Shown piece by piece: positions 1 to 64,000 of a stretch of 64,000 bases of DNA. The DNA comes from an uncultured archaeon (GTDB lineage: Archaea; Asgardarchaeota; Lokiarchaeia; Sigyniarchaeales; SOKP01), in NCBI GenBank assembly GCA_964583985.1, contig CAZOYD010000004.1, forward strand, positions 18,809 to 82,808, given 5' to 3'. The notes beneath the pieces are model-generated. The model was not told where the DNA came from. It ran no database searches and saw nothing but the letters and a program-made list of their open reading frames with translations. Numbering within the stretch: the first letter of the stretch is position 1; the number at the start of each line of letters is the position of its first letter. Both the position numbers and the translations under genes were made by a program.

Positions 1-117
1 TCAATTAAAATGAATATGAAACTTAGCATGAAAATTGAAAATGATGCAAAAGTTAGAATTAAATTCATCATAATAAAAAAATTACATCGAAATCTTTTAT
101 AAATCTTATGCTATGTA

Positions 118-1095
118 CTAGAGATAATTAGCTTCTTTTAAGTTTTGAAAGATTCTTTTTTTAATATCAGAAACTTCTGCTTTAAATTCTACACCAGCGA
201 TTTTTTTGTAACTCATCATATATCGTTTTGCTAATTCGATTTTGATATCTGCGGATATAGGTGGGATTTCTTGATCGGGCTTTATATTTGGAAAAATTTC
301 AGGATAGGTTGACATTAACCACCCTCGAAATATTTCTTTATCCAGAATCTCTGGTTCTTCTTCTTTATTAAATAATTCATCATAGCTATTGAAGATCCAA
401 AATCGTGAAGAATCTTGAGTATGAATCTCATCAATTACCATTAATTCTCCATCTTTTAATCCAAATTCATACTTTGTATCAACTAAAATCAAACCATTTT
501 TCTCACAATATTTGGAACCAAATTCAAAAAGCTTCAAGGCAGCTTCTTCCATCTGTTTATAAATATCTTTATCAACTATCTTCTCATTTAGTATCTTTTT
601 TTTTGAAATGTAGATGTCATGTCCAGATATAGCTTTAGTGGATGGTGTTAATAAGGGGGCATCAAGTTTTTGGTTCTTTTTCAATCCATGAGGTAATTCA
701 ATACCAGAAGTATTTTCCCCTTTAAGATAATTGCGCCATGCTGTACCGGTAATATATTGCCTGACAATCATCTCTACAGGAATCAGTTGGCATTGATGTA
801 CTACAGTCACATTAGGATCTGGTACATCAATAACATGATTTCTAACTAAATCTTTAGTCTTCTCGAACCAGAAAGCAGATAATTGGTTAAGCATTTGGCC
901 TTTAAATGGGATCGTGGTAATGACCCTATCAAAAGCAGATAATCTATCAGTGGCAATTATTATCCTTTTATCATCTTGAATATAATTGTCACGTACTTTT
1001 CCTTGATATAACCTTCCAATGGAAGCAAAATTTGTGGTATCTAAGGTTTTATCCAATTGCCTTCTTATGATTTCTTCTAAATTATCAAATGCCAT
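118..1095 (-). CDS. purC: SAICAR synthase (phosphoribosylaminoimidazole-succinocarboxamide synthase), long Ade1-like form
   Basis: ORF 118..1110. Motifs GKVRDNY, ATDRLSAFD, LSAFWF..VRNHVID, LIPVEMIVRQYITGTAW, TPSTKA, VDTKYEFG, QDSSRFW. ATG at 1095 preferred over the TTG at 1110. Confidence 0.9.
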   Translation of the reverse strand: MAFDNLEEIIRRQLDKTLDTTNFASIGRLYQGKVRDNYIQDDKRIIIATDRLSAFDRVITTIPFKGQMLNQLSAFWFEKTKDLVRNHVIDVPDPNVTVVHQCQLIPVEMIVRQYITGTAWRNYLKGENTSGIELPHGLKKNQKLDAPLLTPSTKAISGHDIYISKKKILNEKIVDKDIYKQMEEAALKLFEFGSKYCEKNGLILVDTKYEFGLKDGELMVIDEIHTQDSSRFWIFNSYDELFNKEEEPEILDKEIFRGWLMSTYPEIFPNIKPDQEIPPISADIKIELAKRYMMSYKKIAGVEFKAEVSDIKKRIFQNLKEANYL

Positions 1096-1186
1096 AATAA
1101 AATAAATCAAAAATCCAATAAAAAATTTTTATATATATTTCATATTGATATTATTAATCCAAAAATAAAGGAACTTTTATACCAAA

Positions 1187-1555
1187 TTATCTTTTATGAT
1201 AATTCCCATTGCTGAATTCTTCAATGGGATACTTATTTCTATTTTTTTTCATTTTATTTGCGAAAGCATCTGTGAGATCGATATTCAATCTATTTATAAG
1301 ACTGATCAGATAAATAAATATATCTGCGATTTCATCTGAAATATTTTCCAACAATATTGGATTTTCCTCGATTAATTGGATATCCAAATCCTTAAATAAA
1401 AAGATCTCGGAAAGCTCTGAAACTTCAATACCTAAAGCTTGAATTAAATTTTTAGGAGTATGATATTTCGTCCAATTTCGTTCGCTTACAAATTTATCTA
1501 CTTCTTTTTTAAAATGTATTAAATTTGTATTGGAATCATCTTGTTTAGATTTCAT
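1187..1555 (-). CDS. MazG-type (DCTPP1-like) nucleoside triphosphate pyrophosphohydrolase
   Basis: 122 aa. ERNWTKYHTPKNL, EVSELSEIF and DEIADIFIYL match the acidic metal-binding helices of single-domain all-alpha NTP pyrophosphatases. Confidence 0.75.
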   Translation of the reverse strand: MKSKQDDSNTNLIHFKKEVDKFVSERNWTKYHTPKNLIQALGIEVSELSEIFLFKDLDIQLIEENPILLENISDEIADIFIYLISLINRLNIDLTDAFANKMKKNRNKYPIEEFSNGNYHKR

Positions 1556-1599
1556 TTTTAGAAGCTCTAATCTAATAATAAGAAAAAATTATGTTATAG

Positions 1600-2436
1600 T
1601 CACTTTAGCTTGCTAATAAAATCATATATTAACCTATTAATGATCTCGGATCTTTGTGCTGGAGCGAAATGGCCTGCCATATCGATAATAATACAAGTGG
1701 AATTTGACAATTTTTTATGTAATTCCTCCGACATTTGTTCTGGCGCAAAATTATCTAATCTGCCACCAATAATTAATACAGGACACAAGATATTTGAGGG
1801 ATCATATTCAGTTATTTCATTGATCATAGTAAATATCTGATCCTCTATTATCATTGTCAATTCTTCCTTGTTACCTCTCATCCCATTCAAAGTGTCTGAA
1901 AGAGAAGTCAAGATATAAGGGAGAATTTTATCTAATAATTCTTCTACAGAGTTAGATACAACTCTCAAGAAATCCATGCGTATAAAATATGGTAATAGAT
2001 TATAAAAAATATTACGTATAACATTATCAATCATAATATATCCGGAATTGAGTAATATAAGAAATTTAATATCTTTTGGATGTTTCATGCAAAAGAGTTG
2101 ACCGATCATTCCACCTACGAGAGAATGACCTATAATTCCATATTTCTCATTTACACATAAGTAACTCAATAAATCCTCCAAATCTCTTATGATATCATAT
2201 CGTAGATTTTTTGATAAATCAAGTTGTTTTGGATGGTCACTTCTTCCATGACCAAGAGCGTCAAACGCTATAATTCTATAATTTTCTTTCAGCATGCTAA
2301 TCTGATGTTTAAAAAAAGAGGCTGAAGAAGCAAAACCGTGCAATAAAATAATTGTGCCATCTGTTTGATGCTTTCTTTCTCCATTGATGTCTTCATAATA
2401 AAGATTATATCCCTCTTTGTTCTTAAAAAAAGGCAT
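1600..2436 (-). CDS. alpha/beta-fold hydrolase
   Basis: 278 aa. HG oxyanion motif (ILLHGFASS), nucleophile elbow GHSLVGG, C-terminal GHFAP histidine. Confidence 0.8.
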   Translation of the reverse strand: MPFFKNKEGYNLYYEDINGERKHQTDGTIILLHGFASSASFFKHQISMLKENYRIIAFDALGHGRSDHPKQLDLSKNLRYDIIRDLEDLLSYLCVNEKYGIIGHSLVGGMIGQLFCMKHPKDIKFLILLNSGYIMIDNVIRNIFYNLLPYFIRMDFLRVVSNSVEELLDKILPYILTSLSDTLNGMRGNKEELTMIIEDQIFTMINEITEYDPSNILCPVLIIGGRLDNFAPEQMSEELHKKLSNSTCIIIDMAGHFAPAQRSEIINRLIYDFISKLK

Positions 2437-2555
2437 GCGTATTTGTCTAGCGTTTTTGTAGTATAACTATGTAAATTTGGGATTCCAAAAATATTTTTCC
2501 AAATTTTTATTTAGCTAAGAATATCGAGGAAAACAATAGAAAAAAAGAAAAAAAA

Positions 2556-4019
2556 TTAAAAATTCTTTGTAACACGTTTTTTATCGTTCATTTCTAAAAC
2601 AGCTGGCATAAAAATTCTAACGAGTTTCTTATAAGTTTTTACAGTCTCTTTATCCGGAATTTTTTCTGCTGAAAACTTTACCATATTAGCGATAGCATCA
2701 TTTATATTCTTAAATCTTCCAGTTCCACAAAATCCTAATATACCTGCACCAACAGCAGCCCCATCTTTAATTTCCGGAACCAAAATTTTCTTGTCAAATA
2801 CATCAGCAAAAATTTGAGCCCAAAATCCACTATTCATGGCTCCGCCATCACATTTCAATTCTGTTGTTTTAATGCGTCCTATCCCTTCAAGCAAGTTCAA
2901 ATACATTTGACCCGCTAAAGCAGCACTTTCCATGATTGCTCTGGAAAAATGAGTTCTATCATGATGCCACCCTAAACCATGGATTGTTCCTTTTCTAAAA
3001 ATATAGAGGGGGATAAAAAGTAAACCATTACTTCCAGCGGGTGCTTGTTCTGCTTCTTTAGTCAATATATCATATACATCGATGCTAAGCTCTTCACTTT
3101 CTTTTAGTTGTAATTGAGAGAAATTTTTTGCATATGTTTGAAACATTGTACCAGTCCCCGGCATCACTCCTTCTAATACCCATTTACCTTTTAAAAGATG
3201 AGGATAAGTAAAAATAGGAAAATCTCCTGCAGCTCTAATTGGTTCATCAACAACATAATCCACAAATGTACCGGTACCCGTGGTAACTTTTGCTTGCCCC
3301 TTCTCAACAACACCAAGACCTAATGCCGCACATTGTTGATCACCCCCTCCTAAAATAATGGGTGTGTTTTGTTTCAATCCAAGCTCACTTGCTACATCGC
3401 TTGATAATTCTCCTATAATATCTCCTGGTGAATGTACTTCAGGCCATAATTCTACGGGCAATTCAAAAGCATCTGCAATTTGTTCGTCCCATTTTAATGA
3501 TCTAATATTTAGTATCCCATTTATACCATTTGTAGGATCTGTGACATATTCTCCACATAATTTCATGTAGGTATATGAATCAGGAGATATGATTTTATGG
3601 GCTTTGGCAAATAAATCAGGTTTATTGTTTTTTAACCACAATAATTTTGGAATTGAATTTCTCCAAGCTAATTCCTCATTGAAACCTTTGGCATCTGTTA
3701 ATTCTCTCTCATCCATCCAAGTTAGCGCAGGATGTAGAATTTCACCACTCTTGTTGATAATTGTTACTGTCGCTCGAGAAAATGAAGCAGAGATTCCAAC
3801 AATGTCCTCTGGATTAAATTTTCCACTCTTCACTACTGTTTTACATGTATTTTTAGTAGCTGCCCACCACACTCTTGGGTCCTGCTCAGAAATTCCTACT
3901 GGTTGCTTAGGAATTAAATATTCTTCATAAGCTTTTGATATTAACTTACCATTCATATCTAAAATGATTGTTCTAGTCCCAGTTGTCCCAATATCAAAAA
4001 CACATATTAAATCGTTCAT
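2556..4019 (-). CDS. FGGY-family carbohydrate kinase (xylulokinase / glycerol kinase-like)
   Basis: 487 aa. N-terminal FDIGTTGTR, GGGDQQCAALGLG, C-terminal DGGAMNSGFWAQIFADV. Confidence 0.85.
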   Translation of the reverse strand: MNDLICVFDIGTTGTRTIILDMNGKLISKAYEEYLIPKQPVGISEQDPRVWWAATKNTCKTVVKSGKFNPEDIVGISASFSRATVTIINKSGEILHPALTWMDERELTDAKGFNEELAWRNSIPKLLWLKNNKPDLFAKAHKIISPDSYTYMKLCGEYVTDPTNGINGILNIRSLKWDEQIADAFELPVELWPEVHSPGDIIGELSSDVASELGLKQNTPIILGGGDQQCAALGLGVVEKGQAKVTTGTGTFVDYVVDEPIRAAGDFPIFTYPHLLKGKWVLEGVMPGTGTMFQTYAKNFSQLQLKESEELSIDVYDILTKEAEQAPAGSNGLLFIPLYIFRKGTIHGLGWHHDRTHFSRAIMESAALAGQMYLNLLEGIGRIKTTELKCDGGAMNSGFWAQIFADVFDKKILVPEIKDGAAVGAGILGFCGTGRFKNINDAIANMVKFSAEKIPDKETVKTYKKLVRIFMPAVLEMNDKKRVTKNF

Positions 4020-4146
4020 ATATTCTCACTTAAATATTTGAAATAATAAATACTATTAATAATAATAAAATTAGACCTATTATTAATACAAATACTATTT
4101 ATGCAAATTTAGTCAACTATAGTTTAAAAACTGATTGTGAATTTAT

Positions 4147-5058
4147 ATGAAATCCATAAAAAATTTGAATATATATACGATTGTCGAAAATATGGTTGGA
4201 GGAAAAGGTTGGGGCTCTTGGGGGCTTTCATTCTTTTTAGAAATCGAAGATGCAAATGGTAATAACAAAAATGTACTGTTTGATGCTGGAGGAGATAAAG
4301 AAGTGTTCTTGCATAATTCAAAAATTTATAATATTGATCTTTCAAATATTGATGCAATTTTCCTTAGTCATGGTCATTGGGATCATTCAAGTGCGATTTT
4401 AGAAGTAGTTAAAGCTTCAGAAGGCGTAAAATTATATACACATCCTGAAGTATTTTCCCACAGGTTCCATGTTAATACGGATGGGGGAAAAAGAGAAAAT
4501 GGCATCCAAAAAGAGATTACTATAGCAGCAATTGAAGATCTTGGCGGTGAAATAATATTTAATTCAAAGTCAGTAGAAATTGTTCCCGGATTATGGACTA
4601 CAGGAGAAGTTGAAAGAATAAGTGGTTTTGAGACCCCCATGAGTCTTGGTGAAAATGACAAAATAGTGAAAATTATTGATGGAAAAGAAATCGAAGATGA
4701 TATAATTGATGATCAATCATTATGGGTTGATATTGAAGATATTGGACCCATCATTCTAACGGGGTGTGCACATGCTGGAGTTATAAACATTATTGAAAAA
4801 GTGAAGAAACTTAGTAATTTTCAGAAATTTTTCGGTTTAATAGGAGGGACCCATTTAGTTGGTCGTTCGGATGATTATATTAAAAAAACAATCCGAGGAT
4901 TAAAATCTCACAAATTTCAACTGCTCTCACCTTGTCATTGCACTGGATTCAAGGCAACTTGTATTTTATACAATAATTTTCAAGAAGAATTTCACCTAAA
5001 TTATTGTGGAAGGAAATTCGATCTAAGAAATATAAAATTAGATGATCAAATTTTCTGA
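4147..5058 (+). CDS. MBL-fold metallo-hydrolase (COG1237-like)
   Basis: 303 aa. VLFDAGG followed by LSHGHWDH (HxHxDH), later GCAHAG and GGTHL. Confidence 0.75.
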   Translation: MKSIKNLNIYTIVENMVGGKGWGSWGLSFFLEIEDANGNNKNVLFDAGGDKEVFLHNSKIYNIDLSNIDAIFLSHGHWDHSSAILEVVKASEGVKLYTHPEVFSHRFHVNTDGGKRENGIQKEITIAAIEDLGGEIIFNSKSVEIVPGLWTTGEVERISGFETPMSLGENDKIVKIIDGKEIEDDIIDDQSLWVDIEDIGPIILTGCAHAGVINIIEKVKKLSNFQKFFGLIGGTHLVGRSDDYIKKTIRGLKSHKFQLLSPCHCTGFKATCILYNNFQEEFHLNYCGRKFDLRNIKLDDQIF

Positions 5059-5068
5059 TCCTTATTAT

Positions 5069-6343
5069 TTATAAGCTTTTAGCCAAGAGTTCAGAGATAT
5101 CGAGTATTTTAGTTTTCTCTTTATCATCGCCTGTAATTCCATAGCCCAATCCTAGCTCACATAACGGACATGCAGAGACTATTACCCTTGATCCTGTTTC
5201 CTTAAGCTCTTTTATCCTATTAATCGCTTCTTTTATTGCTAAATCCTTATCTGCCCAATGAGCTGTTCCTGACCATCCACAACAATGTACATTTTCCTTG
5301 TTGTAAATTGGCTCAAAAACCTCCATATCGGGAATATTTTTTAAAATTGTTCTTAAGGACGTTGTATCGTTTAGATTCCGAGCAATCAAGCACGGATCGT
5401 GAATCGTTACTTTCAATAATTCATCAGATAGCTTATTCATTGGTTTTAATCTCCCGTTTTTTATGAGTTGAGTGAAATATTCTACAATGTGAATAATTTT
5501 GGCATTGATATCAATACTGGCAGTCTTATATTTCTTTGTTAGCGTTAGTACACAACCAGGACAATCCGATACTATCAATTTCGCTCCCGTTTTTTCAGCA
5601 AGATCCTTATTTTTTTGAGCGAAATCTTTTGCAGTTCCAAAATCTCTGATGTTAAATGCAGGTCCACCGCAACAAGCTCTGTGATCTAAATTGGTTGAGA
5701 ATTTAATGTTCAATTTTTTCAGGATCTCGATATTAGCTTTCACAACTTCGGGAAATTTCATCATTTCACAACCAATATAGTAATAAACCTCATCTTTTCC
5801 GTCAGTTTCTACATTTTCAATGCCTTTTTCTCTGTAAGTTAGGAATATGTTATGATCTTCAATGGTATTGGTTTTATGTAATTTATCTAGTTGTTGTTTA
5901 CAATATTCTGGCATTAACCCCTTATCATTTAGATCATCTCTAACGGTTTCAAGTAAAGAAACCACAGAAAAATCAAATGGACACCATACTTTACATGATT
6001 CTTCATTTGTACATTTGTACATCAAATCAATGAATGGTTTATTTTCTGTTTTCATAGGATCAATTTTACCCATAGATATATAGTATCCAATCCGAGCTTT
6101 ATACGAAGGACTCATGGTTTCCTTTTGCTCTGCTTGCAATGTTCCGCAATCGAATCGACACATATTTGGGCATAACATGCACTTGATTAAATCTTCCACA
6201 TTTGCCTTGAATTCTCCTTCAGGAAAGTAATTCTTCTTTTTATTACGAAAATTTTTCATGATGATCGATCGAGTTTGCCTATCTGCCATTTGAAGGAGTG
6301 GCATGATCCATTCATATTTTTTTAACGTTTCTTCTAATCCCAT
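5069..6343 (-). CDS. Fe-S oxidoreductase with two CCG domains (GlcF / HdrD / LutA-like)
   Basis: 424 aa. N-terminal Cys clusters CMLCPNMCRFDC and CTNEESCKVWCP. Two CCG motifs (RACCGGPAF, VHCCGWSG). Its start codon directly abuts the stop of the upstream FAD oxidase gene. Confidence 0.75.
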   Translation of the reverse strand: MGLEETLKKYEWIMPLLQMADRQTRSIIMKNFRNKKKNYFPEGEFKANVEDLIKCMLCPNMCRFDCGTLQAEQKETMSPSYKARIGYYISMGKIDPMKTENKPFIDLMYKCTNEESCKVWCPFDFSVVSLLETVRDDLNDKGLMPEYCKQQLDKLHKTNTIEDHNIFLTYREKGIENVETDGKDEVYYYIGCEMMKFPEVVKANIEILKKLNIKFSTNLDHRACCGGPAFNIRDFGTAKDFAQKNKDLAEKTGAKLIVSDCPGCVLTLTKKYKTASIDINAKIIHIVEYFTQLIKNGRLKPMNKLSDELLKVTIHDPCLIARNLNDTTSLRTILKNIPDMEVFEPIYNKENVHCCGWSGTAHWADKDLAIKEAINRIKELKETGSRVIVSACPLCELGLGYGITGDDKEKTKILDISELLAKSL

Positions 6344-7822
6344 TTAGATCTCACCTGTCTTCCAGGTTTCCTCATATATCTTACCTGGATTTAATATATT
6401 ATTAGGATCAAGTACTTTTTTTATTTCTTTAAGTGTTTCCAACCCTTTTCCCCATTCATTTATCATCCAATGAGATCGTGTAATCCCTATTCCATGATGA
6501 TGAGCAATCGAACCACCCGCATCGATAACTGCTTTAATTATCGTATTCCAACATTCTTGGTAAAATACGAAATCTGATTTATCCTTCGGTGGAACTCCTC
6601 CAAAAGAAAAGTAAATTCCTACTCCATTGGGATAAAAATGGGAGACATGTGCTGTTATCATGAGCATTCCAGGGAGTTCATTCGCTTTTTCTAATACACT
6701 ATGATAGATATTAGCAGCATTCTCCCATAATGAGGCAACTTCTATTGTATCAAACACGATTTTATATGGTGGCATGGATGACGTTTCGGTCACTCTAAAT
6801 CTAGATTCCATCCAATGTTCTACAGGGTGAATACCACAATCTATCCCTTTATTATCCACACATATCTTTCTTGTAAAGGATTCTTCTAAATCAACAAGTT
6901 CAGAATTACCTTCACACACAAATACAACCATGACCTTATCTTTTGAGAGCTCAACATTTGGAAAGTGACGAGATGTTTCAAAATTATCGTATATTCGAAT
7001 AACTGCAGGAAAAATGTGTTCTCTTAGTATTTTTCTGGTTGCTGTAAATGAATCTTCAATGGTCGGAAAAGCATAAGAGATAAATGTTCTTTTCGATGGA
7101 GAAGGCCAAATCTTTAGAGTTGCTTTAGTTACAATTCCAAGTGTTCCTTCTCCTCCAAAAAATAATTTATTAAGTTGAGGTCCAGTTGAAGCTCCTGGAA
7201 TGGGCTTAAATTCAATTATCTCTCCTAAAGGTAACACTACTCGCATTCCGATTACTATTTCCTCTATTTTTCCATATTTCGTGCTAAATTGACCAGCAGC
7301 TCGATGAGCAATCCATCCTCCTAATGATGATGTGTATAAAGATTGGGGGATATGACCCGCAGTATAACCCTTCTTATTTAAATATGTTTCTAAATTCATC
7401 CCATTTATCCCAGCTTGAGCAGTAACAGTTAAGTCAGTATCATTTATTTCAATTATATTACTTAACTTCTTCATATCGATTATAATTCCTCCTCTTATAG
7501 GAATTGCGCCCCCAACAACACCAGATCCCTCAGCAAAGGGAATTACTGGAACTTTTTCTTCATTTGCAATTTTGAGAATATCTGAGATCTGAAATTCATT
7601 TTCTGGCCAAGTTATGATGTGAGGAAGGGCCGCTATTTTATCTTCCATAGCCCAATTCATTCCGATCAGTGAAGCATCTCTTGTGTAAGCCAATAAATCA
7701 ATTTGCTCCGAAGATACGTTTTCTTTTCCAATAACTCCTTTTAATTTATTTTCAATCTCATCTTTATGCTTTATATCACAACGATCTTCCGTATAGATGA
7801 GCTCAAAACCCTTAAAATTCAT
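6344..7822 (-). CDS. FAD-linked oxidase (GlcD / D-lactate dehydrogenase family)
   Basis: 492 aa. FAD-binding PCMH-type region (VIPFAEGSGVVGGAIP), C-terminal AHHHGIG motif. Confidence 0.85.
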   Translation of the reverse strand: MNFKGFELIYTEDRCDIKHKDEIENKLKGVIGKENVSSEQIDLLAYTRDASLIGMNWAMEDKIAALPHIITWPENEFQISDILKIANEEKVPVIPFAEGSGVVGGAIPIRGGIIIDMKKLSNIIEINDTDLTVTAQAGINGMNLETYLNKKGYTAGHIPQSLYTSSLGGWIAHRAAGQFSTKYGKIEEIVIGMRVVLPLGEIIEFKPIPGASTGPQLNKLFFGGEGTLGIVTKATLKIWPSPSKRTFISYAFPTIEDSFTATRKILREHIFPAVIRIYDNFETSRHFPNVELSKDKVMVVFVCEGNSELVDLEESFTRKICVDNKGIDCGIHPVEHWMESRFRVTETSSMPPYKIVFDTIEVASLWENAANIYHSVLEKANELPGMLMITAHVSHFYPNGVGIYFSFGGVPPKDKSDFVFYQECWNTIIKAVIDAGGSIAHHHGIGITRSHWMINEWGKGLETLKEIKKVLDPNNILNPGKIYEETWKTGEI

Positions 7823-8066
7823 GATGTCTTAACCAATTAGTCAATAGGTTTAAAAATTAACGGAACCAAATTAACATTTTTAATATTGAATTTAATAAAA
7901 ATGAATCTACAATTAGAAAAAAGAGGGGTAATTTCTAAATCCATATCATGAGAATCCAATATCACTTAAAATTTCATTTTAACCTAATAAAATGAATATT
8001 ATGAATTTAGTAATTTTAATTTAAATTAATTAGGTTTATAAACGGAGTAAATTCGAGAAAAAAACT

Positions 8067-9545
8067 TTAATAATTTGTCTCTCCTGTCATTTTATTAATC
8101 TTAAGGTGCCTAAAACGCGCTTTAGTATTCACGATTTCTTGGCTATTTGTGACACGTTTAACTACTTCTTGCGGAAATAAATATTTTGCCAAATGAATGA
8201 TCATTTCCTTTGTTTCAATGCAATTAAATAATTTTAGGCTCTCAAATGAATAAAATAGCTCAGAAATAAGATCAAAATTCATATCTGCAGAGAAATCTAA
8301 GATTTCCAAGTTTCTATAAATTCTCGACATTATGCTAGTTAATAGATCAAGATCTTTAAGCTTGTCTAGCGTATTCATTACAAAATTATTAAATATAACA
8401 TAATATGTCGCTTCAGCAGAAATAAAACCATCTCGATATTGCTTTATTCCTTCGGGGGTGATTCTAGTTTCTATTTCATCCAAAATCGCTTCAGAGTTTT
8501 GTTCTACATTTTTTATGTTCAGTAAATGATACATTTTCAATATTACGACGAGTTGAGAAGTTTCCAGATTCTTTAAATATTGTGGTTCAAAAAATTTCTT
8601 CTCGGTTTCTAACAATCTGATTAATTGTTCTTGAGATAACCATATGTTCATCAAATTAGTTGATTTGACGTAATAATATAATCCATCTGTTGCTTCAACT
8701 AACGGTGATTCAAATTCATCAATTCCTTCTTCATAAAGATTTACAAGGAACTGCTTAACTTTTTCAATATCTAAAGAGCATCCGAGATATTTTGCTAAAT
8801 ACAATCCACAAAAATAAAGATCGGGATTTTGTAAAGTGACTAATGGGATTGTTACCAGCCACTCTTTCATGTTGTTTTCTAAATACTCTTTAATATGGGA
8901 AAAATCAAATTGATTTTCTAGATAAAAAAAACTGATGCTACGATATATTAAATATATTAATTGTAATTTATCTTTTGGTTCAGTCAAATCTTCTAAACTT
9001 TCAATGATTTTCTTGTTTTTATTTAACTTATTAATGTATTTATCTCTAACGTGTACATATTTTTTTAAATTTTCTTTTTTGCTCGGAAATTCGTCAATGA
9101 GCATTTTAAAATTCCGAAGTTCCATGATAAAATTTAATTCAAAGAAACCTTTTGATTTAAGGTTAAGTAGCAATGGAATTGCTTTGATATCAACAAAATA
9201 TTCAATAATCTTTTCCAAGAAGATCTCATATATGATCGGAGCGATTTTAACTTCGTACAAATCGAGATATGTTTCAATCGTTTCGAGTTCTGAATTATTT
9301 AATTCGAGAAAAGGATCCATGAACTTAATCTCTAATTCCGATTTTTCAAATCCTAACTCTATTAATTCTTTTTTGAGAATATTTAATAGATCCTTTAATT
9401 TTTTTTGTAAATCTCCATCAAGCTTAAGATCATTTTTGAATAAATTTTTTATTGTTTCATTAAAATAATTATCAATAGCATTATAAAACATATCAATTTC
9501 ATTTAGATATAAACTTAGAATATTAAAGATTCCTTGAAATATCAT
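8067..9545 (-). CDS. hypothetical protein, all-helical, no recognisable family
   Basis: 492-aa uninterrupted ORF in a stop-rich AT background. K/E/L/I/N-rich with no motif I recognise. Confidence 0.55.
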   Translation of the reverse strand: MIFQGIFNILSLYLNEIDMFYNAIDNYFNETIKNLFKNDLKLDGDLQKKLKDLLNILKKELIELGFEKSELEIKFMDPFLELNNSELETIETYLDLYEVKIAPIIYEIFLEKIIEYFVDIKAIPLLLNLKSKGFFELNFIMELRNFKMLIDEFPSKKENLKKYVHVRDKYINKLNKNKKIIESLEDLTEPKDKLQLIYLIYRSISFFYLENQFDFSHIKEYLENNMKEWLVTIPLVTLQNPDLYFCGLYLAKYLGCSLDIEKVKQFLVNLYEEGIDEFESPLVEATDGLYYYVKSTNLMNIWLSQEQLIRLLETEKKFFEPQYLKNLETSQLVVILKMYHLLNIKNVEQNSEAILDEIETRITPEGIKQYRDGFISAEATYYVIFNNFVMNTLDKLKDLDLLTSIMSRIYRNLEILDFSADMNFDLISELFYSFESLKLFNCIETKEMIIHLAKYLFPQEVVKRVTNSQEIVNTKARFRHLKINKMTGETNY

Positions 9546-9814
9546 GTAAATCTACCAGTAAATAAAAGAGAAATTCAATTTGAATAGTCTCATCTATTAA
9601 ATTTTAATATTCAATAGTAATAATATAAATTAATACTTTATTGTTATATAATCTGAAAAGGATACGGTTAAGATATTCTATTTATTGGGATTGAATAAGA
9701 TGATGGCATTCATTTTCACTAAACATCGTTGAAAAGGAACTTTTTATTAAGTTTAATACAAATGGATAATTCTAAAATCTAACAAAAGAAATTAATAAAT
9801 CACGTTGAAAATTA

Positions 9815-11239
9815 ATGACAAGTAATATTTTTGGAACATCGGGCATCAGGCGCATTTTTCAGAATTATTCCGAAACCGATCTCATGTTCACTCCTCAAAT
9901 AGCATTAGAAGTGGGTTTGGCACTCGGAACGTATTTAAAAGGAGGAAATGTGGTTATTGGGAAAGATATTCGGACTTCTGCCTTACCTATTGAATACGCA
10001 TTAATTTCAGGATTAGTAAGTACCGGATGCAAAGTAATTACTTTAGGAATAGTAACAACCCCTACATTAGCCATATCTTTGCGATATCTCAAGGGTGATG
10101 CTGGTGTAATGATTACCGCGAGTCATAATACCCCAGAATACATTGGTCTCAAATTGTGGAATCCTTCTGGTTTGGGATATTCCCCAGATCAAGAAGAAGA
10201 AATTGAACGAATATTTAACGAAAAGGATTTTGCTAAAACTGAATGGTATGATATCGGTAAGGTTACTCACGTAAATGATATTAATGATACCCATATTTTA
10301 GATGTTACAAATCGGATATTATTCAATGGGAATAAATTAAACGTAATTGTTGATCCAGGAAACGGAGCTGGATGTGTTATTGTTCCTAAATTATTAACAA
10401 AATATGATATAAATATTATCACTCTTAACGCTAATATGGATGGCCGTTTTCCTGGACGTCAATCGGAACCTAGTAAAAAAAACTTAGAACAAATATCTAA
10501 TTTTTTGAGAACGTCTAATCAAAATGATATTGGGATTGCATTAGATGGGGATGCTGACAGAGTAATTTTTTTAGATGAAGATGGTAAAATTGTAGATCCC
10601 ATTAGATTGTTAGCGTTATTATCAAAGTATTATATTCAAGAGTTTCATGATTCACTAACGAAAGAAAAACTAAAAATAGCGACACCAATTAACTCTTCAA
10701 GTCTAATTGAGGATGTATTGCACCCAATGGGATGTGAAATTATACGTACTGAAGTGGGCGATATTAAAGTTGCCATAGCATTAGAGGAGAATGGAGGTTT
10801 TTTAGGTGGGGAAACATCAGGAACTTATATCTGGCCTGATTTTCATTATGGTCCAGATTCAATTATAACAATCGCTAAAGTATTACAAATGGTTGTTAAT
10901 ACTGGAAAGTCGTTAAATGATCTTTTGATTGATATTCCAGACTATCCATATTATCGTGATCAATTTAAATTAAAGAAGGATATTCCTTTTAAGGATGAAA
11001 TCAATGAGAAAATTATCAACATAATGAATGAAACCTTTGATTCTCTAAATAAGACAGTAAAATCAATAAACCAACTTGATGGGTGTAGATTTGATTTCCA
11101 AGATGGTTGGATTTTAATTAGGAGATCGGGTACAAGCCCATATCTCAGAATTTCCGGTGAATCTCGTATAAATATGGAAGAATCAATTAGAATTAATAAT
11201 TTCGCAGAAGACAACATGCGTAAATTAGATTTAATATAA
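9815..11239 (+). CDS. glmM: phosphoglucosamine / phosphomannomutase (alpha-D-phosphohexomutase family)
   Basis: 474 aa. FGTSGIRR, catalytic Ser loop ITASHNTPEYIGLKLW, Mg loop ALDGDADRV, sugar loop GGETSG, phosphate loop RRSGTSPYLR. Confidence 0.85.
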   Translation: MTSNIFGTSGIRRIFQNYSETDLMFTPQIALEVGLALGTYLKGGNVVIGKDIRTSALPIEYALISGLVSTGCKVITLGIVTTPTLAISLRYLKGDAGVMITASHNTPEYIGLKLWNPSGLGYSPDQEEEIERIFNEKDFAKTEWYDIGKVTHVNDINDTHILDVTNRILFNGNKLNVIVDPGNGAGCVIVPKLLTKYDINIITLNANMDGRFPGRQSEPSKKNLEQISNFLRTSNQNDIGIALDGDADRVIFLDEDGKIVDPIRLLALLSKYYIQEFHDSLTKEKLKIATPINSSSLIEDVLHPMGCEIIRTEVGDIKVAIALEENGGFLGGETSGTYIWPDFHYGPDSIITIAKVLQMVVNTGKSLNDLLIDIPDYPYYRDQFKLKKDIPFKDEINEKIINIMNETFDSLNKTVKSINQLDGCRFDFQDGWILIRRSGTSPYLRISGESRINMEESIRINNFAEDNMRKLDLI

Positions 11240-11258
11240 TAAGTAAATTTAGTATTCT

Positions 11259-12371
11259 CTATATCCCCGAGACTTTCGAGAGAAATTTAGGGGTATCACA
11301 ATTGATACCATTTATCCTTGAAATTTCTAAAGTTAATAGCTGAACTGCTAAAATCATGATTAAAGGTTGTAGATCCATAATTGTATTTGGAACTTGGATT
11401 CCAAAATCAATAGGAGCAGGTATTTCTTCATTTTGCATTATTTCATAAATTCCAAATACCGTAGCGTTTCGTTCTTTAATCCGGGAAAGTAAGTTAATTA
11501 AATTTATTTTTCTTTTATCTTCTTCATGAGGGATGATAGCTAATATGCAACTCTTTGAATCTGCAAGTGTTATAGGACCATGGGGAAATTCTGCTGTAGA
11601 ATATGCTTGACCAAATATTCTAGCTCCTTCCTTTAATTTTAAAGCCGCTTCCATTGCTGTTGCATAATCTGGTCCACTACCCAAAATAAAGCAAAATTCA
11701 GCAAATTTGAAATAATGGGAATTAAATTTGATCTCTTTATGTAGTTTTGGCAAAACAGAATACAACTTATCTGGTATTCTGATTAATTCTACCCAGATTT
11801 CGTTATATTCTGTGTTTTGAATAGTTCTATTTGCTTTAGCTATTTCCAATGAAAGCATTGATAAAATTGCTAATTCTGTCACATAAGTTTTTGTAGCTAA
11901 AACAGAATTCTCAATACCACATTCCAAAGAAATATTATAATCACATACACTTGCAAGAGTAGCATTTAAATTATTTGTGATACCAATGGTTAAACATCCA
12001 AGAGTTTTAGAAATATTAATAGATTCAATTGTATCTAATGTTTCTCCGCTTTGGGATAAAGCAATAACACAATCTTCCTCACTTAAGATAGGTTTTATCA
12101 GATATTGAAATTCCATGCTATATTCTGTAAACGTGGGGATTTTTGTTATCCGATTGAACATGTATGATATTGCAAAGCCAGCATGATAAGAACTACCTGC
12201 TCCAATTAAATAAATATGGTGCGTATTTCTTTCGACTATAATCTCGCTTATTTCAGAAATTAATTTTTTTTGATGTATAACCCTTTTTAAACATTCAGGA
12301 ATTTCAAAGATTTCCTTCTCTGTTTGATTTCCTAATCCATCTTTATTAGTTAGATTATGAATATTATTCAA
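11259..12371 (-). CDS. double-SIS-domain sugar-phosphate isomerase / deaminase (GlmS isomerase-half homologue, GlmD/AgaS-like)
   Basis: 370 aa. SIS motifs LIGAGSSYHAG, ALSQSGETLDT and GSGPDYATAMEAALKLKE. No N-terminal Cys glutaminase domain. Confidence 0.7.
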   Translation of the reverse strand: MNNIHNLTNKDGLGNQTEKEIFEIPECLKRVIHQKKLISEISEIIVERNTHHIYLIGAGSSYHAGFAISYMFNRITKIPTFTEYSMEFQYLIKPILSEEDCVIALSQSGETLDTIESINISKTLGCLTIGITNNLNATLASVCDYNISLECGIENSVLATKTYVTELAILSMLSLEIAKANRTIQNTEYNEIWVELIRIPDKLYSVLPKLHKEIKFNSHYFKFAEFCFILGSGPDYATAMEAALKLKEGARIFGQAYSTAEFPHGPITLADSKSCILAIIPHEEDKRKINLINLLSRIKERNATVFGIYEIMQNEEIPAPIDFGIQVPNTIMDLQPLIMILAVQLLTLEISRINGINCDTPKFLSKVSGI

Positions 12372-12411
12372 GATATTGTCTCTCTTTGAATTCTGGATTT
12401 ATAATAAGTGG

Positions 12412-12427
12412 AATATTGAGCAATATT
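12412..12427. promoter_or_regulatory. AT-rich palindrome AATATTG-AG-CAATATT in the divergent SIS-gene / glmS intergenic region
   Basis: Read directly. Composed almost only of A/T, so chance occurrence is plausible. Confidence 0.15.
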
Positions 12428-12552
12428 TTAGCAAATTATAATAAATTAATAGTATATATCCAAGATAATCTAAAAATATATAACATAATTTTTTAACTTA
12501 TTCAAAGATTTATTCATATAATTACATTTTAATTGGAGAGTAGAGCATACAT

Positions 12553-14409
12553 ATGTGTGGGATTTTTGGAATAGTCACTAATCAAGATATTTCTATTGGA
12601 AAAGTTGTTCTCGATGGAATTAGGAGATTAGAATATCGAGGATATGATTCATGTGGTATTGTGGTCCAATATGATTCTCAATTAATAATTAAGAAAGATT
12701 CCGGGAAAATTGATGAGATTAATAAAAAATTGCATCTTGATGAGTTTCCTGAAGGTTCCAAACTAGCTCTTGCTCATACTAGATGGGCGACACACGGACC
12801 TCCAACAAAAATTAACAGCCATCCACACTTGGATTGTAAGAATAAAGTTGCTGTTATTCATAATGGAATACTTGAGAATTTTATAGAATTACGAGAAGAA
12901 TTAAAATCTCTAAATCATGTATTCAAATCTGAGACTGATACAGAAATTATTCCACATTTAATTGAAGATCTAATGGATAAAGGATTAGATTTTAAAAATG
13001 CTGTTGTACAAGCAATAAAAAAGTGCAAGGGTGCTTTTGGAATTGCTACATGTCATGCCGATTATCCCGATACGATCATTGTAGTTAGGAGGGAATCCCC
13101 ATTAGTCATTGGGATTGATGAAGGAAAAACCACTTATTGTGCATCTGATATCCCTGCATTTTTACCATATACTCGCCATTGTTATATATTAGATGATGAA
13201 GAAATTGCTATTTTAAAACCAGGAACCGTAGAATTTTATAATTTAAACAATATTGATGACCCCATAATAAAAGAACTACAAAGAATAGAGTGGAGTATTG
13301 ATGCTGCAGAAAAAGGAGGATTTGATCACTTCATGTTAAAAGAAATATACGAAGAACCAAAAGCCATGAGGAATACATTGAAAATTTCAGTAGAATTACT
13401 CAAGAAGTTTGCTCAAATATTATGGAGCGCTAAAAATATATTTATAACTGCAGCAGGGACTTCTTTTTATGCGGCTTTAGCTGGAAAACATATCATAACA
13501 CATTTTCTTGACAAATATATCCAAGGTATTGAATGCTCTGAATTTCAAATAGAATTAGGAAATTCTCTCCAAGAAGGAACAGTGATTATTGTCCTCTCAC
13601 AATCAGGAGAAACTGTGGATACCATCGAAGCAATTCGTTGGGCTAAGAATAAATTAGGGAAAAAAGTAACTGTAATCGCTATTACGAATGTTGTAGGATC
13701 TTCTATTACACGTTATTCGGATCACGTGATAGTAACTCAAGCAGGACCCGAAATAGGTGTTGCAGCCACAAAAACATATTGTACCCAAGTACTAACGCTT
13801 GCTCTTGTTGCATTAGAGATTGCTAAACTTCGAAAAATATACTCTTCTGAAGAAATCGAAAAATATTATTACGCTCTTAAAGCCACTCCAAATATTATTG
13901 AGAACTTTCTTGATACAAATGTAGAACATATTAAAGATATTGTAAATAATCTTGAGCAAAGTCAAAGTTTTTTTTATTTGGCACGAGGAATTTCAATAGC
14001 GACCGCTAAAGAAGGTGGTTTAAAGTTAAAGGAAGTAGCTTGTCGTTTTATTGAAGGATATTCAGCAGCTCATGCAAAACACGGGCCTATCTCATTAGTC
14101 CGAGAAGGATTCCCAATTATTTTTATTGCGCCACCGGATGAAACTTATTCTAGATTAGTAGGAAATGTTATGGAATTTAAAGCACGAGGTGGCAAGATAA
14201 TATCGGTAGTCGTAGAAGATGATAAGCAGATCACCAATCTGAGCGATATTACAATAAGAATACCTCAACCTGGGGATAAATACAACAACATTTTTAGTCC
14301 GATCACTTTTACACCTGCATTACAACTTCTCTCTTATTATGCAGCGTTATATCATGGACTTGATCCTGACAAACCATTAAATTTATCGAAGACTGTAACG
14401 GTTCACTAA
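12553..14409 (+). CDS. glmS: glutamine--fructose-6-phosphate aminotransferase
   Basis: 618 aa. Starts MCGIFGI (Ntn Cys), RLEYRGYDS, two SIS domains (LSQSGETVDT; EGGLKLKE), ends TVTVH. Confidence 0.95.
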   Translation: MCGIFGIVTNQDISIGKVVLDGIRRLEYRGYDSCGIVVQYDSQLIIKKDSGKIDEINKKLHLDEFPEGSKLALAHTRWATHGPPTKINSHPHLDCKNKVAVIHNGILENFIELREELKSLNHVFKSETDTEIIPHLIEDLMDKGLDFKNAVVQAIKKCKGAFGIATCHADYPDTIIVVRRESPLVIGIDEGKTTYCASDIPAFLPYTRHCYILDDEEIAILKPGTVEFYNLNNIDDPIIKELQRIEWSIDAAEKGGFDHFMLKEIYEEPKAMRNTLKISVELLKKFAQILWSAKNIFITAAGTSFYAALAGKHIITHFLDKYIQGIECSEFQIELGNSLQEGTVIIVLSQSGETVDTIEAIRWAKNKLGKKVTVIAITNVVGSSITRYSDHVIVTQAGPEIGVAATKTYCTQVLTLALVALEIAKLRKIYSSEEIEKYYYALKATPNIIENFLDTNVEHIKDIVNNLEQSQSFFYLARGISIATAKEGGLKLKEVACRFIEGYSAAHAKHGPISLVREGFPIIFIAPPDETYSRLVGNVMEFKARGGKIISVVVEDDKQITNLSDITIRIPQPGDKYNNIFSPITFTPALQLLSYYAALYHGLDPDKPLNLSKTVTVH

Positions 14410-14413
14410 TAAT

Positions 14414-15910
14414 TTACTTCTGCACCATTTTTACTTGAAATATATGAGATTTCCACGGATTTAATTTAATGAATAGTCCAAATTCATCCAAATCTTTACC
14501 TAAATATTTGAATTCTTGATCAGTAATGAGATCTTTAAAGCTCCAGTGTGAAAAACCATACTGTTTTCCTTTTATTTTAATATGTGCTTTAGCAGGAGTA
14601 GTGCTGTAATTGACAACTATCAAGAAGTCTTGTTGATCTGCTTCCCAAACATATGAAATGATGTTTTTAAATGAGGTATCCTCAAGATCAACAGGATTAA
14701 CATTACATAGTGACCAGTGAGATTTATGCTTCTCTATGTGTGTAATAATTTCTAATAGTTTATTGTAAAACTCTGATATTTTTAAGTTGGGCGTTTCTAA
14801 TGGATATTTTCCTAATTGAACAGGTAATTTTATTTCATTTCCATCCATTTGACCCTCGTATATTAGGAAAGCTCCGGGCAAAGTCATGATTATTAACGCG
14901 GCAGCGAGTGATGATTCTTCACCAAAAACATTAACTGCTCTTTCTTCGTCATGATTTTCAATATACCTTAATAATTTAGTTTGATATTCCCATTCTGCTT
15001 GAAGATAGGAAATCACATCTTGAGCCTTATCACTTTTTAGGCGATCATACAATTTCTTATCATAGCAGAAATCAAATCCTTGCTGTTGCAACTTCCATTC
15101 CATATCCCAATACACTTCAGCAATAAATAAGAAATTAGGAAATTTTTCCTTCACCTTGGGAATCACTTCTATCCAAAAATCAATTTCTGGAATGGTTCTA
15201 ACTTTTTCACTCCATGTTTTACTAAATACTTCATTTGTCATCAACATCGCCATATCACATCTAACACCATCACATTGTTCTGCAATTGATAATAATGTAT
15301 TAATAGCTTTCACACGGGCATCTTTTGAGAACGCATTAATCTGGATAGTATCTATCCATGGTGGAAAATTTGGATCTTTACCATAGGCAAATACTTTTTC
15401 TCCAATGGAGAAATATTCATAAGGTTTTGTCATTAGGTCTTGAAGCGTTCCACCAATAAATAAATCTGATTTTTCTAATGTCCATATGTTATCAATTGCC
15501 ATATGATTGGGGACATAATCAAGAATTAATCGAATTCCTCGTTGTTTTAAATCCTCTCGAAAGGATTCCATCGCTTTTTTACCTCCTAAATGGGAATCAA
15601 CATGATAATAAAATATAGAATATGGAGAACCAACCACATCTTCCGTACTATAATATCTTAAAGCTTTTCTATACTCCTCCTGTAAACCTTCATGATTTAT
15701 TGCTATTTCCTTTCCTTTTGGACTTCTTTCCCACACTCCCATTGGCCATACCGTGTCAAACTTGCTTAATTTCTTATCAATAATATCGATGGGTATATTT
15801 TCTAAATTAATATCATGTCCGTATTTCTCAGAGAGTTTGTTAAGCCAAGGCCAAGTATTAATCTCGTATATTTTTGGATGTTTAGACCAATTTAAATTTC
15901 TATATGTCAT
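14414..15910 (-). CDS. GH13-family alpha-amylase-like glycosidase
   Basis: 498 aa. GH13 regions I LILDYVPNH, II GVRCDMAM, III FIAEVYW, IV YIENHDE. Confidence 0.8.
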   Translation of the reverse strand: MTYRNLNWSKHPKIYEINTWPWLNKLSEKYGHDINLENIPIDIIDKKLSKFDTVWPMGVWERSPKGKEIAINHEGLQEEYRKALRYYSTEDVVGSPYSIFYYHVDSHLGGKKAMESFREDLKQRGIRLILDYVPNHMAIDNIWTLEKSDLFIGGTLQDLMTKPYEYFSIGEKVFAYGKDPNFPPWIDTIQINAFSKDARVKAINTLLSIAEQCDGVRCDMAMLMTNEVFSKTWSEKVRTIPEIDFWIEVIPKVKEKFPNFLFIAEVYWDMEWKLQQQGFDFCYDKKLYDRLKSDKAQDVISYLQAEWEYQTKLLRYIENHDEERAVNVFGEESSLAAALIIMTLPGAFLIYEGQMDGNEIKLPVQLGKYPLETPNLKISEFYNKLLEIITHIEKHKSHWSLCNVNPVDLEDTSFKNIISYVWEADQQDFLIVVNYSTTPAKAHIKIKGKQYGFSHWSFKDLITDQEFKYLGKDLDEFGLFIKLNPWKSHIFQVKMVQK

Positions 15911-16114
15911 GAATTCGCACTTGTTTTTTTCTAATGATTATTATTTATCTAACTTTCTTAATAAACTGAAGTTACTAACTTCCTCTTTAATTTTAATTTA
16001 TGATTTATTCTTATATTAAGATAAGCTCCTAAGTTAAAGAATAAAAAGAATACATATAAATTTCAAAATAATCATAACTATATTAAGAAATTATTATGAA
16101 CACAAGTGGTTAAA

Positions 16115-16687
16115 ATGAGTTCTGAAGAAGAAAAGGATGCTTTACGCCAACTTATCATGCTTATATCTGATTTACGTGCTAAAGATGAGGAGCGATATGA
16201 AGCTCATGTTAATTTTATGAACGAAACAATCAAAATGATTAGCGCTATTGAATCTCAAATGAATAAACATTGGTCAACAGTATTGGATTCATTAGGAGAA
16301 TTAAATGAAAACATTAATGATAATTTAGATTCGTTATTGACTGGTATCAATCCAAAAGGACTTCGTGAAACTTCAAAATCACTCCAAGAGATAATGGAAA
16401 CGATGAATCGTAGTGTCCAATCAATGAATTTAGAGAAAGTTCTTAGTGAATTAAAATTCTTGAAAGCTAACACCATTCCTAATGAGATCCCCATGACGAG
16501 TCAAGTAATCACTGCAACCCAAAAACCTGAAACCATAAGCGCTGGAATCAATTTAAATACTCCTACACCCGTACCTGCAACGCCCCCAGATCAAAAACCC
16601 GAAGTCTATGGTTATGTTCCTAAGAAGAAAAAGAAAGATGATGAAGATGAGCCCCATCTCATGAGACCTTCAGATTTGTTCAAATAA
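16115..16687 (+). CDS. hypothetical protein: acidic helical N-domain plus Pro-rich / basic-acidic tail
   Basis: ORF 16106..16687. ATG at 16115 preferred over GTG at 16106. Tail reads TPTPVPATPPDQKPEVYGYVPKKKKKDDEDEP. Confidence 0.5.
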   Translation: MSSEEEKDALRQLIMLISDLRAKDEERYEAHVNFMNETIKMISAIESQMNKHWSTVLDSLGELNENINDNLDSLLTGINPKGLRETSKSLQEIMETMNRSVQSMNLEKVLSELKFLKANTIPNEIPMTSQVITATQKPETISAGINLNTPTPVPATPPDQKPEVYGYVPKKKKKDDEDEPHLMRPSDLFK

Positions 16688-16724
16688 GTAATTTTTAGTT
16701 TTTATCTCTTTATATTTTCTTTTC

Positions 16725-18074
16725 TTACTTAAAATTATTCATAAATTTAGTCAGTTCTCCTTTTACTTCATCTAAATCTTCCCCTATCTTTTTAAATTTT
16801 ATTACAATTGCAGGGATTCCAATCTCATTGTTAAATTTTTCCATAATAGAATTATAGATGTTCGATATTGAAGGACAACCAGAAACTTGATTAAAAATTA
16901 CCCCATCAATTTTTAAATCCTTTGCAGCTTTAATATAAGAGTGAGTTAATGCTTCTTTATCACATCCTAATCCCTTATTTGATGCATCTAAAAGAAATTT
17001 AGCATAAGCTCCTATTGGATCCAGTTTTGACGATACAGGAATTTCTTCTAATAAGCCGAAAATATCCCAGTCCGCATAAATTATGCGCCCTCCTAAATTA
17101 TATATCATTTCATGAACCTTGGGATCCCATCCAGAGAATATTGGAGTAAAAAGCAATCGAGGTGTCCCAGATACATCAGTACCAATCTTTTTTCGAATTC
17201 TCTTCCTCATTTCTTTTACCAAATGCCCAATATTATCTAAATATCTTTGAGCATTTGAGTTATAATCTTGAAAGGAAATAGTTAGTAAAGCCAATATTTC
17301 TGCTAAGGTTGCAGGATTGGAAGGATAAAAATCAGAAGCACATATTTCATACAAAATTGTTTTGTAAAATCTTTTTACTTGGTTTCCTATTCGAAATTGC
17401 TTTTTTAAACTTTCTTCAGTAACGATGTTTCCAGTTATATTTTCCAATTGTAAAATTGCTTTTTTTATGTTTTTGACCATTAATTCTAAAGCTTCATCGG
17501 TAGATCCCATTTCTTTTGGGGGGATATCAACCCAAATTTGAGGGGACGAGGTGGAGTTCAGTGATTCTGAAAATGTATTCCATTCTCCACATCTCATTGC
17601 AAAATTGAGATTCGCATCTATATTTTTTCCTTTTGAGATATGCATTCCATAAAGCGCATTAATACCATAACATAAATCAGATGGTACTCCATTTTTAACC
17701 CCCAAATCATACATCGCATTATATTTTTGATTAATAGAAGTAATAAGTTCTTCAAGAATTTTATCTACAATTTTAAGAATATCAAACTGCCTGGCAAGAT
17801 CCAAGGCTTTTGAGGTCAAATCCCAACCCAATACACTTGTTGCAGAGTTTAATGCTAATAAAAGAGTATTTAATTTGAACGTGTCCATTCTAATTGGAAA
17901 AACAGGAAGCGCTCCTGCAGCAAAAACGAGATCAGGAAAACCTAAAGCCACGGATATTAATTTTTTTCTTTCACGAGTTTTTTTTCTTTTTAAATATTCT
18001 TTTCCAGTTAAAAAATTATAGGACATTTTTAACACGGATGCAAAACTGATTACATCATCAGCGTAAATGCTCAT
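16725..18074 (-). CDS. 2-hydroxyacyl-CoA dehydratase / BcrC-BadD-HgdB family (HGD-D) protein, paralogue B
   Basis: 449 aa. Colinear with the 18183..19541 product (shared MS.YAD, SVLKMSYN, DFYP.NPAT..EILALL.ISFQDYNSNA.RY). Conserved Cys positions. Confidence 0.7.
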   Translation of the reverse strand: MSIYADDVISFASVLKMSYNFLTGKEYLKRKKTRERKKLISVALGFPDLVFAAGALPVFPIRMDTFKLNTLLLALNSATSVLGWDLTSKALDLARQFDILKIVDKILEELITSINQKYNAMYDLGVKNGVPSDLCYGINALYGMHISKGKNIDANLNFAMRCGEWNTFSESLNSTSSPQIWVDIPPKEMGSTDEALELMVKNIKKAILQLENITGNIVTEESLKKQFRIGNQVKRFYKTILYEICASDFYPSNPATLAEILALLTISFQDYNSNAQRYLDNIGHLVKEMRKRIRKKIGTDVSGTPRLLFTPIFSGWDPKVHEMIYNLGGRIIYADWDIFGLLEEIPVSSKLDPIGAYAKFLLDASNKGLGCDKEALTHSYIKAAKDLKIDGVIFNQVSGCPSISNIYNSIMEKFNNEIGIPAIVIKFKKIGEDLDEVKGELTKFMNNFK

Positions 18075-18182
18075 TATTTGCTAGACTCCAAGAATATTTT
18101 ATAATTATCCTTCTTATGATTTATCATTTACTACAATTTGAGAAATGTTCTATATATATATAAAATATCACGATACTTATTT

Positions 18183-19541
18183 CTATTTGAACATTTCCAT
18201 GAAAGCCCCAAGACGAGTGGTAACTTGCTCAATATTATCTCCTATTCGATTGAAAGTTAATGATATTGATGGAATTTCTAACTCTTTTCTTATCTTATCT
18301 TTTAAAAGCCTATAACAATTAGACACCGAATGACATCCGAATAATTGATTAAACACTATTCCATCAACTCCTAATTTTTCAGCAACACGAACATAGGAAT
18401 CGGTTAAAACATTATTATCGCATCCAATTCCATTTTCAGTTGCATTCGTTAGGAAATAAGCATATGCTTCAACAGGATCTGATTTACTTGAAATCGGAAT
18501 ATCATCAAGGAAGTGAAGGACGTCCCAATCAACATATAGAGCCCTTCCTCCAAGTTTATATATGATCTCGTGAGTTTTAGGCTCCCAACCGCCGAACATA
18601 GGCGTAACCATAATTTTATGATATTTTGAGACATCCATACCAATTCCCTTTTTAATTCTCTCCCTCATTTCATCAACCATTTGATGTATATTTTCAGCAT
18701 ACCTCTTAGCATTTGAGTTATAATCTTGAAAACTAATACTAAGCAAGGCTAATATTTCACTAAAAGTGGCAGGATTGCATGGATAAAAATCTGAAGCTCC
18801 AATCTCATAAATTATGGTTTTATAATCCCTGCGAATTTGATTTGATACTTTAAAATGTTCTCTCAATTGATTATCACTGTATGAATTGCCACTTATTTTC
18901 TCAAGATCGGTTAGAGCATGTCTAATATTATCTTCAAGCAACTCGATGGCATTTCCTATATTTCTTGGAGGAATATCAAGCCAAATTTGTGTAACATCAC
19001 TTTTTATACTTTTTAAAGATTCTAAATATTTATTCCATGCGCTACATCTGATGGAATAATTGATGGTAGCACTCACGTTTTTCATTTTTGAAACGTGCAT
19101 TCCAACTAAAGTTTTTAAAGCAAAGCAGAAATCACTCGATATCCCTCTTTCGACTCCAATATCATACATCTCATTATATTTTTCATTTAATGTTTCTATT
19201 ACACCTTCGATAATCTCATCAATTACCTTATTGACATCTTCAATCCCCGCGTTTTTTACATATCCTAAAATTTTTGAAACATTATCCCACCCTAAAATAC
19301 TTGAAGCTGAACCTAAATAAGAAAGATATTTACTGACTTTGAAAACCTCCATTCGAATGGGAAATACGGGTATGAGATTTGGAAACCCAAAGAGCAAATC
19401 AGAAAAGGGTAATGCAACAGAAATAAGATGTTTTTTTTCTCTTAATTTTTTCCTTTTTAATTCATCTCTACCCGCTATTAGGTTATAGGACATCTTTAAA
19501 ACTGATGAAAATCTGATAATTTCATCTGCATACAAACTCAT
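18183..19541 (-). CDS. 2-hydroxyacyl-CoA dehydratase / BcrC-BadD-HgdB family (HGD-D) protein, paralogue A
   Basis: 452 aa. Its ATG overlaps the TAA stop of the upstream HGD-D gene (TAATG at 19541). Family assigned by similarity to the neighbour and by operon context with the activase. Confidence 0.7.
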   Translation of the reverse strand: MSLYADEIIRFSSVLKMSYNLIAGRDELKRKKLREKKHLISVALPFSDLLFGFPNLIPVFPIRMEVFKVSKYLSYLGSASSILGWDNVSKILGYVKNAGIEDVNKVIDEIIEGVIETLNEKYNEMYDIGVERGISSDFCFALKTLVGMHVSKMKNVSATINYSIRCSAWNKYLESLKSIKSDVTQIWLDIPPRNIGNAIELLEDNIRHALTDLEKISGNSYSDNQLREHFKVSNQIRRDYKTIIYEIGASDFYPCNPATFSEILALLSISFQDYNSNAKRYAENIHQMVDEMRERIKKGIGMDVSKYHKIMVTPMFGGWEPKTHEIIYKLGGRALYVDWDVLHFLDDIPISSKSDPVEAYAYFLTNATENGIGCDNNVLTDSYVRVAEKLGVDGIVFNQLFGCHSVSNCYRLLKDKIRKELEIPSISLTFNRIGDNIEQVTTRLGAFMEMFK

Positions 19542-20680
19542 TATTCTAACATCTCCAAATATGCTTCAATTCGAGTCGATAATTGGCCTCTATTGGATCC
19601 AGAATAATCTCTTTCTAAATTTAACACTTTAATCCCATCTAATTGTAATTTTTCTTTAAAATATGATGAAAGCATTGAAAAATGATCGCAAAATTTAATG
19701 ATATGATTTATCACCCCTAAGTTTTTACCCGTTTTCTTTTTATAGGAATTATTTATTTTTACAAGTTGTGCAATTTTGTTATCCAAGAAATCAGGAACGG
19801 AATGATCGCTAAGGATGTTCTTTTTATATCTCTGAACGAATAAATCATATGGACTGAGACTTGAATTCAATTCCTCCTTACTAAAAACCTGTGAAAAGTA
19901 GTGATTTCCTATCCACGTATCAAAGAAAACCACATTTCCGCCAGCATCCTCAATCAAATCAACTAAGTAATCACTTATGAATATCGAGCAACCAGTTAAT
20001 ATCACATTTTTTAACGTATCCACTTGATGAATTTGTTTATCTCGATTATTTTCTATGAAATCTGTAAGTTTTTTATGATAAGAAGGTCCAAACAGCATCG
20101 CTTCTTGGATGATGCGTAATTTCTTTGAACCGATTAAATTTAAGGAATTTAATTCGAGTAATTTCTGTTTAAACTTATTAAATTTATTTATACTTTCGTA
20201 TAGTTTATCATCAGTTAGTTTAGATTTTATAATATCTTCAAGTTGTCGCTTGAAATCTTCTAATTCTAATCTGAAATATTTTTCACTATTCTCATTTTTT
20301 GTATAAGTCACATAAAAGTTTAATCGTGGAATATTGAAATATTTTGTAATTATTTCTGACCCACAAATATCAGAAACGCAGTGATTCGATACGATAAAGT
20401 AGTCGACTAACTCTAAAAATCGATATTTAGAAGGTTTATTCGCAAAAAGACCAATACATGATTGAGTAAAAGCACATGTAGACGGAGGCAAATAATCATG
20501 GCTAGCATTCATTAACTCCTCATTACCACCAAACATCATTCTTAAGGGAAAAATACCACAAGCATCCATCATCTCTTCAGGAATATTATCATGAGCCAAA
20601 AATGCAGCAATTTTAACACCACTTTGTTTTTTTTCTCGTAAGAATTGTGAAAAATCAGATAAAAGATTCGGAATATCCAT
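19541..20680 (-). CDS. 2-hydroxyacyl-CoA dehydratase / benzoyl-CoA reductase subunit family (HGD-D) protein
   Basis: 379 aa. DACGIFPLRM, PSTCAFTQSCIG and KFCDHFS are typical of HGD-D subunits. Lies directly downstream of the activase. Confidence 0.7.
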   Translation of the reverse strand: MDIPNLLSDFSQFLREKKQSGVKIAAFLAHDNIPEEMMDACGIFPLRMMFGGNEELMNASHDYLPPSTCAFTQSCIGLFANKPSKYRFLELVDYFIVSNHCVSDICGSEIITKYFNIPRLNFYVTYTKNENSEKYFRLELEDFKRQLEDIIKSKLTDDKLYESINKFNKFKQKLLELNSLNLIGSKKLRIIQEAMLFGPSYHKKLTDFIENNRDKQIHQVDTLKNVILTGCSIFISDYLVDLIEDAGGNVVFFDTWIGNHYFSQVFSKEELNSSLSPYDLFVQRYKKNILSDHSVPDFLDNKIAQLVKINNSYKKKTGKNLGVINHIIKFCDHFSMLSSYFKEKLQLDGIKVLNLERDYSGSNRGQLSTRIEAYLEMLE

Positions 20681-20789
20681 CGTTAACTAGCCATCTAATT
20701 TAAATATTAATCAAGAAAAACTTAATTCTTTATAAAATTTTACCCATCATAAATATAAACAAATGTATTAAAAAAGGTTATAAAAAATC

Positions 20790-21572
20790 CTATTTAGCGC
20801 CAATATTTTCTTGAGCAATTAAAGCTGCTCCAATTGCTCCAGTTAATTGGGGAAATTCCGGTATGACAATCTCATATCCAAGTTCTTCTTCTAAATATTT
20901 TTTAACTGCACTATTTAAAGCTACACCTCCACAAAATACGAGTTGAGGCTCAACTCCGATCCTCTTTGCCATTCCTGCTACTCTTTTTGCAATTGACTTA
21001 TGGATTCCACTCGCAATATCTTCTTTTGAAGCACCTCTAGCAAATAAGCTAATTACTTCACTTTCAGCAAATACAGTACAAGTTGAACTAATAGATGCTG
21101 GATTATTTGATTTTAAAGCCAGTGAACCAAATTGCTCAATAGGAACCTCTAATGCATGAGCCATAACTTCAAGGAAACGTCCGGTTCCTGCAGCGCACTT
21201 ATCATTCATTTGAAAGTCAATAACTTTACTTGTCTTTGAAGAAATTAATATAGCTTTGCTATCCTGACCTCCAATATCGATTACAGAACGAGCTTCAGGA
21301 AAAAAGTATTGTATCCCTTTAGCATGAGCCGTGATTTCAGTAACTCTATCATCAGCGATATCAATTGTATTTCTACCGTATCCAGTGCTCATAACATATA
21401 CATCAGATCTTTTAAGATTATGTTTGATTAGAATATCATCAAATAATTCATGCCCTATTTTTTTAAAATTATAGGTTGAACGTTCAGTACGATGATCAGC
21501 CAACTTGCCTTCAATAATCAAGGCAATTTTTGTGGCAAGACTTCCTATATCGATTCCAATAAAAATGTCCAT
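20790..21572 (-). CDS. CoA-substrate-specific enzyme activase (BcrAD/BadFG/HgdC-type ATPase)
   Basis: 260 aa. IGIDIGSLATK, IDIGGQDSK, MNDKCAAGTGRFLEVMA, CTVFAESEV, FCGGVALN. Confidence 0.9.
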   Translation of the reverse strand: MDIFIGIDIGSLATKIALIIEGKLADHRTERSTYNFKKIGHELFDDILIKHNLKRSDVYVMSTGYGRNTIDIADDRVTEITAHAKGIQYFFPEARSVIDIGGQDSKAILISSKTSKVIDFQMNDKCAAGTGRFLEVMAHALEVPIEQFGSLALKSNNPASISSTCTVFAESEVISLFARGASKEDIASGIHKSIAKRVAGMAKRIGVEPQLVFCGGVALNSAVKKYLEEELGYEIVIPEFPQLTGAIGAALIAQENIGAK

Positions 21573-21661
21573 TTTGTGTTCTCTTAAGTGGCTTGTATAG
21601 ACAAAAATAGTCCAGAAAATATTAAATTTGCGATGTTATGACATGAAGGTTAAAATATAAA

Positions 21662-22426
21662 TTAAATACCTAATAAGATGGATACTAGAAGGGTTACAAC
21701 ACCAGCGGTAATTAAATGAATCGAATATTTAATTTTTCCCCCTCCAGAGATATTTCCAAGAAAAATTCCCAGATATATAAGGAGACCTGCTAATATGGTA
21801 TAAGAAAATAAGAAGTGAAACAAGGTTAATGTTGTGCCAAAAAAGAATGGAATCAAGGGGAGTGATGATCCCAACACGGGTGCGAATCCATCAACCAAGG
21901 AAGCAATCCATGTAGCAAAGTCCTCAGCTTGTTGGATAATCGATTTTTCTTTCTTTTTCTTCTTAATATTACTAGATAATATCTCTTTTTTGAGTGATAA
22001 CTTTTTTTTTAATGGAACTACCATTGCTTTTTGTATGGCAACTAATTCCTCTTCGGTTAGTGAATCTTCTTCATTAGATAACTGATTAATTTCATCTTCT
22101 AATATGACCATGTCTTTTCTTAAATCTGCCATTTTTTTCTTCCTCTCTGCTTCTTCAGAGAGAAAAGCTCCCCATAATCCACTAATTCCAATAGCTAACG
22201 CAGTTGCAAATCCATAAATAATCACCGTACTTGGAGTGTTTTTTACTCCTACAGGTGGATCAAGAAATACTATAAAAAGCCCACTGACAATTCCTGCACA
22301 AGTAAGAGCACCATCAAAACAATTATTGAAAAATTTTCGACGAGCTATTATGCCCAGATCGGACATGGTTGCGTATTTTTTCCATTTTTTTATTAGATCT
22401 TTGAATGCCATTCTTTTATTAAACAC
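21662..22426 (-). CDS. VIT1/CCC1-like membrane protein (putative Fe/Mn transporter family)
   Basis: 254 aa. RRKFFNNCFDGALTCAGIVSG, a central Glu-rich cytosolic helical insert, three C-terminal TM helices. Confidence 0.5.
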   Translation of the reverse strand: MFNKRMAFKDLIKKWKKYATMSDLGIIARRKFFNNCFDGALTCAGIVSGLFIVFLDPPVGVKNTPSTVIIYGFATALAIGISGLWGAFLSEEAERKKKMADLRKDMVILEDEINQLSNEEDSLTEEELVAIQKAMVVPLKKKLSLKKEILSSNIKKKKKEKSIIQQAEDFATWIASLVDGFAPVLGSSLPLIPFFFGTTLTLFHFLFSYTILAGLLIYLGIFLGNISGGGKIKYSIHLITAGVVTLLVSILLGI

Positions 22427-22600
22427 CTAATCATGCGGAAAAATTGAGTGAAACGTTTCCTATTAAATTAACAAAATTATATCAATTTATATTTTTTTTG
22501 AATAAATTTTTTATTTTGAAAACTGATGATTTTTATTTACTTAATCATATATTATTCATAGATATAATTCATTGATTAATATAAGTATAGGGATTAATAA

Positions 22601-23236
22601 ATGGCAATAAACAGAAAAATAAAAGAAGAAATAATTTCTTTACTCATTGATCATTCGCGGATTATTTATAATGTAATTAGTGATATGGCGGTATATTATA
22701 ATTTTTGGAGTGAAGATCAAGGAAAGGCTCTGGAAAAGAAAAGGAATAAAATGAAGCTACTTGAAGAAGAAGCAGATGAGATAAAAATTCAAATAATACA
22801 AGATTATTCTGAAGTTGGAGCGGGTTATGGTGATTATATTGATTTAATTCTCCGGATGGACAATGTAATTAATTATCCATTAGAATTTGTCGATATGCTA
22901 CCTAAAATACAACTAGATCAAAAAATCAAGAAAGAAGTCAGCAGTAGATATCATAAACTAATTAATATCATAATTCAGATGACTGATGTCTTAAAAACCA
23001 CCATAAAGAATTTAAGAGATAATAAAGCAATAGTATTCAATAATACAACAGAGATACATGAATTAGAAAATGAAATTGATTCAATCTATAGACAATTCTT
23101 AGAATATTTGTATTCAAATGAAGAAATTAATATTAGATCCTTGTTGAGATTGAGAGATAGTATCGTTTTATTGGAACAATTAGCAGATCGGATACATGAT
23201 ATAGCTGATCTCATTCGAGTTTTATTGTACCATTGA
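22601..23236 (+). CDS. DUF47 / PhoU-like helical protein
   Basis: 211 aa. Helical-bundle pattern with EEEADEIK in the first half and LADRIHDIADLI near the C-terminus. Confidence 0.5.
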   Translation: MAINRKIKEEIISLLIDHSRIIYNVISDMAVYYNFWSEDQGKALEKKRNKMKLLEEEADEIKIQIIQDYSEVGAGYGDYIDLILRMDNVINYPLEFVDMLPKIQLDQKIKKEVSSRYHKLINIIIQMTDVLKTTIKNLRDNKAIVFNNTTEIHELENEIDSIYRQFLEYLYSNEEINIRSLLRLRDSIVLLEQLADRIHDIADLIRVLLYH

Positions 23237-23361
23237 GTTAATATTATTAATCTCGTGAAAACAAATTAAATCTTTGACTATTTTTAGTTAAATTTTTACG
23301 CAATTCAACTTATATTAAAAATAAAAATAAAAAAAAAATTTTCAACTTAAGTGATAATTTT

Positions 23362-23724
23362 ATGAATGGCAAGCAAAAATTTTTTGCACTACTAGGATTA
23401 TTGCAAATCGTTTTGATTTTTACAGTGTTTTTTTCAGTTGATGGTTTGGTTGGTTTTGTGTCTGCACAAACCACAAATTTTGATTATTATAACTCATCGA
23501 CAAGTTTTGGTTTAGCAATTGGTGCAGGCATCTCTGTGGGTATGGGCGTCATAGGAAGCGGTATGGCATTAAAAACTGTTGGAACTGCCGCTATTGCTAC
23601 ATTATCGGAACGAGAGGAATCATTCTTTAAAGCATTTTTAGTTGTTGCGCTAGCTGAAGCATTAGCTATTTACGGTTTGATCGTTGCAATGCTATTGTGG
23701 AATAAAATACCCAACCCCGCATAA
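23362..23724 (+). CDS. atpK: A/V-type ATPase proteolipid subunit K (c) with N-terminal hydrophobic extension
   Basis: 120 aa. Gly-rich helix GAGISVGMGVIGSGMA and carboxylate helix VVALAEALAIYGLIVAML. First gene of the ATPase operon. Confidence 0.85.
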   Translation: MNGKQKFFALLGLLQIVLIFTVFFSVDGLVGFVSAQTTNFDYYNSSTSFGLAIGAGISVGMGVIGSGMALKTVGTAAIATLSEREESFFKAFLVVALAEALAIYGLIVAMLLWNKIPNPA

Positions 23725-23766
23725 ATTTAACTGACTATTATCATAAGGAATTTTGGTGATTTTTTC

Positions 23767-24819
23767 ACGAGTGTAATAATACCTTCTTACGCATATACAT
23801 ATGTAAAAATTGGTTTTCTAAAGCAATTAATCATTGATGATGTTTCGCTTACTAAATTAAAAACATTTTCAAATATTCAAGAATTTATTGAATTTATTCA
23901 ACCATATTATCCAGAAATTAATATTAAAAAATATAGTATAATTGAGATTGAAAAGTCGTTATTTCATACTTTTATTAAACTCATTGGAAAAATATTAATT
24001 ATTTCGCCTGAGAGTATGAGGCGATTCTTATCTGATTATCTATTGAAATTTGAAATTGCTAACATTAAACAAGTGATTATGGGGGTAATAACTGGAGTAA
24101 GCAGTAAAGAACTATCAAAAGATATCAATTTCCTCGTTGAAGAATTTCTTGAACATGAAGAATTTATGAATCGTTTAATTGAACTAACTTCATTGGATGA
24201 GATTCAATTATATATGTCTAAAACTAGATATTATAAAGCAATTCGAGAAGGCATTCTTTATTTTAATAATAATAGTGAAATATTTGTAATGGAAGCATTC
24301 TTAGACCAAATTTATTATAATAACTTACTTGAGCGAGAAAAATCCTATGATAAAAAAGAAAAAATGATGATAAGTTCATACATACACCAATTGACTGAAA
24401 TTTATAATTTACGAATGATTTCAAGAGGAATCATTAATAACATTGATAAAGATTTGCTAGTACAATTCTTGGTCAATGCATATTTTTTTTTAGACGGAGA
24501 AAAAATGAATATCTTATTAAATCTTAATAATATTGATGATTTTTTTCTGCAAATTGAAAAATTTCTTAAAAATACACCAAAATTAAAGGGATTACAAATC
24601 CCGATAATAATCAATAAAAATCACTTTATATGGTCTCTTGGAGCAATTTATCAGAATTATTTTTTCAAAAAATATAAACTAAAAATTGATGATATTGAAG
24701 ATTCAACAATTTATCGAATTTTAGAAATCATAATTAAAAAAGATAAAGAAATTAAATTTAATATTATGCCAAATATAATTCGAATTATCCACGATAAGTA
24801 CGAGAGGTTAGAAGAATAG
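23767..24819 (+). CDS. atpC: A/V-type ATPase subunit C (V-type d-like); 5' end uncertain
   Basis: The first canonical start is ATG 24016 (267 aa, too short for this family). The frame is open from 23731, and the upstream translation (PSYAYTYVKIGFLK..., IQEFIEFIQPYYPE) looks like the AtpC N-terminus. There is no ATG/GTG/TTG in that stretch. GGTGAT lies at 23755-23760. The start coordinate given is approximate. Confidence 0.7.
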   Translation, partial: TSVIIPSYAYTYVKIGFLKQLIIDDVSLTKLKTFSNIQEFIEFIQPYYPEINIKKYSIIEIEKSLFHTFIKLIGKILIISPESMRRFLSDYLLKFEIANIKQVIMGVITGVSSKELSKDINFLVEEFLEHEEFMNRLIELTSLDEIQLYMSKTRYYKAIREGILYFNNNSEIFVMEAFLDQIYYNNLLEREKSYDKKEKMMISSYIHQLTEIYNLRMISRGIINNIDKDLLVQFLVNAYFFLDGEKMNILLNLNNIDDFFLQIEKFLKNTPKLKGLQIPIIINKNHFIWSLGAIYQNYFFKKYKLKIDDIEDSTIYRILEIIIKKDKEIKFNIMPNIIRIIHDKYERLEE

Positions 24820-24820
24820 C

Positions 24821-25138
24821 ATGGAAATATTTAAATGGGCTAAAGATATAGAAAAAATATATATAGAATTAATAGAAAAAAGTAAAAAAGAGAATTTGGA
24901 AGAAATTCAATCATTTAGAGCCGAACAAGAGCAAATTTTAGCGGATTCAATTCAAGAGAGACAAAATCTGGTGAAAAGTGTTTTACAAACTCTTTCTGAA
25001 GATATTGAGAAAGAAGTCTCTTCATTTAAAGAAAAAGTCTCTAAAGCTATAGGCAATATTGTGAAAAAATATGAAATAACTAAACCACAAATTCTTGAAA
25101 AAGCAATTCAACAGTTAGGACTTGATCTAAATGCCTGA
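24821..25138 (+). CDS. atpH: A/V-type ATPase peripheral-stalk subunit H (V-type G-like), tentative
   Basis: 105-aa charged coiled-coil protein between atpC and atpF. Called from size, composition and position only. Confidence 0.45.
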   Translation: MEIFKWAKDIEKIYIELIEKSKKENLEEIQSFRAEQEQILADSIQERQNLVKSVLQTLSEDIEKEVSSFKEKVSKAIGNIVKKYEITKPQILEKAIQQLGLDLNA

Positions 25139-25454
25139 GCAAAAAATTATTGTCATAGGAGACGATGAAATTATAATCCTTCTAAGATTATTTGGTATAG
25201 AGGGAATTTCTATGAAAGATGATGGAGAATTCATTAAAAAATTTGAATCCCTTACTCTTAATGATGAAATTGGCATGATTATTATTGCCCTCGACTTGTC
25301 AGAAGAAAATTCGCGTTATTTGATAGATTTTAAAACCAATAAACATTCTCCATTTATTTTATATTTACCAGATATGTTTAAAGAAGATCTCGATAGGGAT
25401 GTATTATTTAAAGAATTATTTAAAACCATAAATAAAATTACAAGTCAAGGGTGA
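25131..25454 (+). CDS. atpF: A/V-type ATPase subunit F
   Basis: 107 aa. N-terminal IIVIGDDEIIILLRLFGIEG. Start overlaps the atpH stop. Confidence 0.75.
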   Translation: MPEQKIIVIGDDEIIILLRLFGIEGISMKDDGEFIKKFESLTLNDEIGMIIIALDLSEENSRYLIDFKTNKHSPFILYLPDMFKEDLDRDVLFKELFKTINKITSQG

Positions 25455-26186
25455 ATGAGCATTTCTGAGCACAATGAGTTAAAGGAACAATTTGGTCGGT
25501 TAGGAGTTAATTTAATTAATACCGCTAAAAAACAAATTAAAGAATTGAATCAAAACACACTTTTTCAGAAATCTCAAATTAAAAAAAATCTCCTAAAAAG
25601 GAACAATGAAAACTCTCTTAAGACAAAAACTCATTTTATTGAAACTTATGTTCAATTATTAAATAATGCATTAGCATCCACTTTATTGAAGACCAAACAA
25701 GACGTTCTCGAAATTAAAAATACACTCTTGAATGAATTATCATTAGATTTGATAAAGCGAATCGAATCAAATATCGATAGTAATTATGAGAATTATGTCA
25801 TATATTTAATAAATGAATTAAAAAAATTTGCTCAAACGATTAAATCTTCCCATAACGTAGCCATACTTTTAAATGAGAGAGATTACAAGTTTTTTTCTAA
25901 GAATTCTCACAAAATAAAAGACTTGTTCAAAACTCAAATTACCCTGCAGATCACAGACGAACCTTTTATAGGGGGATTTAAAGCATATATCGTTAATGAA
26001 AATATCTCCTATGATGTTAAGATTGAAAGTTATATTTTAAAACAATCCCTATTAATTGAGAGCGCGTTTTCTGAGCAATTCTCTGAAAAAGACATTACTG
26101 AATTGATCCAAAATTTTGAAAATTTCATATCTAATAAAAAAGATAGTATTGAGGCGAATTTGAAAGAATATGACAGAATTGGATGA
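25455..26186 (+). CDS. atpE: A/V-type ATPase subunit E
   Basis: 243 aa. Long N-terminal helix and a C-terminal globular part with IGGFKAYIVNENISYDVKIES. TGAATG junction with atpF. Confidence 0.65.
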   Translation: MSISEHNELKEQFGRLGVNLINTAKKQIKELNQNTLFQKSQIKKNLLKRNNENSLKTKTHFIETYVQLLNNALASTLLKTKQDVLEIKNTLLNELSLDLIKRIESNIDSNYENYVIYLINELKKFAQTIKSSHNVAILLNERDYKFFSKNSHKIKDLFKTQITLQITDEPFIGGFKAYIVNENISYDVKIESYILKQSLLIESAFSEQFSEKDITELIQNFENFISNKKDSIEANLKEYDRIG

Positions 26187-28011
26187 GACTATACAGACGG
26201 GATTTATTTCTGCTATTAATGGGACTCTAATAGAGATAAAAGGATTAGAAAGGTTTGTTAAACTACATGAGTTAATCAAGATATCTAATCATAATATCCT
26301 TGGTGAAGTAATTCAAATATATTCTAACCATGTAGTGGCGCAGTGTTATGAAAACACGAATAATTTGCGCCTAAATGAGAGCGTCATAAGTTTACAAGAA
26401 CCATTATCAATGGAATTGGCTCCAGGATTATTATCAAATATTTTTGATGGTATTCAGAGACCATTAAAAGAAATTTATGAAGGATTTGGACAATCTGGCT
26501 TTTTAAAACGTGGTATTGAAGTGCCTTCATTATCTAGAACAAGGAAATGGCATTTTAAGCCACAAAAAAAAATAGGTGATGAACTTTTTCCTGGAGATGT
26601 GATAGGTGAAGTTCAAGAAACTACTTTAATCTCTCATAAGATAATGATACCTCATAAAATTTCAGGAAAAATTGTAAGTATTGTTAAAGAAGGAGATTAT
26701 ACTATTTCTGATGAGATATATGTCATTAAAACCAAAGATAAAGAAGAAAGCATGAAAATGCTTCAAAAATGGCCAGTGACTGATAGTCGACCTTTTAAAG
26801 CAAGATTAAAACCCAAAAGACCATTATTGACAGGTTTAAGAGTTATAGATCTTCTCTTTCCAATCGCAAAAGGAGGAACTGTTGCTGTACCTGGTGGATT
26901 TGGCACTGGAAAGACGGTCATTCAGCAATCCATAGCTAAGTGGTGTAATGCTGATATTATCGTATTTATTGGATGTGGTGAGAGAGGTAATGAAATAGCC
27001 GATGTATTAAAAGAATTTGGGACCTTGATTGATCCTCAAAGCGGAAAACCCTTATTAGAACGAATAGTTTTAATAGCGAATACCTCTAATATGCCTGTAT
27101 CTGCTAGAGAAGCAAGTATTTTTTCGGGTGTAACAATCGCAGAATATTATAGAGATATGGGATATGATGTGGCAGTGTTAGCAGACAGTACTTCACGATG
27201 GGCTGAATCCTTGAGAGAAATTTCAGGATTATTAGAAGAAATGCCCGCAGAAGAGGGATATCCTGCTTATCTTCCAACAAAATTATCAAAATTTTACGAA
27301 CGCGCAGGAGCAGTAAAACTCATTGGCTTAACAGGGGTAGGAGAAGAGAAGATTGGGTCAATTTCAATAATAGGCTCTGTAAGTCCTCCTTCAGGTGATT
27401 TTTCAGAGCCTGTAACCTCTACAAGTAAACGTTTTGTTCAGGCATTTTGGGCATTAGATGCAAATTTAGCATATTCGAAGCATTATCCCGCTATAAATTG
27501 GTTTGATTCTTATTCAAATTATCCTGAATATCTTGCTGATTGGTGGTCCAAAAAAGATATTAATTGGCCAGAGATTGATTATAATTGGTATCAATGTAGA
27601 AGTGAAGTAAATGAAATTCTATCCAAAGAAAATGAATTACTTAATATTATTCAACTAATTGGAGAAGAAAATCTTCCTGAAATAAAAAAACTGGATATTT
27701 TTATAGGTAAAATGATTAGAGAGAGCTTTTTAATTCAAAATGCATTTGATAAAATTGATGCTTTTACTAATGCTGAAAAACTACTCTCTCAAATTAAGTT
27801 AATATTATTACTGCATAATGAAAGTAAGGATTTAATACAACAAGGATTTATTATCGATGATATAAAATCATTAGCTGTTATTGATGAAATTATGAGACTT
27901 AGTTTATCCATCCCGAATCAAGAATTCTTAAAAATTCTTAATATCAAGAATCAATTAATAAGAGAAATTGAATCTTTAAAATTAATCTCTAGAGTTCGAA
28001 GAAAAACATGA
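26170..28011 (+). CDS. atpA: A/V-type ATPase catalytic subunit A
   Basis: 613 aa. Walker [32 protein letters not shown]-like [15 protein letters not shown], Walker B region. Confidence 0.97.
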
Positions 28012-29396
28012 GTGTTATATATAAAAAAATTCAACAAATTATCGGTCCCCTATTGTTCCTGAAAAATGAACACAATCTACAATACGGAGAAATTGTAAAA
28101 ATAAGAACAAAAGAATCCGATGAAAAAATTGGACAAGTTGTCAGAATGAATGAAGAGAGTATTATTATAGAAGTGTTTGAAACTACTCAAGGGATTTCTT
28201 CTGAAAATGCTCAAATAGTATTTACTGAGGATACTTTTAAAATAAAAATTTCTGATACTGATATGTTTGGCCATACGTTCAATTCTTTAGGTTTCCCAAT
28301 TGAAATTGAAACAAAAAGCACTTTGGATGTGGATTTGGTATCTGATGTTGAAAAATATATTTATGGCTTTCCGATTAATCCCTTTGCGAGAGAATACCCT
28401 TCAAGTGTCATTCAAACTGGAGTTTCTGTCATTGATGGGTTATTCACACTAATTCGTGGTCAAAAACTCCCTATATTTAGCGGACAAGGGCTCCCTCATA
28501 ATAAATTGGCTACACAAATCGTTTCTCAAGCTCGAGTATTAACAGGTGAACCTTTTTTGATAATTTTCTGTGGAATCGGAATTATTGAGGATGAAGCTAT
28601 AAGTTTTATAAATAGTTTCCAAAAAAGTGGGAATATTCAAAACATCATTTCTTTCATAAATTTCGCTTCTGATCCAATAATGGAAAGATTAATAATACCC
28701 CGAGTAGCATTAACAACGGCAGAATACTTCGCTTTTGAAAAAGATATGCATGTATTGGTAATTTTGATTGATATGACCAATTATGCTGAAGCATTAAGAG
28801 AATTAAGCTCTGTTAAAGAAGAAATTCCTAGTAGAAAAGGATATCCTGGATATCTTTACTCAGATTTCGCTTCTCTATATGAACGTACTGGAAAATTAAA
28901 AGGAAAAAAAGGATCTATCACTCAAATACCGATTTTAACGATGCCAAATGATGATATCTCACATCCAATTCCAGATACAACTGGTTATATTACTGAAGGG
29001 CAGCTCGTTTTAAGTAGGAAATTACATAAAATTGGAATTTATCCTCCATTTGAAGTACTATCTTCTATTTCACGTCTAATGAAAGATGCGATAGGGAAAG
29101 ATACCACTAGAGAAGACCATGCTGACGTAAGTTCTCAATTATTATCCTCTTATTCAAGTGCCCTTGAAACAAGAGATTTGCTTTCAATTGTAGGAGAAGA
29201 TGGTTTGAATTTCGATCAAAAAAATCTTTTAGAGTATGGTGATGCTTTTGAACAACAATTTTTAAACCAAAAAGTAGATGAAAATAGAGATTTCTTGAAA
29301 ACTCTCACTATTGCTTGGGAAACTCTTAGCATCTTGCCCCGAAATCAACTTTACCGGATTCATCAAAAATATATAGATAAATATTATATTGGATAG
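28008..29396 (+). CDS. atpB: A/V-type ATPase subunit B
   Basis: 462 aa. ATGA overlap with atp[47 protein letters not shown]. Confidence 0.95.
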
Positions 29397-29405
29397 GTGA
29401 TTTGT

Positions 29406-30062
29406 ATGAGTTTTAGATCGATTAAACCCACAAAAACGAATTTAATGAATTTGCAAAAAAAATTAAAATTTGCAATCAGAGGAGAAAAATTTTTAGAATT
29501 GAAAAGAGAACAGTTAATAAATCAGATTAAATATCATTGGGATGAATATAAGAAAATTAGAGATTCATTTTACCAATTATACCGCGAATCATTGATTAAA
29601 TTACACCAAGCTTACAAGGAAATGGGAAAAAGAGATTTGGTATTAATTAGCAAAATGAGCAGTATTCAATATAAACCTGTTGTAAATATTCGACAGGTAA
29701 AAAAGCTTGGCATGATAATATCAGAAATAAATTTTAATTTAGATATGAATAATAAGCTTCCTGCTTATAGTTTTGAGAATTCGAGCCATTTCCTTGATAT
29801 GTTAATTCTTAAAGGGCGGGAATTTTTTGATGCTTTAATAAAATTTGCTGAACAAGAAGATATTTTAATAAGTTATGCATCAAACTTCAAAAGAATTGAT
29901 CGAAGGATAAATGGATTAAAAAATAATATCATTCCTTCCTTTACATTAGATATTAAAATAATTCGGGAGATGATAGAAGAAATCGACCGAGAAAGTTTTG
30001 TAAGATTAAAAAAAACTAAAGATTTGATACAAAAAAAGAAAATTAAAATGGTTGGGGGATAA
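29406..30062 (+). CDS. atpD: A/V-type ATPase subunit D
   Basis: ORF 29397..30062. ATG 29406 lies 4 nt after GGTGAT (29396-29401). N-terminus IKPTKTNLMNLQKKLKFAIRGEKFLELKREQL is typical. Confidence 0.85.
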   Translation: MSFRSIKPTKTNLMNLQKKLKFAIRGEKFLELKREQLINQIKYHWDEYKKIRDSFYQLYRESLIKLHQAYKEMGKRDLVLISKMSSIQYKPVVNIRQVKKLGMIISEINFNLDMNNKLPAYSFENSSHFLDMLILKGREFFDALIKFAEQEDILISYASNFKRIDRRINGLKNNIIPSFTLDIKIIREMIEEIDRESFVRLKKTKDLIQKKKIKMVGG

Positions 30063-30063
30063 T

Positions 30064-32406
30064 ATGACTCGTAAAACTGAAATGTCTCTTTTCAATGTAG
30101 TCGTTAATTCTAATTATAAAGATCGACTATTAAATCAACTTTCCATCGTGCATAATGTACACATTAAGAAAAAAGAGGAAACACAAATAAAAAAAAGAAC
30201 TGAAGAAACAGATTCTTTGATGAAAATTATTAGGACATTAAGACAAAACGTGGATCTTTTATTCAAAAAGCTAAGCATAAACGAAAGTGATTTTCAGGAA
30301 TTAAAAATTAAACCAAAAGATAGATTAAAATTCGTTGCGCGTGATTTAAGCGATTTAATTAATCAAATATATGATGAAATCAATTTTTACCTTAATAGAC
30401 TCACTGAATTGGAGAGATATTCATCAAAGGCTCAGATTGAATTAGAAAACCTAAAGATTATCAAATCTAGCTATGTTTTTCTTGAACAATATCAATTAAA
30501 TCGTGATAGCTTATCGAATTTAGAGCAACTAAACTTCAGAGTTTTTACAACATTTTCAAAAAACCTAGAGATCCTTGAATCTCTTCTCCAACCTTCTTCA
30601 TTTTCAAATGTACACCAAACAGATCAAAATTTTCCAAATATATATCAATTGGAAGATAGAATTGTATTTTTTATTGTTTATCCAATAGATCAAGAAGAAG
30701 GTCTAAAAGAACGGATAAACATTATTCATGCTGAAGAAGTACCAATATTGAAGAAATATTTGACTCCAGAGGGTATAGATTTTACTCGCATTAATAATGA
30801 ACTCAATATTGTCAACAATACTATAATTAAGTACTCAAAAGAGAAAAATAAAATTCGAGAACAAAATTTAACGAAATTTTCCGCTATTAATGAAGTAGTA
30901 AAAAACATAGAAGAATATAATTGGGCAGAGCACCAATTTGATGAAGAATCTGCTGATCGATCGCGAATCAATTTCTTCATCCCTACAATGAATGAGGATA
31001 AAGTTAAGCAGGCTCTTTTAGATAATTTAAAAGAAAAGATCCACATTGAAATTACTGATGTCCCTAAATATCATCCCATTTATAAAAAAGAAGAAAAACA
31101 AGATGGATTTGAGCAGCTCAAACAAAAAGAAAAAGAATCTAAAGATGGAGATGAGAATAAAAAATCCCCTTCAGAAGAACCTAAAAAGCGCGATTTTAGA
31201 GAAACTGCCCCAACAGTCATGAAAAACCCATTCTTTATAAGACCATTTGAAACATTAACAAAGATGTACGGTGTACCTTCATATTCTGAAATTGATCCAA
31301 CACCATTTCTTGCAATAACATTTCCTCTTTTATTTGGACTAATGTTTGGTGATATTGGACATGGAATGAGCTTGATGATTGCGGGTGTATTGGGAGGGAT
31401 ATTGTTCCGTAAAAAGAAAGGAATACGTGATGTTAGTTGGATAATATTCTATTGTGGTATTGGATCTGTATTATGTGGCTTTTTATATGGAGAATTCTTT
31501 GGCTCTGATAACTTTTTTGGTTATAAATTGCAAGAGATAAGATTTTTTATCCCTTTATTAGGAAACATAACACTAAGTAATCCATTGAGTAACATCTTGT
31601 CGATTTTCAAATTTACATTGATCATAGGTGTAATTCACGTTAATTTAGGATGGATTATTCAATTTATAAATTATTGGAAGCAATCGAAAAAATACATGTC
31701 AATGACCGATTCATTCATGAAAATCTGCTTATTAACAGGCGGGACTTTTTTAATATTCATTTATGGAATCAATTTTAATACATGGCTTTCTTATCCCTAT
31801 CCCATTTTGTTGGTAATTGTCCCGGGGATTTTACTCATACTATTAAAACCAATCGGAGGATTATTGGGGATCTCATATTTAAAAAAAGAATCATTTGGTT
31901 CTTTATTAGGAGAAGGAACCGTCGAAACTTTTGAAACAGCTCTATCTATTTTGAGTAATATTGCTTCATATATCCGATTGCTTGCTTTAGCATTAGCCCA
32001 CATTGCTTTAATGATTACAATTCAAGCATTAATAGGATTACTTCCAACTCCAGGTACGATTACCATTGGTATGGATCCTTTAGCCATTACTGGTATTATT
32101 CTGATTGAAGGTTTAAGAATAATTGGCATAGTTATAGGTAATGTTTTCGTGATATTATTAGAAGGGGTGCTTGTGTTTATCAATACATTGAGGTTACATT
32201 TCTATGAATTTTTCTTCAAGTTCTATCAAGGTACTGGAACTGAATTCTTTTCATTTTATTTGGATGATAATTATTCAATAATACAATTTAAAGTAGAGCA
32301 TGAAAAAGATTTAATTTCAGAAGAAATTGAAAGGGAGATCGATAATAGAAAAACTAGAGAAGACCTTGAAGAAGCTTTACAAGTCATTAAAGATAAATTC
32401 TTTTAA
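30064..32406 (+). CDS. atpI: A/V-type ATPase subunit I (a-type, membrane stator)
   Basis: About 780 aa. Soluble coiled-coil N-half, multi-TM C-half with IASYIRLLALALAH (essential Arg helix). Start at ATG 30064 or TTG 30052. Confidence 0.88.
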   Translation: MTRKTEMSLFNVVVNSNYKDRLLNQLSIVHNVHIKKKEETQIKKRTEETDSLMKIIRTLRQNVDLLFKKLSINESDFQELKIKPKDRLKFVARDLSDLINQIYDEINFYLNRLTELERYSSKAQIELENLKIIKSSYVFLEQYQLNRDSLSNLEQLNFRVFTTFSKNLEILESLLQPSSFSNVHQTDQNFPNIYQLEDRIVFFIVYPIDQEEGLKERINIIHAEEVPILKKYLTPEGIDFTRINNELNIVNNTIIKYSKEKNKIREQNLTKFSAINEVVKNIEEYNWAEHQFDEESADRSRINFFIPTMNEDKVKQALLDNLKEKIHIEITDVPKYHPIYKKEEKQDGFEQLKQKEKESKDGDENKKSPSEEPKKRDFRETAPTVMKNPFFIRPFETLTKMYGVPSYSEIDPTPFLAITFPLLFGLMFGDIGHGMSLMIAGVLGGILFRKKKGIRDVSWIIFYCGIGSVLCGFLYGEFFGSDNFFGYKLQEIRFFIPLLGNITLSNPLSNILSIFKFTLIIGVIHVNLGWIIQFINYWKQSKKYMSMTDSFMKICLLTGGTFLIFIYGINFNTWLSYPYPILLVIVPGILLILLKPIGGLLGISYLKKESFGSLLGEGTVETFETALSILSNIASYIRLLALALAHIALMITIQALIGLLPTPGTITIGMDPLAITGIILIEGLRIIGIVIGNVFVILLEGVLVFINTLRLHFYEFFFKFYQGTGTEFFSFYLDDNYSIIQFKVEHEKDLISEEIEREIDNRKTREDLEEALQVIKDKFF

Positions 32407-32435
32407 ATAAATTAATTATATTAATTAGTAACCAT

Positions 32436-32864
32436 ATGATTGAATCAAACGAAATTGATGAGAAATCTTTTAAAAAAAGACTCATCATGATTAGAACATT
32501 TCTTTTCATTTTAGTCATCTCAGTCTTAGGAATAATCTATTATATTTTAATTGACTTTGGATCCATACACCTAATCTCATTTTTAATCGTGTTATTTATA
32601 TTTCTCATTGTCTTAGGTCCCATAATAAATTATGGAAAAAACCGAAGTCTATTTGATCGGTTTAAACGGAAAAAAAAAGTGGGAGGAAATGAGAGGAATG
32701 AAGATACCTTCAAAATCAAAACTACTCCTGCGCGACATCCTATTGATGAAAGAATAAATTTAGAATTCACATATAGAAAAGCCCTCATTCATAAGTGTCC
32801 TAAATGTGGATTTATGTTAACAAGCTCTATGAAAAAATGCCCAAATTGTGGACAAACGATATAA
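32436..32864 (+). CDS. membrane protein with C-terminal zinc ribbon
   Basis: 142 aa. Two TM helices, then CPKCG...x11...CPNCG. Confidence 0.55.
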   Translation: MIESNEIDEKSFKKRLIMIRTFLFILVISVLGIIYYILIDFGSIHLISFLIVLFIFLIVLGPIINYGKNRSLFDRFKRKKKVGGNERNEDTFKIKTTPARHPIDERINLEFTYRKALIHKCPKCGFMLTSSMKKCPNCGQTI

Positions 32865-32896
32865 ATTAAATTATTTGATACGTTTATATTTGTTGA

Positions 32897-33520
32897 TTAT
32901 GGTTTAAACCATTCAAAGAAGTAATAACTGATTGTCAAAGGATTAGCTATCACATATTTTTTTCGGACGGATGTTGCTAGTCGACCAGCTCTTACCATAT
33001 CAACTGCTGTAATTTTAGAGTCGTGAGGAAGAACATGAACAATAAATGGAGAATGCTCTAATCCTGGCCCTTTCTTATATACAACAAAATCTGCTCCAAA
33101 TTTTAGTCCTGGACGAGGAATATAACCTTTTTCCCTAAGATCCTCATAAATTATGAGCTTTTCTTCGAACTTATGGTGAATCTGTTTTCCAATCTCGAAA
33201 AATTCTTCCAAATTTAAGTATTTACCTTTTTTAGTGTCATATATTGAAATTTTATCCTTTTTTAGCAAGTAATATGCTTCTATGAGAGATAATTCACTGG
33301 GTTTAGAAAAATATTCCAAACGTGGTTTACTTATTCCTAAAGGAGCTCCATAGAAATTACATTTAACATATAGATAGGATGCGAATAGGGGATTGAACAC
33401 GATTACTCTTGAATTAATGAATTTGGTGGGTATTTTATCGGGTATATCTCCTTCCTTAATATCATCCAAGGAAATTGGGGTGATCTTTTCTTCACTCATC
33501 AAGATAGAACTATTAATCAT
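32897..33520 (-). CDS. endA: tRNA-splicing endonuclease
   Basis: 207 aa. C-terminal catalytic domain GADFVVYKKGPGLEHSPFIVHV ... AGRLATSVRKKYVIA (Tyr-His-Lys triad context). Confidence 0.85.
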   Translation of the reverse strand: MINSSILMSEEKITPISLDDIKEGDIPDKIPTKFINSRVIVFNPLFASYLYVKCNFYGAPLGISKPRLEYFSKPSELSLIEAYYLLKKDKISIYDTKKGKYLNLEEFFEIGKQIHHKFEEKLIIYEDLREKGYIPRPGLKFGADFVVYKKGPGLEHSPFIVHVLPHDSKITAVDMVRAGRLATSVRKKYVIANPLTISYYFFEWFKP

Positions 33521-33768
33521 GACTTAATAATTCTTTTAATTGAAATTTATTTGATAAGAATGATAATAATGCTGTTTTGTAAAAAAAAAGATTATAAATT
33601 TTCGTAAATCAAAATAAAAAATAATGCAAATATTGAAAGTGAGAGTATCTAACCTCAAAAGATTAATGAAAGATATATATTTGGAAATTATTGTGAAAGA
33701 TGAGTTAACTTAAAATTATAGTAATGACAAGTTTATTATTAAAAACCTAATGTTTTAATGGGAAAATC

Positions 33769-34641
33769 ATGAATATTAGACGCATGGCATTAGCTGGTAG
33801 TTGGTACCCCTATACTGAGGAAGCATGTTTAAGAAAAATGAAAAGTTTTTTGAAAGATAACAAATTTGGGCCTTATGAAGAATATATCTCCTCAAAAATG
33901 GCTGAGAGATCTATAATTGGCGGTGTTTCACCTCATGCGGGTATGGACTATTCTGGACCTTGTGCCATTCATACCTATTTAAACATTTTCAAGGAAAGAA
34001 TTCCTGATAGTATTATCGTAATAGGGTTCGATCATCGTGTACTTGTAAAAGATTCAATATTAGAAGAGGGAGAATGGGAAACACCTTTAGGAAATTTAAT
34101 TATAGATAATGAATTATCTGAAAAAATTCTGAAAACCAGTAGTAAAATAATAGCAGATAGCTCTGCTTTCATTGGGAGAGATGAAAACAGCCTAGAGTTA
34201 CAAATGCCTTTTATAAAATTCTTTGCTGGGAAAAATAATGTAAGAATTGTTCCTATTAAAATTTCTACTCACGATTTTAAAACGATTGATACGATTTCTG
34301 AAAATATAGCTCAAGTAATTAAAACTTCAAATAAGGATATTGTTGTTGTAGCATCATCCGATTTATATCATGAGCAAGTTAATAACAAGGATGATTTAGT
34401 AAAATTCAAGGCAAAAGATGAAAAAGTCATAAACGATTTTGTGAATTTAAAGCCTGAAAACATAATAAATCTTGGACGAAAAGCATCTGTATGCGGACAA
34501 CATACAATTTCGACTTTACTTCAAATAAGTATTAAATTAGGAGCTAAGAAGGGGAAATTATTAAAGCACTACACGAGTGCTGAGATCACACAGAATTTCG
34601 GGTATTGTGTGGGATATTTTTCAGGAATTACATATAAATAA
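33769..34641 (+). CDS. MEMO1-family protein (AmmeMemoRadiSam system protein B)
   Basis: 290 aa. AGSWYP, GGVSPHAGMDYSG, GFDH, SSDLYH, CG.HTI. Confidence 0.8.
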   Translation: MNIRRMALAGSWYPYTEEACLRKMKSFLKDNKFGPYEEYISSKMAERSIIGGVSPHAGMDYSGPCAIHTYLNIFKERIPDSIIVIGFDHRVLVKDSILEEGEWETPLGNLIIDNELSEKILKTSSKIIADSSAFIGRDENSLELQMPFIKFFAGKNNVRIVPIKISTHDFKTIDTISENIAQVIKTSNKDIVVVASSDLYHEQVNNKDDLVKFKAKDEKVINDFVNLKPENIINLGRKASVCGQHTISTLLQISIKLGAKKGKLLKHYTSAEITQNFGYCVGYFSGITYK

Positions 34642-34672
34642 ATTTTATTAAAATTAAATTTGTATCTGATAA

Positions 34673-35758
34673 ATGATGCCGGAAGATAATGATAGAATTG
34701 AAGATTTTATGACTTTATGGAAAAAAAAAAATGAACAACAAAATAACACTCCTTCGGTGATTGGCGATACTTTAAACCAGATGGAAATTTTAAAGAAGGA
34801 AAATCAAGAATTAAGAAAAAAGATCTCTGAAAATATTGCTTTATTAAGTAATACAGAAGATATCATTAAAAAATTATCTTCAGAAAAAGAGATATTGAAA
34901 GTTGAGAAAGAAGAAGCTTTAATGGATTTAACAATGAGTATAAGAGATTTACAGAACGAAAATTTAGAACTCAATAATAAAGTCAAAAGCATGGTCTCAA
35001 TATTACTTGAAAAAGATGAAGAGATAAAAAGATTAGAATCTATTGGAGTAACAGTATATTCCCCTCCTGATGATAATACAAAATTAACTGATGAATTGCA
35101 ATCTCGAATTAACCAGAGGAATTTGCATATACTTTCATTAGAAAAAAACATTACTGAGTTAACATCCAAAAACGAAGAATTAAATGCTCAACTTGTAGAG
35201 AAAATTAAAAGCATGCCAATTGAACACGCCGCAACAGCAAATAATTCAGTAGAACAAATAATCAAACCGCTACCCTCCAAAGGATCCTCAATCCCATTAG
35301 AATCCTTATGCCAAGATCTACAAGCAGATTTGAACAAATATAAAAAAATAATTGAGCAGCTCACTAAAGATAAGACACAATTAATAGGGTTAATAGAAAA
35401 TCAAGGTGTTGAATTAGATATTGCTGAGATTAAATCACTAAAGACTGAAAATGAAAATTTAAAACGTGATGTACTTGAATTACAAAATTCATTAAAATTC
35501 CAATCAAAAGAGTCTATTCAAGAATTAGCAAACGCCGAAGCAGAGATGAAGATAAAAGAACTTCAATCCAAAATTCAAGAAAAAGAAACTTTAATTGCTA
35601 ATATGAAATTATCACAAGGATTACAATCGAATGAATCAACTAGTCCAATGTCTGGCTTAGTAGAAGAATTGCAAAAGAGTATTAACAAATTAAAGATTAC
35701 GATAAGGGAAAAAGATCAAGAAATTCAGAATTTAAACAGAATGTTAACCTCAACATAA
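34673..35758 (+). CDS. long coiled-coil protein, function unknown
   Basis: 361 aa. Heptad-like E/K/L/N/Q-rich sequence almost throughout, with a short non-helical stretch near aa 185-215. Confidence 0.6.
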   Translation: MMPEDNDRIEDFMTLWKKKNEQQNNTPSVIGDTLNQMEILKKENQELRKKISENIALLSNTEDIIKKLSSEKEILKVEKEEALMDLTMSIRDLQNENLELNNKVKSMVSILLEKDEEIKRLESIGVTVYSPPDDNTKLTDELQSRINQRNLHILSLEKNITELTSKNEELNAQLVEKIKSMPIEHAATANNSVEQIIKPLPSKGSSIPLESLCQDLQADLNKYKKIIEQLTKDKTQLIGLIENQGVELDIAEIKSLKTENENLKRDVLELQNSLKFQSKESIQELANAEAEMKIKELQSKIQEKETLIANMKLSQGLQSNESTSPMSGLVEELQKSINKLKITIREKDQEIQNLNRMLTST

Positions 35759-35971
35759 AGATTTTTTTTGCTGTATGCATTCTACTTTTAAAGAAGGTCA
35801 AATTTTTGAGGAATAAGACATTATCTTAAGAAAGAATATTATTTTATATTATCAACTCAATGGAATATAGAATGATGTCAAAAGAGTGCTTTCTGGATAT
35901 ATTTGATGTTCTATAGAAGAATTTGGACCAAATAATAAAACTAACATTAAAATAAGAACGATACTAGAAGA

Positions 35972-36964
35972 ATGATGAAAGAGAAAGCTCGGATGGGCCC
36001 ATTCGTTCTATTTATAGGACATTTCGCAATTGACACTATCATTAGGTTTAAGGAAAAAAGAAAGCCAAGTTTGGGAGGAAGTGTTTCATTTGGATCCATA
36101 GCGTTAAGTAAGTACACGAAAAATGCTCATATTGGAATTATTTCTAATATTGGAAGAAAAAATTTTAATCCTCATTTACTAACTGTTCTCAAAAAAAAAA
36201 AAATAATCTTAACAATCAAATACTTTGACATGTTAAATACTAACTTCATATTAAATTACGAAGATCATTCAAGATCTCTCATTCTTAAATCAAGAAGTCC
36301 CAATCTTGAAATAAATGATATCCCTCTTGAAATCGCACTAAATCCTCCCGAAATCATTGTATTAGTACCATTGTGCAATGAAATTACAATTGAGTATATA
36401 AAAAATATTCTAAGGATGTTTCCCAAAGCTTATATAGGAATAGATTTACAGGGATTTATCCGTAAGATCGATCCTGACAGTGGGGTCGTCTCTTACTTAT
36501 TTGATGAGGAGTTATTATCTAATGTTAAAAAGATTATTACATTAATAGGGGATAAATTAATACTCAAGGGTTCAGAAAATGAAATGAAATTACTTTCTGG
36601 AAAAGAGGAAGTATTCGAGGTTATGGAATTTTTTAAGGGATTTGATAATAAAGGGATTTATATCATGACATTAGGAGAATCAGGATCTATTATTACAAGA
36701 CAAGGAGAACGAATATTACAAATTCCTGCTTTTACACCTAATACAGTCGTAGATGAAACTGGTGCGGGAGATGTATATCTAGCAATCTTTCTTTATGAAT
36801 TCTACAATTCTGATTATTCTTGGAAAGCAGTTAAAAACGCAGCTTTATGTGCTTCTTCGGCAGCATCTTTCTTAGTAGAGAAGAAAGGTACAAATGGATC
36901 TGAATCAATGAAAAAAGTATTGAAAAGAAAAAACCAGAAAAAATATATTGTAAAATGTGGGTGA
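35972..36964 (+). CDS. PfkB-family carbohydrate/nucleoside kinase
   Basis: 330 aa. GG dipeptide near the N-terminus (LGGSVSFG). C-terminal anion-hole motif DETGAGDVYLAIFL. Confidence 0.7.
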   Translation: MMKEKARMGPFVLFIGHFAIDTIIRFKEKRKPSLGGSVSFGSIALSKYTKNAHIGIISNIGRKNFNPHLLTVLKKKKIILTIKYFDMLNTNFILNYEDHSRSLILKSRSPNLEINDIPLEIALNPPEIIVLVPLCNEITIEYIKNILRMFPKAYIGIDLQGFIRKIDPDSGVVSYLFDEELLSNVKKIITLIGDKLILKGSENEMKLLSGKEEVFEVMEFFKGFDNKGIYIMTLGESGSIITRQGERILQIPAFTPNTVVDETGAGDVYLAIFLYEFYNSDYSWKAVKNAALCASSAASFLVEKKGTNGSESMKKVLKRKNQKKYIVKCG

Positions 36965-36970
36965 TCTCTT

Positions 36971-37558
36971 ATTCATATCAATAGTCATTTTGCTGTAGGA
37001 ATATCTATAGCATCAATATTGAATTATTTCTTTTCATTTTCATTTTTTGATTTTACTCTAATTGTAATTTTTTCATTTATTTGTGATTTCGATGTTTTTT
37101 TTTCAAAGTTTGCGAAAGATCATAATCATAGAATGTTGATTACTCATTCCATAATCCCAAGTATCATTATAATTTTATTGGGATTAATTTTTAATTGGAT
37201 TGCTTTAATTTTTAGCGGGATTTTATATTTTGTTCACATTCTAATAGATACATTTGATTGGGGAACTAATTTATTATTTTTTCATAAAAAATTATATGGA
37301 ATCAAAATGTTAATTTCGAAGGAAGAGTTCGAAAATTTGCCAATATATCTTTCTAATTACAAGAATAAAGAATCTTTTTTTGATGAAAAATATTACACAA
37401 ATAAAGCTTGTTTAGCAACTGAAATAATCATTTTCGTGATTATGATGATCTCCATTATTAGTTTTGCATTTCAATATATCTATCTAATTATATTTTATTT
37501 TTTAGGTTTATATTTTCATTTAGCACGCCATTTTCATTTAAAAAAACTTGAAGCATAA
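36971..37558 (+). CDS. YdjM/DUF457-like membrane-bound metal-dependent hydrolase; 5' end uncertain
   Basis: The track ORF starts at TTG 37019. Motifs CDFDVF, HRMLITHS and VHILIDTF match DUF457. The family-typical N-terminal His (INSHFAVGISIASI) lies upstream, in frame, after GGGTGAT (36959-36965) and ATT 36971. Confidence 0.55.
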   Translation: MHINSHFAVGISIASILNYFFSFSFFDFTLIVIFSFICDFDVFFSKFAKDHNHRMLITHSIIPSIIIILLGLIFNWIALIFSGILYFVHILIDTFDWGTNLLFFHKKLYGIKMLISKEEFENLPIYLSNYKNKESFFDEKYYTNKACLATEIIIFVIMMISIISFAFQYIYLIIFYFLGLYFHLARHFHLKKLEA

Positions 37559-37708
37559 TAAAATAAGATGGATTAATAATTTAGATTAGATACTTTTAAG
37601 AACAAAATCCATATTGTAATTACTAATAGATATTTAATTTCATATTCAAAGGTGTGAAAAATTTCTGAAGAGATAATAACTAATGTTGGGCTTTCCTTAT
37701 ATGAACAA

Positions 37709-38098
37709 ATGATTTTTAAATGCGATCTTGGAAATTTAAAGGTTAAGGATTGTTTTATTGATGAAACTCATATTTCGGAGGTTGATATGATTGGTCCAAA
37801 TCCCTCGAGACTGTTAGGTTTAGCTCTTTTGGGTTGCTTAAGTGCGAGTTTCATTTTTTGTCTGAAAAAAAAAGAACTTACATTGAAAGATTTAAAAGCT
37901 AATGCAGAAATACACATTGGTAAGAATAAAAAAGGATTTTTAAGAGTTCTTAAAATTGACATAAATATAAAGACAACAATAGATAATCCAGAAACAATGA
38001 AGAGAGCAGAACAATGTAAGAAAATGTTTGAACAATACTGCACTGTAACTCAAGCTGTGAGAGAAGGAATTGAGGTGAATGTCAATGTTGAGTTATAA
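37709..38098 (+). CDS. OsmC/Ohr-family protein
   Basis: 129 aa. PNPSRLLGLALLGCLSASF and C-terminal YCTVTQAV are typical of the OsmC fold. Confidence 0.55.
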   Translation: MIFKCDLGNLKVKDCFIDETHISEVDMIGPNPSRLLGLALLGCLSASFIFCLKKKELTLKDLKANAEIHIGKNKKGFLRVLKIDINIKTTIDNPETMKRAEQCKKMFEQYCTVTQAVREGIEVNVNVEL

Positions 38099-38133
38099 GT
38101 GTTCAGTTTTTTTATTTTTAATTAGCAAAGGAT

Positions 38134-39126
38134 CTAATCAGAAATTCCATCCTCAGAAATCGAGAAGATTGCATCTTCTTCCGGTAAATTTGGAGCATCA
38201 ATAATTTTAGCAACACGTTGTTCTCCTTTACCTTTTCGTAAATAAATCCGAATTGTTGCACCATGAGCAACAATATTTCCACCTGTTGCAGTTATAGGAT
38301 TTCCATAGAAAACATCTGGTTTGGCAGAAACTTGATTTGTGAAAAATACCGCCATTTCATCATACATCTCACTGATACGTAAAAGATCATGGATATGTGT
38401 ATTTAATGTTTGTTGACGATTAGCTAAAGTCCCCCTCCCGATATATTCACTTCTAAAATGTCCGATTAAAGAATCTACAATAACTAATTTTATGTTTTTT
38501 TCTTCGATTATTTTTGAAGCTTCCTTGATAAGAAGTATTTGATGATCACTGTTATATGCTCTACCAACAACAATATTTTGGAGTACTGTTTTATAATCCA
38601 TATCTTTAGCACTAGCCATTTGAATAATACGCTCCGGTCTAAAAGTACCTTCTGTATCAATATATAAAGCACCTCCCTCAAGTCCACCATCTTCATAGGA
38701 ACGTTGCACATTAACACATAGCTGGTGAGCTAGTTGAGTTTTCCCAGTTCTAAATTCTCCAAATACTTCAGTTACTGCGCCTGTTTCTAGTCCACCCCCT
38801 AACAAATCATCTAGATTATGTCCTCCTGTCGAAATTCTTCTCATCTTTTTTCTCTTTTCCCAAATCACATCTGCTGGCTTGAAACCCATCTTTTCAATAT
38901 CTTGAGCGGCTTTTATGAGTTTTTCAGCTGTTTTTTCACCGATACCTGCATCTTCCATTAATCTAGAAATTGGATACATTGCTAACAAACGTATAGATAT
39001 TATACCAGAAGCCTTCAACTTTTTAAGAGTAACTTCCCCCACTCCTGGTAAATCATCCAATTCAAATGTTGGGTTAGAATTTGTACTATCATCTTCTCCA
39101 TTGGATGGAGCATTCTTCTTAGCCAT
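38134..39126 (-). CDS. radA: DNA repair and recombination protein RadA
   Basis: 330 aa. N-terminal HhH ([17 protein letters not shown]), Walker [15 protein letters not shown], Walker [30 protein letters not shown]. Confidence 0.97.
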
Positions 39127-39227
39127 GATATATCTACTATTTTTAAAAATCCTTTCCTTGATATTATATCTTCATAATTATATAAAAATAATGTCTAAAT
39201 ATTAATAAAAGAATAAAAAAATTGTTT

Positions 39228-39905
39228 TTATTTTTTTTGCTGAAGCTCCTCCTTACCACTTCGAGTAATGAGTAATAGTATGATAAATAATATTACACTC
39301 ATGAGGAGTGTAAGCACTCCCGTTGCCTCGCGTATCCATATATAACTTAAATACATGAATGGTAAGATGAACAACGCGATAATAATAATAAACATTGGTA
39401 AAGGAACTTCTTCATCCTTGATATCTAATATCATAGGGATAATAACTAAAATGATCATTATAGTTGCTGTAATTCTAAACGCCAATAATAACTCTGGGAA
39501 CACTAAAAATTGAGCAGCATAAATATCTGGCAAATTGAATACAAACCATGGAGAAGTATTTGTGAGTAATGAAGGAATAGAAACTGGAAGAATGGCAGTT
39601 ATAATTAATTGAATGAGAATAGCCAAAGCAAGATATAAAACAATATCGTTTATTTCTTTCTTACCCTTTTTTACACCCCAAAGGTCTCTAATTAAAGTAA
39701 CGCACCAAAGAATGAATAATAAAAGATATACTCCAAGAATATTGAAATTAATTATCCACATAAAATTAATGGGTAATAAAGCCACAATGTAAGCCATATA
39801 TGCGTATTTTTCATTTCGATGAAACAAATCAAACACTAAAAAAACAGCAAAAATAATGACAAATGTTATTAAAACGATGATGGAGTTAATATCGAATAAT
39901 GCCAC
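39228..39905 (-). CDS. polytopic membrane protein, unknown function
   Basis: 225 aa with about 7 hydrophobic segments. No recognisable motif. Confidence 0.55.
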   Translation of the reverse strand: MALFDINSIIVLITFVIIFAVFLVFDLFHRNEKYAYMAYIVALLPINFMWIINFNILGVYLLLFILWCVTLIRDLWGVKKGKKEINDIVLYLALAILIQLIITAILPVSIPSLLTNTSPWFVFNLPDIYAAQFLVFPELLLAFRITATIMIILVIIPMILDIKDEEVPLPMFIIIIALFILPFMYLSYIWIREATGVLTLLMSVILFIILLLITRSGKEELQQKK

Positions 39906-40017
39906 GATTATACCATCTTTATTTTTAATATATGAATTTATTATTATTATTATAATAACACTAAATATTAAATCTTTAACTGAATCAGTTGAGATTATAA
40001 AAAAATACAGTGATTCT

Positions 40018-41403
40018 TTAGTTTAAATTGGATACTAAAATCGATAATTCTTCTATCATTTGCTTGGATTTCTTAGGATCACTTGATTCAGATGATATAA
40101 GAATTGAATCCCGATTTAACGCGACTTTAATGGTTGAACTAACTTCATTATCAATGATTTTTAATTCATTGATAATATCATGATATTTAAAACCATGATG
40201 TTCAGCAAATTTAATTAATTTATTATGAATTGATTGAATTATGCTAGAAGAGACTGGAATTGTTTTATTTACCTTAATACCTTTAGGAAAACCTCTTGTT
40301 AATGAACTTAAGGTATCATTTTCTTTTGTCATTATTTCTAAAATTTTTAATAATATAAAATTTCCATCTGAAAATGGTGCGTATTGGGGAAAGTAAAATT
40401 TCATGGTATCTGCTGCAGCAAAACAAGCTCTTTCTTCTCTGATCTGCCTCGATATTTCTCCAGGATCATTTTCAACTTGCTTAATAGGATATCCGTTATC
40501 TTCTACATATTTTTTAATAACGGGTGAGAGAGATTGGGTTGTAATGATGGTATTGGACTTAGATTTTTTTATTCGATCATCATAAGTGATAAAAAGCATG
40601 AGTAGATCTTCAAAAGTAACTTCTAAACCGTTATCATCCAATACTAAAATTCTAGAACCATCAACATCAAAACATATCCCCAAATGACTATGAGATGCTT
40701 TGACAATTTCTGCGGTATTTCTTATGGTGTAAATACTCGGTACTGGAATTTCTGATCGTTCCCTATAATGTGTGTTAAGAGCAATGACTTCTACTCCAAC
40801 GTCGTTAACAAGTAATGGTGTTATCCTTCCTGTAGGACCGTAGGAACAATCAACCACAATTTTTAAATCAGCATTTTTAATTCTTATTTTATCAACAAAT
40901 TGTTGTAAAGACTTAATATAGACATCTTGTGTTTGCGGAATTGCTGTAATTTGACCAATTTTACTGGGTTCCACTCTTCTTACACTATCAGGATAAGTGT
41001 TATATGCTTCGATAATCCTTTGAATCTCTGATTTAGAAAACTCGATGCCTCCAGCGTCAACAAACCTAATACCAACATCTTCACTATATAAGTGTCCTCC
41101 CGAGAAATAAACGCCTCCACTAGCTCCAAACCTTCTAATTGTAAATTGAAGCAATGGATACGTGCAATCACGTAAATTCAAGACATTAACACCAGTACTC
41201 ATAACTCCAGATGTGTATCCTCGCTTTAACATTCTACTATCATTATGATAATCGCGTCCAATGACTATAGTTTCATTCACGTTAAATAAACTACCATGTA
41301 TAGATCCGATTGAGCTTGAAATTTCTGGCGTGAAGATATAGTTTGCCCTTCCAATTATTCTACCGTTTTTATTAAGTTCATTAAGGTTTTCAACCATTTT
41401 CAT
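40018..41403 (-). CDS. phosphohexomutase-superfamily protein with divergent active-site loops
   Basis: 461 aa. Four-domain PGM/PMM layout, but the Ser loop reads GGVYFSGGHL (not TASHNP) and the metal loop reads CFDVDGSR (not DGDADR). Confidence 0.6.
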   Translation of the reverse strand: MKMVENLNELNKNGRIIGRANYIFTPEISSSIGSIHGSLFNVNETIVIGRDYHNDSRMLKRGYTSGVMSTGVNVLNLRDCTYPLLQFTIRRFGASGGVYFSGGHLYSEDVGIRFVDAGGIEFSKSEIQRIIEAYNTYPDSVRRVEPSKIGQITAIPQTQDVYIKSLQQFVDKIRIKNADLKIVVDCSYGPTGRITPLLVNDVGVEVIALNTHYRERSEIPVPSIYTIRNTAEIVKASHSHLGICFDVDGSRILVLDDNGLEVTFEDLLMLFITYDDRIKKSKSNTIITTQSLSPVIKKYVEDNGYPIKQVENDPGEISRQIREERACFAAADTMKFYFPQYAPFSDGNFILLKILEIMTKENDTLSSLTRGFPKGIKVNKTIPVSSSIIQSIHNKLIKFAEHHGFKYHDIINELKIIDNEVSSTIKVALNRDSILISSESSDPKKSKQMIEELSILVSNLN

Positions 41404-41609
41404 CCGATTTTTTTACATGTTTAATTGGATATTATAAATAATAAAACCTAATTTAATAATGGCTAAGAATTTCTCAATCTTCAATAATTTTACTAATTTT
41501 TATACCAATAATAAATAGTAAATAGCTAATTAAGTATTATTACATATATTGGTCATATAGAAACGTATTTGAAAATAGAACTGAATTTAATATAAGTGTT
41601 TAATAAGAA

Positions 41610-44600
41610 ATGAAATTATCAATAAAAGCAAGGAAACAATACCAACTTGACGACTTTTCCTTTTCTCCGAGTGGTAACGTCCTTTTTGCTGGGGATATTT
41701 ATTCCGTTCGAAAGTTTATCCAAAAAATCAATCAAACAAAAGATCTTATTAGATTTCCTGAATTAGGTTTTAAAACGGGAAACTTTAATGGAATGGCTTT
41801 AATTTATAATATTCAAGAACATATCCTTGAATTATATAAAAAAGAAACAGAAACTCCTGAATTAATGAAAGATCTCTACGTCTATCTCAGTAGGAAATTT
41901 AATGAAAAGGAAATAGAAGATAGTTTAAGAACTTTCATTGATGAATTTCCTCCGGAGAGTGTATACAATAAAAAGTTAAGTTCAACTGAATATCTTAAGA
42001 GAACAATGGGAGAAACGAATAATAGTGCTTTAATTTTAGAAGAATTTATTCCAGTTTGGTTGGGAAATAATAATCCATCATTTTCTCCATATTTAGAACT
42101 TTTTAACGATGAAAAATTAGAAAAAGAAACAAAATACGTAGAAATTATTAATGAAATATATAATTTCTTTGAGGAAAAACCAAAATTTGGTCCTAAAAAT
42201 CAAAATTTAATAAAAATGTTAGAAGATCCAATAAAAAACCACCCATATTCCATTCGTGAGCAATTGGAATATTTACTTGAAACATGGGGTGAAATTTTAG
42301 GCGATTATTCTCACACTATTTTATTAGCGTTAGATCTTATAAGAGAAGAAGAAGCATTCAGAGGTTTAGGTCCAGGAAGATCTGAAGCTTATGCTTATGA
42401 TATGCTTGATGTAGAAAACTTTACACCAGACAAAGACTGGATGCCTAAAGTCGTTATGATTGCTAAAAATACCTACGTATGGTTAGATCAACTATCAAAA
42501 AAATATCACAGATCGATTACTAAATTAAATGAAATTCCCGATGAGGAGCTGGATCAATTGAAGAGATGGGGTTTCAATGCATTATGGCTGATTGGTTTAT
42601 GGGAAAGAAGTCAAGCTTCAAAAATAATAAAAAATTGGTGCGGTAATCCTGAAGCAGAAGCAAGTGCATATTCACTTTATGATTATATTATTGCGTACGA
42701 TTTAGGAGGTCAAGAAGCTTTTGAAAATTTAAAACAACGCGCTTTATATAGAGGAATTCAGCTTGCAAGTGATATGGTACCTAATCATACGGGTATTGTG
42801 TCTAAATGGATGAAAGAGCATCCTAATTGGTATATCTCGCTTCCTTATCCCCCTTTTCCTTCTTATTCATATTCTGGGAATAGTTTATCAAATGATTCCC
42901 AATATGGCGTGTTTTTAGAAGATAAATATTTTAATAGAACCGATGCCGCAGTAACCTTTAAATATGTCAATTATAATACAGGAGAAACAAAATACATATA
43001 TCATGGCAACGATGGAACAAGTTTTCCATGGAATGATACGGCACAATTGAATTTTTTGATGAAAGAAGTAAGAGAATCAGTAATACAGACAATTCTTCAT
43101 GTTTCTAGAATGTTTCCAATAATAAGATTTGATGCAGCGATGACTTTGACCAAAAAGCATTATCAGAGATTATGGTTCCCCGAACCTGGAACTGGAGGAG
43201 CAATACCGTCTAGAGCAGAACATGGAATCACAAGGGATGTTTTTCATGATGCAATGCCTGAAGAATTTTGGCGAGAGGTAGTTAATAGAATAAACAAAGA
43301 AAATCCCGACACTTTGCTCTTAGCTGAAGCATTTTGGTTACTTGAGGGATATTTTGTTCGTTCATTAGGAATGCATCGTGTATATAACTCCGCATTTATG
43401 AACATGTTGAGAGACGAAGATAACGCAATGTATCGACTAGTTATTAAGAACACACTTGAATTTGATCCCAAAATTCTCAAACGATTTGTTAATTTTATGA
43501 ATAACCCGGATGAAGAGACGGCAATTAAACAATTCGGAGATGGTGATAAATATTTTGGAATCTGTACAATGATGATTACCATGCCCGGATTACCAATGTT
43601 TGGTCATGGACAAGTCGAAGGTTTTTATGAGAAATATGGAATGGAATATCGGCGAACTTATTGGAATGAAGAAATCAATTTAGGGTTGTTGCAACATCAC
43701 GAAAACATTATTTTCCCGTTAATGAAAAAAAGATATTTATTTGCTGAAGTAAAAGACTTCTTATTATATGATTTTTTCATTGGAAATTCGGTTAATGAGG
43801 ATGTTTTTGCTTATTCAAATAGGGTGGGAAACGAAAGAGCTCTCGTGATATATCATAATAAATATGCTGAAACGAAGGGATTTATTAAGAATTCTGTAGC
43901 ATTTGTAGTAAAAGATAGTGATGACAAAAAATTGCTGCAAAAAACCGTTGGGGAAGGATTGAAATTGCCAAAAGAAGGATACTGTATTTTTAAAGATGCT
44001 ATCATGAATCTTGAATATATTAGACGAAATAATGATATTCATCATCAAGGTTTATATGTGGAACTACATGCTTATCAAACTCTTGTATTTGTGGATTTTA
44101 GAATAGTTCAAGATAATGAGTTTTTCCATTATGCTCAGCTTTATGATTTTTTAAATGGAAAAGGAGTATATGATATAGATGAAACACTCACATCCATTAT
44201 CTATAGACCATTACATTCCCCAATTGAAGAACTAGTAAATGAAGATATCCTACACAAAATAATTAACAATACATTGAAAGATTCCGAAAGAAAAAAATAT
44301 CGTAATATTCTCAAGACCTTCTTATTTGAAGTTAAAAAATATTCAAGCAGTAACAAAAATGTAACACCCGTATATAATCAAATTTTAAACGACATTTTAT
44401 CCGCCTCAAATTTAGAGAGTGTGTTTAAAGATTATCTGAAAGATGATAAAATTAAATTTTTAATTGAAAAACTAATTCCATTGAATACAATTGATTGGGG
44501 GATACTTTATTCTTGGATCGTAATCCGTCCGCTTGGAAGAATTATTTCTGATGAGGATTATGAGTTAAGGAGTCGTAGTTTAGTAGATGAGTGGCATATC

Positions 44601-45002
44601 ACAAAATATATTTACTTATTGCTTAAGCAATTACAGAAAGATGATGTTGAAAACATTTCAGAATCGATTTTAGTTGTCAAATTACTCCTAATTTACCAAA
44701 ATTGGTTTACTAAAATCCAAATGAATGTATATGATGAATCATCAATCTTCAATATATTGTTTAAAGATCCTGAAATACAACAATTTTTACGATTTAACAG
44801 GTATCAAGATATTTTATGGTTCAATGCAGAATTTTTCGAAACTTTAACCAGATGGCTTTCAATAATAGCCATCATTAATCTTTTAAGTAATGGTGGTGAG
44901 TTACCTAAAAACCTACAGATATTAACAGATTTGCATCAAAAATGGAGGGAAACAGCAAAAACTTCAAAATATCAAGTTAATTTGTTTTTAGAAAATCAAT
45001 AA
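41610..45002 (+). CDS. large GH13-like glycosidase with long N- and C-terminal extensions
   Basis: 1130 aa. Central GH13 regions I ASDMVPNH, II IRFDAAM, III LLAEAFW, IV FMNNPDE. Confidence 0.75.
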   Translation: MKLSIKARKQYQLDDFSFSPSGNVLFAGDIYSVRKFIQKINQTKDLIRFPELGFKTGNFNGMALIYNIQEHILELYKKETETPELMKDLYVYLSRKFNEKEIEDSLRTFIDEFPPESVYNKKLSSTEYLKRTMGETNNSALILEEFIPVWLGNNNPSFSPYLELFNDEKLEKETKYVEIINEIYNFFEEKPKFGPKNQNLIKMLEDPIKNHPYSIREQLEYLLETWGEILGDYSHTILLALDLIREEEAFRGLGPGRSEAYAYDMLDVENFTPDKDWMPKVVMIAKNTYVWLDQLSKKYHRSITKLNEIPDEELDQLKRWGFNALWLIGLWERSQASKIIKNWCGNPEAEASAYSLYDYIIAYDLGGQEAFENLKQRALYRGIQLASDMVPNHTGIVSKWMKEHPNWYISLPYPPFPSYSYSGNSLSNDSQYGVFLEDKYFNRTDAAVTFKYVNYNTGETKYIYHGNDGTSFPWNDTAQLNFLMKEVRESVIQTILHVSRMFPIIRFDAAMTLTKKHYQRLWFPEPGTGGAIPSRAEHGITRDVFHDAMPEEFWREVVNRINKENPDTLLLAEAFWLLEGYFVRSLGMHRVYNSAFMNMLRDEDNAMYRLVIKNTLEFDPKILKRFVNFMNNPDEETAIKQFGDGDKYFGICTMMITMPGLPMFGHGQVEGFYEKYGMEYRRTYWNEEINLGLLQHHENIIFPLMKKRYLFAEVKDFLLYDFFIGNSVNEDVFAYSNRVGNERALVIYHNKYAETKGFIKNSVAFVVKDSDDKKLLQKTVGEGLKLPKEGYCIFKDAIMNLEYIRRNNDIHHQGLYVELHAYQTLVFVDFRIVQDNEFFHYAQLYDFLNGKGVYDIDETLTSIIYRPLHSPIEELVNEDILHKIINNTLKDSERKKYRNILKTFLFEVKKYSSSNKNVTPVYNQILNDILSASNLESVFKDYLKDDKIKFLIEKLIPLNTIDWGILYSWIVIRPLGRIISDEDYELRSRSLVDEWHITKYIYLLLKQLQKDDVENISESILVVKLLLIYQNWFTKIQMNVYDESSIFNILFKDPEIQQFLRFNRYQDILWFNAEFFETLTRWLSIIAIINLLSNGGELPKNLQILTDLHQKWRETAKTSKYQVNLFLENQ

Positions 45003-45028
45003 TTATATTTTTTTGGCTGTAGCATTGT

Positions 45029-45481
45029 CTAGAAAGGAGTAAATAGATAGAATCCTCCTGTTAATATAATTCCCATAAAAAAATAAATCCCTATAATTAT
45101 AAAATAACTTAATATCTTTTCAGTTATTAACACTATAATAGCTACTACGACAGAACTCAAGTACTCCTTCGCATAAAAAAGATGTATCACAAACATTCCA
45201 ATAATTACATCCATGATAAAAATTGATAAACCTACTATGAGGTATATTGAAGTCATCTCATCAACAGTTATGCCAAATTCTATAAAGAGGGCAGGTGCAA
45301 TAAAAATTATGAGCAAATTTAATATGATTACGATGACGACCCATACTAAATTAGCTATAAAGCCTCTTCTAATATTGCTTTCCCATTTTAATCGTGATGC
45401 TAGCCAATTAGTATAAATTGCTCGTAAAATCAAAATTATTATTATTACGACGATATCTATAAAAATACTAATAAGATCCAT
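45029..45481 (-). CDS. small 4-TM membrane protein (tandem paralogue 1)
   Basis: 150 aa. Topology and C-terminal GGF motif shared with the 45537..46013 product. Confidence 0.5.
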   Translation of the reverse strand: MDLISIFIDIVVIIIILILRAIYTNWLASRLKWESNIRRGFIANLVWVVIVIILNLLIIFIAPALFIEFGITVDEMTSIYLIVGLSIFIMDVIIGMFVIHLFYAKEYLSSVVVAIIVLITEKILSYFIIIGIYFFMGIILTGGFYLFTPF

Positions 45482-45536
45482 AATTTCATTCCTTTATTGA
45501 TTTTTAATTTTTATGCTTTAGTTTAATCAATTGAAT

Positions 45537-46013
45537 TTAGAGATATTGAAAATTATAAAAATTATAAAATATGATAAATCCTCCACTAGTAAAGTAAAAA
45601 ATGAAAGTTAATATGCTAGCGATTATAATTAGAATAAAAACTTGGATTGATATTACTGCTAAAGTAATAAAAATCGCGTCTTTATATCCACTTTGGTAAA
45701 AATATTTAATTAGGAGCATGATGATTATAAAATTCAGTAGTAATCTTACTATTGAAGTTATAATATTGGTAAAGTTAACTAACTCCATATCGAAACCAAT
45801 AAGATATAGATAACTTATTAATAAATTAGTAAGATAACCTAAAATAAAGTATCCAATTATAAACCAGATTACAATGATTATAATAGCGGGTTTATACGAT
45901 TTCCGGTACTCTAATTTATCTGTGAAGAACTTTATTAAATATATTCCTCCTAAAAGGACTATAATGCTAAAAATAGCATAAATTAATGTATAAATATAAG
46001 TTATCTCTGACAT
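45537..46013 (-). CDS. small 4-TM membrane protein (tandem paralogue 2)
   Basis: 158 aa. Similar layout to the neighbour (IKYFYQSGY vs IHLFYAKEY; SGGFIIF vs TGGFYLF). Confidence 0.5.
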   Translation of the reverse strand: MSEITYIYTLIYAIFSIIVLLGGIYLIKFFTDKLEYRKSYKPAIIIIVIWFIIGYFILGYLTNLLISYLYLIGFDMELVNFTNIITSIVRLLLNFIIIMLLIKYFYQSGYKDAIFITLAVISIQVFILIIIASILTFIFYFTSGGFIIFYNFYNFQYL

Positions 46014-46175
46014 GAAGTTATCAGTATCTTGAATTGGTTATTTAATTTCTAAATACGTGAATAATATCTTATTTAAAAATATTATCCTAAATAAAATCCA
46101 TGCATTCCCATATTCTGAATATTAGTATAAAAATCGAAGATTTATGCATCTCAAATAAATTAGGTATATTTTTAA

Positions 46176-47390
46176 TTATATATTAGTACCAAGTTCAAGG
46201 GTTTGATCGCGAAGCTGTGAATCATTACTCACCTTGCAATTGGGAGCAATAATCGCATTTTGTAACACAACATTATCTCCTATTATACAATCATTGCATA
46301 TAATCGAATCTGCGATAATACAACCTGCTCCAATATTGACATTATCCCAGATAATGCTTTTCTCAATTATGGTATCTTCACCAATTTTAACTTGATTTCC
46401 AATTGATGTTAATTCTTTAATCTTTACTCTATTCGAGAGATGAACTAGTTCTCCAAAACATGATGGTTTTTCTATTATGGTATTATGACCTGAATCTATC
46501 AATCCCATGACGTAAATATCATCGTAATCATCTCCATTAGGGGTAATGGGCCACGCATATTTTCGCATGAGGTCCCAATTCACCCATTTATACGTTAATA
46601 TATTTCCACAATCCAACCAATAGTATTCCCTGACAAAACCATATAGATCATTATTGTTTTCAAGCAAGTATGGAAACACTTCCCCACCAAAATCTATGAG
46701 ACTAGTGCTATCAAGAATGTCTGCGATTTTTTTTTTAAAACAATAAATCCCCGTATTTATGATGTTAGTATAAAGAAATAAATCAGCTCTTTGTGACACG
46801 CTGCTCAAATATAATTCCATTGGTGCTGGTTTTTCTAAAAATAAATAAATTTTTCGGTTCTTGTCCAATAAAACAACGCCATATTGGCTAGTATGACTTT
46901 CGCTTTTTTTCATTGAAATCGTCGCTATTCCTCCTTTTTCAGCGTGAAAATTCATAAAATCTTTTGCTGGAAGATTGGTAACTATATCAGCCATGCTGAC
47001 GACAATGTTTTCAGAATCAACTTTATCTTCCAGCATTCTATATGCATCAGCTGTCCCCTTACTCTCTTGAACTTCACATTCTAATTCTACATCTCCCAGT
47101 TTATCAGCAGTCCAAGTTTCTTCAATGTAATTTTTCATTTTTTGACCTTTATAAGCCAAAGCAAGGATGATATGCTTGATATCGGCATAAATCAAATGTG
47201 CAATTGAATAATCAACCATTGGTTTATTCGTGACCTTTACTAATGGTTTTGGTACTAGTGATGTTAATGGCATGAGTCGTGAACCTTTACCACCAGCAAG
47301 GATTATCGCTGACCATTCCCTCAAATTGAATCGCTCAAATGTTTTCTCAATATTTATATGTATGCTTTTAGTTATAAATCTAATTTTCAT
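46176..47390 (-). CDS. sugar-1-phosphate nucleotidylyltransferase with C-terminal left-handed beta-helix
   Basis: 404 aa. AIILAGGKGSRLMPLTSLVPKPLV signature. C-terminal hexapeptide-like repeats (IGEDTII..., IGAGCII..., IGDNVVL...). Confidence 0.8.
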   Translation of the reverse strand: MKIRFITKSIHINIEKTFERFNLREWSAIILAGGKGSRLMPLTSLVPKPLVKVTNKPMVDYSIAHLIYADIKHIILALAYKGQKMKNYIEETWTADKLGDVELECEVQESKGTADAYRMLEDKVDSENIVVSMADIVTNLPAKDFMNFHAEKGGIATISMKKSESHTSQYGVVLLDKNRKIYLFLEKPAPMELYLSSVSQRADLFLYTNIINTGIYCFKKKIADILDSTSLIDFGGEVFPYLLENNNDLYGFVREYYWLDCGNILTYKWVNWDLMRKYAWPITPNGDDYDDIYVMGLIDSGHNTIIEKPSCFGELVHLSNRVKIKELTSIGNQVKIGEDTIIEKSIIWDNVNIGAGCIIADSIICNDCIIGDNVVLQNAIIAPNCKVSNDSQLRDQTLELGTNI

Positions 47391-47494
47391 TGAAATATAA
47401 AAATTATCAAAATAGAATATAAACCTAAAATCAAATGTACACAGAAATTTTAGTTCACTTGAACATAATAAAAATTAAGTTTTTTTTTCAATGT

Positions 47495-48796
47495 TTATTG
47501 ATCTTGTTCTTCCAATGCTTTACGTATTTCAGCAGCAGCTCTATGAGGTAATTTTAGTGCAACACGCATATCATCAACCATTTCTGCTCCTCCTATAACT
47601 TCATGTGGTATGATATCACCAAACATGTGGAAATTTGCATCATATCCATAGGGGCAGCAATTGAATAAGATATTTCGATTTTCATCGATTTTAATATCAT
47701 CAAGAGCTTTAAAGACTAATTTCATTGATTTGGCTAGATCTTCCATCTGATTTATTTTTAATTGAGAGAAGCGGCGTAGATGCTCATTTGGATGAAATCT
47801 AATGTGATAATTTCTAATGGGACTTCCAGCAGTATAATAAGTCCAAAATTTCGTTTTTAATATAATGCGATCCGTATCGCCATGTGTTGTTTCACAGAGA
47901 TGACAATTTTCACCCATATTTTTGAAAGCTTGCAGATGTCCTTCCAAACGAGAACCATGACCATCACCGTTAAGATCAATATATACTTGACTATGAATTC
48001 TAGGTTGGCTTCCACCCACTTCACTTCCTATATTAAAAAATGGAGCTACTGGAATGTCAAAATAATCTCGTTCGATAGCTTCTAAAATACAATACAGTAT
48101 CGCTTCTTTCATGGATAAAAAGATCCCGGTTAGCACCTCATAAGGTATTAGATCAAAGCATAAAGAGGGGTAAAAATTTCGTGATATTGTTACCAAATTG
48201 ATTCCACGTGCTAATTTTAAGTGTTTAGGTAATTTTTCTTTAATGTAAGCATCGATTTCTGGATCAATAACACGAGCCATTGCAGGGTAACGATTAATTA
48301 AAGTCAATGCTTTACATTTTTCTGAAATCTTTTCAATCTTAGTAAGAGAAACTGAAAAAGGGTTACTCTTTTGCGTTTCATCTTCAGTAATGATTAAAGT
48401 GTAATAATCACCAGGATCCTTTTTTAAATCGTAATTAAGTGGAATTCCTTCGGTAGTTGCTGTAAAGACATCTTTGTATTCCTTCCAAAATGAATTTGAA
48501 CATTTTTGCATGGAACTCTTCTTTTCGATCGTTTGATACCCTTTGGGTCGTTGGCCTCGAATAGGTGAGAGATATGCATAATGTCCATAGTATCGTTCTT
48601 TCTGTTTGTGTAATCCAAATTCATCAGTCGTTCGCGTAATTGTTGATAAAGGATCCCATCTTTTAATTGGGATCTCATAAATATCCTTAAAATTTTCTTT
48701 TGAAATGATTCCATATTCCATAAATCTTGGAGAATATTCTATTTTATCAATTATCGTCGGAATAATGCATACCTCATTAGAATGATTAATATCCAA
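47495..48796 (-). CDS. galactose-1-phosphate uridylyltransferase-like (HIT-superfamily GalT branch) protein
   Basis: 433 aa. LSPIRGQRPKG (GalT SP.R..RP) and GGSQPRIHSQ aligned to the GalT PHPHGQ active site. The region after the active site resembles the GalT C-half. Confidence 0.55.
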   Translation of the reverse strand: MDINHSNEVCIIPTIIDKIEYSPRFMEYGIISKENFKDIYEIPIKRWDPLSTITRTTDEFGLHKQKERYYGHYAYLSPIRGQRPKGYQTIEKKSSMQKCSNSFWKEYKDVFTATTEGIPLNYDLKKDPGDYYTLIITEDETQKSNPFSVSLTKIEKISEKCKALTLINRYPAMARVIDPEIDAYIKEKLPKHLKLARGINLVTISRNFYPSLCFDLIPYEVLTGIFLSMKEAILYCILEAIERDYFDIPVAPFFNIGSEVGGSQPRIHSQVYIDLNGDGHGSRLEGHLQAFKNMGENCHLCETTHGDTDRIILKTKFWTYYTAGSPIRNYHIRFHPNEHLRRFSQLKINQMEDLAKSMKLVFKALDDIKIDENRNILFNCCPYGYDANFHMFGDIIPHEVIGGAEMVDDMRVALKLPHRAAAEIRKALEEQDQ

Positions 48797-48902
48797 TCAG
48801 AAAACAAATTTTAAATATTTATTGAATATAATTAATTGAAATAAAAATAAAAGATAGAAAGAAAATTAATTATTATATATTTAACGATTTTTAACAAAAC
48901 AA

Positions 48903-48919
48903 TTTGTTCATTGAACAAA
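48903..48919. promoter_or_regulatory. 17-bp palindrome TTTGTTCA-T-TGAACAAA between the RHH gene and the GalT-like gene
   Basis: Read directly. The half-site TTTGTTCA recurs at 49650-49657, upstream of the RHH gene. Confidence 0.25.
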
Positions 48920-49006
48920 ATTCTAAAAATGATTAATGGACACATTAGTATAAAACTTAACAGTATTTGGTTATAAAATAGAAAAAAAAAGGGAGGAATA
49001 AAAAGC

Positions 49007-49306
49007 TTAAGACTTAATGTCTAATCTCTTCACAATTTTATACGTTTTAAAAGTTTGGATGGGTTCAGAATTTTCATTAATACTTGTGTTCGGAACACGA
49101 ACAAAATTCTCATCATCAAAATCATCCAAATTGCTAAGATCGCCGATTTTTGCCATCTTATTAGCTGCTGACAATTCTCTTATTAAAAATTGTCGTACTG
49201 CACATCGAATAAGCTCGGATCGTGAAGGATATAGGCCATTTTCCCCGATTAACTTGTTTATGGCATCTATATAACTTTCAGGGACGTTAACTGTTACAAT
49301 TTTCAT
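49007..49306 (-). CDS. ribbon-helix-helix (CopG/Arc/MetJ-type) DNA-binding protein
   Basis: 99 aa. N-terminal beta-strand VTVNVPESYIDAINKL plus SRSELIRCAVRQFL. Confidence 0.7.
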   Translation of the reverse strand: MKIVTVNVPESYIDAINKLIGENGLYPSRSELIRCAVRQFLIRELSAANKMAKIGDLSNLDDFDDENFVRVPNTSINENSEPIQTFKTYKIVKRLDIKS

Positions 49307-49752
49307 GTTCTCACAATCCTTCTATTATGAATTAAGTCAAAATTATCTTATGGAGAAATCCTTAGGATTTCATTTGATTTAAACCGCCTTAACCTTTGAT
49401 TATAACTTGTTAAGTGATATAATAATTTATTGTAAAATATTATTTAAATCTTTTTTTTTAACCGATTAATATGTGTTAAAAAATAAATTTTTTCCTAATT
49501 GACAAAATCTAATATTAAAAGTGAGATATAATAATTCGAGAAGATGGTTTAAAAGTTTTTTCCTTTTATGGCTACATGAACTATTTTGTTTTATCAAGTA
49601 TAAAAAGTGATAAGTAATTGTTGAATATGATTTAAATAAAAATTTAATATTTGTTCATATACTATAAAAAATTTTCAAAAATAATTTCAATTGCATGATT
49701 TTCTTGTGAATAGAGTGAATTTTATGTCATGGCAATTTTATACTTATTCTAA

Positions 49753-50784
49753 TTAATACTCTTCAGTTAAATTGACTTGATTGATGAATTGACGCTTACC
49801 TTCAGATAATCGAGACAAATTTTCTATAACTTCGTCCCACCTTAGTAAGTCAGCAAAAGGAGAATAACCCCTATGAGGTGAAAGGATAATATTTTCAAGA
49901 TCATGAAAAGGATAATTATATGGGTATTTTTTACCTTTTAAATCCTCATCAGGTGAATAATTGTACCAGACATCAATCGCTGCTCCTATTATTGCTTTAT
50001 CTTTTAAAGCATTATAAAGAGCTAACTCATTTATTATCTCCCCTCTCCCAACATTTATTAATATACCTTCTTTTCCTAATAAATCCAGTTGCTTCTTTCC
50101 AATTAAATTCTTAGTCCTTGAAGTAAGAGGAATTGCAATTATTAAGATATCTATTTCATCACAAAAATCATTAACTTGAGATTCAGTAAATTTTTTTACT
50201 GGAGTAATCAATTGTTCATCGTTCTTATCCCAATGTTTACGGAGGACAGAAAATTCGATGTTGAAACCGTGTAACATTTCGTGGATTTTTTTGTTAATTG
50301 CTCCGTATCCCAGCAATCCCACTTTTCTAAAACGTAATGGTATCGAGGCTGCTTCCTCATCACCAGTCCTCCATTTTCCTTCTTTCATCCATTTATGATG
50401 CAAAATTATTTTATTCATAAATGTTAAAAGCAATGCAACAGCATGTTGTGCCACAAAATAGGAGTTCCCATGTCCATTGATAAGTTTTACTTCTCTTTCT
50501 GTGTTTAATTCTCGAAATAAATCAATTAGATGCGTTACACCCGCTCCAGGATTGATAAATAGTCTTAGCTTAGCTGCTCTTTTTAACATTTCTGCTGTTG
50601 GATGCCACCCAATTAAAACATCAGCATCTGCAGCGAGAGATAATACATTTTTAATTGAAGTGTCAGAAGGAAACAATAATTTTAGGTTGTCATATCTTTT
50701 TAAATTCGATGATAAATATTCCTGTATGGATTGGGATATTTCAGAAATGAAGAGGACGATTATTTCATCTGGTTTTTTTGACAT
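49753..50784 (-). CDS. D-isomer-specific 2-hydroxyacid dehydrogenase family, NAD-binding
   Basis: 343 aa. GLLGYGAINKKI dinucleotide loop, INVGRGEIINELAL, GAAIDVW, SPHRG. Confidence 0.8.
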   Translation of the reverse strand: MSKKPDEIIVLFISEISQSIQEYLSSNLKRYDNLKLLFPSDTSIKNVLSLAADADVLIGWHPTAEMLKRAAKLRLFINPGAGVTHLIDLFRELNTEREVKLINGHGNSYFVAQHAVALLLTFMNKIILHHKWMKEGKWRTGDEEAASIPLRFRKVGLLGYGAINKKIHEMLHGFNIEFSVLRKHWDKNDEQLITPVKKFTESQVNDFCDEIDILIIAIPLTSRTKNLIGKKQLDLLGKEGILINVGRGEIINELALYNALKDKAIIGAAIDVWYNYSPDEDLKGKKYPYNYPFHDLENIILSPHRGYSPFADLLRWDEVIENLSRLSEGKRQFINQVNLTEEY

Positions 50785-51030
50785 AATTCATCGCGTGATT
50801 CAAGTTGACTCATAGAACAGAAAAGATAACCTTAAATATCTAATTTTTGTCCTATGATAATTGAAATAAATTTTGCAGTGGTATGAAGTAAGTAAACTTA
50901 GAATGAAAACTATCATATTTATCTGTCAGACTCAAATAAATTTTTATATCCTTTATATCAATATATTTATAATTAAAACAATAAATAAACAATTAGGTAA
51001 TTGCTATTGTCTGAAATTAAATTATTTTCC

Positions 51031-52365
51031 ATGTTCGTTGAGAGCATTCAATTAAATATCGATGATTTTTTAGTAGAAGAGCTTACAGAAATGCAAAAGG
51101 AAATCATAGATGAAGCCACGTTTATTTTCAAGGAAAATATCGTTGGAGATATTAAGCCCTTTGGAGGAAATATAAAAAAAAACGAGGAAAAATATAATGA
51201 ATTATTAAAACATGCAGAAGAGGAACTCAAATTAGAAAAATATAAAGATATCAAGAAGCAACTCAAGGACTATCTTAGTAAATTACCAGAATTAATCATA
51301 AAAACCTGTGGAGCTAAAATTCCTGTTAAAGAATTTCCTTGGGTAGATATTATATTTCGAACTGTACCTCGTATTATATATGATGAAAAAGTAAAACTCT
51401 TAGATAAATCAATTACTTATTATGGAGAAATTAAATGTTTCATTGGTAGAACAACCCTCTATGGTAAAATCAAGGATCAAGAGCCTCTGTTTGCACCATT
51501 TACAGGAAATCTTGATTTAGGAGGGTACAAGCTTGATACCGCGACAGAAAAACCTAAATCGGAAATGTTCTCTTATGTTAATGCTATCATAAATTCATTT
51601 GATTCAGCCATTACAAAAAGTCAATTAGCTAAGTACCATGAAGAATTCTCTCGGCATGGAGATCCAATCTGTGATTTTTTTATGAAGGAAGATGATTTAA
51701 AAGAATCATTATCAAACCTAACATCCGCGTTTGAAAGCGGCAGAATAAAATCTGACACTGCCGTTTGTGGTATTGCGGTACCAATACCTTCAGATAAAAC
51801 AACACTAATAATCGTAATTGATGAAAGCGATGATAGTAATAGGTATACGAAATGTTTTGAAGCGCAATTAAAATTCTCTGCAGCAGCATGTAATGCCCCC
51901 ATCCCAATGTCGGGAACAATCCCTACTCAAGGAGAACAAACTCCTGGAACTGTTAGTACACCAGGAGGTCAAGAGCTTAAAATATGGTCTGCCGAAGAAT
52001 TAGCCGCACAAGCACAATCGAGATTGAATTCTCAACCGGAAATGCCCGTATGGACAGAAGAAGAATTAGCTAAGCACATTTCCGAAAGAGGAACGGGACT
52101 TCCAGAAGGAATAGAAATGTGGACCGAAGAAGAATTGTTAGAATTAGCTAAACAGAGAGGTGGTGGTGGATTAAATATTCCTGAATGGGAAGATCAAGGA
52201 TTACCTGAATGTAAAAATTGTGGTTATGCTCTAAGATCGGGATGGGATAAATGCCCTGTTTGTGAAACTCCCGTGGGAGAGCAATCTTCTAATAAAACGG
52301 AAAACTCCGAAACACAAAAATCCGAAGAATCTACTGAAGAATCATTAAAAGATCCAGAAGAGTGA
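51031..52365 (+). CDS. hypothetical protein with tandem Trp-acidic motifs and C-terminal zinc ribbon
   Basis: ORF 51001..52365. ATG 51031 preferred. Unknown N-domain of about 290 aa, Pro/Gly/Thr linker, KIWSAEEL / VWTEEEL / MWTEEEL / PEWED repeats, CKNCG..x9..CPVC, acidic tail. Confidence 0.6.
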   Translation: MFVESIQLNIDDFLVEELTEMQKEIIDEATFIFKENIVGDIKPFGGNIKKNEEKYNELLKHAEEELKLEKYKDIKKQLKDYLSKLPELIIKTCGAKIPVKEFPWVDIIFRTVPRIIYDEKVKLLDKSITYYGEIKCFIGRTTLYGKIKDQEPLFAPFTGNLDLGGYKLDTATEKPKSEMFSYVNAIINSFDSAITKSQLAKYHEEFSRHGDPICDFFMKEDDLKESLSNLTSAFESGRIKSDTAVCGIAVPIPSDKTTLIIVIDESDDSNRYTKCFEAQLKFSAAACNAPIPMSGTIPTQGEQTPGTVSTPGGQELKIWSAEELAAQAQSRLNSQPEMPVWTEEELAKHISERGTGLPEGIEMWTEEELLELAKQRGGGGLNIPEWEDQGLPECKNCGYALRSGWDKCPVCETPVGEQSSNKTENSETQKSEESTEESLKDPEE

Positions 52366-52510
52366 AACTAAATTTAAATAAATCTTCAACTGTTTCTCAC
52401 CCAAAAAATTAATTAGGATCAAAATAGGATTATTTTCCTCTCCATTCAAAACTTTTTTTAACTAGATTTTATTTACAACATTAAAGGTATCAAGAAATTA
52501 AAGAAAAAAA

Positions 52511-53545
52511 TTGTTATCCAATATTTTCTTATTAAAAGGAAATACTTTCCATGATTTGAATTCTCTAGATATTTTTAGCTATCCAGATGATATCTTGAGA
52601 AATAGAAATCATGATTTTGTAAAAAAGGTCATTTTTGGTCATGATCATGGAATTATTGTAGAGAATTATCGTAAAGATATGGCGAATGAGTTGGAGCATT
52701 CAAATCAAAAACTCAATCAAAAATTGAATGATTATTCCTTAGATCGTCCCGTCCCTCAAAATATCGATGGGTTAAATGTGTATACAATATGCATTAATTC
52801 AAAGATGATAATTGGGTTAATTTTTGAAAAAAATGATAATCCAATTGATTATAAAGAGATTTTTGAAGATTTATCGAATGAAATGCTAAATAATGAAAGA
52901 TGTTGCAAGTTTGAAGATGAAATTGAGATTGAAAACTTTCTAATAACTCTTTTTATTGATATTAGGAGATATGGAGATGAATTTATAGAAAAAGCTCCCG
53001 AAATGGCTTTCAAACCCATTGGTATCTTCATTAAAGTGTTTCTCTTTGGTATTGACGATGTTGGTAAAACATCATTTGCACACCGAATTAAAACAGGAAA
53101 ATTTATAGATAATTCTTTCACTCCAACCCGAACTTTCAATATCGAATATATCCAAAAACAAGACGGATATTTAGCAGTTTGGGACATGCCAGGACAACGG
53201 GCATTTAGGGATAAATGGTTTAAAGGAATTCAAGATTCCAATATCATTATATATATGATAGATGCTGCAAATCAGTTGCGATTTGAAGAATCCAAAAGAG
53301 AATTATGGAATTTTTTAAATAAGCATGATTCATCTGGAATTCCTCTTTTAATTTTGGGAAATAAAACAGATCTAATCACGAAACCCGAAGAAATAGAAAG
53401 TAATCTTTTCAGAACTAAACAAGAAATAATGGATTATTTTGAACTTGATAAAATCAACGATCGAGATTATTATTTCTTTTTTACATCAGTAAAGACTAAT
53501 TTTAATATGAATGAAGTAATGAACACTCTTTTTAATATAGTGTGA
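52511..53545 (+). CDS. Arf/Sar-like small GTPase with an uncharacterised N-terminal domain of about 170 aa
   Basis: 344 aa, TTG start. G1 GIDDVGKTS, G3 WDMPGQ, G4 GNKTD, G5-like TSVK in aa 173-344. Confidence 0.8.
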   Translation: MLSNIFLLKGNTFHDLNSLDIFSYPDDILRNRNHDFVKKVIFGHDHGIIVENYRKDMANELEHSNQKLNQKLNDYSLDRPVPQNIDGLNVYTICINSKMIIGLIFEKNDNPIDYKEIFEDLSNEMLNNERCCKFEDEIEIENFLITLFIDIRRYGDEFIEKAPEMAFKPIGIFIKVFLFGIDDVGKTSFAHRIKTGKFIDNSFTPTRTFNIEYIQKQDGYLAVWDMPGQRAFRDKWFKGIQDSNIIIYMIDAANQLRFEESKRELWNFLNKHDSSGIPLLILGNKTDLITKPEEIESNLFRTKQEIMDYFELDKINDRDYYFFFTSVKTNFNMNEVMNTLFNIV

Positions 53546-53655
53546 TTGACTTAATGATGAGTTTTTTTAGAGTGAATTTCCAAAGATTAAATTTATAAAT
53601 CTAAAAGATTAAATTTCTATTATAATAAATGAGATAAACCGAGCAGATACTCATT

Positions 53656-54252
53656 ATGTTTAAAAGATTAAAAAAAGATTTGAATATTAATATCGAAGAA
53701 AAGGATGGACAACTGTTCTTGGGTGATAAAAAGAAAGACATGCGCCTAGTAATGCTGCGACCCAATGAAATAATGGAATTTTGTGAGTTTACTGGTACGA
53801 ACGCAGAAGATATTTTGAGTTGGGTCGGAAAAACTCTCGGAAAGGGTTTTATGGAACAATTCTTCTATAATAAGGATTGGAGTGCTGAAAATCTTGCCGT
53901 AAAGAAAGAAGTGGTTCTTGGAACATTGGAAGCCTTGATGTTAATGGGATATGGGGCCTTAACAGGGCTCTTCAAAAAAGATCACATCATGATTAACGTT
54001 TATGGATCCCTCGCAAAAGAGGAAAAAGAAAGCGTAATGGCTAAAAATTTATGCGTGTTATATCTTGGTATATTCACGGGAATCTTGGACGTGCTCGGAA
54101 TTGAGGCTGACGGAAAAGAAATAGAGTGCATTTTAACGGGTGGTGAAAAATGTTCCTTTAAATTTGACTTCATCGGAGAAGAAATTGACGATAGCTTAGT
54201 TGATGAGGATCTTTCAGAAGAAACTGTAACCGAATTTTTAGCATCTCTCTAA
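53656..54252 (+). CDS. V4R-domain protein (Bet3/TRAPP-related fold)
   Basis: 198 aa. C-terminal pattern C..YLGIFTGILDVLG....(E)IECILTGGEKCSFKF matches the V4R Cys signature. Confidence 0.6.
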   Translation: MFKRLKKDLNINIEEKDGQLFLGDKKKDMRLVMLRPNEIMEFCEFTGTNAEDILSWVGKTLGKGFMEQFFYNKDWSAENLAVKKEVVLGTLEALMLMGYGALTGLFKKDHIMINVYGSLAKEEKESVMAKNLCVLYLGIFTGILDVLGIEADGKEIECILTGGEKCSFKFDFIGEEIDDSLVDEDLSEETVTEFLASL

Positions 54253-54435
54253 ATTAAACATCTAAAAAAATCTCTTTTTGATAATATTATTGTTCTTTTA
54301 TTGAAATAATCTCCATTCCAAAACTTTTAGCTCGAAAGTGATAAGATTAAGAAAAATCTAATATAGCAATTCTTAGTTAATCCCGCATTTCCTTCACGTT
54401 TATATTACCCTTTCTATTTATAAAATAATTACTTG

Positions 54436-54451
54436 GTGTGAAGCTTCACAC
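54436..54451. promoter_or_regulatory. perfect 16-bp palindrome GTGTGAAGCTTCACAC just downstream of a TATA-like box (TTTATAAAA, 54417-54425), upstream of cdhA
   Basis: Read directly. It is the only G/C-containing perfect palindrome I saw in the 338-bp cdhA upstream region. Its position overlaps the expected transcription start relative to the TATA-like element. Confidence 0.35.
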
Positions 54452-54590
54452 TTATTTTCTAAAAACAACATTGCTTTCCAGCTGTTAAAAGTAATTATAA
54501 AATTTAAAATATGAGTGTTAATAATTTCAATTATAGTAATTTAACATTATGAATATTAATTAATTATTAATTGAAAAATGTGAAAAAAAA

Positions 54591-56942
54591 ATGAATGAAA
54601 AAGGCGTCAAACTAAAAGTTGACTCTTATTCAGGTCCACTAGGAAAGATCAAGGGATTCGAATTTACAGCGGGAAAACTTGTAAGTGAAGGCGATGAAAC
54701 GGAATGGGAAGTGATGGGACCGACCCCAAAACCTCATATTCCTACTCTACGTCCCTGGTTCTTCAAATTAATGGAAAGATACAAACCTTATTATATGCCT
54801 ATATGTGATATGTGTTGTTTGTGCACTTATGGTAAATGTAATCTTTCTAAAGGGAGAACTGGCGCATGTGGTATAAATATGGAGACTCAACAAGCAAGGA
54901 TAGTCCAAATTGCATGTGCTATTGGAGCCGCATGTCATAGTGCTCACGGTGATCATCTACTACATTGGCTCAAAGAGAAATATGGCAACGTTCCAATTAA
55001 TTTTGGAAATAATATTGCGGTAGAAATGCCACTTACGCGATTGCTTGTGGGAATGAAGCCAGAAACCTTAGAGGATTTGGAGACTGCTATGGAATGGGTT
55101 CATTATACAATCACCCACGTTTTAGCAGCTGGACATACAGGTCAAGAATCAAATTATATCGATTATGAAAATAAAAGTTTTGTTGCGGGATTAGCTGATG
55201 AGGTAGGCATGGAGATAGCTGATGCCGTTCAAATCGCAGCATATGGTTTCCCCATGGGTGAAGCAGATGTTCCAATTGTTGAGTTAGGCATGGGAACGAT
55301 GGATGTAGAAAACAAAGCAACGGTATTGATGATTGGACATAATGTAGCACCTGGTATCGAACTTGTAGACTATATTAGAGAAAAAGGTTTAGAAGATAAA
55401 CTTGATGTGGGAGCAATTTGTTGCACAGCACATGATTTAACAAGGTATTATGATGGTGCTAAAGTAATTGGTTCAATGTCAAGACAAATGCACTTTATCC
55501 GTTCAGGATTAGCTGATGTAGTTATGGTTGATGAACAATGTGTAAACCTCCGAAGTTTTGAACAAGCCCAACTTGTAGGATCTCCGTTTATTGCTACAAA
55601 TGAGAAAAACATGGGGGGTTTACCCGATAGAACTAATGACCCCGCTGAAGAAATTATTGATGATTTAGTCAGTGGTAGAGTCCCGGGAGTTTTAATTTTA
55701 GATCCGATAAAAGCAGGCATTGTAGCTTCTGAAACTGCTGTTAAAATAAAACCAATTAGAAAGGGTAGAAGTGGAGTTCCAGATGAGCAAGGTTGTATTG
55801 ATATGGCCTATAATTGCAATGGATGCGGTAATTGTCAACGAAACTGTCCTAATGATCTTCCTCTTGTAGAGGGAGTAAGACTTGTCAAGGAAGGCGATTT
55901 TTCCGTGCTAGCCGATGCGTTTGATCACTGTTTAGATTGTGGAAGGTGCGAGGCAGACTGCATGAAAAATGTTTCTCCATTAACACTTTTAATGTATGCT
56001 GGACGGGATAAGATAAGACATGAGACATTTAACATGAGAGTTGGAAGAGGACCCATACAAGATACAGAAATAAGAAATGTTGGGGCTCCGATTGTACTTG
56101 GAGAAATACCTGGAATTGTAGCAATAATTGGATGTGCAAGTTATGGCAAAGAAATCCAAGAATTATACAAGATGGCAGAAGAATTTCTTATACGAAATTA
56201 CATTGTGGTAGTTTCTGGGTGTGGTGCAATGGATATCGGACTTGTTAAAGATGAAGATGGTAAAACATTGTATGATCGATTTCCGGGAGATTTTGATCGC
56301 GGAGGATTAGTGAATGTCGGATCTTGTGTTTCTAATCCACACATTACTGGTGCTGCTTGTAAGGTAGCAAATATTTTCGCAAGAAGACCTTTAAGAGGAA
56401 ATTTTGAAGAAATCGCAGATTATATCTTGAATCGAGTAGGTGCTGTAGGTGTAGCGTGGGGCGCAATGTCTCAAAAAGCTGCAAGTATTGCATCGGGCGC
56501 TAATGGTTTGGGAATTCCTGCAGTTTGCGGACCTCATGCCGCAGAATATCGAAGAATGTACATTGGACGTTCTGATGATGACGAAACATGGAAAGTTTTT
56601 AATGCACGAGATGGAACACCAGATCAACTAGTAGGACCCGCACCTGAACATTTGCTTTGCACTGCTGAATCAATAGAACAAGCAATTTGCTTAGTTGCGA
56701 AATTAGCTATTAGACCCGCGGATAACTCAAAAGGCAGAATGATCAAACTTTCTCATTGGATAGACTTGGAAAGAAAATATAAAGGCGTTGATTTGCCAAA
56801 CGACTTAGAGAAATATATCCGTGTTGAATCAGATATTCCAATCAATATGAAAGAAGAAATTCACGAATATCTAAAGCAAAAAGATTGGCAACCACGTGAG
56901 ATAGTAGATCCAACTTTAATCAAGAGATTGTGTAGAGTTTAA
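54591..56942 (+). CDS. cdhA: acetyl-CoA decarbonylase/synthase complex alpha subunit (Ni-CO dehydrogenase catalytic subunit)
   Basis: 783 aa. N-terminal Cys cluster CDMCCLCTYGKCNL...GACG. Inserted 2x[4Fe-4S] ferredoxin motifs CNGCGNCQRNCP and CLDCGRCEADC. C-cluster region GCGAMD, GSCVSN. Confidence 0.9.
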   Translation: MNEKGVKLKVDSYSGPLGKIKGFEFTAGKLVSEGDETEWEVMGPTPKPHIPTLRPWFFKLMERYKPYYMPICDMCCLCTYGKCNLSKGRTGACGINMETQQARIVQIACAIGAACHSAHGDHLLHWLKEKYGNVPINFGNNIAVEMPLTRLLVGMKPETLEDLETAMEWVHYTITHVLAAGHTGQESNYIDYENKSFVAGLADEVGMEIADAVQIAAYGFPMGEADVPIVELGMGTMDVENKATVLMIGHNVAPGIELVDYIREKGLEDKLDVGAICCTAHDLTRYYDGAKVIGSMSRQMHFIRSGLADVVMVDEQCVNLRSFEQAQLVGSPFIATNEKNMGGLPDRTNDPAEEIIDDLVSGRVPGVLILDPIKAGIVASETAVKIKPIRKGRSGVPDEQGCIDMAYNCNGCGNCQRNCPNDLPLVEGVRLVKEGDFSVLADAFDHCLDCGRCEADCMKNVSPLTLLMYAGRDKIRHETFNMRVGRGPIQDTEIRNVGAPIVLGEIPGIVAIIGCASYGKEIQELYKMAEEFLIRNYIVVVSGCGAMDIGLVKDEDGKTLYDRFPGDFDRGGLVNVGSCVSNPHITGAACKVANIFARRPLRGNFEEIADYILNRVGAVGVAWGAMSQKAASIASGANGLGIPAVCGPHAAEYRRMYIGRSDDDETWKVFNARDGTPDQLVGPAPEHLLCTAESIEQAICLVAKLAIRPADNSKGRMIKLSHWIDLERKYKGVDLPNDLEKYIRVESDIPINMKEEIHEYLKQKDWQPREIVDPTLIKRLCRV

Positions 56943-57041
56943 ACATTAATCCTTTTTTACAATATTTTTTATCTTTTTAATTTATCTTTATTTTAAACAA
57001 ATAATTCTAATACAAAATCACAAAAAGTCTTGAATGGAATC

Positions 57042-57248
57042 ATGCTAGACAAACAAAAGGAAAAATTGGCTAAATTGTGTGAACACTGGGCAAATCACAA
57101 TGAATCTCACATGGAAAGTTTTGTAAAATGGCGGGATATAGCAAATGAGATGCAGTTAAAATCAGCGGTTGAAGATTTAAATAAAGCAATTGAATCAATG
57201 AAGGAGTGCAATAAACACTTGCTCTCTGTAATAGATGGCATTAAATAA
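57042..57248 (+). CDS. small His/Cys-rich helical protein
   Basis: ORF 57030..57248. ATG 57042 gives 68 aa with CEHWANHNESH and KECNKH. Same strand as cdhA, 100 bp downstream of it. Confidence 0.4.
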   Translation: MLDKQKEKLAKLCEHWANHNESHMESFVKWRDIANEMQLKSAVEDLNKAIESMKECNKHLLSVIDGIK

Positions 57249-57280
57249 TAATAAGGTATAACCTTTTTTTTAGCGATCTT

Positions 57281-58489
57281 TTAGATGAACAAATTGATTA
57301 AGGGCAATAATTCTTTCTTGAAATAACCTATTTTATCATGCAATAATTGCGGATTTTCAGAAAGGAACCATAGATATACGGGGATATTTAATTCGGAATA
57401 CTCAAATAGCTTTTCACCTCGAATCGTAAATCCATTCAATGGAAACTCGAGTGTCATGATACTTTCACGCATTAATCCCATGGATTGATGGAAATTTGAA
57501 AGGGTTTGCAACAATAGAGCAGTATTATTCAATATTGCTTCACCAATATCATCTGAAGTGTATGTGCCGAAAATTAAACCGTCCATCGAAATTAAGCTGG
57601 TGGATTTTCCTTTAATTGAACCAGTGAAATCCTCTAATATATTTTCAATAATTTCAGACGTTTCAGATACTTTCTTTAATGCTATGCTAAACATTTGCAT
57701 GATGGTTTCTTTTTGATAAATGGTTGTATCAGCAAAATCGACTTTAAAGTTGCTAAATTCACTAGAAATTTGAGTGAATTTACTTTTAATGGCTTTAACA
57801 TTGTTCTCCCACTCTAAGGTTCTTCGAAAATCTTGATCACTCTTGCTAAGAACCACAAATACTGGGGGATTTTCATTTAAATCGCGGAGTGCGTTTAATA
57901 CTTGCCGATAATAATTAGCCGCTTCAGGAAATCGATCCGAATCTTTTGTATCTATAACATACAAGACTAAATCAGCATCGGTAAAAAATAGATCAGGTCT
58001 ATTAAAGTACAATTTTTCCCGATATTGTACTTGCCCTCCTAAATCCCAAGAGATGATTGGATAACCAAAAAAATCTAGTTTCTCTCGTTTAACGCCTCTC
58101 GTTGGTAATAATGATTTGATAATCGAGAATTTATCTTGTAAAACTGCCAAGATGGAACTTTTTCCTCCATTATCCAAGCCAATCATGAGGATTTTTTTGT
58201 GTGATTTCATTTGTTCTTTGATCGTTTTAACTACTACTTTGGCTATTTTAACCCATTTTGATAAAATTTGTGAAGGGATTTCCTTAATCTCTGGAAGATT
58301 ATCTTCGGAAATTTTAGCCAGATCTTCGATTGATTTGATTTTATGCTCCTCTAATTTGTTAGAAGATATCTGATCAATTCCAATTAGAGTATCAGGCTTA
58401 AAATCTAATATTTCTTCAAGCTCGTTAATCAGGATCGAGCTCTTAAAGAAATCTTTTATTTTTACATTCTTCATCTCGTTATTTGACAT
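57281..58489 (-). CDS. Sar1/Arf-like small GTPase fused to a C-terminal roadblock/LC7-like domain (N-terminal HhH-like segment)
   Basis: ORF to 58501 (GTG); ATG at 58489. G1 GLDNGGKSS (Sar1: GLDNAGKTT), G3 WDLGGQ, G4 SKSD. C-terminal ~125 aa show an alpha-beta-beta-alpha-beta-beta pattern (SLISMDGLIFGTYTSDDIGEAILNNTALLL). Confidence 0.8.
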   Translation of the reverse strand: MSNNEMKNVKIKDFFKSSILINELEEILDFKPDTLIGIDQISSNKLEEHKIKSIEDLAKISEDNLPEIKEIPSQILSKWVKIAKVVVKTIKEQMKSHKKILMIGLDNGGKSSILAVLQDKFSIIKSLLPTRGVKREKLDFFGYPIISWDLGGQVQYREKLYFNRPDLFFTDADLVLYVIDTKDSDRFPEAANYYRQVLNALRDLNENPPVFVVLSKSDQDFRRTLEWENNVKAIKSKFTQISSEFSNFKVDFADTTIYQKETIMQMFSIALKKVSETSEIIENILEDFTGSIKGKSTSLISMDGLIFGTYTSDDIGEAILNNTALLLQTLSNFHQSMGLMRESIMTLEFPLNGFTIRGEKLFEYSELNIPVYLWFLSENPQLLHDKIGYFKKELLPLINLFI

Positions 58490-58686
58490 GAAACATCGCA
58501 CAAGATTTCAAATAAATAGTCATTTAATTTAAAATGGTTTTATTTAATATGAAACTTCTAATTTATAAAATTAATGGAAACAAAAAAACACCCTATCCAA
58601 AAAAAAATCCATAATTATTTATTCTTTTAATTAAATTATAAAATTAGAATCATTCATACACCGTAGATTATTTAAGGTTTAGGCTA

Positions 58687-59868
58687 GTGACTGAACGAGT
58701 TCCTGAAAATATTGTAGTTTGTATAGATACTTCTAGATCCATGTTTAGAACAGACTATAGGCCAAACAGACTAAAAGCCAGTGTAGATGCGTTGAAAAAA
58801 TTGATTAGTGAAAGGTTAGCACTTGATTCTAATAGCTATTTTGCGATAGTGAAATTTTCATCGAAAGCAAAAAAAATAAGCGATTTTACCAATATTAAAG
58901 AGGATCTCTATGGAACTCTGAATAATATTAAGTTATCAGGAAAATCATCGATGGGTGAAGCGATCGGTTTATCAATTAAAATGATTATTGCTGAATTAAG
59001 GAAAATTGCTGCAAAAACTCCGCGCATCCTCCTTGTAACTGATGGGATGTATTCAAAAATGGCGGTGGATCCTTTAAAGATGGCTAGATTAGCTCAAGGA
59101 TTGAAAATTAAAATTGATTCTATGCGCTTAGGAGAATTGTCAACCAATAATATATTGAAGAAAATTAGCGATATTACAGGAGGAAATTATTACTTTAATA
59201 ATGATAGTGATACTTTACTTCGATCAGCCCATGATCTAGCAGAGTCAAATATCAAGACTTATGGTGGAGGTATAGGCACGTTTATACAAAATTCTGTTTT
59301 TCTGAGAAAAATAGCTGCCGATTTACTGAGAGTTCAAGATTTAACCAAAGATCAAGAGCAAAGATTATTACAAATAAGAGGATTAGCAGATTATAAAAAA
59401 TGCTCAATTTGTTTCTCTGATACTAATCCTTATACTAAAAGTTCATTTTACGTGAGTGGTAGATATTGTCCCAGTTGCCAAACCCCGTATCATATTCATT
59501 GTTTAGCAGGGTGGGCAGAATCACAAAAAGATGCCAAAATGAAACGTGCTGGAACTGTGAGATGTCCACATTGTTTCTATTTATTGAAAATTCCTACAGA
59601 AGTCACACAAATTCAAAAATTTAAAACGCTAGCAAGACCAAGTATTCAATCTAGAGAGTTGCCTGAAGGTCCGCAACAATTTGACGCTAAAATAGTAAAA
59701 TTTGATTCGGATGCAATGTTTATTTCATGTCCAGTATGTAATTTAATCTTTGATGATGGGCAAAAAATTGTAAAATGTGGAAGTTGTGGAACTCTTTATC
59801 ATGAACATTGCTTTAAAGAATTAAAAAATGGGCAGTGCAAAATCTGTGAATCATTCTTAAAGCTTTAA
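58687..59868 (+). CDS. von Willebrand factor A domain protein with two C-terminal C4HC3 (RING-CH / PHD-type) zinc fingers
   Basis: 393 aa, GTG start. MIDAS DTSRS plus LLVTDG. Finger 1 (59401-59574): C-x2-C-x18-C-x2-C-x4-H-x2-C-x20-C-x2-C with HCLAGW. Finger 2 (59728-59847): C-x2-C-x12-C-x2-C-x4-H-x2-C-x8-C-x2-C. Confidence 0.8.
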   Translation: MTERVPENIVVCIDTSRSMFRTDYRPNRLKASVDALKKLISERLALDSNSYFAIVKFSSKAKKISDFTNIKEDLYGTLNNIKLSGKSSMGEAIGLSIKMIIAELRKIAAKTPRILLVTDGMYSKMAVDPLKMARLAQGLKIKIDSMRLGELSTNNILKKISDITGGNYYFNNDSDTLLRSAHDLAESNIKTYGGGIGTFIQNSVFLRKIAADLLRVQDLTKDQEQRLLQIRGLADYKKCSICFSDTNPYTKSSFYVSGRYCPSCQTPYHIHCLAGWAESQKDAKMKRAGTVRCPHCFYLLKIPTEVTQIQKFKTLARPSIQSRELPEGPQQFDAKIVKFDSDAMFISCPVCNLIFDDGQKIVKCGSCGTLYHEHCFKELKNGQCKICESFLKL

Positions 59869-59969
59869 ACATTAATAATGGCGATAATAAACTATTTTTG
59901 TGAAAGGGTGAATATTAAATTCTCAAGTAATCGATATAACATCAAGGTTGTGAGGGAAAAGTCGTAATC

Positions 59970-60845
59970 ATGCCAGATTTTTATGAATATGGAACTCTTA
60001 AATTGGGATATGGGAATTTTAAACGTCCTCCAATATTAATTGGAACCATGTTTTATCAAGGTCAAACACTCGTAGAACGTGATGATCCTTCTAAATTCAA
60101 TATTGAAAAAGCAGAAAAACGGATATTAAAGCAAAAGTCCTTAGCAATGCAATATAAAATTCCAGATTTATTAGAAATTTCTGCTGATACTCCTAAAGCA
60201 ATGTTGAAGTATCTAGATTTTTACCTTGATCATTTTGAGCCTCCATTTGTTCTTGGGGGTACTCTTGAAGCAAGATCTGCAGGACTTGAATATCTTAATG
60301 AACGAGGGATAAAACCGACTGAATTTATATACAATGCAATCTCGAATTTAAAAAATAAAGCTGAAATAGATCTTCTTAAGAGATTTAAAATTCAATCTGC
60401 AGTAATTTTGATTTTAGCTTCACCAGATATGACATCTACTCAACGATATGCTTATATCACGGAGAAAAGCCAACAAAATGATATTAATATAATAGATGGT
60501 TTGAAGAAATTGGGTATTGAGAGAATTTGGATTGATGGAGGTGTCATAAATCTAGAAAGTTTAGCACATATTATGGAAACACAACAAATGATATCAACAT
60601 CACTTAAATTACCTGTCGGTACGGCTCCAAACCTCTTTCTATTCAAGTATTCGTCTCCTCGATTAAACGAGAAATTTCACACTAGATACAGAAGGGCCAG
60701 CATCATGTTCATCGCTACTTGGTACTCGAATTTTATATATTATGGTCCAATTGAAGATGCAACTGAGTGTTTTGCATCAGCATATCAATCTTATGAGTAT
60801 AAAAAAATAGTATCTGAACATAATATCCGACTTATGGATAGTTAA
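59970..60845 (+). CDS. MtrH-family (tetrahydromethanopterin S-methyltransferase subunit H-like) methyltransferase
   Basis: 291 aa. Aligns by eye to MtrH: IGTMFYQGQ..VERD...FN..KAEK, YLDFYL, PFVLGGT.EARSAG, YNAIS, LPVGTAPN, YGPIEDATECFASA. Confidence 0.75.
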   Translation: MPDFYEYGTLKLGYGNFKRPPILIGTMFYQGQTLVERDDPSKFNIEKAEKRILKQKSLAMQYKIPDLLEISADTPKAMLKYLDFYLDHFEPPFVLGGTLEARSAGLEYLNERGIKPTEFIYNAISNLKNKAEIDLLKRFKIQSAVILILASPDMTSTQRYAYITEKSQQNDINIIDGLKKLGIERIWIDGGVINLESLAHIMETQQMISTSLKLPVGTAPNLFLFKYSSPRLNEKFHTRYRRASIMFIATWYSNFIYYGPIEDATECFASAYQSYEYKKIVSEHNIRLMDS

Positions 60846-61012
60846 ATTATTAGAAAAAATAATGCTTAATTCATTAAATAAAGTATAAATAAAGCTATTT
60901 TCTATGAATAAATATAGTTAAAGTAATTCTGAAATTATTTGAATTATACTTGGAAAAGCTGAAAGAAATAAAAATAGAGAGATACTACTATCGTTGTTGG
61001 AGGTCATGAATA

Positions 61013-62167
61013 ATGTTTAATCAAGATGATAAAGAAGAACAAGAAATTCAAGCAATAAAGCTTATAGATCAAGCAGAAGTGCTTGCTGATCGAGGAAAAG
61101 GAGAAGAAGCAATTAAAATATATGAACAAGCAGCACAAATATATTTAGATCTTGGAAGCTATTTAAAATTGGATGAACTATTCATCCGAATAACATCCAT
61201 AATACTAAAATTTAAAAATCACATCCAGGCTACATACAGATTGAAATCAATCATTAGAAAAACGGAGGAATTAAAGCTATTTGAAATTTCTGCCAAATTA
61301 TTAGTTAATTTAGGAAATATTGCTTTTAAAATGAATGATTGGGAGACTGCTGGTGAGAGTTGGAGTCAAGCTTCTGATTATTTATATACAGCAGATCCTG
61401 AAGAATTTCATAATTTAGCTTCGATCCTATTACTAAAAGCAGGACAATCTTATGAACGGGCATCGCAAACCAGAGAATTGGGAAAGAAACTTATTTTCAA
61501 AGCAGTAATGAGACATAACAAGTTTTTTGAACTTTACCAAGAAGAAGAAAAACAGGCTCAATTGTTAATAGCAAATAAAGATTTTGAAGCAGCATCTAGA
61601 AAATTCCTTGAAGTCTCCCATTATTTCAAGAAAACATTGGATAATTTAGGTGATCTTTTAAATGATGAGGAAGATAAAGATACCATGCTTAACGCAAAAG
61701 CAAGATTCATTCATTTTGTTGCAGAGTATCAAACAATATCGGCCATCTGCTTATTTGCAACAAATAATCCAGAAAATAACGAGCAGATACAAGATCTTGG
61801 AAGGAATTCCATTAATTTATTTAAGGATTCCATATCCTTACTTCAAGATTATTTATACTCCAAAAAGAAAGAATTTGATAAGGAGATAGTACTAAGAATA
61901 ACCTTTGATACAATGTTATTAGCAATTATTCAAAGAATGTTGAATATTAAAGAAATCAACTGCATTGAAAATCTCTTAACCCCAATTGAAAGCAATAAAG
62001 CTATTGTCAAGGATATTAAGAAAAGTCCCTACTTTAAAATAACTCAACAAATTGAAGAAGTGGGAATAAATGATACTTTAAACAGTATTCTAAAAATAAA
62101 TTTAGGACACTTCGAAAACATAAAAAATGCCCTGGTTACGCATTTTCTGAATCAAAATCCAATATAA
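61013..62167 (+). CDS. TPR-like helical-repeat protein
   Basis: 384 aa. Repeated about 34-40-aa helix pairs with A/G/Y/L spacing (EEAIKIYEQAAQIYLDLGSY; WETAGESWSQASDYLY). Confidence 0.5.
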   Translation: MFNQDDKEEQEIQAIKLIDQAEVLADRGKGEEAIKIYEQAAQIYLDLGSYLKLDELFIRITSIILKFKNHIQATYRLKSIIRKTEELKLFEISAKLLVNLGNIAFKMNDWETAGESWSQASDYLYTADPEEFHNLASILLLKAGQSYERASQTRELGKKLIFKAVMRHNKFFELYQEEEKQAQLLIANKDFEAASRKFLEVSHYFKKTLDNLGDLLNDEEDKDTMLNAKARFIHFVAEYQTISAICLFATNNPENNEQIQDLGRNSINLFKDSISLLQDYLYSKKKEFDKEIVLRITFDTMLLAIIQRMLNIKEINCIENLLTPIESNKAIVKDIKKSPYFKITQQIEEVGINDTLNSILKINLGHFENIKNALVTHFLNQNPI

Positions 62168-62204
62168 ACGCATTTAATGGAACTAAGATAAATCTATTTC
62201 ATTT

Positions 62205-62564
62205 TTAAAATTGAATCAATAGCTTATTATATTTGAGCTTACTTATTTTTCGTACACCATGTTGTCCTGAACAATAGTTACACTCAATTAATCCTGCCTC
62301 CTTAAGCTTTTTAACTTGTGCTGAGATGTTTGCTTCTGTCATATCTAACTTAGAAGCAAGATCTGAAACATCGAGATTATCTTCACTGACTTGAATATGT
62401 CGCAAGATTTTACGACGAGTCTCTGATGAAAGTGCTTTAACTATTAAATCAATTTCATTATCGGAAACAATCGTACTAGAGTTATCCTTATCATTTACTA
62501 ATCTTAATTCCAACTGCTCTTGAATTTCTGATCCTTCTGAAAAATTTGTTTCGGTCAATTCCAT
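62205..62564 (-). CDS. ArsR-type winged-helix transcriptional regulator
   Basis: 119 aa. SSETRRKILRHIQ..LDVSDLASKLDMTEANISAQVKKLKEAGLIE. Confidence 0.75.
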   Translation of the reverse strand: MELTETNFSEGSEIQEQLELRLVNDKDNSSTIVSDNEIDLIVKALSSETRRKILRHIQVSEDNLDVSDLASKLDMTEANISAQVKKLKEAGLIECNYCSGQHGVRKISKLKYNKLLIQF

Positions 62565-63172
62565 TTAGCTTATTCAACCCTTAATATAAAAAATATTAAT
62601 GCATTCAACGGGATACATAAGTAATTTTATCTTAATAAGTGTAATCCCTTATTCGTATGTAATTCTAAAGTGCAATTGTAACACATCAATACTTTTGATA
62701 TAATAAAAAACAAAAATATTTAATTAATTGAAATTAAACCTTCTTTTTCCCTTTTAGATTAAACACTTACTTTTGACTATTTTTATGAAAGCGAAATATT
62801 AAATGCGAATCAAATTTTAATGAAACATGTTTTATCCCCCACTATATTTAGTTAAAAGGTTGTTTATTTAATTTATAAGGATTTAAACCGAATTTAAAAA
62901 TTCAATGAAATTAAAAGTAATGTTGGAAAATTTAGGATAATGATAATGAACTATTCTTTATCTTAAAAAGTATAATTCAAAATGGGAAAATAAAGTCAAA
63001 TTTTCGCAGATAATCGTAATTATAATATAAATTCGAAAGCTAGTAAATTTTTTGAAATTTATTCATAATTATTTTAAAAAAAGAAAGTATTTAATTACAA
63101 ATAAGAATAATTGTTACTTATATTACAAAAGAGTACATCTATTACTAATTAAAATGATGAGATTGAATAAAA

Positions 63173-63775
63173 ATGAGCAGACTAACAAGTTCAGAAACAA
63201 GTGTTTTAACTATTAGAATAGATAAAGAATTAAATGAACATTTAGAAAAGATGAAAAATCGATTAGGCGTGTCTAAAGCAGATATTATTAGGAATTTTCT
63301 TGAATTATCCAAGGTTTTAATAAAACAGAAAAACTCATTGAAATCATTAAATGATCGCGATTTCATAATTGTTAAAAGAAGTTTCCTAAGAAAATTAATA
63401 GTCTCTTCTGATGAATCGGAACAAATTTTGCTCGGGGATAAATTAGCTCGATTTATAATTGATATTGCAAGAATCTCAGGAAATGTTGATGATATAAATT
63501 ATAAATTAGATATGTGTGATAATTTAGGATTCTTTCCAAAATTCATTGATGAAGATAATTTTGTTTTGGTTACTAAAAAATTTGGTCCAACAAAATTTGC
63601 AGAAGCCTTCCTTTTTAGATTATTTAATCATAAAGAAATGGATAATGATTATACTGAAGAAAATCTCAAGGGAAACAAGAGTTTAACACAAAAATACAAG
63701 AATGATTTCAAGATCGTCCAGAGATCTGAATCTCATTATACATTTGAATTTACAAAGATTGATCAAAATGTGTAA
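63173..63775 (+). CDS. ribbon-helix-helix domain protein with C-terminal domain of unknown function
   Basis: 200 aa. N-terminal LTIRIDKELNEHLEKMKNRLGVSKADIIRNFLELS is RHH-like. Confidence 0.5.
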   Translation: MSRLTSSETSVLTIRIDKELNEHLEKMKNRLGVSKADIIRNFLELSKVLIKQKNSLKSLNDRDFIIVKRSFLRKLIVSSDESEQILLGDKLARFIIDIARISGNVDDINYKLDMCDNLGFFPKFIDEDNFVLVTKKFGPTKFAEAFLFRLFNHKEMDNDYTEENLKGNKSLTQKYKNDFKIVQRSESHYTFEFTKIDQNV

Positions 63776-63777
63776 AA

Positions 63778-63984
63778 TTAAATGTTATCAATTATTTCTT
63801 TTAAACCCAAGATCGGAATTATGATATTATTAGGTCTATAAAGTAATTCATAATCGAGTTCATGAAGTGCTCTTTCAATGGTATAATATTTAATTAAAAT
63901 GAAATGGAGTTTTAAACTCGGATTAAATATTTTGCTTACTAATTTTTTTTCCCAAGAATTCAGGAGATTTAATAATATCTCCAA
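63778..63984 (-). CDS. hypothetical protein, possibly truncated by the window end
   Basis: 68-aa ORF convergent with the preceding gene. The frame may continue beyond the window. Confidence 0.25.
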   Translation of the reverse strand: MEILLNLLNSWEKKLVSKIFNPSLKLHFILIKYYTIERALHELDYELLYRPNNIIIPILGLKEIIDNI

Positions 63985-64000
63985 TATTTTTTGCTTTTTT

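Follow-up and report, generated by a model that had tools for sequence, protein, structure and literature searches.

A Rag-like GTPase with an N-terminal helix-hairpin-helix domain, conserved beside a VWA-RING gene in Lokiarchaeia

Asgard Rag-like GTPases bear on the origin of the switches that govern nutrient signalling and membrane identity in eukaryotes. One gene in a 64,000-nucleotide stretch of DNA from an uncultured lokiarchaeial archaeon (hereafter the window) raises the question of what kind of switch it encodes and with which partners that switch might work. A first-pass annotation, made from the sequence alone, had read the product as a Sar1/Arf-like GTPase fused to a C-terminal roadblock/LC7-like domain, with an unexpected N-terminal segment resembling the helix-hairpin-helix (HhH) domain of RadA/Rad51. 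We conclude, with considerable confidence, that the protein belongs to the "RagGtr" family of Asgard archaea and would work as a GTP switch.

The gene itself is complete (Table 1). A longer reading frame opens at a GTG (57281..58501, minus strand, against 57281..58489 from the ATG). All orthologues begin at the ATG equivalent with MS(N/E/D) and are 401–403 aa long, so we accept the ATG start and the 402-aa product, which is how the gene had first been delimited. A chance open reading frame is ruled out by 560 homologues at E <= 1e-5, more than 120 of them 73–89% identical over the full length. Purifying selection on the gene is strong, and at least 117 lokiarchaeial species genomes carry it at a single conserved locus; the orthogroup evolves slowly and is nearly universal in Lokiarchaeia. 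A scan of metagenomes with the distant orthologue P0125 gave five partial paralogues and nothing else.

Table 1. Features of the GTPase gene and of two neighbouring genes. Positions are those of the window and residues those of the 402-aa protein.
Feature	Residues	Position	Strand	Basis or remark
Complete CDS, HhH-G-roadblock Rag-like GTPase	1-402	57281..58489	-	402 aa plus stop at 57281-57283
N-terminal segment, conserved KDFFKS	1-22	58424..58489	-	F15 kept in 90% or more of the A1 alignment
Acidic (HhH)2-type core	23-72	58274..58423	-	Profile matches; first hairpin LIGID; net charge -8, pI 4.3
Long basic helix KWVKIAK...	73-95	58205..58273	-	Helix 73-92 in model; net charge +6
Rag-type G domain	96-275	57665..58204	-	Pfam, profile alignment to RagA, Foldseek
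G1/P-loop GLDNGGKSS	104-112	58154..58180	-	Translation; G104, G109 and K110 nearly invariant
Switch I PTRG	129-132	58094..58105	-	T130 invariant across the family
G3 WDLGGQ	148-153	58031..58048	-	Candidate catalytic Gln153; Rag-length switch II follows
G4 variant SKSD	215-218	57836..57847	-	K216 invariant, D218 nearly invariant
G5-equivalent TTI	255-257	57719..57727	-	Aligns with TSI of RagA TSIWDE
Roadblock domain	276-402	57284..57664	-	Model, profile alignment, Foldseek
VWA domain (MIDAS DTSRS), then two RING-like zinc fingers		58687..59868	+	Divergent neighbour of the GTPase gene
TPR/SNAP-like protein		61013..62167	+	Pfam TPR_12, SNAP

The G1, G3 and variant G4 motifs that had been picked out at first are all present on translation, and the protein retains an intact P-loop, switch I Thr130, a DxxGQ motif with Gln153, and the guanine-recognising Lys216 and Asp218. 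Searched with the target alone, Pfam ranks Gtr1_RagA (PF04670) best (5.9e-22, 78.7 bits against a cutoff of 22, residues 99–305), followed by Arf (8.1e-19, 68.2 bits), MMR_HSR1 (3.6e-07) and Ras (1.3e-05). The G domain is by this ranking nearest to Rag and then to Arf, not to prokaryotic families. The description "Sar1/Arf-like" is apt for G1 and G3 but undersells what is Rag-type in this domain: switch II equals that of RagA in length and is five residues longer than that of Arf, the family consensus at G4 is HKxD (HKMD in RagA), and the SAK position reads TSIY in the family consensus and TTIYQ in the target. The target's own G4, with SKSD instead of HKxD or NKxD, may alter nucleotide affinity.

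An Arf/Sar1-type GTPase would bind membranes and start budding, and the roadblock-like C-terminus would then be an accessory. The resemblance of G1 and G3 to Arf and Sar1 and the Pfam Arf score are in keeping with such a protein, as are its database name, "ADP-ribosylation factor-like protein", and the PDB sequence matches, in which Arl3 and Arf follow two Lokiarchaeal Rag-like structures. However, the Arf model is covered at positions 10–132 of 174 only, and switch II and the non-NKxD G4 do not fit. The protein contains no cysteine and has Ser, not the Gly needed for myristoylation, as residue 2, and therefore no eukaryotic-type lipid anchor; where Arf has an amphipathic helix, the predicted structure has the terminus MSNNE... 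and then a folded five-helix domain. RagA, Gtr1 and RagC also outscore the best Arf by profile, Rag and Gtr do so by structure, and in both comparisons the match extends over two domains. In published work Asgard ArfR is set apart from RagGtr, and the orthologues of the target that could be located in its supplementary table are placed in RagGtr. Taken together, we regard an Arf-type role as highly improbable.

These comparisons draw on a family profile and on an AlphaFold2 model. The single-sequence model was unusable (pLDDT 36.8) and one from a 146-sequence alignment was taken instead (pLDDT 89.4, pTM 0.81). It consists of an N-terminal helical domain, the G domain and a C-terminal roadblock. 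Residues 277–399 form an alpha-beta-beta-alpha-beta-beta-beta-alpha series, which is roadblock topology, with the DGLI strand at residues 303–306 of the translation. The C-terminus thus folds as a roadblock in the model, and Foldseek and the profile agree with the fold first proposed; its extent needs correction, as the domain reaches the C-terminus and occupies 57284-57664, where only the part from 57347 had been assigned. No Pfam roadblock model matches the isolated C-terminal 139 aa, so that the predicted structure and the family profile together carry the assignment.

Against PDB sequences, the family profile finds RagA at 1.1e-36, with profile positions 126–402 aligned to RagA 5–280, then Gtr1 (1.6e-32), RagC (1.2e-28) and Gtr2 (3.7e-26, to Gtr2 2–310); the best Arf-family match is Arl3 at 1.9e-27, over the G domain only. 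Foldseek places first 8YL2, a "RagA-like small GTPase from Asgard Lokiarchaeota" (6e-22, TM 0.77), and then RagA, RagC, Gtr1 and Gtr2 (1e-16 to 1e-10), ahead of any Arf, with alignments of some 300–315 columns over both domains and target-normalised TM scores of 0.75–0.79. The order G domain, then roadblock, which had been likened to Rag/Gtr, is borne out by the alignment of both domains to RagA, and RagA/B, RagC/D and Gtr1/Gtr2 share with the target this domain order, the two-domain homology and the whole-chain similarity.

The same arrangement bears on another reading, in which the protein would be a self-contained MglA/MglB-like module with the roadblock acting in cis as a GAP or GEF, for example in polarity or protrusions. 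Published abstracts describe roadblock proteins such as MglB as regulators of small GTPases. MglA-like GTPases are encoded in Asgard genomes, and a fusion brings both domains together. Neither MglA nor MglB is found, however, among the best 50 Foldseek or the best 60 profile matches; the G-roadblock arrangement superposes on Rag/Gtr, and the profile aligns with the Rag C-terminal domain. The roadblock domain of Rag/Gtr proteins is there for dimerisation and has no catalytic role. We consider an MglA/MglB-like module very unlikely.

As a member of the RagGtr family the gene adds no new kind, since Rag/Gtr-type architecture is already known in archaea. "Rag/Gtr-like architecture in an archaeon", in the words of the first-pass annotation, is a correct description without being a new one: a 2016 report already described fusions of roadblock and GTPase domains in Lokiarchaeum, crystal structures of two Lokiarchaeal paralogues exist, and Table S3 of Vargova et al. 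("Arf family GTPases are present in Asgard archaea", bioRxiv 10.1101/2024.02.28.582541) assigns three orthologues to RagGtr on the basis of a tree. These three (KKK40445.1, which is Lokiarch_51460, TKJ24243.1 and TFG23534.1) were located in that table by matching peptide strings and are co-linear with the target at 63–71% identity. They have the KDFFKS N-terminus, the HhH segment, SKSD or NKSD at G4 and the roadblock C-terminus, with no structural difference from the target; the table gives the GTPase class only, and the N-terminal domain goes unnamed there.

The best matches in both sequence and structure are the paralogues LokiRagO (8YL2, homotetrameric, GTP-bound) and LokiRagM (8ZLA/9M28, monomeric), which have G and roadblock domains as the target does (phmmer 2.6e-34 and 1.9e-24, respectively) at about 28% identity by Foldseek. 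The N-terminal extension of 8YL2 is short (its match to the family profile starts at chain residue 16, with the Lys before the P-loop near residue 49), so that it has no HhH domain. A literature search on 8YL2, 8ZLA, 9M28, LokiRagO and LokiRagM found no paper describing them.

How close the gene is to the eukaryotic Rags is a separate matter. Eukaryotic Rag/Gtr proteins resemble it in the length of switch II, in a TSI-type motif in place of SAK and in having no lipid-modification site, but identity is only 15–20%, G4 differs, and the target has an additional (HhH)2 domain of about 95 aa and gives no evidence of an obligate heterodimer. Short Asgard forms are more similar to human RagA (median 53.7 bits) than HhH-bearing forms (median 36.2; target 39.8), which argues that eukaryotic Rags have closer relatives than the HhH subfamily. 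A rough neighbour-joining tree of the sampled Rag-like family puts RagA among the short Asgard forms and places the target apart from them, in a clade made up of HhH-bearing forms. The gene should thus not be treated as a direct counterpart of the eukaryotic Rags. No TOR, Ragulator or GATOR context is known in archaea, and no TOR-pathway genes were seen within the locus.

Among the mechanistic steps that can be proposed for this RagGtr protein, we are most confident that it would cycle between GTP and GDP as a regulatory switch, and not bend membranes in the manner of Arf. Next in confidence, it would oligomerise through the roadblock domain, by analogy with Rag/Gtr dimers and with LokiRagO, which is homotetrameric. 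Since the locus encodes no paralogue, the oligomer is likely to be a homo-oligomer, although dimerisation through a roadblock is not guaranteed, given that LokiRagM is monomeric.

The N-terminal domain sets the target apart from LokiRagO and from the eukaryotic Rag/Gtr proteins. The long basic helix closes the HhH domain and runs into the G domain. From the target sequence alone, HhH matches remain below threshold. A domain profile built from 47 sequences finds the NusA acidic repeats AR1/AR2 as its best match among PDB sequences (3.8e-07), followed by the Rad51 N-terminal domain (8e-04) and the RNA polymerase alpha C-terminal domain (4e-03); Pfam HHH_5 matches 18 of the 47 members (best 1e-06). 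The resemblance to RadA/Rad51 noted at first exists at the profile level, where hhalign relates the domain to the N-terminal domain of the window's RadA (94.3% probability, E 9.8e-08, 62 columns), but not pairwise, as BLASTP between that domain and the first 95 aa of the target gave no match (E 21). The HhH domain is therefore no recent copy of the one in RadA. In the second HhH motif, the segment expected to form its first helix is not helical in the model.

HhH domains of this kind invite the suggestion that the protein binds DNA and is a nucleoid- or repair-associated GTPase, perhaps together with a p44/Ssl1-like VWA-zinc-finger neighbour. The domain is homologous to the N-terminal domain of RadA/Rad51 and to the HhH motifs of the polymerase thumb, many paralogues retain a canonical GIG hairpin, and the neighbour has weak similarity to the VWA of Ssl1/TFIIH p44 (33.5 bits for Pfam Ssl1, where the cutoff is 27; PDB E about 2e-3). 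In the orthogroup, however, the hairpin is G-I/V/F-D (GID in the target) and the HhH core is strongly negative (Table 1). The similarity of the neighbour is generic, with VWA_2 at 59.7 bits (5e-16) and with Rpn10 and TFIIH p44 about equal among PDB sequence matches, all of them to VWA domains in general. The best profile match, the NusA acidic-repeat pair, binds proteins. AR2 of NusA is acidic like the target's domain and has a comparable G-h-D hairpin (GVD), whereas the target's (HhH)2 is fused to a GTPase, which distinguishes it from NusA AR1/AR2, the RadA/Rad51 N-terminal domain and the RNA polymerase alpha C-terminal domain alike. The acidity of the domain makes protein binding likelier than DNA binding, and we view a DNA-associated role as unlikely. 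By analogy with the NusA repeats, the acidic HhH could instead be a protein-docking module and not a DNA clamp, a proposal that we put forward tentatively, at somewhat less than an even chance.

The domain is not peculiar to this gene, since roughly one in three of the Rag-like clusters sampled has the (HhH)2-G-roadblock architecture. A profile search for the N-terminal domain in proteins returned eight fragments, all of the same GTPases, and is uninformative on other architectures. In the literature on Asgard archaea, helix-hairpin-helix and small GTPases, we found no paper describing the N-terminal domain. This domain and the conserved pairing of the gene with its VWA-RING neighbour appear undescribed. 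A large subfamily thus gains an identity for its unlabelled N-terminal domain, an (HhH)2 module, which in this orthogroup is of an acidic, NusA-AR-like type.

The remaining clues come from the neighbourhood. In most of the lokiarchaeial loci surveyed the GTPase gene lies between genes for a CdhA-like CO dehydrogenase subunit (nearby in 64 of 83) and an MtrH-like methyltransferase (71 of 83), which could make it an accessory or maturation GTPase for these adjoining Wood-Ljungdahl enzymes. Seven loci (L019, L022, L026, L027, L029, L030 and L044) nevertheless lack CdhA while the rest of the neighbourhood is kept, on contigs that span its position, with V4R, Arf-like GTPase and zinc-ribbon genes detected beyond. 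At the distant locus L084 neither CdhA nor MtrH is nearby, yet the VWA-RING and TPR genes are, and outside lokiarchaeial genomes no linkage to CdhA or MtrH is found. The metallocentre GTPases and ATPases known to us all belong to other P-loop families. We reject the idea that the GTPase is functionally tied to CdhA and MtrH on account of the CdhA losses at the seven spanned loci and the absence of both genes at the distant one; of the readings weighed here, this is the most improbable.

The VWA-RING gene, in which Pfam also recognises Prok-RING_1 (2.2e-08) and zf-RING_2 (1e-06), adjoins the GTPase gene in 76 of 83 loci, and the TPR/SNAP-like gene, with designed-TPR proteins as its only PDB sequence matches, is present in 63 of 83. 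Shared ancestry could partly explain gene order across lokiarchaeial genomes. The VWA-RING pairing is also kept in an Asgard lineage of 62% GC, where VWA-RING identity is 40% and the linkage of VWA-RING and TPR is kept at 38% identity; in L084 the TPR gene is beside VWA-RING (29% identity), and L090 retains a partial VWA-RING start. The distant relative P0129 (L089) has no VWA-RING neighbour. For P0131, P0132, P0133 and P0135 the contigs are too short or cut to show the linkage.

This conserved linkage makes the divergent VWA-RING protein a candidate partner, and likewise the TPR/SNAP-like protein nearby; they may be partners or effectors of the GTPase, which we hold to be nearly as probable as docking through the HhH domain. 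More doubtful is a wider possibility, that HhH-Rag, VWA-double-RING and TPR/SNAP-like proteins constitute one conserved Asgard signalling module and that (HhH)2-G-roadblock proteins are an unnamed major branch of the family. In such a module a RING (E3-like) scaffold would either receive the Rag-type switch by way of the acidic (HhH)2 domain or modify the switch. If true, it would provide an archaeal precedent for the RING-containing regulators around eukaryotic Rags. With a pairing that lasts into the 62%-GC lineage, the VWA-RING protein is a concrete, testable candidate partner of the GTPase.

The gene of the HhH-Rag GTPase, which encodes a helix-hairpin-helix (HhH) domain, a G domain and a roadblock domain, can be read from a GTG or an ATG start. 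Orthologues are 401-403 aa long and all begin at the ATG-equivalent position, so the product is taken to be 402 aa, in agreement with the first-pass annotation. Two short ORFs inside the gene are antisense and unsupported; the G+C content of the window is ~31%. All motifs quoted in that annotation were recovered by translation (Table). In an alignment of 146 family sequences, T130, D180 and K216 are invariant and G104, G109, K110, D149, G151, G152, Q153 and D218 are conserved at 90% or more, a pattern that indicates an intact nucleotide-binding and catalytic apparatus.

Table. Features of the HhH-Rag GTPase and its genomic surroundings (genes in window positions, protein features in residues, L084 and L088 in contig positions).
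Feature	Position	Strand	Size (aa)	Loci (of 83)	Remark
RadA recombinase	38134-39126	-			
Zinc-ribbon protein	51001-52365	+	454		C-terminal zinc ribbon
Arf-like GTPase	52511-53545	+	344	57	Uncharacterised ~170-aa N-terminal domain; Arf-like G domain (Arf 6.6e-28)
V4R-domain protein	53656-54252	+	198	61	
CdhA-like CO dehydrogenase/acetyl-CoA synthase alpha subunit	54591-56942	+	783	64	Flanks HhH-Rag
DUF8180 protein	57030-57248	+	72	80	Helical; name from precomputed annotation of a homologue
HhH-Rag GTPase	57281-58489	-	402		ATG start (GTG start: 57281-58501)
ORFs inside HhH-Rag	57558-57716; 58116-58373	+			Antisense
VWA-RING protein	58687-59868	+	393	76	Divergent from HhH-Rag
MtrH-like methyltransferase	59970-60845	+		71	Flanks HhH-Rag
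TPR/SNAP-like protein	61013-62167	+	384	63	
N-terminal helices	4-12, 24-29, 40-48, 54-59, 73-92				AlphaFold2 model
G domain	98-274				AlphaFold2 model
G1 GLDNGGKSS	104-112				Translation
PTRG	129-132				Translation
WDLGGQ	148-153				Translation
SKSD	215-218				Translation
DGLI	303-306				Translation
C-terminal helices	277-291, 314-336, 380-399				AlphaFold2 model
C-terminal strands	294-301, 306-311, 344-349, 354-364, 369-377				AlphaFold2 model
L084 small GTPases	7240-10021	+	293, 285, 298		Three genes downstream of P0125
L088 tandem HhH-Rag paralogues	1532-4042	+	404, 402		Promethearchaeota MAG

With the single sequence as query, the top Pfam match is Gtr1_RagA (5.9e-22, residues 99-305), followed by Arf (8.1e-19), of which only model positions 10-132 of 174 are covered. 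Among PDB sequences the two best matches, 8yl2 (2.6e-34) and 8zla/9m28 (1.9e-24), are labelled as unnamed ‘GTP-binding proteins’; next come Arl3/Arf (~1e-11) and then Gtr1/RagA (~1e-9). A family profile decisively alters this ranking. RagA is matched at 1.1e-36 over its residues 5-280, hence across its G domain as well as its C-terminal roadblock domain, with Gtr1 at 1.6e-32, RagC at 1.2e-28 and Gtr2 at 3.7e-26 (residues 2-310), and the match to Arl3 (1.9e-27) is restricted to the G domain. In the profile alignment, the family consensus ‘lHKvD’ falls over RagA ‘VHKMD’ and ‘TSIyd’ over RagA ‘TSIWDE’; these HKxD- and TSI-type sequences can be read as Rag signatures, and the protein itself carries the orthogroup-specific variants SKSD and TTIYQ. 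Switch II is of the same length in the family and in RagA; to align Arf at this point takes five gap positions.

Structure prediction points the same way. AlphaFold2 gave an unusable model from the single sequence (pLDDT 36.8) and a pLDDT of 89.4 and pTM of 0.81 with the 146-sequence alignment. The C-terminal part is predicted to have roadblock topology extending to the C-terminus. In a Foldseek search of the PDB, the model matched 8YL2 first (6e-22, TM 0.77), an entry entitled ‘Homo Tetrameric RagA-like small GTPase from Asgard Lokiarchaeota (LokiRagO)’, followed by RagA, RagC, Gtr1 and Gtr2 chains (1e-16 to 1e-10, ~300-315 columns, TM 0.75-0.79). 8ZLA/9M28, a ‘monomeric Rag-like small GTPase ... 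(LokiRagM)’, is also listed. Arf-family structures, Arl3 and GerdArfR1 among them, rank below Rag/Gtr and align over ~180-190 columns of the G domain only, and no MglA or MglB structure is among the top 50. The first-pass annotation had proposed a roadblock C-terminus behind a Sar1/Arf-like G domain, in a Rag/Gtr-like domain order; the roadblock fold is borne out by the model topology and its Foldseek alignment, the domain order by Foldseek and the family profile. Topology and ranking thus favour Rag/Gtr on both points that could have spoken against it, the fold of the C-terminal region and the kinship of the G domain, and the Rag/Gtr interpretation is supported.

Sorting of 150 cluster representatives (50% identity) by P-loop position gave three architectures: ~305 aa without N-terminal extension, ~400 aa of which 95-115 aa form an N-terminal domain, and ~475-505 aa with a longer extension. 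When human RagA residues 5-280, taken from the profile alignment, were searched against all collected proteins, the short forms scored a median of 53.7 bits (maximum 74.7) and the HhH-bearing forms a median of 36.2 bits (39.8 for the protein studied here). A rough neighbour-joining tree of G-plus-roadblock cores, indicative only because it holds one eukaryotic sequence and a target-biased sample, nests RagA among the short forms. In the same tree our protein belongs to a clade of 11 HhH-bearing clusters and one short, probably truncated sequence, and the remaining HhH-bearing forms make up two more large clades.

The G domain-roadblock architecture in Asgard archaea is already known. From MK-D1, a Rag-like class has been described that combines GTPase-roadblock architectures with an insert in switch II, its extra domains being drawn as ‘?’ (Tran et al., 2024; PMC10933270). 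Vargova et al. (bioRxiv 10.1101/2024.02.28.582541) defined the Asgard groups ArfL, RasL, RagGtr, MglA and ArfR; their Table S3 lists under RagGtr KKK40445.1 (Lokiarch_51460, an entry also inherited from the Klinger list), TKJ24243.1 and TFG23534.1, which are co-linear with our protein at 63.4%, 70.7% and 66.4% identity. Crystal structures have been deposited for two paralogues (8YL2; 8ZLA/9M28), and no paper describing them was found. What appears undescribed so far is that the N-terminal domain common to a large subfamily is of (HhH)2 type, that it is acidic in this orthogroup, and the conserved pairing with a divergent VWA-double-RING gene. No open-access text on Asgard small GTPases with HhH domains was found, a weak indication given incomplete coverage.

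The N-terminal domain of the protein alone gave only sub-threshold matches to HhH-type families (RNA_pol_A_CTD 0.004; HHH_2; HHH_5; RadA 0.04). A profile of 47 aligned domains of ~100 aa, many paralogues among them carrying the canonical ‘IKGIG...L...GI.TI.DLA’ motif, reaches significance against (HhH)2 domains at the sequence-profile level: the NusA acidic repeats AR1/AR2 (3.8e-07; AR2 alone 1.8e-04), the Rad51 N-terminal domain (8e-04) and the RNA polymerase alpha C-terminal domain (4e-03), besides the thumb HhH of DNA polymerases IV and iota. Pfam finds HHH_5 in 18 of the 47 (best 1e-06) and DUF4332 in 12. As an in-genome comparator we used the RadA recombinase of the window (Rad51 2.7e-90), whose N-terminal domain is a canonical HHH_5. 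hhalign of the profile against that domain gave 94.3% probability and E 9.8e-08 over 62 columns covering both hairpins, whereas pairwise BLASTP gave no match. The RadA resemblance seen in the first-pass annotation is therefore genuine, and reflects remote homology rather than recent duplication. In the orthogroup, the first hairpin reads G-I/V/F-D and resembles the GVD hairpin of NusA AR2; the HhH core (residues 23-72) has a net charge of -8 and a pI of 4.3 and is followed by a basic helix. The NusA acidic repeats are protein-binding modules, and given the NusA-like acidic character we tentatively favour protein docking over DNA binding.

A protein search returned 560 matches, the top 120 being full length at 73-89% identity. 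When a single genome was scanned for each GTDB species, at least 117 genomes held a relative. The best 80 of these 117 are 64-91% identical and nearly all come from Promethearchaeota or Promethearchaeia MAGs; the closest relatives of the window are MAGs labelled Promethearchaeota or Lokiarchaeota. Public databases list the protein under the automatic names ‘ADP-ribosylation factor-like protein’, ‘50S ribosome-binding GTPase’ and ‘hypothetical protein’. One locus (L027, DATKTW010000126.1), with a 74% identical GTPase and all neighbours but CdhA, lies in a MAG labelled ‘Candidatus Nanopelagicaceae bacterium’; mis-binning of an archaeal contig is the most likely explanation.

A tblastn census of the window neighbours in 83 loci, in which many absences are contig ends, revealed a near-invariant order: TPR/SNAP-like, MtrH-like, VWA-RING, divergent HhH-Rag, DUF8180, CdhA-like, V4R, the Arf-like GTPase with its N-terminal domain, and the zinc-ribbon protein (Table). 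CdhA-like is the best-conserved neighbourhood gene (77-96% identity across loci). It is absent from the neighbourhood in seven loci (L019, L022, L026, L027, L029, L030 and L044), all of which show genes for V4R, the Arf-like GTPase and the zinc-ribbon protein past its position. These contigs thus span the site, and since CdhA is missing with its flanking genes kept, the linkage to Wood-Ljungdahl genes looks incidental. The DUF8180 gene converges on the 3´ end of the GTPase gene across a 32-bp gap with a T-run. The Arf-like GTPase, V4R and zinc-ribbon trio is syntenic in 57-61 of the 83 loci and adjoins the HhH-Rag locus even without CdhA; the V4R superfamily has been related to TRAPPC3 (Tran et al., 2024; PMC10933270).

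In the divergent VWA-RING protein the MIDAS motif DxSxS is intact, and there are two RING-like fingers, matched by Prok-RING_1 (2.2e-08) and zf-RING_2 (1e-06). Its domain order is identical, and its length nearly so, to that of TFIIH p44/Ssl1; Pfam Ssl1 scores 33.5 bits (cutoff 27) and Tfb4 just below cutoff. PDB matches are to the VWA domains of both p44 and Rpn10 (E ~1e-3), and the likeness to p44/Ssl1 may be generic VWA similarity. The TPR/SNAP-like protein matches the alpha-SNAP family (PF14938) weakly, just below cutoff (2.6e-05), and its homologue in a 62%-GC lineage has an unmarked SNAP match. At the locus of P0125, a distant orthologue (38% identical) on a 62%-GC contig (L084/L085), VWA-RING still lies upstream in divergent orientation (40% identity over residues 3-393) with the TPR/SNAP-like gene alongside (29% over 380 residues), and neither CdhA nor MtrH is present. 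L090, carrying P0130 (37% identical), holds the start of a divergent VWA gene; VWA-RING is absent next to P0129 (34% identical). This conserved gene order makes VWA-RING, and less strongly the TPR/SNAP-like protein, candidate partners. We envisage that the GTPase very probably acts as a GTP/GDP switch and would, with moderate confidence, oligomerise via its roadblock domain. Rather tentatively, its HhH module might dock a protein partner, for which the VWA-RING/TPR pair would be the leading, if somewhat doubtful, candidate.

Downstream of P0125 lie three further same-strand small-GTPase genes, of which the 298-aa product is 37.5% identical to residues 99-402, i.e. G domain and roadblock without HhH, and might serve as a heterodimer partner. 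Paralogues P0123 and P0124 adjoin a QueC-like gene; in L088 they make up a tandem of two ~400-aa genes, the second of which is 51.5% identical to our protein. This tandem agrees with an operonic Rag-like pair reported in strain MK-D1 (PMC10933270). A small longin-like gene (Fuz_longin_1, weak) lies near the L088 pair.

What the first reader, a model, noticed from the sequence alone, without database searches (positions are those of the whole stretch)
58687..59868. vWA domain protein ending in two C4HC3 (RING-CH/PHD-type) zinc fingers
The N-terminal vWA domain has an intact MIDAS motif (DTSRS ... TDG). It is followed by two cross-brace-type fingers with exact C4HC3 spacing. The first also carries the H-x2-C-L-x2-W signature (YHIHCLAGW) characteristic of RING-CH (MARCH/Doa10-type) E3 ligase domains. 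Prokaryotic RING-family domains are rare. vWA plus RING-like zinc domains is also the layout of eukaryotic TFIIH p44/Ssl1. This could be an E3-like or adaptor protein in an archaeal ubiquitin-like or GTPase-coupled system.
Basis: partly seen in the sequence, partly recalled or inferred. Interest (0 to 1): 0.7.

Follow-up and report, generated by a model that had tools for sequence, protein, structure and literature searches.

The report
Lokiarchaeal vWA protein with two RINGs
This is a real, strongly conserved gene of Lokiarchaeia (Asgard archaea) that joins a metal-dependent binding domain to two RING-type zinc fingers; it is most likely a multi-domain ubiquitin ligase, a eukaryote-like design I found no description of.

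Summary
ORF 58687-59868(+) encodes a soluble 393-aa protein. It has an N-terminal vWA domain with an intact MIDAS (D14-x-S16-x-S18, S87, D119), then two helices, then two C4HC3 zinc modules (residues 239-296 and 348-387).

Relatives with any taxon label are all Lokiarchaeia/Helarchaeota or Asgard-labelled MAGs, and most are annotated only as "VWA domain-containing protein". Among members only 21-41% identical, nearly the only invariant positions are the zinc ligands.

Both modules model as beta-beta-alpha RING folds.
- **Finger 2** matches RING-H2 E3 ligases such as RLIM, Ark2C and RNF38.
- **Finger 1** is nearest FANCL, listerin, NSE1 and SLX1. It keeps the classical E2-docking residues (Ile241, Trp276, Pro294).
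- **RING-CH:** the specific MARCH/Doa10 call is not supported.
- **p44/Ssl1:** the resemblance in layout is real, but membership is unproven.

Gene order is fixed in about 80 species genomes: Rag-like GTPase (divergent), vWA-2RING, MtrH-like, TPR. The TPR pairing also survives in one relative at 41% identity.

Most likely this is a vWA-adaptor RING E3 of the Asgard ubiquitin system, possibly coupled to the GTPase and the TPR protein. Catalysis is untested, and no E1, E2 or ubiquitin gene lies in the window.

The parts
58687..59868 (+). Whole gene: vWA-2RING protein, 393 aa, GTG start, stop included
   Evidence: ORF list. At least 300 homologues at 58-86% identity over the full length. 122 relatives in GTDB species genomes.
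58708..59244 (+). vWA domain (residues 8-186)
   Evidence: Pfam VWA_2 5e-16, VWA 9.6e-14, Ssl1 4.9e-8. The model has pLDDT 84-94 over most of the domain. TM 0.85 to the p44/Ssl1 vWA domain and about 0.77 to Rpn10. The family profile hits Rpn10 at 6e-18 and p44 at 1e-15.
58726..58740 (+). MIDAS motif D14-T-S16-R-S18. Completed by S87 (nt 58945-58947) and D119 (nt 59041-59043).
   Evidence: Translation. Invariant in the 40 orthologues; degenerate in distant paralogues.
59293..59379 (+). Two conserved linker helices before finger 1 (residues 203-231, FLRKIAADLLRVQDLTKDQEQRLLQIRG)
   Evidence: Among the most conserved stretches of the orthologue alignment. Helices at fragment residues 4-10 and 22-32 of the C-terminal model.
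59401..59574 (+). Finger 1: C4HC3 RING-variant (residues 239-296). Ligands C239, C242, C261, C264, H269, C272, C293, C296. Putative E2-docking residues I241, W276, P294.
   Evidence: All 8 ligands, plus W276, are invariant in 28 diverse members. I241 in 26/28, P294 in 26/28. Nearest solved relatives are FANCL, listerin, NSE1 and SLX1. Beta-beta-alpha order in the model.
59575..59727 (+). Inter-finger segment: helix 304-316, a low-confidence linker, and a short beta hairpin 331-337
   Evidence: C-terminal model secondary structure and pLDDT.
59728..59847 (+). Finger 2: C4HC3 RING (residues 348-387). Ligands C348, C351, C364, C367, H372, C375, C384, C387.
   Evidence: Pfam Prok-RING_1 34.4 bits (cut-off 29.1) and zf-RING_2 29.3 bits (cut-off 27.3). 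Profile hits to Arkadia at 6e-8, and to ARK2C, RNF38, RNF13, RLIM and Hrd1. Foldseek hits to RNF12, RNF165 and RNF38 RING domains at rmsd 1.5-2.5 A.
58502..58686 (.). AT-rich 185-bp divergent intergenic region shared with the GTPase gene
   Evidence: Sequence. The GTPase gene lies about 1.4 kb upstream on the opposite strand at a near-constant offset in most of 82 loci.
57281..58501 (-). Divergently transcribed Rag/Gtr-like GTPase, 406 aa, with a C-terminal extension (probable partner, regulator or substrate)
   Evidence: Pfam Gtr1_RagA 1.1e-21, Arf 8e-19. PDB 8yl2_A 2.6e-34, then Arl3, Gtr1 and RagA. G1, G3 and G4 motifs are intact. Adjacent in 82 of the 90 loci compared.
59970..60845 (+). 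MtrH-like methyltransferase, co-directional. Probably an unrelated insertion between the vWA-2RING and TPR genes.
   Evidence: Pfam MtrH 1.6e-32; NCBIfam MtrH-family 8.7e-50. Present in 85 of 90 loci but absent between the pair in L091.
61013..62167 (+). TPR protein, 384 aa (weak SNAP-like match). Candidate partner of the vWA-2RING protein.
   Evidence: Pfam TPR_12 and SNAP. Found in 80 of 90 loci. Its orthologue (27% identity, E 1e-37) lies directly downstream of the 41%-identical vWA-2RING gene in L091. Only generic TPR matches in the PDB.

Best explanation
The gene encodes a soluble, cytosolic, multi-domain RING-type E3 ligase found in Lokiarchaeia.

Shown by computation:
- an N-terminal vWA domain with a complete MIDAS metal site;
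- two conserved helices;
- two zinc-binding RING-fold modules whose 16 ligands are the most conserved positions of the family.

Inferred:
- The vWA domain captures a partner or substrate through a metal-bridged acidic residue, as in other MIDAS domains.
- Finger 1 docks a ubiquitin-charged Asgard E2. It keeps the Ile (C1+2), Trp (C6+4) and Pro (C7+1) that form the E2-binding groove in c-Cbl-type RINGs.
- Finger 2 is RING-H2-like but lacks the Trp and Pro. It acts as a structural or second-site partner, as in tandem or heterodimeric RINGs.
- The downstream TPR protein and the divergently transcribed Rag-like GTPase are the likeliest partners, regulators or substrates.
For: - **Domains:**
- **Ligand invariance at 21-41% identity:**
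- **E2-docking triad:** I241 26/28 (the other 2 are Val), W276 28/28, P294 26/28.
- **Finger 1 relatives:** nearest to the active C4HC3 E3s FANCL and listerin, with ligands in register.
- **Finger 2:** above the Pfam RING cut-offs. It superposes on RING-H2 domains solved with E2~Ub: RNF12, Ark2C, RNF38, RNF13. Giant-virus RING-H2 E3s top the viral library.
- **Finger 1 vs finger 2:** homologous by hhalign (95%).
- **Cascade exists in the clade:** Asgard archaea have working E1/E2/RING-E3/ubiquitin cascades (bioRxiv 10.1101/2023.07.25.550441; PMC5654768).
- **Context:** gene order is fixed across about 80 species genomes. The TPR pairing is kept in one locus at 41% identity. One divergent paralogue sits next to a ThiF/E1-like gene. 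Small GTPases are enriched near divergent paralogues: 7 in 111 kb against about 1.9 expected from 74 GTPases in the MK-D1 genome (PMC10933270), whose roughly 4.4 Mb size I quote from memory.
Against: - No E1, E2, ubiquitin or JAB gene lies in the window or within 8 kb in any of the 80 orthologous loci.
- The residue after the last ligand of finger 1 is Phe/Tyr, not the Arg/Lys 'linchpin' of many highly active RINGs.
- Finger 1 reaches no Pfam gathering score on its own, and it matches PHD models about as often as RING models.
- Many RING folds are purely structural, for example the p44 RING and the GATOR2 RINGs (my own knowledge).
- Conserved synteny within one class also covers clearly unrelated genes (CdhA, ArsR), so adjacency is weak evidence of a functional link.
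Confidence: 0.5

Rival explanations
1. Non-catalytic scaffold. The two RING folds and the vWA domain only mediate protein-protein contacts, with the TPR protein, the GTPase or paralogues, and transfer no ubiquitin. This is how the p44 RING binds the p34 vWA domain in TFIIH.
For: - Full-length p44/Ssl1 chains are the best Foldseek hits.
- There is no linchpin Arg.
- No ubiquitin-system gene lies nearby.
- Several paralogues occur per genome and two lie on one contig (L010), which would allow vWA-RING heteromers.
- The conserved TPR partner fits a scaffold role.
Against: The Ile/Trp/Pro E2-docking triad is almost invariant at 21-41% identity. That is not expected for a purely structural RING. 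The nearest solved relatives of both fingers are active E3s.
Confidence: 0.27
2. Zinc fingers acting as GTPase-effector, lipid-binding or reader modules (C1-, Rubicon-RH- or PHD-like). They would bind the GTP form of the neighbouring Rag-like GTPase or a membrane, with the vWA domain as an output domain.
For: - Pfam C1_1 is hit by 16 of 28 members, PHD by 13 of 28 and RH_dom by 4 of 28.
- PHD is hit by 26 of 30 finger-1 sequences.
- The RAF1 CRD and Munc13 C1 domains appear among the Foldseek hits.
- GTPase adjacency is conserved.
Against: - All these hits are below the gathering scores.
- RING-H2 domains score better in both sequence and structure comparisons.
- There is no Trp before ligand 7, as PHD fingers have.
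- C1 domains use a different ligand order (my own knowledge).
Confidence: 0.12
3. A true archaeal orthologue or ancestor of TFIIH p44/Ssl1, working with an XPD helicase in repair or transcription.
For: - Ssl1 Pfam model above its cut-off (33.5 against 27 bits), and at E<=0.01 in 15 of 28 members.
- Weak Tfb4 hits.
- Same length and the same vWA - Zn module - RING order.
- Top Foldseek hits.
Against: - Generic vWA models score much higher than Ssl1.
- The family profile scores Rpn10 above p44, and yeast Ssl1 gets only 34 bits.
- In the exhaustive search, hits that match the vWA part only and have BatA/BatB-like lengths and positions score 70-90 bits.
- The p44 RING aligns at only 10 bits.
- The C-terminal model matches p44 with probability 0.2-0.35 and rmsd 13-16 A.
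- No helicase is a neighbour in any locus.
Confidence: 0.05
4. An Rpn10-like proteasome-associated ubiquitin receptor.
For: Rpn10 vWA domains are the best sequence matches in the PDB (6e-18). A proteasome alpha-subunit gene lies 2.3 kb from one divergent paralogue (L094).
Against: No UIM or other ubiquitin-binding motif was detected by Pfam. The C-terminal half is two RINGs instead. The proteasome adjacency is a single case.
Confidence: 0.03

Closest known systems
Plant RGLG1/RGLG2 E3 ligases (copine-type vWA + C-terminal RING)
   Same: Soluble protein with a vWA/MIDAS domain followed by a C-terminal RING. In RGLG the vWA domain is the substrate- and metal-sensing module and the RING recruits the E2 (PMC7155146 and PMC12647413, listed). 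This is the best model for how the protein works.
   Different: RGLG has one RING-HC finger and a copine-type vWA domain. This protein has two C4HC3 fingers, and its vWA domain is nearest Rpn10, p44 and BatA-type domains. No Copine hit appears in Pfam. Homology beyond the shared domain families was not tested.
TFIIH subunit p44 / Ssl1 (GTF2H2)
   Same: About 395 aa, with a vWA domain followed by two zinc modules, the last RING-like. Best full-length Foldseek matches. Pfam Ssl1 is above its cut-off.
   Different: The p44 zinc modules use different ligand sets and align poorly (10 bits; rmsd 13-16 A). Generic vWA and Rpn10 score as well or better. No XPD- or p34-like neighbours.
FANCL / listerin / NSE1 / SLX1 C4HC3 RING variants
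   Same: Finger 1 has the same C-x2-C ... C-x2-C-x4-H-x2-C-(L/A)-x2-W ... C-P-x-C pattern, with all ligands in register. Pfam FANCL_C, zf-RING-like and SLX1_C are hit by 19, 15 and 12 of 30 finger-1 sequences.
   Different: E-values are marginal (0.004-0.03), and the surrounding architectures are unrelated.
Prok-RING_1 (PF14446) and eukaryotic RING-H2 E3s (RLIM, Arkadia/Ark2C, RNF38, RNF13)
   Same: Finger 2 passes the Prok-RING_1 and zf-RING_2 cut-offs. It superposes on these RING domains at 1.5-2.5 A.
   Different: Ligand 4 is Cys rather than His (C4HC3, not C3H2C3). The Trp and Pro of the E2 groove and the linchpin Arg are absent from finger 2.
Asgard / Aigarchaeota small RING finger protein (srfp) E3 of the ubiquitin operons
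   Same: An archaeal RING E3 in the same clade. It shows that a cognate E1/E2/ubiquitin cascade exists there.
   Different: srfp proteins are small, have a single RING and are encoded inside ubiquitin operons. This protein has three domains and two RINGs, and it lies away from any ubiquitin-system gene.
RING-CH (MARCH / Doa10, Pfam RINGv)
   Same: The same C4HC3 ligand order.
   Different: The canonical spacing is not met. RINGv hits are weak and in a minority. Doa10 and MARCH8 score E 3.5 and 9.6. A viral LAP-type protein ranks only 39th. There is no membrane segment.

Membership tests
vWA domain (PF00092 / PF13519) | Profile match above the curated cut-off | tested here: met
   VWA_2 59.7 bits (cut-off 27); VWA 52.4 bits (cut-off 23.8).
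vWA domain (PF00092 / PF13519) | MIDAS residues D-x-S-x-S ... T/S ... D | tested here: met
   D14, S16, S18, S87 and D119 are invariant in 40 orthologues. They are degenerate in distant paralogues. Metal binding itself was not tested.
vWA domain (PF00092 / PF13519) | Alpha/beta fold superposable on solved vWA domains | tested here: met
   TM 0.85 and rmsd 2.1-2.3 A to the p44/Ssl1 vWA domain; TM 0.75-0.79 to Rpn10.
RING finger superfamily (cross-brace, two Zn) | Eight Cys/His ligands in the order and spacing C-x2-C-x(n)-C-x(1-3)-[CH]-x(2-5)-[CH]-x2-C-x(n)-C-x2-C, and conserved | tested here: met
   Both fingers fit. 15 of 16 ligands are invariant and 1 is at least 90% conserved at 21-41% identity.
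RING finger superfamily (cross-brace, two Zn) | Profile match above the curated cut-off | tested here: met
   Finger 2: Prok-RING_1 34.4 against 29.1 bits; zf-RING_2 29.3 against 27.3 bits. Finger 1 alone stays below the cut-off (zf-RING_2 20.1 bits; best family member E 7.6e-7). It is linked to finger 2 by hhalign at 95%.
RING finger superfamily (cross-brace, two Zn) | Beta-beta-alpha fold superposable on solved RING domains | tested here: met
   The model has pLDDT 89.7, with beta-beta-alpha around ligands 3-6 in both fingers. RNF12, RNF165, RNF38 and RNF13 give TM 0.6-0.7, rmsd 1.5-2.5 A, probability 1.0. The output does not show which finger each hit covers. The RING-H2 hits are probably finger 2 and the NSE1 hit probably finger 1.
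RING finger superfamily (cross-brace, two Zn) | Interleaved (cross-brace) zinc coordination; 2 Zn per finger | not testable with these tools
This needs a structure or metal analysis.
RING E3 ubiquitin ligase (functional class) | Hydrophobic E2-docking residues (Ile after C1, Trp after C6, Pro after C7) | tested here: met
   Finger 1: I241 26/28, W276 28/28, P294 26/28. Finger 2 lacks the Trp and Pro.
RING E3 ubiquitin ligase (functional class) | Stimulates E2~Ub discharge or substrate ubiquitylation | not testable with these tools
   Needs a biochemical assay.
RING E3 ubiquitin ligase (functional class) | E1, E2 and ubiquitin encoded in the same genome | tested here: inconclusive
   None appears in the scanned ORFs of the 64-kb window or within 8 kb in 80 orthologous loci. 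The rest of the genome is not available. The literature reports such systems in Asgard archaea.
RING-CH / RINGv (MARCH, Doa10; PF12906) | C4HC3 with the characteristic short C3-C4 and long C4-H spacing | tested here: not met
   The canonical RING-CH regular expression finds no match. Both fingers have C-x2-C-x4-H.
RING-CH / RINGv (MARCH, Doa10; PF12906) | Best profile or structure match is to RINGv members | tested here: not met
   RINGv is hit by 9 of 30 finger-1 sequences (best E 9e-4), behind PHD, zf-RING_2, FANCL_C and zf-ANAPC11. Doa10 scores E 3.5 and MARCH8 E 9.6.
RING-CH / RINGv (MARCH, Doa10; PF12906) | Membrane-anchored protein | tested here: not met
   The highest 19-residue Kyte-Doolittle mean is 1.18, so there is no membrane segment.
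PHD finger (PF00628) | Profile above the cut-off, and a conserved Trp two residues before ligand 7 | tested here: not met
   PHD scores 20 bits against a cut-off of 24. Hits to finger 1 are frequent but below the cut-off (26 of 30). The residues before C293 and C384 are V-R and G-Q, with no Trp. A helix follows ligand 5, as in RINGs.
TFIIH p44 / Ssl1 | Ssl1 vWA profile match | tested here: inconclusive
   33.5 bits against a cut-off of 27, and 15 of 28 members at E<=0.01. Generic vWA models score far higher, and Rpn10 outscores p44 in the PDB search.
TFIIH p44 / Ssl1 | C-terminal p44-type zinc modules (C1_4 / p44 RING) | tested here: not met
   No C1_4 hit. The p44 RING aligns at 10 bits, E 2.5. 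The C-terminal model matches p44 at probability 0.2-0.35 and rmsd 13-16 A.
TFIIH p44 / Ssl1 | Association with the XPD helicase and p34 | tested here: not met
   No helicase gene appears in any examined neighbourhood. Physical interaction was not tested.
Rpn10 / S5a | vWA domain followed by ubiquitin-interacting motifs | tested here: not met
   The vWA domain is similar (6e-18), but no UIM hit appears. The C-terminal half is two RINGs.

The most novel reading that the evidence does not exclude
The family is the core of a previously unrecognised, GTPase-coupled ubiquitin-ligase module of Lokiarchaeia: a Rag-like GTPase, a vWA-tandem-RING protein and a TPR scaffold. It would share ancestry with the eukaryotic intracellular vWA-plus-zinc-finger proteins p44/Ssl1 and p34/Tfb4. 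If so, multi-domain, substrate-specific E3s and a GTPase-ubiquitin regulatory link, recalling the Rag/GATOR2 RING proteins, arose before eukaryotes.
Probability: 0.1. Interest if true: 0.85.

Novelty: new variant of a known kind. Interest (0 to 1): 0.55.

Why it matters
Known archaeal ubiquitin E3s are small single-RING proteins encoded inside ubiquitin operons. A strongly conserved family with many paralogues that fuses a substrate-binding vWA domain to two RINGs would show something new. It would mean that Lokiarchaeia had already begun to diversify E3 ligases into modular, target-specific enzymes, a hallmark of eukaryotic ubiquitin signalling.

The fixed position next to a Rag-like GTPase, and the pairing with a TPR protein, give concrete and testable partners. 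For Asgard small GTPases, regulators and effectors are otherwise hard to predict from genome layout (PMC10933270).

The family also gives a test case for the origin of the eukaryotic vWA-plus-zinc-finger proteins of TFIIH.

In databases the proteins carry only generic names ("VWA domain-containing protein", "YegL"). I found no paper describing them.

Tried and rejected
- **RING-CH assignment.** Rejected on spacing, Pfam RINGv, PDB profile hits, viral LAP rank and the lack of a membrane segment.
- **p44 orthology.** The Foldseek top hits looked promising. Sequence profiles, the missing C1_4 hit and the poor match of the C-terminal model to p44 do not support membership.
- **First structure model.** The full-length model from 40 close orthologues gave pLDDT below 50 around finger 1. 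A C-terminal fragment with 63 more diverse sequences gave 89.7.
- **Genome scan with the diverse alignment.** The search for related loci with A2 failed because no stretch was conserved enough. It was rerun with A1.
- **TPR partner identity.** A profile search against the PDB gave only generic or designed TPR proteins.
- **Ubiquitin-system genes.** Pfam scans of 55 ORFs found none. The ATPase operon ORFs at 24.0-29.4 kb were not scanned.
- **Literature.** Searches for Asgard + vWA + RING + ubiquitin, and for Asgard + Rpn10/Ssl1/VWA domain, found nothing relevant. Asgard + TFIIH + p44 returned one paper, which proved unrelated when read. The Burroughs et al. 2011 paper on prokaryotic RINGs and Spang et al. 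2015 were not held.
- **RNA genes.** There are no tRNA or Rfam matches in the window.
- **Taxon labels of distant clusters.** Only generic names, or Promethearchaeota and Helarchaeota labels, were returned.
Full report
**1. The observation**

The ORF at 58687-59868(+) exists as described: GTG start, 393 aa. Homologues start at the same N-terminus.

Pfam finds a vWA domain at residues 8-176 (VWA_2 5e-16, VWA 9.6e-14). It also finds Ssl1 at 33.5 bits against a cut-off of 27. On the last 45 residues it finds Prok-RING_1 (34.4 bits against 29.1) and zf-RING_2 (29.3 bits against 27.3).

DTSRS (residues 14-18), S87 and D119-G120 form a complete MIDAS motif. All are invariant in 40 orthologues.

- Finger 1 (residues 239-296): C-x2-C-x18-C-x2-C-x4-H-x2-C-x20-C-x2-C, containing HIHCLAGW.
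- Finger 2 (residues 348-387): C-x2-C-x12-C-x2-C-x4-H-x2-C-x8-C-x2-C.

The pattern occurs nowhere else in the six-frame translation of the window. It appeared in none of 20,000 shuffles of the protein.

**2. The family**

The window has about 30% G+C. It carries typical archaeal genes: an A/V-type ATPase operon, RadA, a tRNA-splicing endonuclease and a CdhA-like protein.

The protein has at least 300 close homologues, 58-86% identical over the full length. Those with a name are called "VWA domain-containing protein" or "YegL", and nearly all named ones come from Promethearchaeota or other Asgard-labelled MAGs (one carries a bacterial label). In the NCBI taxonomy, Promethearchaeota holds one named class, Promethearchaeia. 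That this is the former Lokiarchaeota is my own knowledge.

A scan of one genome per GTDB species found 122 relatives. The best 80 are all such MAGs.

An exhaustive profile search of 1.84 billion cluster representatives gave 6040 hits at E<=0.001. Among the best 150, hits that cover only the vWA domain dominate below about 100 bits. About 35-40 clusters at 50% identity cover the whole architecture, down to about 100 bits. Every member of these that carries a taxon label is Promethearchaeota, Lokiarchaeia or Helarchaeota.

Two paralogues occur on one contig (L010). The family is therefore expanded within genomes.

In an alignment of 28 members (one 64% and the rest 21-41% identical to the window protein), the invariant columns are 15 of the 16 zinc ligands, W276 and L299. 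The 16th ligand (C375), I241 and P294 are at least 90% conserved. The MIDAS motif is degenerate in the distant paralogues.

**3. The folds**

A full-length AlphaFold model built from close orthologues was confident only for the vWA domain. Against the PDB its best matches are TFIIH p44/Ssl1 chains. These give E 2.5e-16 over about 390 aligned columns, but rmsd about 27 A, so the domains are not co-oriented. The vWA domain alone gives TM 0.85 to p44/Ssl1 and about 0.77 to Rpn10.

By sequence profile the vWA domain scores Rpn10 at 6e-18, human p44 at 1e-15, a Vibrio BatA-like protein at 2e-11 and BABAM1 at 4e-8.

A second model, of residues 200-393 with 63 diverse sequences, reached pLDDT 89.7. 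It shows, for each finger, two short strands flanking ligands 3 and 4, followed by a helix that starts at ligands 5 and 6. This is the RING arrangement. Its best PDB matches are RING-H2 E3 domains, several solved with E2 or E2~Ub: RNF12/RLIM, RNF165/Ark2C, RNF38, RNF13, RMR1 and EL5. They give TM 0.6-0.7, rmsd 1.5-2.5 A and probability 1.0. In the viral library, giant-virus RING-H2 E3s lead and a LAP-type (RING-CH) protein ranks 39th.

Sequence profiles agree. Finger 2 hits Arkadia (6e-8), ARK2C, RNF38, RNF13, RLIM, Hrd1 and AMFR.

A finger-1-only profile hits FANCL (0.004), listerin (0.018), NSE1 (0.022), SLX1 (0.03) and EL5, with all ligands in register. Doa10 and MARCH8 are at E 3.5 and 9.6.

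Taken alone, finger 1 passes no Pfam cut-off. Of 30 finger-1 sequences, 26 match PHD, 25 zf-RING_2, 19 FANCL_C, 16 zf-ANAPC11, 15 zf-RING-like, 12 SLX1_C and 9 RINGv.

Finger 1 and finger 2 are homologous by profile-profile comparison (95%, E 3.6e-8).

The protein has no membrane segment.

So both fingers are RING-superfamily modules. Finger 1 is a FANCL/listerin/NSE1-like C4HC3 variant, not a canonical RING-CH.

**4. Features bearing on mechanism**

In finger 1, three residues are almost invariant across the whole family: Ile two positions after C1 (26/28, the others Val), Trp four after C6 (28/28) and Pro after C7 (26/28). From my own knowledge, these positions form the E2-binding groove in c-Cbl-type RINGs (Ile383, Trp408 and Pro417 of c-Cbl).

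The residue after C8 is Phe or Tyr, so there is no Arg/Lys linchpin. Finger 2 has a hydrophobic residue after C1 but lacks the Trp and Pro.

The two helices before finger 1 (residues 203-231) are among the most conserved stretches of the orthologues. They probably form an interaction surface.

**5. Gene context**

The order is the same in every locus that is long enough, among 90 loci from about 80 species: DUF8180, then the Rag-like GTPase on the opposite strand, then vWA-2RING, MtrH-like and TPR. The GTPase is found in 82 of the 90 loci, MtrH-like in 85 and TPR in 80. Regions further out vary.

- **GTPase.** It matches Gtr1_RagA (1e-21) and Arf, and has intact G1, G3 and G4 motifs. It is closest to two solved "GTP-binding proteins", 8yl2 and 8zla. 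GTPase-roadblock fusions are abundant in the cultured Lokiarchaeon MK-D1, which has 74 small GTPases, 26 of them fused to roadblock domains (PMC10933270).
- **Limits of synteny.** Unrelated genes (CdhA, ArsR) are syntenic too, so adjacency within this one class is weak evidence of a functional link.
- **TPR pairing.** This is the stronger signal. The nearest outgroup member (P0121, 41% identical) is followed directly by an orthologue of the TPR protein (27% identity, E 1e-37), with no MtrH gene between them.
- **Divergent paralogues.** Their contexts differ, but small GTPases recur: 7 in 111 kb over 8 loci, against about 1.9 expected at the MK-D1 density. One paralogue is divergently paired with a ThiF/E1-like gene and another lies near a proteasome alpha subunit. 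These are leads, not proof.
- **Ubiquitin system.** No E1, E2, ubiquitin or JAB gene was found in the scanned ORFs of the window.

**6. Interpretation**

The most likely reading (about 0.5) is a soluble RING-type E3 of the Asgard ubiquitin system. In this model the vWA/MIDAS domain binds the substrate or an adaptor, finger 1 docks the E2, and finger 2 supports it. The TPR protein and the Rag-like GTPase would be partners, regulators or targets.

Working E1/E2/RING-E3 cascades have been reconstituted from Helarchaeia and from Caldiarchaeum. Ubiquitin operons are reported across Asgard archaea.

The main rival (about 0.27) is a non-catalytic scaffold in the manner of p44. Smaller rivals are:
- GTPase-effector or reader zinc fingers (0.12);
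- true p44 orthology (0.05);
- an Rpn10-like receptor (0.03).

**7. Comparison and novelty**

Functionally the closest analogue is plant RGLG1/2 (vWA + RING E3). Architecturally and structurally the closest is p44/Ssl1. Finger 1 is nearest FANCL, listerin, NSE1 and SLX1. Finger 2 is nearest Prok-RING_1 and RING-H2 domains.

The family differs from the known archaeal E3s (srfp). It has three domains and two RINGs, lies outside ubiquitin operons and is expanded into many paralogues.

Full-text searches found no paper that mentions Asgard together with vWA, RING and ubiquitin, or with Rpn10, Ssl1 or VWA domain; the single Asgard + TFIIH + p44 hit was unrelated. Supplementary tables of Asgard gene-cluster studies could not be searched, so a prior listing cannot be excluded.

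I rate it a new variant of a known kind, with interest 0.55.

Noticed in passing
window 57281-58501 (-): Rag/Gtr-like GTPase of 406 aa with a roughly 95-residue N-terminal extension (weak helix-hairpin-helix-like hit) and a C-terminal extension beyond the G domain. The G1, G3 and G4 motifs are intact. It is closest to solved 'GTP-binding proteins' 8yl2 and 8zla.
   Followed up: partly
window 51001-54252 (+): A second conserved block upstream: an unknown 454-aa protein with no Pfam or NCBIfam hit, an Arf-like GTPase with a 170-residue N-terminal extension (52511-53545), and a V4R-domain protein (53656-54252). It is syntenic with the vWA-2RING gene in many Lokiarchaeal genomes.
   Followed up: partly
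window 54591-57248 and 59970-60845: A CdhA-like CO-dehydrogenase/Prismane protein (783 aa, 76-96% identical across genomes) stands without other cdh subunit genes nearby. It is followed by a small DUF8180 protein. An MtrH-family methyltransferase lies on the other side of the GTPase/vWA-2RING pair.
   Followed up: no
L095:2158-2973 (-) and L095:109-1737, 5659-6732: A 33%-identical paralogue (P0125) is divergently paired with a 271-aa ThiF/E1-like gene. It is flanked by two Arf-family GTPases and a VTT-domain membrane protein.
   Followed up: partly
L010:4771-10560: Two vWA-2RING paralogues on one contig flank a methionyl-tRNA synthetase gene and an Arf-like GTPase. The MetRS adjacency recurs in L009 and L093.
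   Followed up: no
L025, L037-L039, L045, L050, L055, L064, L068, L073, L087: MAGs deposited as Hermod-, Hod-, Odin- or Thorarchaeota carry the Lokiarchaeal-type orthologue (57-68% identity) with the same gene order. Either the block is shared more widely among Asgard archaea, or these labels are unreliable.
   Followed up: no
window 16725-21572 (-): Three paralogous 2-hydroxyglutaryl-CoA-dehydratase D-component-like genes plus a BcrAD/BadFG-type activator ATPase. This looks like a radical dehydratase or benzoyl-CoA-reductase-like cluster.
   Followed up: no
window 41610-45002 (+): A very large (1130 aa) protein whose only recognisable domain is a weak alpha-amylase catalytic domain. It is flanked by sugar-nucleotide and phosphomutase genes.
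   Followed up: no
window 1-64000: No tRNA gene and no Rfam family at gathering score anywhere in the 64 kb.
   Followed up: yes
P0150 (686 aa, Helarchaeota), P0152, P0158: Longer relatives of 619-686 aa match only the vWA domain plus finger 1 (profile positions about 6-340). They continue into about 300 further residues with no precomputed Pfam domain (checked for P0150), a variant architecture.
   Followed up: no
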